NCBI GenBank assembly: GCA_040954595.2
Contig: CM082581.2
Coordinates: 13,527,921-13,591,920 of the forward strand
Source of the DNA: Balanoglossus misakiensis
Lineage: Eukaryota; Animalia; Hemichordata
Reading direction: 5' to 3'
Length of the DNA stretch: 64,000 nt
Part shown: one piece after another, positions 1 through 64,000 of the stretch
Layout: each line of letters starts with the position of its first letter
Position numbering within the stretch: the stretch's first letter is position 1
Notes under the pieces: generated by a model
What the model was told of the DNA's origin: nothing
Database searches by the model: none
Seen by the model: the letters and a program-made list of their open reading frames with translations, nothing else
Made by a program: the position numbers and the translations under genes

Positions 1-462
1 ACTTAAACTCTAGTTTTTAGTATTTTTAAGAATTTTTCGGTACATTGTATTTGGGTATAGGAGTGTGTTTCAGCTAAACTTTCTTGTTCAAACTATATGC
101 TGTTGCGGGTGTTTACCTTATCAACACAACAAACATGGATGTGTGTAGGTGTACCATGTCAACACTGTAATTTATTGCCCACTGTACTTATTTCGACAAC
201 TTCTCTTAGCCAATCAGGGGGATTCAACGAGAAGGGACTGGCTCAAGTTAGACCGCGCTTGCGTACTCTGTGCTCTTCACCAGTCAAATTCTCTGATGCC
301 CCCATACATGCGATTGTAGACTGGATGGATGAGATATCCTGATATGTAGGAATAAACATTTTCAATTTTATTCATATTTCTCTCAGATATTCCAAACAAG
401 TCTATCCAGAGCTGGACTCAACTCCATGGTCAGTGTTCAAGGGGAAACACTCTGCGGGTCAA

Positions 463-3400
463 ATGTCGGGGGAACGATCACTAACGCCACGCAGCAGCTT
501 CGGAGTCAATCAAGAAAATGACATGACGAATGAAAAAAGACAGAGTACTGTCAGATACCTGCCGAGGAGAGATACCACGTTATCCAAGAATGCAGAGTTT
601 TTAGAACAAGTGAGTTGGAATGTCACGCTTTTTATTTTATTTGCTCGAGACTTCTTAAGTTTGTCATGACAAACTGTGAGTTTGTATTTTATTTAAATTC
701 GGCCAATGTCAGAAACACACATATTTGAAGCAGAATAGTTAACTCAAGATATTTCATTCCAGGAATCTCCCAAAGCTTTGTTTATTGCCAATACTTTCAA
801 GAAAAAGGAATGTATACGTTTTGTGCAGAATCCAGCCAAACCAGAAAACTAGTGAGTATGAATTACCAACATTCAAATCGTGTACCATTGCTGATAATTG
901 CTTTTTCCCAACTGAATGAAACATGGTTCACAAAATATCCATTCATTGTGTGTATATCTCTGTCATCAGTTGTTGCTGTGGACATACACAGGAGAACCAC
1001 ATTCTGCCGGTTGATGGGGCGCATGCACCTCCTCCGTACGAAGCAGCAGTACAGGCAGACAGGCCCTGGAGTTTGAAGAATGATGTCAAAAAATTCCCTA
1101 CTGATTCGTTCGGCAAGATCAATTTTGTCAGTGAAGCTGAGGGAACGAAAAAGCCAGCAAAGGTATCAATGTTGTGTCCTCCTGAGTTTGTTGATATTGT
1201 TGTGGACAGTGTACACAGCATGATCTGTTGCATGGTCACAAAACATGCCTGATTATCAGGTACAATGTCATTCCATGCACCTCATATAACATTTGACCCC
1301 TTCTCATGCAATACCTGGTGAAGTAAGTAGACATTTGAGGTGCACATCATTTAAATAACACAGCGGAGCAATGAATCATGTTTTCTTTCCACTCTTCAGT
1401 ACGTAAGACTCTCTAACGACACGCCGCTCAACTCTATTTTGGAGTTGTTCAATGTGTGGAAACTACCGAGGCCTAATCTTGTGATCTCTATTACTGGAGG
1501 TGCCAAGAACTATAAACTTGGAGAACAACATGCAGAAATATTTAGCAGAGGCTTGGTCAAGGTGAGCATCAAATATTATGTCATTAACATTTTGCTTCTT
1601 TGCTTGTTTTTGTTTCTTTGGCACATTGATGGAGACATCTAGAGTAAGATAAAATATAGAAATCAAATACTAGTGCTCTTTTCTGATTTGTAACATTTTG
1701 ACGTACACAGGCAGCGCAGACTACACCTACGTGGCTTTTGACAGCCGGAACGAACATCGGGGTCGTGAAAGCTGTTGGGGATGCAGTTCGGGAAGGACAA
1801 CGCATGCAGTGGGTCGGAGGTCGTGCCAAGAGAACAGTGCGATGTATCGGCATTGCATCGTGGGGATACACTGAAGACAATGATTGCCTGGTCAGCTCAG
1901 ATGGAAGGGTGAGAAATATTTTACTTTAGCACAATTTTGGTCAAACGCACAGAATGGCATTTTCATAGCCACAAACAACTGAGAAACTTTATTATCCAGT
2001 AGTAAACGCCCACACAAGTCAATGTTTATTGCATTGCTTTCCTGCTACACACGTCATCGATGAATTTCGTACTTGTGTTCGTCCCAAGTTGAGTGGCAGT
2101 AGAGTTGCAAAATACCTCACTCACTAAGAAACTTTACCACCTCTTCTCTCTACTGCATAAAAATGTGAATGATATATTGGCCTTCTAAATGTCAAGATTA
2201 TCTCAATTAAATTTTAACATGGTGTACCTTACAAATCATTCTGTTCTGTTTCACTTTGTTTTTATGACTTAGCAACAGTGAATTGGCTTTTAGAGGGGGG
2301 TGTTGATATTGATCAGATCAGATCAAGTGGAGCTGGCAATATTGCTGACACATCTATTATACTTTCTTGATTAAAATGTTTCAGTGGATAAATAAAAGAT
2401 GAACGCCTTGTACATTTATACTCTGTTGACTGGTCTACATACATGTGTACATCATATAGTTTACCCATTTCCTTTGTTGACAGGTAACTATGATAGAAAA
2501 CCATTTCTTGAAGGCATGTATTTGAACAATCTTTCTACTGTTGCTCTTTCTTTGCAGGGTTTATACCCAGCCAGTTACAAAGTCAACCCAGTTATTAGAA
2601 GGGGTCACCCAGTCCCGCTGAATCCCGAACACACCCACTTTGTGCTGGTGGACAACGGCACCGATCTTAAGTATGGTGTGGAGTTGGATCTCCGGGCAGA
2701 GCTGGAGAAAAAGATTTCGGCGCCAGTCGATCCTGATGATCCAGAAAGTAAGTCAGCTTGATATCATTTATGTAATGGGCAGTTTCATAAATATAACGAG
2801 CAAAGTGTTTGTGAGAATTCTCTGCCCATATATCTAATCCTGGTATGATCCGTGTTTTGCAGATGATGGCTTAGGCATCCCAGTAGCAATGCTGCTAGTC
2901 GAGGGTGGTGTTGATGCCATATACACAGTGAAGAAGGCCGTATCACGTGGCATACCAGCTGTGATCTGTGAAGGCACTGGCCGAGCAGCCGACATACTGG
3001 CATTTGCTTACAACAACGCTGTCACTAAAGGGTGAGTAGTGCATTGGAACTGCACATGCATGTAATTCTGTCAGTTGCTACGATGATTTGTTAGATCTAA
3101 GGACTACTTTCAGCGAAGTTCAACGAAGCGATCGATAGTGAAAGTGTCTTCAATCACAGGCCACCCTGATAGCCTGTGGTACATCATAGGTTTTACACAA
3201 TCTATCATCTGAGATTTCTTCTCCCTTGTCTTGTCCAGCAATGTTGTACAGCTGAAGAGAGATAAAATCAAAATCTTGCGGGAGAAGTTACAGTCTGCAT
3301 ATGGCAATGAGCAGAGTGTTGAGAAATTGGGCACTGTTTGCAAGGACATCCTGGAGACTGTGGCGAATCGGAACTTGGTCAGTAAAATCATTTCATTGTT

Positions 3401-6400
3401 CTGAGCCAATATTCATCCAGTTAATGCACTAAACAAAGATGTGAAATGTCGCTGTGGTTGTTGATTGCTGTTGATTTCTATGACTGTCTATTTCTTTGTA
3501 CAGCTGACAGTATTCGACATGGACAGAGGAGACAAAGCAGAGATGGATTTGGCGATTCTCACAGCTTTACTTAAAGGTAATTTCACATGGCATGAAAATG
3601 ACCTATTGAACTTATCACCTTTATCTGATGAATTATCAGTATCTGAATTATCCTGGTATTATGTTGAATGTACATGTACTTTTTTATGCATAATTAAACG
3701 TCTCCTTTGACTAATTTGTCTAGGTTCTGGTGTCAACTGGAAACACCAGATTGAATTAGCGTTGTCATGGAACTGTATTAGTGTGGCTCGGGAGAAAATC
3801 TTTACAGAAGACAATACATGGAAGGTAAACAATTCATTTGTAGAAACAATTACATTGTAAAACCTTATGAAAGTAGCCTGCGCCACTAACGGCCATTTTG
3901 TAAATTATTTTGTTTTTACACAGTTGATCTTGTGTCAATTTCTGCATTCAAAAGTTTTCAAAAGATATGTTTCTTAATGTCAATAGGCAATTTTGATGAG
4001 TAATTATTAGTATATCAACAATCTACAGATTCATTATTCTTCATGATTTATTTTCAGGGTGAAGAACTTCATGACTACATGACACAGGCATTGATGGACA
4101 ACAAAGTAGAATTTGTCAGGTTGTTTTTGGAGAATCAGGTCATCATGCAGGAATACTTGACAGTTGCAAGACTCAGGAAACTTTATAACTCGGTAAGTTA
4201 GCCACCAAAGTGGGTGGGGAAAACACAAGAGGGATGACTTCAACTGTAGAAAGTATCTGATCAGATCTCTGCAGGTATCGGCAGCATCTGCACGTACCTG
4301 AGGGAGACAGTGGTTGTTTCACTAGATTGTCATGCACTGACACTGTACATATAGAAATTGTTCTCTAATTTGTTCTTTTGCCAACAATCTGCTTATCTGT
4401 TTGTGTTTACAGGCTGCACCCGGGTGTAATTTTCGAATTGTGATGAGCAAGTTAACACCCTGTAAGGTAAGTTACACCCTGCAATTGCGCAGTTAACTTT
4501 GTCAGTCCATTGATTGGTACAATGTACACCCAAGAGAGGTATGTAGTATATTTATTTATTTATGAATGGCTGTAATAAGATTATTGTGTGTGTCACATCA
4601 CTGTCTACAGAAAGAAGGTCCATTCTCCCTCCGTGACATCGGGTGTTTGATTGGGAAGATGATGGGTGCTCACTATGAACCATTGTACCTCCGAGATAAG
4701 AAGTTCAAAGGAACGGCCAGGGATATGAGAGCTTTTGCTGCTCTCTCTATGAATCTAGCAGGTAAATAGTACATGTACACAATCACACACATATATCTCT
4801 GGTACTCATAGCTATTTGGTTCATTCTCTGTTCTGTAGCATCAAGTCTGATTCATTGTAAAACATGTACCTCTGTTGTATGTGCTGTGATTGGTCAAAAC
4901 ATTGTCACATGGGGTGTGTCAATGTACAGTGGCATGGTACATCTAGTATTACAATTACATCAATGTGATTGGTCAACAGGTATGAGTGTGGTCCACAGGG
5001 CCTATCAGGAATACCAGAAAAACTCTGAAGAAGGACATGTGAATCACCTGAGAGATGATCAAGACGATGAGGAACCCATTATGGGTTCTTTTGAGCTCAC
5101 CAATCCTGCCATGAACTTCAGTAAACCTTTCCGAGAACTCTTCCTCTGGGCTATTCTCATGGGCAGGTATGGGAAAAGAATCTCATTCTCCACTGTACAC
5201 AGATCTGGTTAAATTGCCCTTTATTAGAAGTACAGACTCAGTAGATATCGGATTTTTGGTCTGAGTCAGCTTTTTGCTCAGTTCAGTATTACAGAACGTA
5301 TGACATACACTTTCCAACTTTGCAATTTAATGAGTGTCCACATTTGGTAATCTTTTATTTTGACCCTCCAGGATTGATATAGCGGAGTTTCTATGGGAAC
5401 TGGGTGATGAAGCCATCTCCTCCTCCATAGCAGCCGTTAAGATATTCACATCAATGTCAGATTACATCAGTGATCCAGAAGACAAGAAAGGGTATCAGGA
5501 AAATGCAAGGTAGATTTGATGATGGTTGTGATTTCTAACACATAATGGTGGTGGTGGCGGTGGCGATGATGATGATGATGATGATGATGTGCCATCAGTG
5601 TACTTAAAATAAAACTGCATTGTGTGTGTTGATTATTTATCGATATATTCAAATAACCATGTTGCATCAAATATTCTCTGCACCCGTAGCAAATTTGAGA
5701 AGTTGGCCGTCAGTGTGTTGGATGAGTGTTACAGCATCGATGAGGTGTTGGCTGAGATGTTGATAGAAAGACGACACTCCAACTGGGGAGGAAGAAATAT
5801 ACTCAATGTTGCCGCTGAAGCCAACTGTAAGGTGAGAATCACTAGAAAATTTTATTGCTTATCAGTGTTTTAAAATGTGGCTGCCTCGTACTGCAGTAAC
5901 AGTCTCACATGACTTTTTTGCCAGCAAGGAATAAAAAGCCTCAATTTAGACGAATTTATTTTTGTATTATAACATCCTCATGTTTTTATTTGGTCCACCC
6001 TACAGGAGTTCATATCGCATGCATGTTGCCAAAGTCTTCTCGACAAGATCTGGCATGGAGGAATCCGATCATCTTCACTTATGGTCAGTTCCTATTCATT
6101 TGTAACTTTTTGTCCAGGTGATACTAATACTCCTTCAACTTGTAAAATTGACGTCTAATGTCTCTTATTAAAATCTTTTAATCTTTCAGTGGTGGGATTT
6201 CCTTTGAATTCTTCAGCAAGGTACCTGTCTAGTCTCTTCTGTCCCTTCATCTTTATTTCCGTGCATTTCCTTCAATAAATTAACTTCAATAACTTTTGTT
6301 AACTGTCTTTGCTTGTAGAAGAAACATCTACGCTTTTCATTGGCTTAGACCCATTCCCTCAACCATACATTGGCAGATTGAAATTCAGACATTTTAATAT

Positions 6401-9400
6401 ACACCAGTCATGGTGAAATTTGTTTGTATACATTTGCTTGGACATCAGCCAGTTTCTAACCATGTTTTGTGTGGTATGTGTGTGTTTTAGATTGTAGTAG
6501 CTGGACTGGTGCCGTGTGCGATGCTCAGCTTGAACTATGAGAAGGAGAATGAAGAGGATACATTGACACCATTCAAGAAGATTTCAACTTATATCAATGC
6601 TCCTGTGTCAAAGTTCTGGGGAGGAGCGGTGAGTGAAGTACCATAAATCATGTGATTATTATGAGCAAAGCAGTATCTATGGCAATACAACTGTAGTTGG
6701 AAAAGTTGATGTTCATTTGTGTATCACTTTTCTTTTTTGCAATGAATAAGTGGCAATTGTATTTTTTGTTTGTATTTCAGTTTTTGTACATTGTATTCCT
6801 GCTGTGGTACAGCTATTCAATCCTTTTTGATTTCAACACCACTCCCAATGTGGGAGATTGTCTCATATTTGCGTGGATTTGCACGATGGTTGTTGAAGAG
6901 TTCAGGCAGGTCAGTTAAGACTCTTACTATCAGTTGTCATCTTAATTTAAATAAAAGAATGCAAAATTAATTTGCTTTAATTGTGTATTTCAAATGTTTT
7001 AAACTCACCTCTGATTTTTAATCCAATTTAAAATTGAAATATTTTGTGTATTTGAGCAGCAAAAATACATGTCAGCAAATGATAGATATTATACAGTCCA
7101 AAGTGTACATCATCACTTTGAAATGCTGTTGATAAGTTCATCTTTTTCTCGCTTCGAATTCATAGTCACTTATACCAGAAGAGAATGAGACCGTGGGCCA
7201 GAAAGTACGGAAGTGGGCAAGCAGCTGGTGGAACATCATGGATTTAGCCAGCATTGTCATCGCTGTGGTGGGATTCATCTTCCGCTGGTTCCCGGTGACT
7301 CTGGAAGTGGCTCGGTCCCTCTACGCCATCAACTGCACGCTCTTCATCCTGAGAATCCTGAGGATGTTTTCTCTGAACAGCACGCTTGGACCCAAGCTGA
7401 TCATGATTGGCAAAATGGTATGTGGATATACATGTATGATTATGGAGTGGGAGAAAGTTTTCTTCTCAAATGTGATGTTCCTACACAACAGTCTTGCCAA
7501 CCTGTGTATTAACATATCCTACATCTCATTCTCTCTGTACATGTAGTTACAAGAAATGGCCCTGTTCCTGGTTCTCTTGTTTGTGTTCATGATTGCCTAT
7601 GGAATAGCAGCTCAGGCTTTGCTGTATCCACGGAGACAACACTGGTACTGGGGGATTCTCCGAGATGTTGTCTACATGCCCTATTTCCAGATTTATGGAG
7701 AACTATTCCTGGAAGAAGTTGACCCACAATATGGTAATGAAAAGTTTAATTTTCTTTTCATCATTACAGCCTAAAATTACCAGTGACCTTCCTTGTTGAA
7801 CACTGGACCATGTCACCAACTCGTGTTTTTGTAACTTCTGATTGCAGGTGATCCTGATGACCCACAGTGTGATGCCACCAACCTGGATCCCACCCAGTCA
7901 TGTTCCGGGGGTCATCCAGTCATTCCGTTCCTCCTTGCCATCTACCTCATCATTGGCAACGTCTTGCTGCTCAACTTGCTGATTGCCATCTTCAGGTAAG
8001 ACCCATGTGGGCGGCCATTGATCATTACACTGTGTGGCAATTAACAGAGAAGATACCATTCCCAAGCTTCATAACATGAAGTAAAATCTTATTTGTTTCA
8101 ACTTGCTTCTCAAACAGCTATGTCTTTGAAGAAGTACAGACCAATTCCCTGCAGATTTGGAAGTATGAAGTGTACGACTTGGTCATGGAGTTTGAGGACC
8201 GACCGGCACTGGCCCCTCCGTTGATCATATTAAGCCACACCTACCTTCTCCTGAGGTGGCTTTATCATCAAATCAAAAAAGACAAGGGTGTTGAAGGTAA
8301 TTTAACTGTGCATGGACTTTGCCAATATGAAGTAAATGCTTTATGTCTTTCACAATTTCAAACTGATAAAATGTGATTGGTAACCAGTTCTTTTTTTATT
8401 TTTTACAGCTACCGAATATTCAGCAAAGCATTTAGAAATTTTGTGGTTACTTGAAAAAGACTCTGCTGCAAGTTATCGAAAAAAGAAATTGGAAGAGGAA
8501 GAGTCTAGTGTTGAGGAACGATTGAGCAAAATAGAAAAAAGGTAATTCTTTTTAGCTTTTTGTCCACTTGATAAACTCTTGGGACTTTCTCTCTTCGTTT
8601 TGAGTTGTTCAATCTTTTCATCTTTCTTTTGCAGTCGTGTCACACAGAAACAGGAACTCATTATCACAACTATGTTAATGTCAACATCTGTTTCCCATCA
8701 GTAAGTGAAAAGACTGCTGTTTCATTTCACATCACTAATGCTGCATGTTATTCCCTTGTAGGCTTGATGTGATTGCAAAATGTGCTGAAACACTTCTCCT
8801 CAGGGATGATGCAAGACACGAAGGAAAGTCGAAAACTAAGAAAGAGAAGCAAAAAGATGATAAGAGGAAAGACAGTGAGGGCGACACTTACCAAGACCCC
8901 CCTGGTGGCGGTGCTCCAGCAAGTGCTATTACCCAGAGCAACACCCAGAGTCCTGAGCCCGGTAACCATGGCAATGGAAGGGACGGTGAAGGGAAGAGCA
9001 AGACAAAGCAGAAGCTGTTGAAAAGACGCGACGATTATGATATGCCTGGGGGTTCTCAGAGAGATACAGGAATCGGTGAGGTTGATAGTGAAGATGAAGT
9101 AGATGGCTTCGATGAAGTTGTGGCCAAAGTTGAAGAGGCCACCCATATCCTGGTTGATGAGTACATCAGCAGTGGGGCGAAACCTGCTCACAAAAAGAGA
9201 GGAAAAAAGAAGAAATCAAGATCCAAAAAGGACACCGATTTACCACCTGTCGATGTCCGGTCTCTCGGTTTGATACGGGAAGAGGAAATGCGATCGCCGA
9301 GTCCGAAGAGTGTCTTGAAAGCGAGTGGTGATTACAGCGAGAGCATGGATGGTGTCAAGGAAGCTAGAAGGGTTCACTTCAATGAAAGTGATGAGACTCT

Positions 9401-9641
9401 CCTCCTGCATGAAGGTGTTGACAGCGAGGATGAAGACCAGCCAAGAAAAAAGAAGAAGAAGAAGAAAAAGAAGGATGGCGACCGGTACAAGGAATCGTAC
9501 ATGCTGGAAAACGTCAGCCACTGGAAGAGAGGCGAGAGTGTAGCCACTCCAGTCGAAACAGATAGTGGTAGATTTGAGAAACCAAAATCAAAATGGAGAG
9601 GGGAGTATGATTTGTATCATGCTTCAGATGAGACTGATTAA
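463..9641 (+). CDS. TRPM-family (TRPM2-like or TRPS/soromelastatin-like) cation channel, multi-exon, lacking a NUDT9-H domain; 5' end uncertain
   Basis: Exons translate to SLOG/MHR motifs (PNLVISITGGAKN, CIGIASWG, LNPEHTHFVLVDNG, EGG, GTGRAAD), MHR3/4 (MDLAILTALLKG, FRELFLWAIL, ACCQSLLDKIWHG), S2-S3 (EEFRQ...WWNIMD), S4-S5 (LGPKLIMIGKM), pore (PYFQIYGELFLEE), S6 (NVLLLNLLIAIFS), TRP box (IWKYEVY) and ALAPPL. Stop is TAA at 9639-9641. The exon starting at 387 is open upstream of ATG 463, so a further upstream coding exon is possible. Confidence 0.93.
5545..5589. repeat. (GGT/GAT)n trinucleotide microsatellite in a TRPM intron
   Basis: atggtggtggtggcggtggcgatgatgat... lies just downstream of an exon donor and produces the spurious poly-His ORF on the - strand. 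Confidence 0.9.
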
Positions 9642-10743
9642 CCTTAGGCCACCAAGGGGTCAGGGTTCCAAGGGTCAATGAGGAAGTTGTCTGAAGATCA
9701 GGGTGTTAAGATGCAGTGGGTTCAAATCAGCACATGCCAAGATTTAGCCAATGCAGACAAAGTCATAGTTGTTATGCTTAGTTTTTCTAGCTCAGCATCA
9801 ATTATTTGATCATGAATATGACCACTTTGGAAATTCAGCAAACTACCTCAAAGCAGACCTATACTGCAGAATTAAATGTTTGATGCCAGTTTGAACAGTG
9901 TTCTGTGGGCATGAGATAGCATGCACATATGCAAAGTTTTGATTGTACAGTACATGGTATATTTTTATATGAATTATGAAATTTGAAGTACTTGTTTTAT
10001 ATGACAATCATTTTTTTTGTGGGGAGGGGCAATTTCTAATGAATTTTCAGTGTGACAATTGATAGCTATTTTGACAGTATTATGTTTGTTTACAGACTCT
10101 GTGTACATGCATTTATGCAAATGTGTGCTGTAAGATTTTTTATCCAGGCTCAGAAAAATGAGTTTTATATAATGAATTTTATTTTATTTTAAAACAATAC
10201 AACTGGAAGAACAAATTCAAAACATGACATGAAGAAATATTTGCATAGTTATGGACTTACTAAATTAAACGCCAAAGAATTTTTAAAATAAAACTTACAA
10301 TCAGTGGTAAGTTAATGAAAACATTAGGGGTGCTAAACACACAATGTTTGTGATAGCTTTTACATCTTACACTTGTATCTGCATAGACTTTACTCGCCAT
10401 CAACATCATTGTTCATTTAGGACATGACGTTCTACCAACGAAGTTGTGCTATGTGAAATATGTGAAACATACACAAAAATAGAAAGCTCACAATTTTGCA
10501 TAAGAACTGAGTTCACCTGCTTACATTTGTACAAAAAATCTCCAGTTGTAAAATTTATTAGTATTTCCACTGTAAATATGTAATATCATGTAAAACATAT
10601 ATGTATAATGCTACAATATAAAACATGAAAATATACTGCAAAAGTTCGTCTAAGAATGTTGGATGGAAATTGAAATTGATCTCTGTTGAGATGAGTCATG
10701 GACAGTCATGACGTATAATATTACGGGATGCGTAAGGGTTCTC

Positions 10744-11595
10744 CTAGGGTTTTACACAGTCACACTCTTCTAGCTGACTTAGGGGGCCATTCAGGTTTTT
10801 CGTCTGAAACAGATAGAGACACAACAAAAGAATTAGAAAAGAACACATATTCCAGAATCACATTTTATTCCCACTTGGAGAAAAAATTCCACAATTCCTG
10901 GGAATGTTGTATCGCATGGATGCATCAGCTGGAACCAGTAGTGTAATATTACTTGACATGTTAATAACATGTGTCAAGTAACAATTAATGTATCCTGTAT
11001 AGTGGACACCAGATATGTTTTTATGCCGCCAACGTCATCTACGGTTCTGGTTTAACAGTTACCCCACTTAGAGTTACTGACATTGCACATTCCTGACCAG
11101 TGACACAATTGTTTGCAGAAAATGTATTGATTTGAGTAGTTTGAACTGGACAGGGTTAGGGGGAAATGTTAGAAATCGACATTACAAAGCTCATTTTTGA
11201 CTCAGAAGTGTCACATCATATGTGAGGAAACTGATCTGAAAACTGATAGTGATTTGAAGATGAAAGAAAGTAATATCTACTAACCCTTTCATTAAGTTGT
11301 TCAGCCGACTTCAGCATACTATCCAAATTATCTTTTAGTTGTTCATGGTAACTGCATTCTACACATGGATGCGCTGTATAAGGATGATGTTCAGAAAAAT
11401 ATATATGAGCTCTCTGACAGTAATGGACAAAAATTAAGGATTTCCGTTTTTTTTTTTTACCTGAAACAGTAAAGAAATGAAGAAAGAGAAAAAAAACTTA
11501 CCAGCAGTCTTGAGATTCGTCTCCTCAGCTTTGCAAGTCGATATTAAGAACTGCATCACAACTAGTACCAAGATGAATGCTGTGCCTCGTTTCAT
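10744..11595 (-). CDS. Predicted ~80-aa secreted coiled-coil microprotein (signal peptide + CxxC-coiled coil-CxC, resembling the NELL oligomerisation segment), 3 exons
   Basis: Exons: 11595-11502 (caaaaATG; MKRGTAFILVLVVMQFLISTCKAEETNLKTA; donor gtaagt), 11373-11285 (AHPCVECSYHEQLKDNLDSMLKSAEQLNER; donor gttagt) and 10803-10744 (TKNLNGPLSQLEECDCVKP*; long polypyrimidine acceptor). Splice phases 1 and 0 are compatible. AATAAA on the - strand at 10554-10559. Confidence 0.72.
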
Positions 11596-12380
11596 TTTTG
11601 TACAAACTATAGGACTTCTTCAAGGGGACTACAACTGTAGCTTTGGTAGTGAATATTTGTCTGAACGAGAAACTGCTGTTCGACGATCTAAGCTCGGCTA
11701 GTATAAGTCCTTGAATGAGTGGCGTATACGTACGAACAGTGAATGAAACATACACGAAAGGTGACCTTAACCTCTGAATGTAAATATAGCAACGAGTCAT
11801 CAAAGTAAATGTAAATACGGAAGTGATTACGCCCTCTTGGGCAAGGAAGGGACTATAATGATATGCACGTCTTGATCTGACTGGTCTCCTAGCAACCATC
11901 ACGAGGAATAATATCAAGGAATTAACTCTTCTCCCTGGGTAATAGATCAGGCACTTTTAAGGAAATTTTATTTACATTTAACTATTCTTTATTTGTGATT
12001 TTTTTCTGACAACTCTTACACCTCTGTGGTTTATGTATCATATGCTGTTGGAACCATATGTACTTGTATCACAGCATACTGAATGAGACTGAAAATGTAA
12101 AGCTCCTGACACTGAGTTTGAAATATTCCAAGTCTTTTTATTCTAACCAAGCATTCCAATGTTATCAGAAGGTAATGATTGAAGACTCCCTTATTGCACA
12201 TAGATAGCATTCTACAACTTCAAGTAAGTTCACGAGACACAAATTGGACTGCTTGCAACATCGCCATAGTTAACTCTTCAGCAGCTGGTCATTGTCGACA
12301 GCAAGTTTAACATTTAGCAAAACTGTCCCAACATGCTGTTGTTGTTTGTATCAGTAGTCAATTCTTTATTCACAAGCTTG

Positions 12381-13255
12381 TCACCTCTGAATCGTTGTCA
12401 GTTGATCTTGAAGGGTTTCCATCTCACCAACACTAAAAAAGATAAAGGAAAATGAAATTCTGATGTAGTGTTGTATGACAATGTTGTTTGTTATGTCAAA
12501 ATTCAAATGCAACTTTAAGGCTGTCCTTACCTTCGTTCAATAGCTTCTGCCCTGCAAATGAAATATTCAAGACGATTAAAACATTTCATCCATCATTAGC
12601 CACAATTATTTTTGCTAAATACTCTTAGTTTACACAATTCGTCAAGCACTTGGCCTTGCTCTTCTGATGCTTTATTCCAACACAACTTCTGTGCAATCAG
12701 TGGAACTGTAAGTAGGTGCCCACTATAAACTGAATCACTTTGTTGGTGTTACTTACTGAAACTGTAGATGTGAAACCAAAATCCCCATCTTCCTGATGCT
12801 CTAAGGGTAATAAACACACATTCAATATATTATAATTTGATGGTGTTTCCATTCATAATAAATGTCTCATCATGGAATTACTAAAATACTAGCTCCACTG
12901 TTATATATGCGTATAATGGCCGTACTTACTGCTTCAGATGCCTCAACTGTATTTTCTGATGACGAAAAATTCTTTGCAGCTTGCATCAAGAGCTGGAATT
13001 GTAAAGAAATAAATGATGCAGCATAGAGATTATGATGAATGATGTTGATCATGTTGATACAAGATCCTCCCCTCGTTTTCAAAATGCACCGATCCATGAT
13101 CTGTGCGACATTTTCGTGAGATATAATACGCAAGATAAACGTACTTCATTTGACTTTGATCCACGTATGATTTGTCTGACAAGCGAACCCGAATCGTTGA
13201 TATTTTCGTGTATTTTTGGTAATAACCTCGGATCCAGCACTCTCCCGGAAGCCAT
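12381..13255 (-). CDS. BORCS7: BLOC-1-related complex subunit 7 (BORC), 5 coding exons
   Basis: Stitched protein MASGRVLDPRLLPKIHENINDSGSLVRQIIRGSKSNE|LLMQAAKNFSSSENTVEASEA|SIRKMGILVSHLQFQ|AEAIERS|VGEMETLQDQLTTIQR* matches recalled BORCS7 motifs (KQVLKGSRSSELLGQAARN, SLRKMAIITTHLQYQQEAI, LQDQL). All introns are GT-AG and phase-compatible. AATAAA lies 11 nt past the stop. Confidence 0.92.
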
Positions 13256-13544
13256 TTTCCAAATGAAGTAACATACCCTTTTGCGACAGATTTTGCGACA
13301 GGTCAAAGGTAAGTGTGGTTGTAAACACTCCGTCTTCAGTGAAAACGCTGACCTATGCAGTTGTCTTCGTAGTACAGTGGTAAACTTCGTCTTGTCTGCT
13401 TCGTAATCACCTGTGCACATTCTTCTGGGACGAAATGAACGTCTGTATCTCAGAGTAACTTCATGAAATAGCAAATTACGAAAGATCATAGACGGGCGTT
13501 CACAATCATAGACGGTTACAGTCGCGCGACTGAGACTGTTTACC
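13256..13544. promoter_or_regulatory. Probable bidirectional promoter BORCS7/UVSSA
   Basis: Divergent ATGs (13255 on -, 13545 on +) are only ~290 bp apart, and the interval is CpG-enriched relative to introns. Confidence 0.7.
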
Positions 13545-16500
13545 ATGTCACAGGAGGCTGACGATTCGTTAGATCACGGTATATGCCTGGAACTCGCCCA
13601 GTTGGTGGAAGAACTTACCACTTCAGGCTCGCCATCACTTGATAAGGATGGGATAAAGAAAATTAAGAACATTTGTAGGTAAGTGAGTTGCCTGGTTGAC
13701 ATGCAATGATGATGATGATGATTGTGGTGATGATGATGATGATGATTGTGGTGGTGGTGATGATGATGATGATGAAGATTATCAATCACCGTTTTAATAA
13801 GTCAGTAGTAATCACCATGTTCATTTTATTCTGTCACTCATCAGAACATCCAACAAGTATGTGGAACATACATTCCACCTTGTCATGAAACAACTCGACA
13901 AAGATCACTCTGAAGTTCGACTCTCAGCATTCCAGATAATAAATGAACTATTCTCAAGATCCCATGTTTTCCGGGAATTGCTGGTTGAAGATTTCCAGAC
14001 TTTCTTGGAACTCACTGTGGAGACAGATCATGAGCAGCCCCTCCCACCTCCACAGCCTGCTGCCAAGATACTGAGAGAAAAGACTTTACAAGCGATTCAA
14101 ATATGGCATGAAAAGTTTGGACAAGCCTATAAAAAACTTGCATTGGGTTACAACTTTCTAGAACATTGTAAAAGGGTAATTATAATTTCCCTTTCATTTT
14201 TATGGAGACATTTTATTTGGCACTAAAATATGAGTGTATATATACAGAACATGTATAGTACTAGTATTTACACAGTTTTATTTTAGATTAATTTCAGGGA
14301 TATTCATGCAAGGACTGTAGTTGAAAGACAGAGAGAAGAGGTGCGACAACAAAGACAACGGAATATTCTAATGGAAAAAGCAAACAGAGTTGTCAAAGAA
14401 ATCGAAGGTGAAAATCAAAATATAGCTCAGTCAAAAATAGCTTCAAGGAATAGTCTTTTCATTTCTGTATCAAAATGATAGCATTCTTTTTTTCGCTTGA
14501 ACTAATGATGGAAACAGATCCTTTCTTTTTAAGACAGATATCTTCATCTTTTTCTTCCGTAGAGACATTGCCAGAAATAGAGCAGTGTTTGACAGAAGCA
14601 AAGAGCTGTTTTCAACTTTTACTACCTCACCCAGATGAATATGGAGATTTCAATAGCACTACTGAGGACACATCCAGTGAAAATAAACTGGCCAGTGATG
14701 GCAGAATCTGTGACAATGAACACAAGAAAGCGGGTAGTGAAACAGAGTGCAAAAATGACAGTAAATCAGGCATAAAATGTTTCAGTAACTCTTCCAAGAG
14801 ATCAAGGCAATCAAACAATAGTTCTGCGCAGAGTGATGCACAGTCTGATAGGCAACAAGACACCAAGAAAAATCCACTACAAACAGAATCGGGCAACACC
14901 AATGACAGGACAGATAGAAATGAGCAAAGTAAATCTCTCACTGAAGATGAATCTGAACATGGAACTAGAAATAATGAAGAGGAACATGCCAGTGATGATG
15001 ATGAGGAGGAGGCGGAGGAATTTGAGGATGTGGCTGATGCCGGTGAAGGAACAGAGGGTGGCAGTATGCTGCAAGCTCACGGCATGAGTTCCTGGAATTA
15101 CAGCATCAATTTGGAAATTCATCCAGGTCTGTACATGTATAGAGACTCCATGAATATAATAATTATCATGTATGATTAGCTTTATTTTTGTGACAAGAGT
15201 CACTCAGCCCTTTGAAATGTTCACAGAATGTGTCACAATAGCATATCTTATTTGCATTATAGAAAATTTTGTTCCTTCAAATGCAAATAAGTTTCTTTTC
15301 TCAAATTTGTCATAATAGATGAAATACACATCAAAGAAGATGAGGACAACACTGATATTTTGCAGATTTTACATGACATGCATAAATTGGCTACAACTTC
15401 GTATTTTCCAAAAATACAAAGATGGCTGGAGGTATAGTAGTGATGACATTCCTTGATTATTTCACTTCAGTACTCACCATGAAAAAAAACACAGCTATGT
15501 ACTTCCATATGATCATGCATCCACCTGTGATTATTTTCACCAACCTAGAGGTACATGTAAAGTCATGGATATCTCTCTAAAACAAGTTTCAACTTTTCGC
15601 AGGTACTCAGTAAATCTGGGCACGCTCAAGATCAAGTCAAGAAGGTCATTGACATTAAATCAGCTCTGGAACAATTCCGAGATAAATGCAGTGATTTGAA
15701 GATTGAAAGGACGCTGAGAGAGCGGGAAACGGTGAACACCAAAGGAGAAGGAGACAGCGACAGTGATGAAGAGTTTGAAGAAGTTCCGGAGAAAGAAGGA
15801 TATGAACCGAGGATCCCGGATCACTTAAGGGAGGAATATGGTAAGATTAAAGCTGAACTTGAACTTTCTGTATGTCCAGATATGATACAACAAGATTGTA
15901 TGTTTGCTTCTCTTTCTTTCCTCTTAGGTTTAGAGCCTTATGATGAGAAGAGTGACTCTTCTAAACTGTGGTCTCTAGGCGACAAGACTCAAATTGTCGA
16001 AGAACTGAAAGATCCCACCTCCAGAGCAACAGCAATTTCAAATATGAAGAGAAGACTTCACAATATACAGAAATCATTACAGAAAGCGTAAGCATCCTCT
16101 ATATTGCAGAATAAAATGCTAAAATTTTATCAGCTGAACTTAACTGCAGGCTGGTAGATTACTAGAGAATTTTACTGAAATGCACATATCTATCTTTCTG
16201 TGTGATTACAGAATCTCTGGTTGCAGTGAACTTGACAATGAACCAACTGCATCGACATCAACTGATTTGCCGCCTCCTTCCAAGAAACGGAAAAGTGATC
16301 TCATGTCCAGAGCTCCCAAGGTACCCTTCAGCATGGACTTGTATTATTGGGAAAACCCTGAAGATATACAAACACCAACCATTATCAGGTAGGGGAGGTC
16401 GGATGCGCATAAATTGCTGTGCAGCAAGAATGAAATCTACATGTTGTGAATTTCGTTTCAAAAGAATGCTTCAGTCGACAAGTCATATATAGTGTCACAT

Positions 16501-18069
16501 TCTGCCATATAGATTCTCCCATTCGTACATTCCCATTTGAACAGGAATGTGATCATGCTTAAACTGGGTATTATTTTTTTACAGGCCAGATTCAAGCCAT
16601 AGAGGTTGGATAGCCGTAGAAAATGATGAAATTGTGATGGAGGTAAGGGGAATACTTTGTTTATGAAACTGAAATCAGCTATGTCATGAGGTAACAGATT
16701 AAAAAACGACAGCTATTTCTGGTTCAAGTCCTATTATTGTCTTCTGAGGTAATCCATTCCATGTGGATTGTTGTACCAGTATATGAGTCGTGCTAAAGGA
16801 AGACAAAACTACAACTTCCCGTGTTAGACATTTCATGTAACTTCTCTTTCTAGGGTATGAAAGACATGCTGAACTTGAGAAAAATTGACTTTGTCGGGAA
16901 GTTTGAACCAGTCAAATGGAAGTGCCGAGCACCTCTAGCGAACGGAAAACTTTGTGAAAGGCAAGACCGACACAAGGTGGGAATTCATATTGGATTTGAT
17001 TCGATCTGTCTCGAAGTGATGTTAAGTAGCCATTTTGCCACAAGACACAATCAGCATCTTTATTCAGTTGTCAATAGTGCATGTCCTTCTTGTATCAGTG
17101 AACTCGCTCACAACTCCTCAGTAAGCAACACCGGCCTGGTAGTCATCAATTCCTAATTGTTGCATGTGCACATGTATTTGTGTTTGAGCAGTGCCCATTT
17201 CATGGTCTAGTCATACCCAGGGACTCTCAGGGCAAACCAAGCAAACCAGAAGACACAGAAAGGCTTGCAAAGTTACAAAGACTTCAAGGTAATCTTTGAT
17301 TTGAGGCGAATTTATCTAGTTTATTATCTTGTTCATAGCTTGTAATACGAGCTTTGTGTCTTTGCCTAGCTAATTGATTGGTTACCCAGTGTGTCAGTTG
17401 ACATTCTCTTGCATGTATTCATGAATTCATCACTCTCTGCATGGTTTATTTCAATGTTCACTACCCTCTCTTCAGCTGACAAAGCATCTTCATCACAGTG
17501 GAAAGATGAAGAGCTGATGAAAGACATTGAAGGAGCCACCGGTCTTGATTTGGGATCCAACTCTGCCACAGGAAAGGGGAAAGGCAAGGGAAAAGGGAAA
17601 GGAAAGAAGAAGAAATATCCCAATCTGACAGATATCAACAAAATCGAAAACACTACCAGAACAAGACTCGAGAAGAAAGTCTTCAATAAGTATGTCGTTT
17701 TATTGTGTTTTGTGTATTTCTTTGTAGAATTTCATTTCTGCTTGGGCATTTTGATGGTTCTTGACTCTGCAGACGAGGAGTCCTGGTAGTTGTTCACTGT
17801 GGCATACACATCATGGTCATGGGCTATCCTGTATCTGCATACATCCTCAACCTTTCACCTTTCAGGTCACATGATTGATGCAGAGTTCAGCAGATATCAG
17901 AAACTTGTTTATCGGGACATTTAATTAACATAAATGTTGTTGGTTGTTGTTTTTTATTTTCAACAGGTCTGCTATTTCAAGGGTGGCCAGTACTTTAGAT
18001 ACACTGGATTCCAAGAGATACAAAGACAGATATGCCAACAATTTCAATTACGCTTTCTCAAAGCCGTAG
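13545..18069 (+). CDS. UVSSA: UV-stimulated scaffold protein A, multi-exon
   Basis: [12 protein letters not shown]...KKIKNIC; [26 protein letters not shown]; PLPPP; [17 protein letters not shown]; [22 protein letters not shown]; [14 protein letters not shown]; [32 protein letters not shown] (DUF2043 zinc finger); [10 protein letters not shown]; C-terminal [12 protein letters not shown]. Confidence 0.96.
13706..13779. repeat. Compound (GAT/GGT)n microsatellite in UVSSA intron 1
   Basis: gatgatgat...tgtggtgatgat... gives the spurious poly-His and poly-Met ORFs. Confidence 0.92.
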
Positions 18070-20479
18070 AAGATCACCCTTGGTGCATTGACAAGACACA
18101 ACATGCCAAGGATTTCCACATCTGAAAAGAATTGAAAAGACACAGAACAGAAATGTGGTTAATGTGAAAATAGTGTCTCCTCAGGAAATTTGCAGTAAGA
18201 TAATATTTGTCCTTAAAGTCTCACAGTCATGGACAACATATACAGAGTGAAATTCTGTAATTTTAGACCACTGTCATTACATTTTAGTTTGTTCTTGATT
18301 GTTTTCCATACAGTGTTGTATGCATGTATGTGTATATATGTGTGTGTGTGCATTTTACTTGTTTCCTGGACATGTAGTCGGTTATTATTCAAGTTTAAGT
18401 ACATCAATTATAATAATTGATATTTGAGTGAAAACAGCGCCCTCTACGACCTGCATCAACGCACCTTCTGGGAATAGATGGGTGTGGACGCTGAACAGAA
18501 TGGCACCGCAAGTGCATATGTATAAAGGAAAGTGAATGATACAGAGCAATAGATCAGTCGATAAGATCATCAGTCAGCCGGGTCCACCTTTAAATGACAA
18601 TAATCAGTCGGTTTGTTGATTTATATGTCCAACTATCTGCACTTTGTGTATTTTTTTCCTTTATACTGTATTCTCTTCCATTTAATCGGGGAGATTAATT
18701 ACCTTCAAAATATCGGTCTTAAAAGTATAGTGTTGCAAAGTATCAGACGGAACGCCTTGACTTCAGTATCAGGTTACGATTCATCCAATCCATTGACTAT
18801 GTTCGTAACATGTCACAACCAAATTATTCGCTCTTTTTGGTGGCCACGGTCGGTTTTTCCCAGTTTCTTCTGTCCATCCCGTTCCAGTCAAGTTCATGGA
18901 AACTCTAATTTGTAATAGCATTCAGTACAATAGGCCTACAAAGCTTCAGTGTCGTTCGCGTTGTCCGCAATATGGTGTTACACACAACATGAATGGCGTT
19001 CGCTAATACGTTGGCGTGCCTGATGACAAAATACAACACGCAGAGAAAAGAACACGTGCAACCTGTTCTATTGTTTACACAGATCATTCAATGGGAACGT
19101 GTTGAAATGTTAGGTCTACATGAAAACCAGTGAATGCCCCATTTCTGTGGTTTTAATTTGCAACATTCAACTTTCAGAAGCGAAGGAACAAACTCACCTG
19201 GCAGTATTCACAGTGGACATAGTTCGATCAGCATAAGCCTTTCGTATGACAGAAAGAATTGTATTGTTATGCCAAAGAACGTCGGAAACCGGGAATGTAG
19301 CATGTTTAAACTCTGTACCGCCTCTTGTCCACTTTTCCTTTGGCTAAATTTCGCGTTAAGTAAAAGAATTTGACTTTTGTGACGAGACCAGTCGGAGGGA
19401 GGAGAGCTTGCACGCGATGGAAATCTCAAACACGAGGAGAAAATAATACTTTTCTACTGAAAGAAACTTGAAATAATACTCAACACATGCAGACGTATGG
19501 AGAGATGAATTTTACAAAAATCGTGACTTTTGAGTCACAGAATTAAGCAGTAACTGATACCATTAAAAGTGATGGTAGTTTGAAAGGGATTATACCGCCG
19601 TACAGATGGTTAAAATCAAAATCCATTCCGTGTAACAACATTATTAAAATTCGGGATTAAAACGATAGCCTTTTCAGCGTGCGATACCGACGCTGCGAGG
19701 ATAAATCGGTAGAAGAACCGTCTTGCGTGGAAATGACGTTTTCAATAAAGCATTGAGGGACTTGTTGTTGTTCGTGTGAAAATCTATCAGTCAATCTCCT
19801 TCGTTGAGGGTGCCTGCCTCAGAACAATATGGTCGCCTTATACATAGCATACCACATTTAATATAGATGTCAGTTAATCGGTTGTAATGACAAGCGCGGA
19901 CTTTCTTTTGAAAGCCGGCAATGCATCTATTTGGCTAGCGAAAGAGAAAGCGCACCCCCATAGCACAGAAAGGCGGACCATATTGACAGCCATACCCATG
20001 ATGCTTTGGTATTAGCGGGCGCCCATGCGCAAAATTAATAATAGCGTGAAATCGCATAGTGATAATGCTGAATGATTGACGCTTCACACAACAAATAAAA
20101 ACCAATTAAAGAGCAACTAACTAGCAAATAGTTTTACCAGGAAACCGAGCGAATTGGAAATCTGTTCTTCGGCTAAGATAAATATCAATTGGTCGTAAAA
20201 GATAGGGGAACGAAAGGAGAGTAATTGGAGGCTTTTCATGTACATGATACGGACTTTATACGAGATCATGTTTGCACACATTGGGGGCAGGCGTGTCTAT
20301 TGAAGCTCCGCACTGCGACTGAGGGTTTAATTCTCCGCGAAAGGGAAAACTCAGAATAGTCACAAACAATTAACTTTCCGTAAAAGAGCATTAGCGCACA
20401 AGAGTGATAAAGTTGTGGATTTTTGATTGAGTTTGGGTAAATAGCGCTGCCATCTATCGCCAGGATCAGAAGTGTGTCC

Positions 20480-22969
20480 ATGGATAGGATGAGCCTGCAG
20501 AATAGCAAGACTCCGCACCACTTCCTTCCGCCCTTGCCGTTCTATCCGTACTTGTTGCCGATGTATCCGTTCCACGCACATGCTGCGGCGCCGCCGATTC
20601 AAACCGCCGGGACGGACTTCAAAGGCCGGCGAAAGCCCTCGTTCACCATCGACGCCATCCTCGGAGGCAGCACTCTAGACACGCCTGCACTCACTCCCTT
20701 CGGGCCACGGGAGATTCCTTCGGCGGTATCGCGAGATGTCCGGCAACACAGATTTGCAATGTCTTATTCGATGCCACCTGTTGCGTCCAGGCTGAGAAGT
20801 CCGCCCACCTTCAACGCTGCTGGGTTTGCAAGGAGGGCAGGCAACGCGGTGTCCGAATTCTCGAAGAAACTTGAAGATTCAAAGGCAGAAATTTATGTAC
20901 AAGGTGAGAATCGCTGGACACAAGCGTTTTAGATAAATGAAAACTAATATCAGCATTTCCTAACTTCAAATTTAAGTTACAGTGCCGATTTCTTAGGCAA
21001 AAAGGCAACTATTTGAAAGATACGCGCTTTTATTCGACTTAATAATTGCAGACATTAACATTGACTTGCGTTTTATTTATATCTTGAGCACGAAAAGTGT
21101 TGAAAATATCTCTGACACTCGTTAACCCAAACATTTAAAGTTCGAAAATACATTTATCTTGAAGCGGAGAGAGTAAGGAAAAGCTATGTTATTCCAAAGA
21201 ATGAATGTGGTCTCTTTTTTCGGGGTAATTACATGTCATTCACGCTTACATCTTTACTAATATTGAAGTCACAAACCGAACACTACTGTATGCGGGTACC
21301 ACAATAAAACGTGTCAATTCTTAATTTCTTATGTGGGTTTTTTGATCAATGAAATGTAATTGGCGTCAATTAGCACGATTATCACGACGCGTGTCACATT
21401 AGTGCACACGCGCATAGATATCTTTGTCAGGTATCTATGCTATAACGCGCTACCACCAAACCGGTCACAGTTGTAAACTTTGGCTAAAACCACAATAACC
21501 GCGTGTATAGTAGCATCATACGACTCGTTCATAACGCCAATCGCTCCTCGCACCCCTCAGCTAAATTTGGGTACAGTCCCCCTATTTCGCATTGATTTGA
21601 GTAAAAACGTTAAAAGTAACGGTTGAAAAAAAAAACTTATTGCAATACCGGCCCATGTCGTGTATTGATTTGGGCGAATTGAACTCGGGTAGTGCAGTGC
21701 CATGCTATGTTTGTTCAGCCGGTACCGTCAGATGCGATCGAAATTCACCTATTGATGCGATGCGACAAACTTTCAACACATTGCTCTACGCAAAGTCGCT
21801 GGACGTACACGCAATTCAGAAGCTTCTGTGGCGCCGACGCAGTGAACACATATTGTGCAACTAAGGCAAATATCTGAGAAACATAAATGGGATTGTCGAT
21901 AGTTTTTTAATGATTGGATGGCATTCGATCCTGTAACTTTCAATCAACAATTATACCCCTGAATGTTACTATGTTTTACTACGTTTCTATATTATTACTT
22001 GTACGTGGTTGGCCGTCGCAAATTTTATGACGGGAAAGTCTTTGTCTATTCACTGGTATCTGTTCACATTTAATACAAAAAATATACCGTTAAATTTCCA
22101 CGTAAGATGACGCCGTTGTCGTCACAGACAGTGCCTATGTACATACATGTGTAAACACAAACAGGTGGCGTCTTTACATTGCTGGAATTGTGTTCGATCA
22201 TCGAACCGAAACCAAATAATCCGCTTCGGCCACGGACCACTAATGGTTATTAATTCGCCATGCAAACACAACAACATGGAGGAATTAGTGTGAATTTCAA
22301 CCGCTGGGCCTGATCAAACAGCCAATTCGGTTTGGGATAAAAAATGTTCAGCTAATGAGTTGATTGACGATTTTTTCTGGGCTGTAGGAAGGCACCACCC
22401 ATGCATGCTTCACATTGTCAATGATAGCCGTCAAAATCAGGTGCTTACAGTCAGTAGATCGAGCACCATAAATGATTTTCGATTCGTGGCTGGTGTTGAT
22501 GATGATTCAGTTATATTTGGCAACAACAAAAAAGATGATGGTGCATGTACCAAAAAGTCTGCCGTATTTCTGTCCAATAGAATAAGACATTCATGATTGT
22601 CCTGATTTTTTCTGTTTAGGCCCAAGCAGGAAAAAAGAGACACAGACGACGAACGGCTGGAGGAAGCCAAAACCCAAACGAGTTCGAACGATCTTTACAC
22701 CGGAGCAGCTAGACACACTGGAGAGAGAATTCGCCCGACAGCAATACATGGTTGGCAGTGAACGGTACTACCTGGCGGCATCACTCAACCTGACGCAAGC
22801 GCAGGTCAAAGTTTGGTTCCAAAACCGACGAATAAAGTGGAGGAAACACAACCTAGAGCAGCAGCAAACGAAATTGGCCGAAATCAGGGCCAAGCAATTG
22901 GCCGAAGATGGCGTGTCGGACGATTCTGGGACGGAGAACGTTATTGACTCTCAGACTTATCGCGAGTGA
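20480..22969 (+). CDS. NOTO: Not/Noto-class (NKL) homeobox transcription factor, 2 exons (20480-20903, 22620-22969)
   Basis: eh1 repression motif SFTIDAILG in exon 1. The homeodomain [64 protein letters not shown] carries the Not-type RTIFT, QQYMVG and NRRIKWRK-x-x-LEQ features. Phase-1 intron (G|gtgaga ... ttag|GC). Confidence 0.9.
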
Positions 22970-23816
22970 CATGTTTTGATGCTAATTTCGTCAATTTGTT
23001 TTCTAATAGAAAGTTAGAAAGAATTTTCAGTATTAAAATGGTAAAATATCTTGCTGTAATACGCGAACATTTTTTCTTTGGGCTGAAGTTATGTAAGTGC
23101 TCATGAAATATGATTTGTTGGCATCCCCCAGCAATTTATGTGGCACACCTTTAGCCAAGCGCAGAAACACCAGTTTTTGGAAAATGAAAACGTGGCATTT
23201 GATAGCTGCCAATTACCACTATAAATGCATATTATTACTTGTTATTAATATGTAATTATTATTCCATTTGGAAATAAAGTAATTGCACACAAATGTTCTT
23301 TTAAAATGTGCATCGTGTGAGTCAATGTTGTAGGCCTATGGTCAAATAGCCACAGGTCGCAGGAAGTTGAATGGCATTATGGGAAATCCCAATATGTCTG
23401 CCTCCAGCGTGATACAAACGCTTGTCATAAATCGTTACCGCTAAATGTAAATTGTCAGCTGTTGTTTTCCCACACAGACTTGGTTAGGTGCAGACCCATT
23501 CTTGGTGATATTTTCTTCTTGTACAAGGTAGGAAGCAAGTTCTTTGCTCAAGTACTGCACAATATTCGTCTGTTGGGGGGCCTGGCCACCAGAGATCAGC
23601 TGAGAGATGATAGCAGTCGACATTGTTTTGGCCAAAGGCGATCGATGCCTTTGGTTTTGGTCCACATGACCAAACGCAAACGTGAACCCATACCCGTGAA
23701 TTCATACTGGCGTGCTTTTCCCCAAGGTACTAGTGACACAGAACATTGTTTTCAAACATTAAACCGTTTATGTGCAATGGTGTGTATCGAAATAGTCTCA
23801 CTGAGCACAGGGACTC

Positions 23817-23862
23817 ATAAGGGGTGGACCATTTGATATCCGGGGGGGGGGGGCAGGGCTAC
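23817..23862. mobile_element. Probable solo terminal fragment of a PIF/Harbinger-like MITE in an XPNPEP1 5'-UTR intron
   Basis: taaggggtggaccatttgatatcc followed by a poly-G tract, the same end architecture (TWA + GGG... + G-run) as the complete element at 61858-62049. No matching right TIR was found. Confidence 0.35.
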
Positions 23863-23954
23863 GGTGTTAGTATACTGATATCGCCTTCCAAAGCCTAACC
23901 GTATGTTTAATACCGTGTGTTTTCTAACAGAAAAACTGAAGTGAAGTTGTCATA

Positions 23955-26900
23955 ATGCCTGCTAAGAATAGCACTGCATTACTGGGAAAGTTGCGTCAGC
24001 TGATGAAAAACAAACAATATGTTACTGAACCAATACACGCATACATTATACCATCTGCAGATGCACATCAGGTGAGATTTACTAGTACACTGAACTCTTC
24101 CAAAACATGCATTTTGATTTAAATGGACTGTATACTTGTGTTCTGGGAGTGTGATGTTTGCTTTGACCTTTGACCTGACCCTGAGATTTTTTATTTCAGA
24201 GTGAATATGTTGCTGAATGTGACAAGCGGCGAGGGTACATATCTGGATTCAATGGATCTGCAGGTACACACAGTGTCTAGGCCATTAAATACTGCAAAAA
24301 GTGTGAAGAGTTAAAACTGTAGTCTCATTCACCCCTAGTTTCCGTTATAGAGGTCCAACCTTACCATAGAAAACAATGGGTTTGGACTGAACCATGGTGG
24401 TGAACAGGGTTTTTACTCTTCTCTTTGATAACCAGGGAGTGCCATTGTGACTCATACTGAGGCAGCCATGTTCACTGACGGCCGTTATTTCTTGCAAGCT
24501 GAGCAGCAGATGGATCACAACTGGACTTTGATGAAGCAGGGTGAGACGAATGTTCATCTGTTTAATCACAAAGTGCAAATCGTAATGCTTTTACCTTCTG
24601 AAATGCCTGTCAATTATAGTGTATTGCATCTCCAAATAAGGCACTCATGTTAATTTAACAAAATGTCTCTGGTTTGTCTTTATGCAGGCCTGCCTGCCAC
24701 TCCAAGTCATGAAGAATGGTTGGTCAAGGTAAGGGTGGACGAGACAAGACTTCTTTCCAGCACAGCCCCAAAGTATGACACTTATGGCAATTGAACTGAT
24801 TCAAGGGTTCATCCAGCAAATGGCTTCACAGTCATAAAGATAATATATTCTTATCAGACATGTGTAGTTTCATGGCAACATAGAGAGTTATATTTTGTGT
24901 TTTCTCTTATAGACTCTACCAGAAGGTTCAAGAGTTGGTGTCGACCCATTTCTGCTGTCATTAGGTAAAAATGTCATGTAATTGTGTATATGTCAAAAAC
25001 ATGTTTCATGAATAACACTACATTCAGGCTCATTGAATGTACACGTATCTCACAACCACACTTCTTTTCAGAGCAATGGAAGCAAATTCACAAGCACTTG
25101 AAAACAGCCGGACAAACCCTGGTACCCATCAGTCAAAATCTGGTTGACTTGGTTTCCGGTGATGAAAGAGAGGCTCCACCAGATTCACCTATACTTGTGT
25201 TAGACATAAAATATACAGGTGAGCTTGACATCAATTCGGTTAGAACCACTTGGGTCCTCTTTGCATATACCAGTGTTGTTACATCAGAAAAGAGAGTGTG
25301 TATTATATTTGTATCATCACACAGATGACTCGAGATGTCTCTATCATGTCAGATCAGAAGGAAAGAATATACTGTCTTGCCACAAAATATGCACGGTTTG
25401 TAACAAACATATTTAATGCACGGTTACTCATATACAATGAAATTGGAACAGCAAGTTATTCTGTCATTTCTTCAGGTGTATCTTGGGAAGACAAAGTGAT
25501 TAATATTCGTAAACAGATGAAAGAGAAGAAGGCTGAATACCTGGTCATTACAGCTTTGGATGAGGTCGCATGTAAGGATGCTCAATTTTGCATGTATTGA
25601 CATTGTCTTATCTGTAGAATAGCAGGTCCTGTCGAGTGGTATGAATTAGAGCTTTTGTCGAATCTCCTTGGGTTCTTTTAACCATAGTTTGTCTGTCTTG
25701 CCAGGGTTGTTTAATCTGCGAGGTTCTGACATCGAGTACAATCCAGTCTTCTTTTCCTATGCAGTCATTGGTCATGATTCAGCACAGTAAGTCCTGTGAT
25801 CAAAGTATTTCTGCTGTTAATTTTTTTTTTTTTTTTGATGTTTTAGTATTGATATGTTATGCCACAGTGGTGGTGTGTATCTCTTATGAATATTCATTCT
25901 GCATTTCCATTTGTCTGCAGCCTGTTCATTGATGAAACCAAGGTCAGCAGTGCTGTTGCAACTCACCTCAAGGCTGATGAAAGTCAAGTTGAAAATGGTG
26001 ATGGAAGCAAAGGTGTTACCGTAGAAATCCACCCATACAATTCAGTTCAGTCATTCTTGGGGAAACTGTATGCGGATCAAGGTGTTGGACCGAGGACATG
26101 GGTAAGTACTGACCAACACTTTCCAATACATCTATGTGGTCAGTCCTTTTTGTTTAATGCTAACAGCTTGTTTGGTGATAGTTTGATATCAAAGGCAAAT
26201 TTGTGTATTTTCAGATCAGCTCCAAGTCATCCTATGCTCTTGTCAGCATTATTCCAAAGGTAGGTCACAAATTGTCTTCTTTTGCCAGTAACATAGTCCT
26301 GATATCTCTCCCCTATGAGAATTTTCCTGTTGTACATTACACCTCCAGTGCTGTAAGTGCAACACTCACACAGTCAATCTAACTACATTTTCATTTTACT
26401 AAAATCAGGCTTGAACAATTGTTTTTATTCCCCACAGGCCAGAAGAATCCTGCAACCATCACCTATTGCTCTGGCAAAGGCACTCAAAAACGAAGTTGAA
26501 CTGCAAGGCATGAGAAAAGCACATGTGAGTTCAGTTCTATAACCAACTCAGCTTACCTAAATAATACACCCAGGGGTAATATGTTGAGTTAATCCAAATG
26601 TGTTGACAAATTTTAATGTCAAATCTGATTGTGTTAATCTCTTGACAGATAAAGGATGCTGTAGCCCTTTGTGAATTTTTTGCTTGGCTGGAAAAGGAGG
26701 TGAGATATCATTCGTTCCAAGTCATCAAATATACTAGTATTTGTTGATTCATATTTTCTAGCATATTCTCTGACTGCAGTGGTACTGCCAAAACATCCAC
26801 AAAGTGTACATGTGTTGATTGTTTCAATCACTGAAACAAGTGGAAAATACATTATTTCTGGAATTCAAATCATATTTTGAAACACCTTTTACACTTGTGT

Positions 26901-28593
26901 TATTCTTTACCAATGGCATATTTTGTCCTAGGTGCCCAAAGGGAAAATCACAGAACTTGGTGCGTCTGATAAAGCAGAGGAGTTTAGAAGGTGAGATGCC
27001 ATCTTTGTTTGTGTCAGCTAATTCTCTTCTGGTCATTGATGTGCATTACGATTTTGTTTGCACCATGATCTGTTTCAATTGTCAGTTTCGCCCATAATCA
27101 TAATGCATATGTATGTTCACAGTCAACAGGAAGACTACGTCAGTCTGAGCTTTCCCACCATTTCCAGCGTCGGCCCCAGTGGTGCGATAATCCACTACAG
27201 ACCAACCGAAGAAACAGATCGTACTCTAAACTGTGATGAAGTGTACCTGTGTGACTCAGGTGCTCAGTTCAAGTGAGTGTTGCCATGACGCAGAGATGCA
27301 CATATTAAGAAGCAGTGTGATATGAGATGCAGTGAAGGGATATCTTTATAACTTTGTTTACTATTTCTTATCCTCAGGGATGGTACAACTGATGTGACAC
27401 GCTGTATGCATTTTGGAACTCCTTCACAATTTGAAAAGGTACCTGCATTTCTGGACATTCATTTATCACGACAACTCTGTAACATCTTTGCTTGTTGATT
27501 TCCTGTGTAAAGAAATCTAAGTGTTGAATTTGTGTTCATAATTTAAATTTTTTCTCCCCAAAATTGCATTTTAGGAGGCATATACAAGAATGGTCAAAGG
27601 TCACATTGCATTATCCATGGCTGTATTTCCAAATGGAACTAAAGGTAATTCTGCTCCAAAATTGCAATGCTTGTACGCAGTAGTTTAGTATCACACAAGT
27701 GGTTTCACAAAGGAATTGAATGTGGCCGGCTGATAGAATAAGATAAAGTTTTATTCTATTTTTCATTCAGGTTACCAATTGGACACTTTTGCACGCCAGT
27801 ATCTTTGGGAAGCTGGTTTAGATTACGGACATGGCACAGGACATGGTGTTGGATCATTCCTGAATGTCCATGAAGGTCCATGTAACATCGGTTTCAGAGC
27901 CACGGGTACAGAAATTGCGATTCAAACGGACATGATATTCTCCAATGGTAAGCTGTCTTTCTCCAGTAAATTCTCAGCTTGTGTTCTCATTGGTCTTCAG
28001 GACTCCTCTGTCACATGACATGGATTTTCAGTGGTCTTCATGACTCACCTTTGACCTTTAACCTGCATTTGTGTTTACTTTCTTCTATACTATACTATAG
28101 AGCCAGGCTTCTATGAAGATGGTAAATTTGGCGTCCGTTTGGAAAATCTGGTTGTGGTGAAGCCGGCTGACACAGAGTACAATTTTAAGGACAGGGGTTT
28201 TCTGAAGTTTGAAAATATCACCTTGGTGCCAATACAGCTGAAGATGATTGAGCCAACACTTCTCAGTGAGAAAGAGGCAAGTTGCATTTGTTAATAATAT
28301 CATCAGTGTGGCCAACCACATTTATGTTTGGTTTATTTGAGTCTTGATCTCAGCTGAACATCAGGAGGGAGTCATTACAGATTCCTGTTGAATTGTTGTA
28401 TATGTTGATTCCCCATGCGTGTTTGAAATTGTCACATTGTTGGCGATTAATATAATTCTCTTGTCATCATCAGATCGCTTGGTTGAATGAATACCACAGT
28501 ACATGCAGAGATGTGGTGGGCAAGGCTTTGAAAGAACAAGGACGCAAGGATGCTCTGCAATGGCTGATGAAAGAAACAGAACCCCTCGGTTGA
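23955..28593 (+). CDS. XPNPEP1: Xaa-Pro aminopeptidase 1 (cytosolic aminopeptidase P, M24B), multi-exon
   Basis: [42 protein letters not shown]; GFNGSAG; TDGRYFLQA; [18 protein letters not shown]; [17 protein letters not shown]; [18 protein letters not shown]; [20 protein letters not shown]; [16 protein letters not shown]; WLNEYH; [10 protein letters not shown]. Metal-ligand motifs appear intact. Confidence 0.97.
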
Positions 28594-29771
28594 TAGTCTC
28601 AGTTTATACCGTGCTGCGCTGTTAGACACATGGGTATGCAAAAGAATAAAGAACCAAACCTTTGTTTGGTGCTTAAGCCTCAAATAAAAAAAATTATGAT
28701 GAGGAATGCCAAAAATCTTGACATATCTGAAGACCAAACTACATGATCTACTGTACTTAAAGATTTCCATTGACGCTATAAAAGGTAGTTTCCAGTGGCT
28801 TTGCAAGGTCATCTCTGATTGGTCAGTTCATTGTGAAGGTAGGCTTCAAGCAGGTGAATCAACCAATCAGATGAGACCTTCTGAGGTTCTGCATGTCACC
28901 TCTGTTGTGTCCATGTGCTATATTGACAAGTGGCAAGTTTCAGTGCGATTTGTGAAACTCTTGCTTTGGACCCACTAGCTTTCTTATCCTTTTTTTTTCA
29001 TTTATTTTTCAAAGCAATTATAACGAGAGAAAGGAATATATATTTTTATTACAAAAACACATGAAGATCCTAAGAGTAATTTCATAGCAAAGAAAAATAA
29101 CTTCCTGAGATCTTGAATATTATTATGTTTTTTTTATTCACTTAAGCAATCTATGCTAATTAATAACAAAAATATATACAATGTAGAAGTCAGGTCACTA
29201 TTGTGTAGTGAAATAAATAAAATAGCTTTCTACAGAATTCAGAATTCAGCTTATCTTGCAATCATTCTGTGTGATCATACAGGCCCTTGTTCATGTTGTT
29301 TCTGTTTATTCAGATAAATAAAAGGATTATGGGAAATATTAAGTATGGTTTATGGTTATGCTACATGTATATTTGTATTAACAAGCTGCAATTAGTATGT
29401 ATGTACTCTCGAGTTAGCAATGTGATGAAATATTCGTCTTGATCGTACAGAATTTGAAAAAGAAGTTGAAAAATCAACTGGAGCTGTTCAACATCTAACG
29501 CGAATCTTGTTCGGATGCGCACGTAAGAGCATCCGTGAATCCGAAAACGATTCCGAATCCAAGGCTCTTCAGAATCGCCAGTTGTGTTCACTAACGGTTT
29601 CCGGTAGCAGAGTGTAAATACACTACTGGATGTTTTTATCTTTTCTTCGTCGCCGTTAAGGTTCAACGCGTGAACAATCACTCTAGCTATGAGGTAGTTT
29701 ACCACAAATCTTATAACAGCTGAGAACAGTGCCCGAGATACTCGCGGGCAGACCAGAAACTCATCGCTATA

Positions 29772-32700
29772 ATGGATATGCCAAATAATATTTTGTCGTC
29801 GTTGGTGCGGACGCGATCAGTGGAGAGGGTGCTTGCACCAATAGCAGCACAGGTAAAGTCTTCTTTATTTCACCACTAAACATCGACCTGGACGACTTGG
29901 AATGTTTACGTTTGAGGCTGATAACCCATACATACAGTAACCATGGTAACTGACAACAATTAGTGACAACGCGAATGTGCATCTCGGCAATAGCAAACGA
30001 CTGCTAGCTGCTTTCCATACACTATATCAGTCGTATGGTTGGGTCATGGAGGTACAGTTTGTTCAGCATTATGCACTGACGAAGTTGGCAAATAATACAC
30101 TACCAGGTGTTATTGACCTCTTGTGACCTCGCCGCACCACTGGGTGTGGCGATTTTATTTGATAGTCACTCCATTATTTATTCCAACGTTCTACATGTAT
30201 ATGCAATCCACTGGAAATGTGAACAGCTGTTGGATTGAGGCAGAAGAGAGAATTTTGGTTTTTTATCAGTGTGCAGCAGATGGCCAATAACAACAAAGCA
30301 TCTGTGTGTGTTCTTGGAGATATATTTAGAATTCAGTTCAACATGATTTATGAAAGCATAATATGATATCAACATACATCAGTTGATGATAATGCTATTG
30401 TTTTTAGTTGAGTAGACCTTGAGTTGTTTCATACCCTCATTGTCAATAAGTGTATTAGCTCACTACAAATGTGGTTATGATGCCATTTCAGACTCAGGAC
30501 AAGTGTTTTTATTTATTTATTTATTTGATGAATCTACATGTAGGTATCACAGCTGATTATTCTCAATGAGAGCAGCGAACGAAATGATGAACCTGTGCCA
30601 GACTTGGTACCACATGCGGAATCTGTGACCAAGGCAGTGGATGAATTGGTGGAGATCAGTCAGAAGTTGGCCAAAGAATCTGTTGATGAAGTGAGTGAAG
30701 GATTAACACTTTTGCCCACCTGGTGGCCTATACTGACATGCAGTTTTTTTTGTATACATACATTTTACACTTGTAATTGCCATCTACCCATAGGAACTAA
30801 AGAAGGAAATACCCCTAGCATGTGAAACTGTCATCTTGGCTGGTAAAGACATACTGCTGGCAACACAGAGACTGCAGATAGAAAATCGGTCGAAAGAAGC
30901 AAGAAATAGTTTGGTCAAATCTGCCAGAAATGTACTGGAAGGTACAATGAAGGTGTGTGTCAAAAGAGTTTGTTTACATATAATCCTTTCACCACAGTAA
31001 GTTTTGTTCAAAGCCATGGTTTCTATGGTAAACTTGTTTGTATATTTTTCCCTTGGTAGGTTTTATTGGTAGCAGACAATTCTGAAGTGCGTAAGATAAT
31101 CAAAGCCTGTCATTGGTTGTTGGACAGACTGACGCTGCTGCAAAGTGTACAGACAATGAAAGCGTTGGTTTCATGTTTCAAGGTAAAGTCCACAATATTT
31201 TAATTGGCACTGTCTTTCACACTCCTATTACATCTATTCTGATGTAGAATCAATAAAAAGGGATCAACCTGTCTGCCCATGAATATAGAAGTCCATACTA
31301 GAAAAAGTAGAAGTTATTGTTAACAGTAGTAGAATAACACTACAGTACGTAACATTATTACACAAGTGAAATACCTTCAGACATTGTTCATTGTTGTGCT
31401 TTGTGAGCTAGAAACAACAATAGCATTGTCACAAGAAGATGTAATTACACCCAAACTATTTGTCCACTGACACTAAACACCAAAACCTCTGTTTGTTCTC
31501 TACACAATAGGGATTCACTGAAGCACTCTTGTTGCTTTCAAATCTGGCCGACAAGAGACAGAAGGAATTGACCAATCCCAAGCAGAGAGAGACTGTGCTG
31601 GTTGCCATGACAACCTTGAAGAAACTGGCCCCCATGCTAAGCACCTCAATACAGACTTATGTGAAATTCCCAGACAGTCCTCAGACAAAGGTGGGTCTTT
31701 AGATGGTTGTCACAAGGAAAGATGTCAATTTGATACAATTTTCATGTCATACCTTTTGTCATTGACACACCTCAGTAATCGTGGAATTTACAAGCAACTG
31801 TCTCAATGCATTCTGTCATTGATGTGTTTGTGTGCTTTGATTTTGACAGGCAAGCAAAGATTATGTCGTTGGTCAGGTTATTTCGGCAGTAGAAGACATG
31901 ATTGCGGCTGTCAAAGCCAGCAATGGTAATCATGTGGAAGACATAGAAGAACCAGGAGTCTTTGCCACTAGATTGAAAAAGGTTAGTGTTCAGGCATAAC
32001 AATACGTCCTGAAATTCCTTGTCAGAGTTATACAAAAAATATCAGTAACCTCTCATGCGACCTTATATCAAACCACATGAAAAATGATCTCTAATATTGG
32101 GTTCCTTGACAGGTTTGCTCTCAGTTGAGTCCAGAGAATCGTGCCGATTTGAATTCCGACTTTGACACCATGATGGAGTCCATTGTTCGACATAGTATGG
32201 CCGTGGCATCTGTGTCGAGAGAACACATCAGAAATAGTATAGTGGATACTTGTAAAGAGGTGAGTTGGATATCATCCGTTTTGTCCGGAATGCTGTTTTT
32301 GTGATGAATGAAAGAAGTGAACTTAGCTGCATCCAGTAATGAGTACAGAGTTATGTTTTGATCGCAAACATTCCATGTACAGCCCTCACAACCCAAAATG
32401 TAGTATAGATCAGTAAAGCCACAAAATGTACACGAAAACTCAAGTTCTCTCATCTTTCATATCACAGATACTAAAGCAGGGAAATGAACTTTCCAGCCAA
32501 GCCAAACTGATGTCAGAAAATACAAGTTTCCAGCAGTTGAAGGAGGACTTCAACAGAAACTGTGATATGTTGCTGAATGAATTCAATGCATTGGAGAGAC
32601 ATATCAAACAGTCTTTGGGATATCAAGTGGTGGATGTGTTTCTGGAGACAACAGAACCGTTGGATAGACTGATCAAAGCTTCTGTCACTCCTCTGAGGGT

Positions 32701-35700
32701 GGGTTACTGTTTTTTTTTTGTGTGTAAGTGATTGCAGTTTGTACATTGTGATGCTCCATCTCTCAAAATGTAAAATGGCTTAGCTGTCTGTGTTCTTACA
32801 GGACAAATCTGTTCTGAGGGAGAAGGTCTGTGTCAACATGTTGGAGCCATTTGAAGAAGCTTTCCATGAGTACTCAGATAAGCTGATCCAGCTTGCAGGC
32901 TTTCTGGCTGCCAGCTGTGCCGACAAAACCAGTGAGTATTTTTTGTGTGTACCTCACACATCATAACAGAACCGTTTATAACCTCTAAATAATCAGTAAA
33001 TGTATATCAAGTTATTTATCCTCCTAATGTGGTCATTTCTGAACTTTCAGGAGTATGTCATCTGCGATCTGTGGTCAACAGCCTGGAGAGTCTGGACCCA
33101 GAGATATACCCAGCATGCATTGCTGCACGACGGGACATCCTGGATAAGGGCGCCCTCGAACATGTGAAGCTGCTGCGAAAAGAGTGGCATGGTGAAATAG
33201 CTACATTCCTTGACATCATTAATGACATGAGTGATCCGTTTACTTTCATTGATATATCCGAGACTTCCATGAAGTCTGACGTGAGGGAGTGTCGGGAGGC
33301 CATCTTGATATCGGACAGCGACTTGCTAGCCCAGGCGGCCAATCGATTACTGGGCAGAGCCAAGCGCGTCGTTCAGGTCGGCAGTAAAGTCGTAGACAGT
33401 CATGTGGACCCTATCTTCAGGAATGGACTGCAGTCTTATGTGAACCAGTTGCAGAAAGGTAAGTTTCCATGGTAATGTCACAACCATGTGCTGTCTTCCA
33501 GGTGAAATTGTCAAGTACACAGGCTTTACCTATTATTTCCAGGTGTTATGTACGTGTAGGCTATTATGTACTGCTACAAAATCATAGCAGCGTGGAAGTT
33601 CCAATGTTTATTCATGCTCTGAGGTTTTGAGATTTCTAAAGAGTTCAGTGTGGAGAGGTTTACTTGCATGTGGAGGAAGACTATACTGAAATTCAATCTC
33701 TTGTTATCACAGCAATCCCATTGGTGCAGAATGCCGCATTTGAGACAGTCAGTTTGATCCACGATTCCAGACTACATGACAAGTTACAAGAGAGATGTGA
33801 TGTGTTATTGGTGTGTGTAGGCAGAGTGAAGGGTGGCTTAGATGAGAAAACCCACCCAGCTATACTCAGTCCGCTGCGGAAAAACACCAGAAGTCCCCGG
33901 AGGCCTGTAGCTGCTGGTAATGTTTTGAATATCTTTTTGAAGATTTTCCAGCCTGCGGCAATATCATAATTTTAACCATCATTATTGTATAATTTTTTAG
34001 GCAACATACATCTGTACAATCATAACCCTCAATTTCCCTTTATTTTTTTCCGTGCAGATTATCCTGATTTCCCATCCCCCTACCATTCACTGAGATCGCC
34101 AAGCCATAATATGTACCTCAGTAAACCTGTCCCAGACATCACAATCAGCAGACCAGTGGAGTCATTGCACAGTCCCAGTGCAAGTCCCAGAAATGTGCCT
34201 AGATCTCCCAGGTCACCTGTCACAGGTAAAAACATATTGTTACATGTGAATTCAAAGAATTTTACCTTGCTCTAGTTTATCCCACCATAAACATATATTT
34301 TATTTTCCTGCAGTTGTTGCCATACCAAGCCATTTGATGAACCCTATCATGGACCTTCTGAAGGCAATAGACAAAGGAGATCGAATACAGATAGAGATGC
34401 AGTGTGGTGTGTTCTTGACTCAGACAAGTAAATACAAATCAGCTGTGGATGCCGTCAGCAAATTGTCAAAGGAGACAGCTAAAATCAAGTGGGTACAATA
34501 TTCCAATAGAATAACACTCTCACTGTTGTGTATCATGCTTCCAGAGTGTATTAACATTTTATTTCATGCTAAGGGGTCATTAGTGTTGAAGTTGTATATT
34601 GAATCTTCTCCAATGCACCCATTCACCATACATACATGTACATGTAGTTATCCATAGTTATTTCATCTTATCTACACAGCGTGCTGCAATCTTCTCTGTC
34701 AGAGATCACAGCAATTCTGCCGGAGTTGTTTGACCTAGCCAGGAATGCATCCCCTAGAGATGAAGGGGAGAAGGCTCATCTATACGTGAAGGGACAAGAG
34801 TGGGCCAGGTCGGCCCATCAGCTGACGACCACGCTGCAAGACATGATAGGCATGTGGTCTCTGCCAGCCAATCAGGTGGCCCAGTGTGCCCGTGATGGTG
34901 ACACCGATGGCTTGCACAAAAAGGTGAGTGAGGGTTAAGTCGTCACTTTCACCACTTGGGGGCGAAAATGTTAAGGCACCATACTCATTTTTCAGACTAT
35001 CTTGCTGAAGTGTGATCCTGACTTTCTTTCAATGTTTGGCTCTGGCTATCTTTGTAGATTGAGTCATTGAACAACCACATTGGGCAGCTGCACCACCTTA
35101 TTGCCATGGCAAATGAGGTCACTCTCACCCAGGGCAGGGTCCAATCACATCGAAGGTCAGAGTTGATGGAGCATGCTCAGCTGTTGCAATCACATGCGAA
35201 TGAGTTGAGTAAACTGACCCAAGAAGTGAACAGCGCAGCCAATCATGTTGTCCTCAATACTGGTAAGTTCACTGTGGGATTTTTTTCTTGTGTTAGTGAA
35301 GTGCGGTTCATGAAATGTGCCAAAGTGACTGTCCATATTCAGTGCTTCAGCTAGATGCTTACACACAGATTGCCAACTGAAAGACAGACAATAACTCACA
35401 ATATTTCCCTTTCAGTGGACCAATCCAAACATACTCTACTGAATGACAAGGTTCAACAGTGGTCCATGAAGTCATTTGAGTTACAGCACACCCTGGACGA
35501 GATCACCGCATCAAGCCTTGTCAACGGTCAGCAACTTCAGCTGGCCGTTCTGGCAAAGGAGACAGAAAAATCACAGAGTGAAGTGAAAGAGATGACGAGT
35601 CATTCCGATAAAATGAGGGACTTGATTGGCAAGGTTATTGATGGGTAAGTGTACACCAATGCTTTCTGGTATCCATGGTATTGATGGCGAAACTGATACA

Positions 35701-38700
35701 GACATCAGTCTATCTTATATCCAAAACGTGTGGTTTATAATTACTGGACTTGTAATTTGCATAGGTATGTGGACCAAGCGAAAGTGGATTCAGTGAATGA
35801 AGTCTGTGACTCTGTACAGAAGCTTGCTGGTACATTGAACAGTCTTGTCACAGCGCCATCCAGTGACAGAGAGAATTCTGCCAGCAATATGGAGGTTGCA
35901 CTGCTGATCAAAGAGTGGGCCTTGAAGGTTGGTATAAGCGTTTACAATAGTTAACCCAAAACATATGCATTTTAGGTTGAATGCTTGACCTCTGGTGATG
36001 TTGCTTGCAGGTGTTAACTGTTTCTGTTTTCAATTTATTTTAGGTGAAGTTACTAGAGAGTGTTATTGATGAACTGAGCAATGAGATGGCAATACCGATA
36101 GACAGACTAGCAGGTGCTGCACTGGCTGTCAGTCAAGCTAAAGGTAAGCCAATAGGCTTCACTCATGAATGCGCTGTGTCCCTCTCCCCCTCCAACCTCA
36201 GCCATCCTGAAAGAATTATATTATTGAACAGTTTTCATTCCCACCAAGATACATACATTGATACCAATGTAATGGGTTTTGTTGTGTGGCACAGGCAAAT
36301 CAAGAGAAAGCTTACTGGAAGAATATCAAAACTACGCAGATGAGTTATCCAGCAAAATATCCAGAGTGAGACAAGACTGTAACCGAGCAATGAGAAGCAT
36401 TCCAGCCTCGCCACCAAAATATGCAGTATTTGCATCTGTTGATACACTGTGTAAACTGACACCACTGATCATTTCTCAAGCAAGACAAATTGCTGGTAAG
36501 ATTTCTTTTCCTCTTGGAAGTGGAGGACTTTGCATGTTTTGACTCATAAGCTGTCACTGAAAAATTATGTTTTTGGCCTTGTAAAGATTCATGGAAAGAA
36601 TATGGAAAAACTTCTGGAGAGCTTAGGAAGTTTGAGTGAGTGTCAGTGTATATCCCTGTTGTTATTCTCCATAATGCTTTCTGTTGCTTGATAGAAATCT
36701 TTGGGTGATGACAGGAAGTATGATATCCTGAACCCAGGAACTCACACACGATGCTCCGAAGGTTTGTTTTCAACATGGGTAATCAAAGTCCCAAGTTATC
36801 CATGGCATTCCCATACCTCTCATAACATTAGCAACTCTTCATGGCTAGCTAACCACAGCCGTATGTGCAAACTTGTTTTTCTTTCAGACAACACTTCTCT
36901 GTCGCTTGAAAGCTTTCAGGATCTGAAAAGGCAATGGGCTTGCAATGCTCACCAGTTAATAAGACTAATACAATCTGTGCCCAACACTGATCAGAAAGCA
37001 GTTGCAGGTATAGTGACGTTAGTCTATGCATGCTAATAAGTAATATTGCAATGCAAGAAATCTTTTATACTCAATTCCAGCTTGCTTTGGTGCTGTTCTT
37101 GTAAGTTAAAAATAACTGAACTCTACGCATCTCAGTCTAAGACAGCAGAAGCTTTTGGTAAAATCTGCTGAAGAATAGTTTTATACATGTATGTGATTTA
37201 CATGTATTAGATCAAAGTATGTAGATTTCAAAGGCCAAAGTTCACACTTAGCAATTCAGCTCTGATCACGGTCACTCCCCTTTGTAGAGTGACCGTGGCT
37301 CTAATGTCACTAGCAAGCTCTCTATTCTGTCACATTTACAGATGTACTGACAGCAATGCAAATACTAAGAGAGACCACACCGCAAGACGTAACCCAAGCT
37401 CTAGATTCTACATTGCAGTCTTTTGGCCCAGTAATCATGTCATCCATTCCGAGCACCACAGCGCAGCGCCAGCGGGCACTTTCCCCGACCCCAGTTTCTT
37501 CTGCACACGTGCATTTTAGCCAGCCTGCCAGCACCCAACCAATGAGAGCACACGCAGCGAGTTTTAAACTCCCCGATCAGGCATCATCATCGCAGATGCA
37601 GAGCACACCTGCCAGTGCAACTTATCAGCCAATGAGCTCACTCCAGCCCCGAGGCACTCCGTCCCCTCAGCCAATCAGACTGACGCCAGAAGACAGGAGT
37701 AAAGCATCTAGCCCAATCAGCAGGAAGAGTTCACCCGGATCCGGCGGGACCCCTCCGGGAGTGTCCGGTGTCGAGACCACAACCCCACCCGGAGCATGGG
37801 GGGCTATCTCGGAAACTCCAGCCAGCATATCAGATATGGAATCAGCCTCGCCGCGTCAGACATCAGACATTGAGTCTGCAGTGCCCACACCGAAGCTGTC
37901 ACCACGCAGAACGCATTTATCTCCAGATATCACCGTCACTGAAGAACTGAAGCCGGAAAGCAAACCTGTGGCAAGGTAATGGCAGAACATCACCTTGTTT
38001 TCTGAGTTAACTTAAAATGTGTCATGAAACAAAAATTGTGTGTAGTATATTAATATTTTCTATTTGTTTTGCAGTCCATACAGAACCAGGCCTCTAACAA
38101 TCAGGTAAGAATGGTCGATTGGTAGCTGAAATAAGACTCTTGTGAATGATATACATTGTAACATTAAAAGTTCACTGTATAAGACAAGAATGCAATATCA
38201 TTTTTCTCTGAATAAGAATCTACATCACCATCCTCATTGCCAATAACATCAATATCTCTCCCTCCCATTCCCTCCGCATGCCCACCCACGCCCACCCGCT
38301 CACCAAGCAGCAGTACCACCTCCACTCCGCTCTCACACCATTCCACAATCAGTACAACCACCAACTACACTACAGACACAGAACAGACTGGACGCTCATC
38401 TGGGTAAAACAATATATTTCACTGCTTCTGTAATATCACTCTCTTTTGCATCGCTTGTATTTCATTCCCATCATCACACATAAAGAATTATAATCATCAC
38501 TCACTATTTATTCATTGAAAGGTTATAAAAAAACATAACTTTTACTCAAATGCCTGTCTTGAGTGCCTGTGATATTGACTCCTCCTTTGACACAATACAG
38601 TGACCCCTGATGCTGTTCTCAACCTAAATATTCCCATGAATGATTCCTCTCCAACAGTGGGGGCATGGAGACCACCCCAACGCCACCACCAAAGCCAGAG

Positions 38701-39775
38701 TTCGCAGCCAGCTTCGGCACAGCACCCCCACCAGGCAGGAAGTGGGAATCCTTCCTGGGAGCCAGGTACTCCAAATCACTGGCTGCTGCTGCGCTGGTGT
38801 TACAACAAGAGACAGATCGATGGGAAGATGACAACAATGCCATTGTGAAAGTTGCCAAGACGATGTCAGCACAGATGTATGACATGGCTGATTTTACCAG
38901 AGGTCAGGGGTCACTCTCAGTAAGTACATTCAAATTTTCACTCCAATATATACTATTATAATATTAACTAAAGAAGGATTTTAAATGTCTCAGCTTAGAT
39001 TGTTGTACTTATTTACTGTCATTTCTTTCTTCAGTGCAAAGAAGAAGTTATCAACACAGCCAAAGCCATTGCAGCCAACGGTTTGGTGATCGTCAAATTT
39101 GCAAGAATCATTGCCAAATATTGCCTGGATCAAAGGTAAAAAATCATTTTTGGTGTTGAGGGACTTCCCTCCCTGGTCAGAGCAGATGATATAGAAACCC
39201 ATGGCTGTAGAATGCAAGCATGATTTCTGAAATTGTCACTTTTGCCAGGTTTTGTGATGAGCTTCTGCACTACGCCAACCAAATCCCATCCTACGGCAAA
39301 CAGCTGAGTATCATAGCCAGTGTGAAGGCAGCCACGCCTGAAGACAAATCTACTGATATCGTTCTGGTGAAAAATGCAGAGAATTTGATGGAGGCCGTCA
39401 TGAAGACTCTGAAAGCTGCGGAAAGTGCTGGAGTCAAGGTAAGTGGCTACGACTGTTCAGAAGTTCGATCGATACTCGCTTTTCATCAAGTATCAAGCAG
39501 TGAATCTTCTGTCACCCATGGATACTTCTAAAGTGAATGACATGAGCTCGGTAAGATTCAGAATCTGTTTGCTTTCCCAGGGTTTGAAGCAACCGTCGGA
39601 TGAAGAAACAGGCGACGAGATGCAAGCGACAGCGTTGGCCATACAGTGGAAACGGAAACTAGACAGACATCGGAAGATCGAAGCCAGTTACACAGATACG
39701 GATGACCTGGGCTTGAGACGAATCAATAGAAATGTGACAGCCCCAACCTTGACCGAGATATTCATACAAAGATGA
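29772..39775 (+). CDS. Atypical long vinculin/alpha-catenin family protein (~26 coding exons, ~1,650 aa by manual exon sum)
   Basis: Vinculin-like N-terminus (RTRSVERVLAPIAAQVSQLIILNE...VPDL; EVRKIIKAC; KRQKELT). Alpha-catenin M-domain-like segments (DVFLETTEPLDRLIKA; KEWHGEI; LGRAKRVVQV). Actin-binding tail (WEDDNNAIVKVAKTMS..MADFTRGQG; QLSIIASVKA; NAENLMEAVMKTLKAAE). Stop is TGA at 39773-39775. Confidence 0.88.
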
Positions 39776-40427
39776 TGTTGTCATGGCAGTTGAATCGTGC
39801 AAGGGTGAATTAACCCTTGCACACCCCCATTTCTGTGCAAATGGTTTGCACCATGCCAATTGGAAGCAATGGGTTCAAACCATTTTATGGTGGTGCATGG
39901 GGAAGGATCGGAGGAAAGTATGCAGGGAATTATTACAGTACGGAAATTGAAATTTTCAGGGTTTTTTCTCCCATATACTCTCTATTTACATATAGATAAG
40001 ACTTCTTTCAAGTAATCACCTTGATTTAAATATTTCAGTCATTACTTCTGAAAGCAATTTAATTTTTCACCTTGACAATCTTTGCTATTTTTATCTTTGA
40101 TCTTCATATACATTCCATAATCTTTCAGATAAAACAATCTATTTTTCAGATACTCATCTAACATATCAAAAAAGATAATAATACATATCTTCGCTTTCCA
40201 AGCCAAAAAGACTAAACTAATCTAATCAATATGTTTAATTAATTAAGAAACTTTTACGTTTATTCACCGTAGCTATGAGTATTCACGCGCCTGTGAATAT
40301 ACTACTACCGGTATTGTTGTATGCATGTGTGATACTCATGTATGCGAGCAACGGGTTTATGTGCATGCTTATAACAACAAAAACAAGCCAGTTTAAGAAG
40401 ATATTCTAAGATATGCATAAGGGTCAA

Positions 40428-43400
40428 TCATTTGTAACTGTCTTCCAAAAGGCGCTCCATATGTTTCAATCTGTGAAGAACAAGAACAGAACAAATATTC
40501 AAATAGCAACTTGTACTTCTTCACTTTCTCTCCTGATATGGCATAGTGTGAATTACGGGTGAAAACACTGAGCTTTTCTCTAAGTTCAACAGAGACTAGT
40601 GACAGAAAGGGCCGTTGCAAATACCTTATTTCCAATTGCGAGACTTTTTCTTCCAAGACACTCGACTCGTTTTGTGACTGGCCTCTTCTGTAGCTATCCA
40701 CGCATTCCAGTTCGACTTCGTTTATCAAACGTGTTTTCTCGTGGTCAACGGCCGTCTGCCCTGTAATTTCAATGTAGCTTCAGGTAAATTCCTTTATAAA
40801 CATTCAGGGGGGGGGGGGTGATACCCACTAACATTCAGATATTTCTAGTACATGTATAATCATCATTGAACACGTACATTCTCCGAAAAGCTGAATCGGC
40901 TATTTGCATATAACTGGTGCCACAGTTAGCACGCATTAGAGCAAATTATTTTTCATGTCGCCTAGAATTCACCAGGACAGGGGATACATTTATCAAAAAC
41001 AGCAAATGTATAAAACTTTACCCTGCTTCCTGCATACTGACATGCAGCATTGGATCGCCCTGTAGACGTAGGCGAAGACAATCAATGGGGCAGGGATTGC
41101 GGGTTTGTCGGCATAGTCCCGCACCAGGAAATATCTCTTGTGTCGCCACTCCATTCTTGAGTTGGCCTCGATGCCTGCATACACACCGCTGTCACAAAAA
41201 CATAGCACACAAATTAACAGTCTTGCTTTCATCAGAGAGTTTAGAAACAGTTTGCAACGTTTGTTTTCCTATAAACCAGGCAAATATACGTTAAGTAAAA
41301 TAATGGGACTCACCTGAAAATTGCAATAAGTAGATTCAGCATTAAAACGTTTCCAATCAACAAATAAATAGCAAGGAAGACCGAGAACGCAACTGATGTG
41401 ACGGAATTTGGAAAGCCTTGAGGATCTGTTTAAGAAACCAACCGAACAATGTTGTTGATATTCAAAGTGTTATCTACCTTTGATGCTATAAAATCCATTC
41501 ATCGTTGTGCAATTTTGATTCTGTTTATATGTATTTCATCACAAATTTCAAATTCCAGTATGAATTACTCACGTGTTGAATTCATGCTATCAAAAAAGAA
41601 TTCTCCGAACAGCTGGAAGTAGGGTATGTAAAAGACGTCATTAAGGATGCCGACGCTTGGTGTCCGTCCATCAGAAATGATAATGTTTATGGCCACTCCG
41701 AATGCGATGATAACTACAAGAAGGACCCATAGAAACCAGTACATCTCTTTTATCTGTAATACATTGATAAATAACGAACAAGTATTATATTGATATGAAC
41801 GAACAACTATGGTAATATCTTCTAGATAAATGACTCATGATAATTTTGAATAGTCTTCAAACCATGATCACTTCCTAGCTAGGCTAGCGGCTATGGAGTA
41901 GGGTTTATACACTCTTTTCGAAACTGACATTATTGTTTGGTTTATACAGCTTATTTTCTTCGTGAGCTGATTTGACTGTGTCTTGTGTGTGTTTAGTTTT
42001 GTTTTGTTCGAGAAGTGTGGTGCTGTTGGTAACTGTAGATCACTTACCATTCCTCTGATCATAATTACGAAGGTGCCGAGATTTTCGTTGAATCCATACG
42101 CGCGCATCATTCGTAGCCAAAACAAACAACAGCTGATCGCGTACAGAACCTTCACCACTTCAAAGGAGACGGAGTTGTCATGGAAACGTAGTCCGAAGGC
42201 AGCGGCTGCGCACAGCAACGAAACAAAGTCAAACCAGTTCCAGACACTCCGCCAATGGGATTTAAATCTCCGGTGTACAGTTTCACGTTCGTCTGATGGT
42301 ATGAGCATCTGTGTGAAAATCATGTGTCGTTATTATGGTCTGTTAAAAAAATCTTTACGTGTATCATTAAGTCTCAAACATCATGGACATCTCCTAGTCG
42401 TAGTGTTCTACTTTGACCAAATCAAGTTCTCTAATTACGTACCTGCCTAACTTCCTCCATCAGTAGTATAAGCAGCCAGATATGTAGGACGTAATCGGCA
42501 ATGGAGAAAGGATAACGTCTGAGATGAATGGCCACGTGAGAGTACAAAATAACGAAACCCAGCCACATGATCTGAAAATATGAAGGGATGGACATTGGAT
42601 ATAGTGTAGAAATGATTACCGGTGCCTTGCCACAATATGGGCGGCGTGGACAAGTTCTCACCCGGCACCAGTTGAGAATATTTCAGCTGCAACCATCAGA
42701 AAAAAAAAACTCCAAACGCAAGACACTTTTACTCACCCAGTGAAATACGAACTTGGTTACCGGAGCAGAATAAAACGCCGATATCTTGCCAAGACAAGTG
42801 TTCGCTTAAAAAAAAATTGAATTATATAGGACGTTTTGTAAAACACAACTGAGTTTCGAAACTTCAGTAAAATCGAATTGTTTTTCTGATCACTGAATGA
42901 TTGCTCTGAGTGACGAAATTTCAGTCATACCTGTTCTGAATTGGAATCTGGAAAATATGAGCGGAGGAAATAAGATTGGGACAAATACCTGGAGAAAAGA
43001 AATACGACACATGACATTTTGTCAGTTCACTAGTAGCGGGTGGAACTACAGAACATGATAATGAAATGCCAACAACGTCCATTAAAACTATACTAAATTA
43101 GAGGAGTGGAGAGATAGTTTTAAGTCTTACTTTCTTGCACCAGGGTTCCACTATATCTCCGTCCCATCTACGGTCAAGCACCATCTGACATGCATGGTGC
43201 GCCACAAATCTCTGTCAAAAAAAATACGGGGCAAATTTCGATCAAAATGGTTCTTTTTAGAAGTGTGGAACTATAGCATGAATATATCATACGTGGGGTT
43301 ATGTAACTATAGGGTGGCAAAACACAAGAGATAATTAAATATGCGCACCTTGCATGATGCCAGCGCTCCCAAATCCAGGAGATCTAAATCTCCATATACA

Positions 43401-46400
43401 GGGTATCTGTGCCTTACAATTTGGAAAGCAGCAGTCGGGTCAACATTTTCAGTTTCTGTCAAGATACTGCACGCCTTCTCTTCAAAATAACTGCACAGTA
43501 TAATAGGAAATACATATTTATACATGTATCAAAGAATACGACATCTCATGTTGGCAACAAGTGTCAGTCTACAGTTTCTTTTAAGTGTCTTATATGGTTT
43601 TTATTTCGTGCCATTTGAGCACAACACGCAGTGTCTAATTCACTTTGTTTGTTTGCTATCAGTTAGCCATAATCGTAACAGGACATGGGTCATCGTCCAT
43701 CTGTCCAAACTTACTCGGACATTTGGTAGCGGTTGGTGGTGTCGTCTGGGTCGGGGAATCCCCTCCCAGCTACGTAGCTGTAGTACCGACTAGCTACAAG
43801 CGCCGCCGCTATGGGCTCTGCACATCCTGCCCAGAAGAATTCCGCCAAGTCGCTTCTGGAAACATAAACAGTTAACACATTGACCCAGTTAGCCCTAATT
43901 GTGACGTCAAAACTACAAGTACAGGTGTCTCAAGCAGATTTCACATGGTATGAATATGCGAGTGATAAAAACCAATTAATCAATCCCGGCCTGGAACTCA
44001 CCTGTTGACCACCAAGGACCAAATAAAAAGTTCCGTGTATGGTCTTGAGTCTCCTATAGCAATCAATTACAAAAAGCGTTTTTGTTCACAATTACTTGAT
44101 TTAGAAAGTTGCGAAATTATGACATTTATTCCTTTGAGTGCAATGTGTTAGTTATTGTTATAGTCCGTTTTATGGATGCGATACCTTTTAATAACAAATA
44201 TGATTTGAACGAGTAAAAGTGCATTGAGCCATCCTACTTTGTTTTGTGAAGTGTCCACGCATCACGTTTTGTAATAAACCATTAACGCTTTCTTGATAAC
44301 TTTTTCGGCCTTCTTTTAGCTATAGCCAAAGAAAAAATATATTTAATTCAATAACCTGTGAGATCAAAATGGGAATGTTTTCGTTCTAAACCACTTTGGT
44401 ATAATTATATATGTTATGGTTACTGCAGAAAATACAATTCAAGTTAACACACAATTTCAAATTCAGATTTTAATGTAAGAACAAATACCTTCGGAATCAG
44501 CGTCATGTCGCTTCTGTGTGCGTTCTGTAAAATAATTATTTACGAAACACACAAGTTGAAACTTATCAGGTCTTGTTGGTTCTAGTCCTTAAATATTTAT
44601 TAAATTTATGTAGAAAACGACCAGTTGTCCACCTCGCATGACATACCAACAGGATCACTTTGCCATCGTGTTTTTATGTTAAAAATCATTAATTTATTTC
44701 GCTTGCTCACCAATTCGTATAGTTTATCTAGTGTTTCCTCGTTCAAGTAATCCTCCAATACCAAACCACAGTCCAACAGCAATTCGATAAACCTCAATCG
44801 ATTATCATCATCGCTGAGGGCTCTTGTCATCAGCTCCGCTTTCTAAAAAAATCAAAGACTGAACAGTCACTTCAACGCCATCTTGCGTTCAATCAAAATA
44901 ATCTGAGTTTATGGTCATTCGCCCGTTAGCACACTCGTGTCCCACGTGTTGTATCGTTTTGGAACGAAGCCATTTTCGTTTCTGAAGCGAAGTTTGCACC
45001 ACCGCCATCACCATATGAACTGACTCGTATAATTCTTGCGATAGTTTATCATTACTCACATCTGCCTCAGAAATTACCAGACCATGTCGAAGAACCATTT
45101 CTCTCGCGATATCACTCCTGTTCCAGGAAAAAGCGAGGTAGAAAAAGTCTCTACTCGCACCCCACGCTGCAAAAGATAGTCCGTTTTGTAATAAAAACAT
45201 TACCTTTCAACGACGATTAAATTTCTTTCTTAGAAATCACATTAAACCAATTGAAGCTTACCTTTCAGTAAGGCAAGTAAAACGGTGAAATCGAAACTCG
45301 AACTTCTATTACTCGTGGCCACAGTAAACAGTTTAATCTTTAATAAGAAAGAATAACTAATTATAAAAGTGTATGAATATGATTTGATCCTGAATGGGTC
45401 AGGTATGTAAGCAATTGACCAGACGGCCCAATTAAATTTCAAACGCACTCTTTTAATATAACAATAATATCATAAAAGTCATAGGATTTCTCAAACATGA
45501 AACCAGCAGGTCGAAGTACTGGCAGACTTAAATATGGAGATCGCATTGTTACTCACCAAATCTTTTGAGTGGATTATCGATTCTACATGCTTCAAACACT
45601 CGTCCAAAAGTTTTTGACGTGTTTGAGAATCTGCGTCAGGATATTTAAGTTCAAAGTCTCGTTTGAAATAGTTGGCATATCGCTCTTTAAACTGCCTGAT
45701 GTTTTGAGAGAGAAAGAGAGAGAGAGCGACAGAGAGTCATCAAATTTTATCGAAAATCCTGTTACACTTTCTACACTAACGGAAAGGCATCTCCAGTCGC
45801 TAGCTCCAAATATGTTCCACGGAAAACTTACCCGATATCCTCACAGTCTAGAGCGTACGACAGAAAATCCTCACGTTCTGTATGTTCGCACACTACGATG
45901 GGACTTCTGCGAGCGATCGCGTCACTGATCGACGCCACCGACCTCACATCTGTTTGCATCTGAATGAATACGGTGGGTTTCAATGAATGATCTGCAATTG
46001 ATCAGAGGGAGACACAGTGACCCTAAAATTATATGACCCTTCCTGACAGCGTTTCCGAAAGAATAATATTCAATTTTGTCGAACTTACACGAGGCCAACA
46101 AAGTCTCCAGGCCTGCCATCAGTTTATCGCGAAACATGGCCTCTGTGTCCTCGGACTGGTTGTCAATGAGAACGAGATGTGTTTGAGGAGGGGGTTGAGA
46201 GGCTATAAAGTGACTCTTCGATGAAAATGCCTGTTTGGTCACCGCACCAGAACCCTGAAAATGATGCCAAAAGAAAATTGGTTCGTATGGATGGAAAACC
46301 AAGTTAGACAAGAAAAAATAACGTGCAAATCACGCATATGAATTTTCAATTTAGGTAGTCAGTTTACAAATTCCCAGTAACTGTTTCTCGCCCCTCTTTT

Positions 46401-48581
46401 TCCATATACATGTATAATCTCCGCAGTATAAGCTATAGCACACAAAATGTCAACTTACGGCTGTTTGTTCATCGGTTACAATGTTGAAGGGACTGCCGTG
46501 GACGGAGTGCAAGGTCGTGAAACCAACGGAGACCAGCTTGTCTCTGTCCTTGACACTGACCCTCTTTCTGACACCCTCCATGATCCTAAGGGCGTCCGCA
46601 TCACCCGCTTTTGTTAGCAACCACGCGGAACCCACAGCACTAATTAACTGCGATTTAAAAGACATTAAGTAATTAGACCTTGATGAGTCTTTAGCGTTTG
46701 CCTCCTCTGTCATCGCCCAAGGACGCGAAAACTGTAGATCTTAAACATGGCACAAATTGAATGAAACTAAAAGCACGTCTCTCATTCTGACTTTAAAGGC
46801 GTGTATTTCTAGCCCGAGGTGCAGAGAGGAGAAAGGGGTGTCGCCTTTAAGCAGTCAAAAAGTGCACAAATTAAACTGAAAATTAGTTACTGTGGGATGG
46901 TAAGCCACCAACTTACTCTGCATATGCCTTCAGTGACACCATTTTCCATATCCTCGCCAATGTCGCCACTCTGAGCATCACTGCCACCGTGGAACGACAA
47001 CACCAGATCTGGTTTGCATAGCTGCCAAACATCAAACATCGTCTGGATCACTCTTTGCATCCCTTCGTTGGCATCGTCGCCATCTTTTAGTAGGACGAAC
47101 TGAGAGTGAAAGTAATGTGTATGGAAAGTTAGGGACAGTCAGAGATTGGTTTGTATATTCTTTACTGACCAGATCGCCGTTGAGTGATAAATGGAGTTCT
47201 ATGTACCTGGACTCTCGCAGTCAGTGTGCAAACTTCCGTGGTATGCTGGCCTACACAATGTTTGGGGGAATAATTTCTTTCGGTGAGGGGGAGGGAATAT
47301 GTTAAGCCTCTTGATGACTGTACAAAAGGGTTTTCGCACCTTAGCTTTGTGTCTTTTCCGCTCTGACCTGGTCGGGAAATTTACTTCGCCTTCAGAGACT
47401 ATCATGGTCAGACCTGTAACAGAACACATATCCAGATTGATACTAGTAATAGTAGGCCTACATGGGCGGTGCCACATGTGGGGCAGGGTGACCTTACTAT
47501 TTTCGAAACACTTCCCATCACCTCCTGGTCTTTCTTTCGCGTACTTGATTTTTTCTGTGCGTTTTGCTGATTCAGTGTCTGTGCTGTGCTGTATCGTTTT
47601 GTAACTGTCTTCAAGTTTGCAACTGGCCACGTAAATATAAAAGTGGAACTTTAGAATATGGTTGGTTTGTGGTATGTGCATGGACTATTTGCTTTGTGTG
47701 TCCTTCGGTGAACCGATAACCTGTATACAGTCGGTTGACGACCCAATAATATGTTGACCTCAATTTCTGTCATTTGTAAGTCACGGTGCAATTCATAGGC
47801 CTGGTATTTGCATTGTCCATAATCAATGAAGGCACGAAATGTTCGTTAAAGCCATGGTGATAAGATTTGACCTTTAAGTGCGTGAAAGTTAACGTTCCTG
47901 AAAGTAACACAATGCGAATGGGCAGTGGTAGCGTTTAATACTGTGTTAGCATACATCGTTTGGCCTTCAGCTGACTTCATTTTGTCGGCGCATAAGGCGG
48001 CATGTGACCTTATGCGTTCTGTCTGTGACCTTTATTAACTGCTTTGTTTTCGCAAGATACCCTGTCACCTAAACTCTCACGTTTGTTACAATTTTGAAGT
48101 CACCATGTTGTTGTTGTTACTGCTGCTGCTTCTTCGGTCTCCAGGCATTGGTCCCAACTCAGCGGCCGACGCATTAACTACAGTCAACAACAAACAGCCA
48201 ACACCCTAACAGCCACCAGGCCACAATTGCTTATGGAATTAAGCTATTCAAGGAGTTGACCCATCATATCCATCGAGGACAGTAATGTTTTAGGAACTGT
48301 ATAATATACATTGTACTTACATACATTGCTGAGCGAATGACTGTCAAAGCGAGTTTTATAATATCCAAATAACACGAATGTATTGCGAAACTGAAGACGA
48401 TGTAAAAAAAACAGACACAACACTTGCCGAATGTCATTTAGACCTAACTTTGCAATGATACAACAGGCCTATTAAAATATAAAATGTTCATTATGGAATG
48501 TGACGTACATTTTTCAGTAAACTTCCAGAACTAGAAACGATCACGAATGATTATATGCCAGTCGGATTTCTTACCTTTCAT
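40428..48581 (-). CDS. Second, highly divergent TRPM-family channel paralog, multi-exon, very short C-terminus; N-terminal micro-exons tentative
   Basis: Minus-strand exons encode VWQLCKPDLVLSFHGG, QTHLVLID, FDFTVLLALLKG, LAFSWNRSDIARE, RFIELLLDCG, PYTELFIWSL, FVAHHACQMVLDRRWDG, EEVRQ, VWNWFD, LGTFVIMIRGM, PYFQLFGEFF, NVLMLNLLIAIFS, EWRHKRY, PAIPAPL and a coiled coil ending RLKHMERLLEDSYK* (TGA at 40430-40428). Putative start is ATGAAAG|gtaag at 48581. Confidence 0.85.
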
Positions 48582-48846
48582 TAACCGTCTTCAACTCTCG
48601 TCAATGTGAACTTCAGATCTCGCCAGAATCGGTTATTTTTAGCTGAATTCCTGCTCGCTGGTTCCTTATGTATATCATTTATATATAAAATGTTTGCGAG
48701 GGTGTAACGATCATGTAACTATACGCACGCATTTATATGTCAAAGATCCTTTAACAGGATACTAGTATGTGATCGAAACGATTGGTATTTGTTATAGCGC
48801 CCTCACACAACTTCGGCACGTTTGAGAAGAACGTTCAAAACTGATC
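48582..48846. promoter_or_regulatory. Probable bidirectional promoter, TRPM paralog / rhotekin
   Basis: Divergent putative ATGs at 48581 (-) and 48847 (+) are ~265 bp apart, in a CpG-containing interval. Confidence 0.5.
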
Positions 48847-51800
48847 ATGGCGACGTTTTCACGGCGGCAAGTTCGAACGCCAGGAAGCGTGAGAAGGCCT
48901 CGCTTCTATGCTAGTCTGCGGAGAAGGAGTAGTAAACGGAGAAGAGCAGTCGACGAAGTGTTCGCCGATCTGAAAGACTACAATGTAAGTCGTTGACCAT
49001 ATAGCATCAATGAGTATAGCCACATCAATTGCACTGAACTGCCATCGCCGAGATAAGAAATACCGTTGGTGTACGCTTTCATGACAACAATAACATTCTG
49101 CAAAGACCATTGATGCGAGGCGGACCGTTGCATTAACGGCGCCAGTTTGATTTTAAAATCGAGCGTTTAACAGAAAATGTTTCTAGATTACAGCTGGAAA
49201 ACTCAGTTCCGGATTGTTGATACAAATAAAGGGGGCGTGGTCAAGGGCAAGTGTGCATGCGCGTGCACCACTGGTAGTTTTCAGCCAATCCATCCCTGTT
49301 GCTTGACCTTTGAAATTTTAGCTTGTTGCTCTCGTCTCGTCCATGGCATGTGAATTCATGGGTCTTTGCTTCCACCGTGAAGTGGCAGGCCGAGTATGTT
49401 AAATATTGATTTCCTGTGTGTTTAGTATCAGTTTACAATGACTCAAAAAGTTCACCTATTGTATGTCTTATTGTCTTTTGTGCCAGCATCCGAAATGGCA
49501 CATTACTAAGTAACAGGGGGTGTTACTCCCAGAGTGACATTCATGGTGTCAACAGTGTAAAGCACCTTTTACTTTTGATGACTGTAACAGAAGCGTGCTT
49601 GGCCATGCACAATGAATGTCAAATTCTACATTTTCTTTCTACACATTCAAGTTCTTGAAAGGGATTAACTCTCTACCGGTTACCCTAGTCCTAAAAAGGC
49701 AGCAAACTCCAAACACAACCCCATTCTCAGGTCTCCTATTGTTCTGCTCTTGAAAAGAGCTGCTGCTGATGATGTAACAACCACCTTTGTGTTGAGGACA
49801 TTTTACTTTTACTACTGCAGTCTGAGCACAGCACTGACAGGCATCCAGTTTCTTCTTAGACATCGCGCCAAGGAGGATTGACCGATTGCATTTAATACAG
49901 ATTTTTTTCCTTTACCATTTCAAGGGAAGAGAGGGTTGCAAGACCAGTAATATGGATTTCACATGCCCGGAGGACATGTTTGAAGACCTGGATGTATTCT
50001 ATATCCGACAATTAGCATCAAGCCTTCAGGTAGAGTAGGAAACTTTGTTTATTGTGTCACTGCACTGTTTGGGAAGCCATACCATTACATTGCATGTACT
50101 TTGGGAAGCCTTACACCGCATTGTTCAACCGAGACCACCGATTTGTCAATATCATGGAAAACTTTTAAATGGCATTTTCCCCTAAAGTGTCACAGAATCA
50201 GGATTTCAGGTAAATTAATTTCCTGCGATTGCTAGTCGGCTCAATTGTTACAAGCATTAGCAAAGTTAATGAACTCTTTTGTTGTAACCAGTAATGATCC
50301 AACTCGTGTGTGTTACTGTTCTTTTGTTGAGTAAAAGTAGCTTTAGTCGGATTGGTATGTAATTATACAAATGAACAGAGTTTATCCATGGAAGGGCTTT
50401 TTTCGTTTTTTGATAGTGCTTAATTCGTCCTTACAAAAGAATATTGTCTGTTAATGCTTTTTTGTGTGAATACTTTGATTGGTTTTGTGTTTGTTTTCCC
50501 AGCATGCATGTATTTGCATAATTGGCATTGTGGATAATAATAGAAAATGTCATAATTGCATGCACCAATAAAGAATATGAATTATTTGCCAGTAACCAGC
50601 CATGCAGGAATAAACGCTGGCTCATTATCCAAGAACTAATAAAAAATGTGTATCTTGAGACGTGAAAATATGAAAATGTAATGACCAGTATGAATCGTGT
50701 CAGGCATGATCAAAACATGAATGAGATATGACAGAAAATACGGATGACTTATCACCATAATGAGTTTCTTTGTAAAGCACTTAAGGGCCTTTTTATTATG
50801 CGGAACATGCATGGTGGCTGCGACGCCGCAAAAGCAGTTAATAATGCGAAGGATGGCATCAGCAGACACAAATTAGATCACAGCAGCCGATCAGATGGGT
50901 TCCCACGCAGGGAAATGGATTGTACTGCGTGTATGCTAAGCAGGGGTGTGTAGTTCACGAGAGTTCATGCAGTGAATGTGTACGTACATATGTGTGTGTT
51001 GTACGTAGACTATTCTCCATCGGCAAGTAGCTCAGATCAGTGTTTAGTGAGCCCGGGCTTCCATGCTGCTCTCACAAGTGCTGTAGATACAACTGTGTTA
51101 ATAATAATAGAAACCCGGCAAATATCAGATAAAATGGACCAGAATGGCTAGATCCTCATCCAAAAAGGTAGGGAAAATAAATTTCTTTTCCCCCTGCAGT
51201 TCCATTCCGACTTACGTCAATGATCATCATCATCAGCAGGCTGTCTTCACATGAATAATCGCGCTGAGGGAAAAAAAAACACTTCCTGTCATTGATCTGG
51301 CGGTGTATTTTTCAAGCATCTGCAAGACTGAAGGCTTGGTTTTCTCTTTTATTGGAATGTAATCAATTTGACACCGCAAATAATTATTGATTCTTGTTTG
51401 ATAAGAAGGGAGAGACTGGCAGATGCTCGTATGAATGCGGCTAATCGTGTTGTAATGATGCAGCTAGATCTACTATACGGATGTAGCGCAGAATTTCGCG
51501 TTAGCCATGGAGAAATCTCTCATCCTAAAGCTGTCTTAATGTTTCTGTGTAATCTACTCTCTGATCAACATGTAAAATGATCTAAAAAACCTGATATCGC
51601 TGTAACACTTCTTCTATTTGCCAAACCATCAAATACATTCAGATGGGAATTCCTCGCGTGATATTTATATTTGCTAAGCGTACGTGGCTACACTTTGTAA
51701 TGTATGTATGTGGCCGACATTTGAAAATTTCTAAATGGAAAATAAATAACAGAGAATTAATAACCTATGGTCATGTGAAATGAGAACATCTGCTGTCAGT

Positions 51801-54800
51801 CTTAATGAAAGCATAAAAAATGTTGATATATACGTCTGGCGGTCTGGTTGATTCAGGTTTAATACACATTATACATTTATAAAAAAAAAAATTAGACAGT
51901 GATCTTTGTGGATTTTTCTGAAACTATTAAAAATGTTAGAAGTTTCGTATAATTTCAGTATAATATAAGAGTGAAGAAATCTGTAATTTTTCTCCTCATT
52001 GTGTGTATCATGATCTGTCATGTGACCCTTGTCTGAAGAATACGGTTCTCATGGTAATACGTCTGTGTCTGCTGCTCTGTCAGAGATATCTGAGATGTAG
52101 CCAAGCCTCATATTTGAAGCTCTGCCAGTGGTTACAAACGAAATATCATTCCAGAGCAGGGTACATTGGACAAAAGTAAAGCATAGTTACAGGCAATCCT
52201 ATGCCTTAAACCTATCACTAGTGAATAATAATGTGATTTAGCAATTCGTACCTGTGCCAGTACATTTAAGTTTGATAAAATAATAGTATTCGTTCAGTGA
52301 TTGTGACAATTTAATTCTTCAGGCAGAACATAAGTCATACCATTGCATAATTTAGAGATGATTGGAAAAAATATTATGCAGGGATTAGCACTGCGGTGTG
52401 TAAATCAATATGGGATTTGCTTGTCTCCAGGCAACAACACAGATGCAGGGACATCATTGCTTGAGTATACACTTTCCACATTCTTCCGGTTGTGTTTGCT
52501 TTCTCTCTCATTGACTACTTGCAACTTGAGAAGACACTCCGTGGATCAGCTCTGTTCGTGCCGATGTCGAACTCTGCAAAAGCAATGTCGCGCTCTGATG
52601 AAGAAGTGTGTTTGAAGCAATACTACAGTCGTGTTGATGAGCATCTTTGCTTCAGACACAGCCTGTATTTTGAGTGATTCATACAAAATATGGTTGAGCT
52701 AGTACTTCATCTCAGTCAGTAATTGACCTAGAGCTATGCAGGCAAAACTGCACCTACATTATAGGCTATGAATCCGTGAGAATTTCGTTGGTTCAAGACA
52801 GCATGTATAGACTACCAGTGTATGGACCATTCGAGTGAAAATTGGCAAGCATATTTGAAGAATTTCCAAACGCATTTTATTTTCTTATGCTAATATTGGA
52901 GGCGAATTCTGATTATCAAAGTACCGGTACAATGCAGTCCATGAAATACACAAAACAAGCAAGTTATCCAAATATGATTCTTTCAGAATCTGCAACCAGA
53001 GTTGTTGAAGAATTACCAGTAAGATGAGCAAGACATTAAAACCAGTGAACTGTGGAGAGGCCAATCTACAATATCAAATTGAGTTATATGATAGATTGAA
53101 ATTAAAATTTGTGATTGTGTGCACATCATGTAAATTTTACAACTCTTCAAAGTGCTGCTGTCTGTCTCAATATAATGTAAAAATAATAATAATAAAAGTG
53201 TTCCAGATAAGAAATGCTCCCCAGAGAATTAGAGTATACGTGCCCTATATGAAAAATGACAGGTCAGTTATGATTGGACTATAGAATGTTTAGTTGCATG
53301 TTCTTGTAAATATGGATATCTCATTATACAGTCACCAATTAAAGGTGACTGTATAATGAGATATCAGTGAGGATATTAAATAATTATCATGATTAATTTA
53401 TACATCAAGCATTTATAATAAATGTGTCATACTGCAAGCTGCACCAATCATTTGTCAACATTTTTGCCGCAAACGAACGCTAAAGATATAGTTCGCAGAA
53501 AGTGTAAACAGTGCATGAACAGAGATGATTTACACAATGCACGATAAAACATGGATTTCTGTTTAGTGTGTAGTCAGTAGTAGGAACAGCATGAATGAGT
53601 CACTCCAATGGTGGAATTAGATTTGTATAGCGTGAATGAATCAGATTGATTCTGTAGGAACTTGTGCTGTTTTGAAAGTCAATTACAACATGTCTGGGAG
53701 CCACTTTGAGTGAATAAAATGATGTTGCCTCAAAGTGTTTCAGTGACGGTAAATTGGCTGTAATACACTGTACTGGGGAAAAAATATACAAATGGGTCTC
53801 ACTCTGTTGCAATTTTTGTTGTCTTAAACGTTTGATTATGTTGGACTGCACAAGTAGATTTTCTGCTTCCTTCAACTGAGCCACTAGATCATGACCATGT
53901 TTGTATTTTCTTTTTTATCTTCCAGGATTACGACATACAACAAAAGATTGACCTTGAAATCAAGATGAGAGACGGGATGGCTAAACTGCTTGCTGCTTGC
54001 CAACATGAATTGCAGGCATTGGAGGCTTCCAAAAGTATGCTGGCGTCCAACTACAGGATGATGGCGTACATGTCTGAGCTGCAGAAACGTAAGACGGCCG
54101 AGAAGAGCAAGAAGAGTCAAGATGCTGATGATGTTAAACCTTGCAAGGCCAGGTTGGCCATCTCAGGTGTGTTGGAAATGAAATCAGTGTTTTCTTGACA
54201 TTTAGACTTTGCATGACTTGTGTGTACAGAGCAGCATTTGCAGTTCAATGTGAAGTGCACTGCAGATTTCATGGTTTTCTTTGTTGGTGGTTCAAATTAC
54301 ATGTACTGGGAGTACAGATACTTTGCTCAGGCTGCCCAGCAGAGCTCTGCTTGGGTTTAAAGTTGAGGGTGCATCTGTGGTCAGAAGGATAGGTTGACAA
54401 CAGTTCTCTTTGTTTTGTGTATGACAGATATAAGGATACCATTGATGTGGAAAGAAGAGGACCACATCAAAAACAAAGGCGGTACGTGTCTTTGCCTTTC
54501 TGGTATTTATGATAGAAAAGCAGCATAGATTTGTCAGCCTTGCTGCAGGTTTGCATATATTTGATAAGTTGCTACTTTTGTTTTCAGATCACCGCCGTTA
54601 CTCTGTGTTCTGCCTCTGGAGGATTGGAACCGAAATCCACGACACTGAAATGATCCGAAATGTGGACAGAACTGTTACAGACATTTGTCCTGAAGATGTC
54701 CTTATATTGTAAGTGAAACATTTCGAGAGGTGTCAGTAAATCTTTCCATTCACCTGAACCCAAGAGATCAAAGTAGAATACACTACTACCAGTAGACAAT

Positions 54801-57669
54801 AATATCAACACAGATTTTCACAACCCTCTTTATTCTGCATGGCTTTGTCTGTATGTGCGCCCTCAACAATCAGGCAGAGCAAGGTTTGCACGGCTGAAAC
54901 GTTGATGGCGCACATCAAATCGGACAACTCAGCAGTCTCCCTTTTTGACTGATTTGTTTGTCTTTTTTTACTTCATTTCAGTGATGACATAAATCCAGAC
55001 TTTGAATGCTACCTGGAGGTCTACTGCTACAACATGCACAATGATCTCACCATAGCGAGTACACCCAAACGACTACGTAGGAAACTGAATTCATTGTCGC
55101 TTGGCAGAAGCGCTGGCAAGAAAGTACAGGCAGGCATGGTAAGTCTACTCAACGCCACCAGTCTTCTTGTACAGTAAAGATCAGAACTCTTTCTGAATAC
55201 GTGTTCTCATGTATTTCCTTCATTTTTGTCTTGGTTTCATTTTTCAGGAGAATGGTGAGGGGAACCCAGGCCCCAAATTTACTATGGTGGCGACAGCCAA
55301 GTTGAGCATAGACGATATACATAGTGATACTAAGACGCAAGATTTGGCACTACGTGACACAGGTCAGTCTTTATGTGACAGTGAACAAATCTATTTGCAG
55401 GAGTGTGGAGTAGAGATTTAGGGATCAAAGAGAGCCCATGTTTATAATGATGTAGTAGTATCAGTTGTTGCACAACAAAAACTTAGTGTGTTTCTTACAT
55501 TCGTATTTGAATTCTTCTCTTTCAGAAAATACCCCAGTTCAGCTGCCTTTGTTTGGTCACTTCTGCTGTCGACTAGCAGCACAACCACAATGCATGGTGG
55601 AGGATGCAATGTCTGGTTGCCTTAGTTTTCAAGTGAGTAGCTTCAACTGTTTACGCTCAAAGCGGCGCAGAGTGTCTGTTCCATACAGAGATCATTGGTG
55701 GAGAACTGCTGTGTGTATTCACACCCTTGGCACCCTGACACCCCTGTTGGACCATGACATCTTCCAAGCCAGGTTCAAATGATTGTCTCACCACTCATCA
55801 TTTTTTTTACTCTCCTTAGGATACAGTCAATGGAGTACCGGGATGGACCAGGAAGTGGTGTCTGCTGAGAGCATCTCGGCTGCAATGCTGGACACAGCCA
55901 GAAGACAGGGGATCCAAGATGCCCGATAGTACTATTCTAATAACAAAGGTACATGTAGAAATCAGTTGCCCCCCCCCTCCCCATGCAGCACAGCTCACTT
56001 TAAAGCAATCCTTACACCACTCTCTCCATCATCTTTCCTCTTGCAGGGCAGTAATGTGGAACACAGAGATGGGTCCACCATTCAAAAGCCCAACTCATTT
56101 GTGCTGGTATGTCTGGAAGAAGACACCAAGATCAAACACACCATATCAGCCGATTCCAAGTCAGAGAAGGATCTGTGGATAAAAGCTCTGGAACAACAGT
56201 TTGTAGATACAGGTATTTGAATAGGATAGGTTATATACATTTGAAAAGGTCCTCGAAACTGTAGTCATCTGTGACTATGGTGAAATTCACCTGAATAACA
56301 TTTTGTCATGATACCTTGTTGGACGACGTGTAGTGTAACAATTTCTTCTTTCCAATTCTAGCTGCATGGCAACAAGGGTGCGTCGAATTGATGGACATCC
56401 AGGTACCATCGCCACGACGACCTATCAGGCTTCCAGCTTCCAGAAAGGGTTCTCTCTATGATGAGACTTCACTTAGAGGTAAATTATGTTCATGACTAAC
56501 TTGACTGTGGAAACTGATATGTCATTTTTTTTAAATGTAAGATCAATGCTCACTTTATGAAAGCCCTCTGTTGCCACACAGCTGTTGGTCAACACTAATG
56601 ACAAGACCTGATCCAGAATTTAAACTGCGTTACTATTACCGGTAAAGTCATAATCACAAGGCATGTTCATAAAACACCAGGAAATTTCACTTGCAACTTC
56701 TGTCTTGTGCCATGCATTCTTCATCTGTTTCACTTTTCTGATTTTTTCCGCCAATGCAAAGACTCAGATAGTGACCTGGAGTAAGTGTTCATTTTATACC
56801 ATTCCATCCCAGCACATTATCATAATTTTAGTTGCAGTGCTTATTTTGTTTTGATTTGTTTTGTTTTCCCCCCTCACTTTAAAGGGAACAAGTTGTCCAC
56901 TTCTGCAGTAGATCAAGTTTGTAGATCAAGCACAAAGTCCTTAATGACACACAATTTAAAGCAAAGTAGAATTTAACAACTTGCTCAGGTTTATGTGAAA
57001 GGTGCTTGTAGAAATCAATTGTCTGTTTTGTTTTAGCAAAAAGTAGTACCGGTACGTTGTAAATAGAAACCATAAGTAAGTTCTCATGTCAGAATAGAAT
57101 CAAGAGAAAACTACTTTGTCCCTTCAATGTGAATGGCAACACAGGAATTTCAGTTTTTGTGGCATGCTTTATCCAGTCTAGTAGTGTATTTATTCTTGAC
57201 AATGGTGGTACAGCACTGAATGAAACTAGCATTTTTGCACACGCACACACTCATGCACACAGACACACACACATATATATGCCATATACTGGTAAATTGT
57301 AGTTTTGCCAATTTTATTCAACATTATGCATTTCTTTATACGTACTGCTGCATAAATATAACTAGGGTTCACATGCTTTAAGAGTATCCTGCAATACCTG
57401 TTAGTTAGATGTACATGTAGTTAGATATGGTACCTACTTCAGATAATTTCCACAGATAATTCAATCTAATTTAAAATACAATTTATTTCTCTTCTGCAGC
57501 GACTCCTGAAAGAGCGAAGACAAGAAAACCAATCAAAAGTGAGGATGTTGATGAAGACGATGTTTTCCTGGATTCTCCGGCCAGGAACACACGTTCCAGA
57601 CACAAATCCATGCCTGCCTCCGCTCTTCCGTATCCGAGAACATGGATATCAAAAGAAACCGGAGTCTGA
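48847..57669 (+). CDS. RTKN: Rhotekin (RTKN/RTKN2 pro-ortholog): HR1 Rho-binding + anillin-homology + PH domains; alternative first exons 48847-48984 and 49952-50029
   Basis: IQQKIDLEIKMRDGMAKLLAAC..QALEASKSMLASN (HR1); LAISDIRIPLMWK; YSVFCL; LPLFGHFCCRLAAQP (anillin homology); WTRKWCLLR...KDLWIKALEQ (PH); C-terminal PRTWISKETGV* PDZ-type motif. Confidence 0.93.
53315..53365. repeat. Perfect 22-bp inverted repeat with a 7-nt loop in a rhotekin intron
   Basis: gatatctcattatacagtcacc (53315-53336) + aattaaa + ggtgactgtataatgagatatc (53344-53365); the arms are exact reverse complements. Confidence 0.95.
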
Positions 57670-58107
57670 ACCAAACAAAGCCACGCCCCCATGCACAGAA
57701 TGAAATTAAGACTACACAACAACAATAATCAGAATGAGTAACCGAATCAGATCTCAGAAATATGAAAGGAAAATTTTAACTGCTGTTTTGGGGGATATCA
57801 CAATGAAATACACTCCCAATGCTTAAAAATCTGAAATATTAGCATGTTTATTACATTTCTATGAATTTCTTATTATTTTACAGACTTTTTGTCTTCCACT
57901 GCCTGACACACTCCTGTCAAACCTCAGACACACTTTAACCTGAAGATAACCAAATCTATGTACTACATGAATGTTCAACATATACATTTCCATTCAAAAA
58001 CTATTCCTCACTTCAATTCTGTTTCCGATATGATTTACATTCCATTTTGATTTTTGTTTCTTGTTATATCACCAGGGTCTATTATATTATTTCATTTGAT
58101 GTTTATT

Positions 58108-59100
58108 CAGTCAGGACGTAAGTGGGGTAATTAAACAGCAGGGGATCATGCAATGCAAACACTTGAACTGGCCAGTAACGTTTGAATTGCTCATTTGCAT
58201 ACAGTTTTTCAACTTTTTTCACAACGAAAGTTAAGCAACTTGCAACCCATTTCTGACAATCATTTCACCCCAGGCACATTACTGGTACTATGAGTGTACT
58301 ACATGTGATTTTTCATGAAGTTTTATCGAGAAGAATTTCTTTACTTCCACTGACAAAATTGTGATCACGAAATTCAAAGTGACCTTGAAGTTAAAAAATC
58401 AAAAAAAAAAATATCAGCCATACCCACACAAAAATTAACCCCCTCAGGTTTTAGAAACATTATTAAACTCCTCTATTCATAATTTTGACATGAATATATC
58501 CATGCCGAGAGTCAAGGACCACAATTTACAGTGCCATAGGTCAGTCCTGAGAAGTCAGTCAGCGTGAATAGTGTATAGACTCCGTATGTAATATGCTAAT
58601 GAGAGATAACGACGCGTTGAAAAGGAAGCCATTACGTCATGGGTTAACATGCGTTGACCTACTTCAATGCATACACATATGGCAAACACGGCTGTACTCG
58701 TCGATGGCGAAGGCAATTTTTACACAGTCATTACTCCACAACGGAGCGGCTCACACTATTATAATTTCACGGTAACTTAGTTCAATATCTTCCTAACCTA
58801 CCCAATTTTTTTCAAGACAAGAAATCTTTGCCGAGAGTCAAGGACCACAATTTAAACCAACATACCGAAAGTGTCTTTCTCGGGAACGCGTCGTTAAAAC
58901 TTCACGAAAAATCATCCTATCATTGACTATGGTGTTTCATACACGTCTTAGAAAAATGGGTGCACTACGATCACTTGTAGTACCGAAAATCTCCGTTTGA
59001 AAATTTTTCGAACTGGCCGTAACTGCCACTCAGCGACGTTCACATTCAAATAGATCTCTTTGATCTCACCACCGTAATTACCCCACTTACGTCCTGACTG
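58108..59100. mobile_element. Non-autonomous Tc1/mariner-like DNA transposon (MITE), 993 bp
   Basis: Perfect 26-bp TIRs: cagtcaggacgtaagtggggtaatta (58108-58133) and taattaccccacttacgtcctgactg (59075-59100). CAGT termini; TA on the right flank and TT on the left (degraded TA TSD). No transposase ORF. Confidence 0.85.
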
Positions 59101-60818
59101 TATTGGTACAGAGTAAATTGAATCAGGGTGTAATTTTTATAGACTTATGACCTGAATAATATCCATGTATATAAATGCAAGTTTAATTGACCACTGTATC
59201 CTCAATCCAGTTTCATATATACTGTGAGTTTAGCTCTTTTGTATGATGTGAATTTATATGGTTTGCTTGTGTAAACCACAGAGTGTGACATTGCTGCCCA
59301 TACAAAACACTGCCTTTGAAGTGATATAAATTCATTCTCAGATGACAACCTCAGCAGGGAAAATACATTTCAGATTTCCAGATTTCTTTGCCCTGTGTGT
59401 CATCCATGAAGTTTACTGCCAGTCTAGTTTTCCAGTACTTAATTTGTCCATGGTAGATGTTATAGTTCATTACAATTGTTTACTTGCTTGCGTTCATGAG
59501 AGGCAACAACATTTTAAAATCATGGTAACTACTCTACATTAATATTTAAAAAAGAAAATGAAACAAGGATATTTTTATATCTTGGCGATGGTGTCTCAAG
59601 CCATTTTCCCCTTTTTAATGAGTATGTGTAGCAAGAGATAATGTAGCAATAAAGTAGAGTTTTGATTCTGACAGTTGCCTTGCTACAGCAAGAGGAAAGG
59701 GGCCTGCAGTGCGTGGTTACAACTCATAGAAAAACAAGCAGCTGTAGAAAATGCGTATACAAAGTCCCTGTAACTTTGGCTATTTTTTCCCTGTGTACCT
59801 TGATTGCATGCTAAAAATGCCCAGTGTGTGTTAAATGAACACTCCATAAACACAAACACAGCAATCTTCCATCTTGATTTCTTTTCATTCCCCTGTCAAG
59901 TTTCAACTTGGTGTACAATTTTTGTTTACAAAATAAAGCATGCAACTGAAATACCATACGAAAAATGCATTCTTTGTCAAGACTTTTTGTTCCGTTCTCA
60001 TTGCATGCCTGTATTTTCGAAAGATACCAGAAGCTGTACCGATAGGGGCGCTGTGCTGTAGTTTAGCCAGGGCCCAAGTCTGGTAGAACCCAAAAAATCC
60101 CCAGGAAAATAAAAAAATCCTCCGGCCCCACGCTGGAAGTAAATTCTTAACAGTCCTTGTTAGTCAATCTCGATTTTCTAGCGATTTTTTGTTCGTTCTG
60201 GTTTGCCTAGTGGCATTTACTGAGGACTTTTTTGCAACGCGTGATTTGACGACCGCCAACTCTCTCTTCTCTTTAAAAAATCGAATACACGATGCTCATT
60301 TTCCCCCCACAGTCCCTCCAATCAGAACTATCCACAAATTTGGTGTCGCCCGAACACACCAGTTGCGTAGTAAAAATTTACAATACTGAATGGCACAAGT
60401 TTGACCTTCAGGGAACGTCGTGACCTTCTCAATCATTGCGTCTGGCGCTCGGCTGTTGTCATGCAAATGAGTTGCCCTCAACACACGCAGTACGATGTGT
60501 AACCTTAGTAGGTCAGTCAGAAGGATGGAGTCGGTGTTTTATTCGACGTAAATTTATTGTCACGAGGAAGGGTTTCCCCCCTCATTTTAGCAGACATAGT
60601 CTATTGGCATAGCTGGTGTAACGTTTCGCGTAAAACGAATGAATATTGACGTTAAGGTACGCAGTTGTCGAGTGTAATGTTGCAACTGTTGGCAAGACCT
60701 GTCAGTTTTATCCCTTGGTCGCTCTGAACTTTTACGAGCGCTGCCATCACACAAGCGACTGTACGCGAAGCACTTGCGCTGGCTGTCGTCGACGGAAAAG
60801 AAAGAAGCGAAAACCACC

Positions 60819-61788
60819 ATGCAAGAGGAACGTGACACCAAGGATGGAGGTGTGAGCTCCTGGAGCCACCTGAAACTGTTGTTGTGGAAAAACTTCATTC
60901 AAATGAAACGGAGCCCGGTGAGTTTGTATGACTTTCTGTTTTTGATTATTTTTCGTTTGGTGAAATATACAATACGCGCCACAGTACAACAGCAGCATAG
61001 GTGCGCCTGTACGAACTTTAATTAGGTTATTCCCCGTTTTTCTTTCGTTTGAAAAATATTTTTCCCGAAACATTTTAGACGCGTAGACGGATACTATTTG
61101 TCGGCCAATATATATGTCAACATTTCACATGTTTATCTTCAATTAACACAAAATTGTGAATGGAACTCAGCTGTCACGTTAATATTGCACACAAAATTAA
61201 TTGGAATCTAATATGAAAACGCGGCTACGCATCAGTGAGCCACTTGTTGCTGACGAGCGATGTATCACACACCATCACTAGTTGCCCCGACCGATATGTA
61301 AATCGAGGATCTAAAAATCATACCTGATTATCTATATTTACTCGATTATCGCTCAAATTTAATACCCGGCCTCTACGTGTACAGACTTGAGTAATCAAAT
61401 CTGCGTTGTTGTGTATTTAGCCAAATAACCGGCAAAGCTAAATGCAAACAAGTTAGTAAAATCTTGTGAAATCTGGTTTCCTTATTTAATAAGTCAGTGA
61501 TGAAATCCGAAGTGCAAATTGTAAACATAAAGATTTGTAAATTCTTACCCTGTCTCACAGCAAAGCATTAATTTTTGTTTCATTAACTTTTGTTGTGTAT
61601 TTAAGTCATTTGATTCCAATTGTGTACTTTGTGGTAACCAGTATTGTACCTTTTTGTAAAATCTAAATCTAAAATACTCCTTTTTTGAATGCAGATTGCC
61701 ACAGCAGTGGAACTTTTCAGTCCTGTGGTGGTTATTATGGTGCTAGCAATTTTGAGAAGCGCAAATCCTTCTGTTCCCAAGCCCACTG
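60819..61788 (+). CDS. ABC transporter subfamily A, first two coding exons (gene continues beyond the window)
   Basis: Exon 60819-60917 MQEERDTKDGGVSSWSHLKLLLWKNFIQMKRSP contains the ABCA N-terminal LLLWKN motif. Exon 61695-61788 IATAVELFSPVVVIMVLAILRSANPSVPKPT is the first TM helix, preceded by E-x-x-x-P. Good Kozak context accaccATG. Confidence 0.85.
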
Positions 61789-61857
61789 GTAAGTAATTCA
61801 TTCAAGAAATAGGATCAATGCTTGGCCAGCTGAAAGAAACACCAGACCCACAACTTT

Positions 61858-62049
61858 AGGGACCGTTCAGTTTTTCCGGCTGGGGGGGGGGGTGGCAAAA
61901 TCCAGGGGGGGGGGGTCACTTAAATTTTGAAATCCAAAAAGGGGGGGGGGGGACATCATTTTTTGGTCCTGGGAGGTCTGCCTGATTTTGAAAACCGATG
62001 ACACAAACTTGCTGCCTCCCCCCCCATACGTAAAAACTGAACAGTCCCT
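61858..62049. mobile_element. Short MITE (PIF/Harbinger-like) in an ABCA intron
   Basis: 18-bp TIRs agggaccgttcagttttt / aaaaactgaacagtccct (1 mismatch), with subterminal G- and C-runs and T-rich 3-bp flanks compatible with a TWA-type target. Confidence 0.75.
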
Positions 62050-64000
62050 TTGAAGGAGTGACCTCCAAATAAAACAATGCGTTGTTTTTTGCCAAAAACA
62101 TTTGTGTTGAGTTATTGTGGAGACTGTCTTTGAGAGTTTTTACTACCTGTAATTTGCTGTCGTAGGTGAAAACAAAAGTTGCTTAAGGATACGTTGTAGG
62201 TCATGTGGAATCTTCCTTTTCTGGCTTGCTACGAGTCACAATTAGTTTTTAGATTATACCGGCTACTCCAGGAGATGATGTCTCTTTTCTGAAGAATGCC
62301 AGAGCAGTGTCAGTTTTCCCGCGGGACATGTCACCACATGTGGATCATGTTTGTCAAGAATATTGCGTGGAGATGTTGCATCAGTCCACAAACAATACAG
62401 AAGCCTTGCAGGGTCATTCAGCATTTACATTCAAACATGACTGTCAGGTGCCTTTTTATTGCGGTCACCACGTCAAGCAACCTCCCAAAAAAAATGCTTG
62501 CCATTGTTCATTTGGAGGTCAACCTAATACCTTACAGTGCAAATAAATTGAAGAATGAAAGAACGAAATTCTCCAGTGTATACTTATAATACCGTAAAAG
62601 ATGGAACTAAGGTCTCGGCTCACAAAGAGTTATGGCCTTGTTGACAGTGCGTGCAGTGTCCCTGTTTTAGCTTCTTTGATTTGCAACAAAAGTGTTTTGC
62701 TCAGGGAAAGATTTAACTACACAAGAGAGTGTTACTACAGCATGATTTATCAACACTTTATCAATATTTTATGAATTTAGAAAAAACAGTTCACATTGTA
62801 AACGATCCATTACATTGCAAATTCAGTTTAAAAGTATAAAACTTGACCTTGAAGGTCGTAAATTCAACTTTTCCTCAAAAACCCTCCTCATACTTGTCAT
62901 GCTGTAACTAACTTTGAATTCTTTGATCAGTTATCAGGGCATGTGTTTACTCCTTTTATAAGCAGAAAGGATAAACAGATTGGCAAAGGTATTAAAGTGT
63001 TTGTGCAAATGGCAGCTTGCAGACTTGGATAGTCAATATTTGTCATACAGGTGGCATTAGATTTTATCTTACAATCACATCCTGTGGTTGTGACAAGATT
63101 AAGTTTCCTTAGAGCTGCCTGTCAGACCAATTCTTCATTTCTGTCATAACTAATCGTAACTTACAACTAAAAGTGTTGTAACTTGGTGATTGTGCTATTC
63201 CAGAAGTGCTCGCCTTGTAAATCAAACTCTTAGACTTTTGCAAACGCTGTTCTCGGCACAAACAGGACATTTTTCATCGTATGTTGTATATTTGAAATAA
63301 ACGAATTGTTACCTAGCAAGCAAATTATAGTGGTCGCTCTTTAACTCGAGCCTCAATTAAAGTTGAAGTTTTGACACATTTGGGATGTATAAATCACCTG
63401 CTCTAACCATGATAGACTAAAATAAGTATGTATTCGCATTTAGATCCAAGACTCTAGCAAAAATGCCAATTGAGCATGCAATGTCTCTTTCGGTGCTTGG
63501 ATAGTATGTGGTTAATTCATACTGTTTGGCAAAACACTTCTATCAGAACCATTTGCATACCACAGGGTTTGCATGTTACCGCAAAGGTCAAAGAAGATTT
63601 AGGGTCTTTGTCTAATTGTTCTGAGTGAAGCGATAATGTCAACAGGCCATAAATTTGAAACACTACAGGTAGAACAGTATAAACACATTCCTATTTGGCA
63701 CAAATATGGTGCAGTCAACCGCATGCTGTCGACGGGCTTTGGCCAGTGTCGGAAAAGTACATGTGGACATGTCACGTAGGGTATTAAAGACCAAGTGGAC
63801 TAGTTTTCAGGGTGATAGCGTTTGTTCTTGAGAGAAATTCTGAGGCGGGCATAGCATCTTGGCATGCTGAGGCTGACATTTTGAACCAGATAAATAATTT
63901 GTCACGGTGTTTTGGCCGACTCTTTGACCTTCTTTAACCTAAGGTGTCTACGTGCACAATTATAACACAGCTGTGCCAAGACTGAAGTAGCTATAACATG

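Follow-up and report, generated by a model that had tools for sequence, protein, structure and literature searches.

The closest known protein to the 80-residue protein encoded on the minus strand at 10744-11595 of the window (the whole stretch of 64,000 nucleotides analysed here) is, by sequence comparison, vertebrate NICOL (C4orf48), which the original prediction overlooked. We consider it likely that the protein is a NICOL orthologue in what is probably an invertebrate, where it would supply the third helix in a NELL coiled coil. We regard it as a probable new addition to a known family, from outside the vertebrates. The kind of protein is already known and its mechanism has been solved in vertebrates.

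Three minus-strand exons of 94, 89 and 60 nt join into 243 nt, which correspond to 80 codons and a stop, with the frame intact. When we re-derived the protein at the DNA level, it was identical to that of the original prediction, the exons splicing in phase. Coding exon 1 (11502-11595) carries the ATG, which is preceded by an A-rich context, the predicted signal peptide (residues 1-23, 11595-11527) and the first mature residues. Intron 1 (11374-11501) is 128 nt long, in phase 1, with a GC content of 0.28. Coding exon 2 (11285-11373) contains the CxxC motif (C35-C38, 11365-11354) and most of the helix, and it is the NICOL-like part of the protein. Intron 2 (10804-11284) is 481 nt long and in phase 0, and coding exon 3 (10744-10803) encodes the last heptads, the CxC motif (C75-C77, 10764-10756) and the stop. 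The gene has its own polyadenylation signal, as had been predicted, with an AATAAA (10554-10559, minus strand) that starts at 10559, 185 nt past the stop. The GC content of exons 1, 2 and 3 is 0.44, 0.38 and 0.47, compared with 0.28 and 0.36 in introns 1 and 2. The presence of the gene model in the DNA sequence is confirmed, and its splicing and expression are predicted.

The original prediction had described consensus splice sites. Both introns are GT-AG and their donors are strong: of the 65 GT sites in the interval from 11595 to 10560, the first donor (11501) scores highest and the second is tied for second place. A simple pyrimidine score puts the exon 3 acceptor among the best four of 50 AG sites, whereas the exon 2 acceptor falls outside the top eight and is weak. 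Intron 2 also contains a real alternative acceptor at 11145, in frame, with a simple score at least as high as that of the acceptor at 10803. Its use would produce a 23-residue tail that lacks the CxC motif. We enumerated three-exon splice paths that start at an ATG, encode a hydrophobic N-terminus and contain CxxC-x36-CxC. Exactly one path was found at the locus, the proposed one, and none was found in the 92 other segments of the window or in 300 Markov resamples, looser Cys spacing included; this chance control is only indicative, because the splice filters were chosen with the real sites already known. A separate feature of intron 1 lies at 11460 on the minus strand, where a good GT donor comes directly after a strong pyrimidine tract and an AG. 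This AG/GT is located 41 nt beyond the first donor and resembles a recursive splice point.

Residues 4-17 of the predicted protein form a strongly hydrophobic stretch, in which the 11-residue Kyte-Doolittle mean reaches 2.95, and C21 and A23 satisfy the -3/-1 rule for signal-peptide cleavage. These hydropathy-based predictions agree with the classical signal peptide claimed earlier, and its removal would leave a mature chain of 57 residues. The cysteines are at positions 21, 35, 38, 75 and 77. C35, C38, C75 and C77 form CxxC-x36-CxC, in which 36 residues separate the two motifs, and the frame stops three residues past the CxC. Between the motifs, the heptad register places H41, L48, A55, T62 and L69 at the a positions and L44, M51, L58, L65 and L72 at the d positions. 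It is the only one of the seven possible registers with a hydrophobic core (mean hydropathy 2.26, compared with 0.74 for the next best), which bears out the heptad-like Leu/Met pattern described previously. AlphaFold2, run without an alignment on the 31-residue exon 2 piece, predicted one helix at residues 6-29 with a mean pLDDT of 87. Three features of NICOL/C4orf48 are found here: a size below 100 residues with an N-terminal signal peptide (by hydropathy), four bundle cysteines in CxxC-x36-CxC, and a single heptad-core helix between the Cys motifs, for which the helix prediction covers the exon 2 part alone.

We compared the protein with the secreted C4orf48 peptide (Supplementary Table S12 of PMC11093611) and with chicken NEL 228-270 (methods of PMC13044245), counting identities by eye against one sequence of each over the 43-residue span from the first to the last Cys. 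In all three, 36 residues separate CxxC from CxC and the alignment needs no gaps, and the NELL-type Cys spacing of the original prediction is indeed that of chicken NEL 228-270 (PMC13044245). By eye, 13 of the 43 residues are identical to C4orf48, including 9 of the 39 non-Cys residues, and the Pro ahead of the first Cys is shared as well. The binomial P for 9 of 39 is 0.003, 0.013 or 0.04 at a chance identity of 8%, 10% or 12%, respectively. The same count against chicken NEL gives 6 of 43, of which 2 of 39 are non-Cys residues, a chance level. Several of the identities with C4orf48 sit on core leucines of the coiled coil. The central four core positions are A-L-T-L in both the present protein and C4orf48 but L-T-L-A in chicken NEL.

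The resemblance to C4orf48 is uneven along the chain. All nine non-Cys identities are within the first 31 positions, and the nine residues ahead of the CxC have none. The core of the last heptad, L69 and L72, is nearer to that of NEL (M, L) than to that of C4orf48 (A, R). By eye, NICOL is therefore the closer of the two over the first 31 positions and not in the last heptad. The layout otherwise matches that of NICOL/C4orf48, a small secreted protein with a signal peptide, a short linker, Pro-CxxC, one Cys-capped helix, CxC and a short tail. The differences from NICOL are the probably non-vertebrate host and the Leu/Leu core of the last heptad, which is as in NEL. With the coiled coils of NELL1, NELL2 and chicken NEL, the protein shares CxxC-x36-CxC, the heptad register and the hydrophobic last-heptad core. 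It differs from NELL1 and NELL2 in having no LamG, VWC or EGF domains and from the chicken NEL coiled coil in its non-Cys residues. The original prediction had presented a new kind of protein, which is not supported; NICOL/C4orf48 already has this anatomy and the higher number of identities.

Single exons were also compared with 24,736 Pfam families. The only match of exon 2 was to Neuropep_like, with an E-value of 0.051-0.085 and a score of 13-13.7 bits, which is below the curated cut-off of 27 bits for this family (PF15161). We take PF15161 to be the C4orf48 family, in keeping with the title of Endele 2011. The match is gap-free and colinear and covers model positions 14-42 of 61. Exon 3 encodes exactly 19 residues, which equals the remainder of the model after position 42, and had no Pfam match by itself. 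No kielin/chordin-like or thrombospondin family in Pfam matched the single exons.

The gene is flanked on both sides by other genes. The upstream neighbor is a BORCS7-like gene (12383-13255, minus strand), in which two exons match Pfam BORCS7 with E-values of 2.9e-5 (first exon) and 0.032. It is complete, with five exons whose edges are approximate, about 96 codons and its own stop, followed by its own AATAAA sites at 12370-11972. We considered whether exon 1 could be a continuation of this upstream gene and rejected the idea, because the BORCS7-like gene has its own stop and polyadenylation signals. Downstream, a convergent TRPM gene on the plus strand ends at 9641. Of the 11 Cys-rich stop-free stretches from 9641 to 13300, which include exon 3, none appeared EGF- or VWC-like by eye. 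The gene is stand-alone and not part of a NELL gene at the locus, because BORCS7 and TRPM flank it and EGF- or VWC-like exons were not found in between. The locus has no room for LamG, VWC or EGF domains, whose absence had been part of the original prediction. The BORCS7-like gene is mostly invisible at the ORF level, and it is arranged head to head with UVSSA, about 290 nt apart.

UVSSA (13545-18060, plus strand; Pfam UVSSA_N E-value 3e-47) is the second neighbor and serves as a synteny marker. Its start is about 2 kb from the ATG of the NICOL-like gene. For the UVSSA query exon, 230 relatives were found; among the 120 listed, which include few invertebrates, the best is the brittle star Amphiura at 72% and the named vertebrates reach at most 66%. 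When all UVSSA exons are summed, the crinoid Anneissia is highest, with 595 bits compared with 566 for the next. These comparisons make an invertebrate host probable, perhaps a deuterostome. Human C4orf48 (PMC8077161) and human UVSSA (PMC10772785; PMC7275220) have both been placed at 4p16.3. A UVSSA-C4orf48 linkage is thus shared at the level of the cytoband, a weak synteny.

The window holds several other genes. Two TRPM-type channel genes occur on opposite strands within the 64 kb, at 1-9641 (plus) and about 40400-47300 (minus). The last exon of the first (8739-9641, plus) contains 300 codons of acidic and Lys-rich low-complexity sequence with no Pfam match. A homeobox gene (20441-22969, plus; Pfam E-value 1.6e-23) is located just past UVSSA, and we take its homeodomain to resemble the Not class. 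It is followed by an M24 aminopeptidase-P-like gene at about 24900-28100 (plus). A vinculin/alpha-catenin-family gene at about 30500-39800 (plus) matches Pfam Vinculin at 32993-33475 and at 39211-39531 and has a Pro/Ser-rich insert near 37300-38000; it seems longer than is usual for the family. A PH-domain gene at about 53800-56200 (plus) resembles rhotekin. The human counterparts of the BORCS7, Not, UVSSA, aminopeptidase-P-like and rhotekin-like genes are located in the related 2p, 4p and 10q regions, an arrangement consistent with a single ancestral linkage group.

Searches for relatives used exon 2 queries of about 30 informative residues, which have little power. A word-index search of 5.8 billion proteins with the exon 2 region gave no candidate at 51-163 or 164-2000 residues, and phmmer with the short 31-residue exon 2 piece gave no match at an E-value of 0.001 among 1.84 billion representatives. 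A sequence search of the PDB with exon 2 did not return NICOL and gave a single chance match, to frataxin (E-value 1.2), and exon 3 gave none. The ESM Atlas, a search of low power, had no match at 0.9 or above and none that was usable, and Foldseek with the model of the 31-residue helix found none. Among 592 pattern matches in metagenomes, two passed tblastn. Both were rejected as chance matches in bacteria: the first falls within a long frame resembling, by eye, a cell-division penicillin-binding protein, and the second is outside any listed ORF. The literature covered, from which subscription papers were largely absent, contained no relevant report of an invertebrate NICOL, and the NICOL work found in it concerns vertebrates. 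Supplementary Figure 5 of PMC13044245 may be relevant to how widely the family occurs, as may Supplemental Figure 1A of PMC11093611, in which homology to 'more distant genera' is reportedly depicted.

Studies of the vertebrate proteins provide insights into a likely function. NICOL and NEL have been reported to form a disulfide-locked 2:1 helix bundle that activates ROS1; in the solved complex, which consists of chicken NEL and human NICOL, each end of the NICOL helix carries three disulfides (PMC13044245). NICOL is described as an activating co-ligand that is needed for strong ROS1 signalling (PMC13044245; PMC10125973). In mice, it is reported to be essential for NELL2-ROS1 signalling and male fertility, and Nicol-null animals phenocopy Nell2 and Ros1 nulls (PMC10125973). 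Every structural element of the NICOL role is present in the protein described here, and its mechanism is for this reason most likely the same. Once the signal peptide has been cleaved, the mature 57 residues would form a single helix, capped by CxxC at one end and CxC at the other. By analogy to the chicken NEL/human NICOL complex, one copy would combine with the coiled coils of two chains of a presumed host NELL to form a three-helix bundle, which would be closed by six inter-chain disulfides. In this way, the NICOL-like protein would make the NELL dimer more rigid and enhance signalling by a ROS1-type receptor. The original prediction had proposed co-assembly with NELL through disulfides, which is likely and matches what has been described for vertebrate NICOL (PMC13044245).

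The original prediction had further proposed that the protein could be a dominant negative. In this model, a lineage-specific offshoot of the NELL coiled coil poisons NELL oligomers. The Cys spacing equals that of chicken NEL and the last-heptad core is NEL-like, as expected of such an offshoot, and replacement of one chain in NEL is reported to reduce the receptor-binding arms from three to two (PMC13044245; PMC13100127). However, the identities with C4orf48 counted by eye are twice those with NEL, and the Neuropep_like match and the UVSSA linkage also point to NICOL. A dominant-negative role is moreover unlikely because NICOL, of equal anatomy, forms the 2:1 bundle with NEL and activates ROS1; it lowers the valency and yet raises ROS1 activation (PMC13044245), and its knockout resembles the loss of Nell2 or Ros1 (PMC10125973). 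We consider the offshoot quite unlikely. By analogy to NICOL, the effect on NELL signalling would probably have the opposite sign.

Membership in the NICOL family could also be combined with independence of NELL in this host, the protein being a homo-oligomeric or monomeric secreted ligand. A core that is hydrophobic throughout, last heptad included, is found in NEL, which forms homo-oligomers (PMC13044245; PMC13100127), and vertebrate C4orf48 has a reported NELL-independent activity that involves TFRC uptake and RNA binding (PMC11093611). On the other hand, A55 and T62, two small residues of the core, also occur in NICOL, whose solved role is in a hetero-bundle (PMC13044245). NELL genes have also been reported in non-Drosophila arthropods, other protostomes and chordates (PMC10084454; PMC7083938), which argues against a NELL-independent ligand, and we regard this alternative as unlikely; a 2026 structure paper states that NELL2 is absent in invertebrates (PMC13100127). 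It is very unlikely that the frame is not expressed as modelled, whether because it is a decayed remnant or because splicing to the 11145 acceptor leaves the CxC out of the product. The exon 2 queries, with their low power, found no orthologue, the 11145 acceptor scores at least as well as that at 10803, and the exon 2 acceptor is weak. However, the frame is intact, the introns are in phase, a polyadenylation signal is present and the GC content is exon-like. Only the path through 10803 restores the exact 36-residue spacing of NICOL and NEL.

Under the favored assignment to NICOL, the NELL-like last heptad hints that NICOL arose from a NELL coiled coil. We see an even chance that NICOL predates vertebrates and arose by a partial duplication of the NELL coiled coil, the present protein being the missing bridge, with its first four heptads NICOL-like, the last one NELL-like and the Cys spacing of both. 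The accessible text of PMC13044245 does not say that NICOL and the NEL coiled coil share an origin. If the duplication took place as proposed, the NELL-NICOL heterotrimer, and possibly ROS1 activation too, would be an ancestral signalling unit of deuterostomes or bilaterians. NICOL would then be a natural one-domain microProtein that activates its parent protein rather than blocking it.

The NICOL-like gene shows that small split genes slip past annotation at the ORF level. What would be new, if confirmed, is a non-vertebrate member of the NICOL family and its mixed NICOL and NELL character. Confirmation of an invertebrate NICOL would make the partnership between NICOL and NELL older than vertebrates. 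It would also date the co-ligand mechanism earlier and offer a testable origin of NICOL from the NELL coiled coil. Finally, for animals without the fly ligand BOSS, an invertebrate NICOL would suggest a complex that could serve as the ROS1 ligand.
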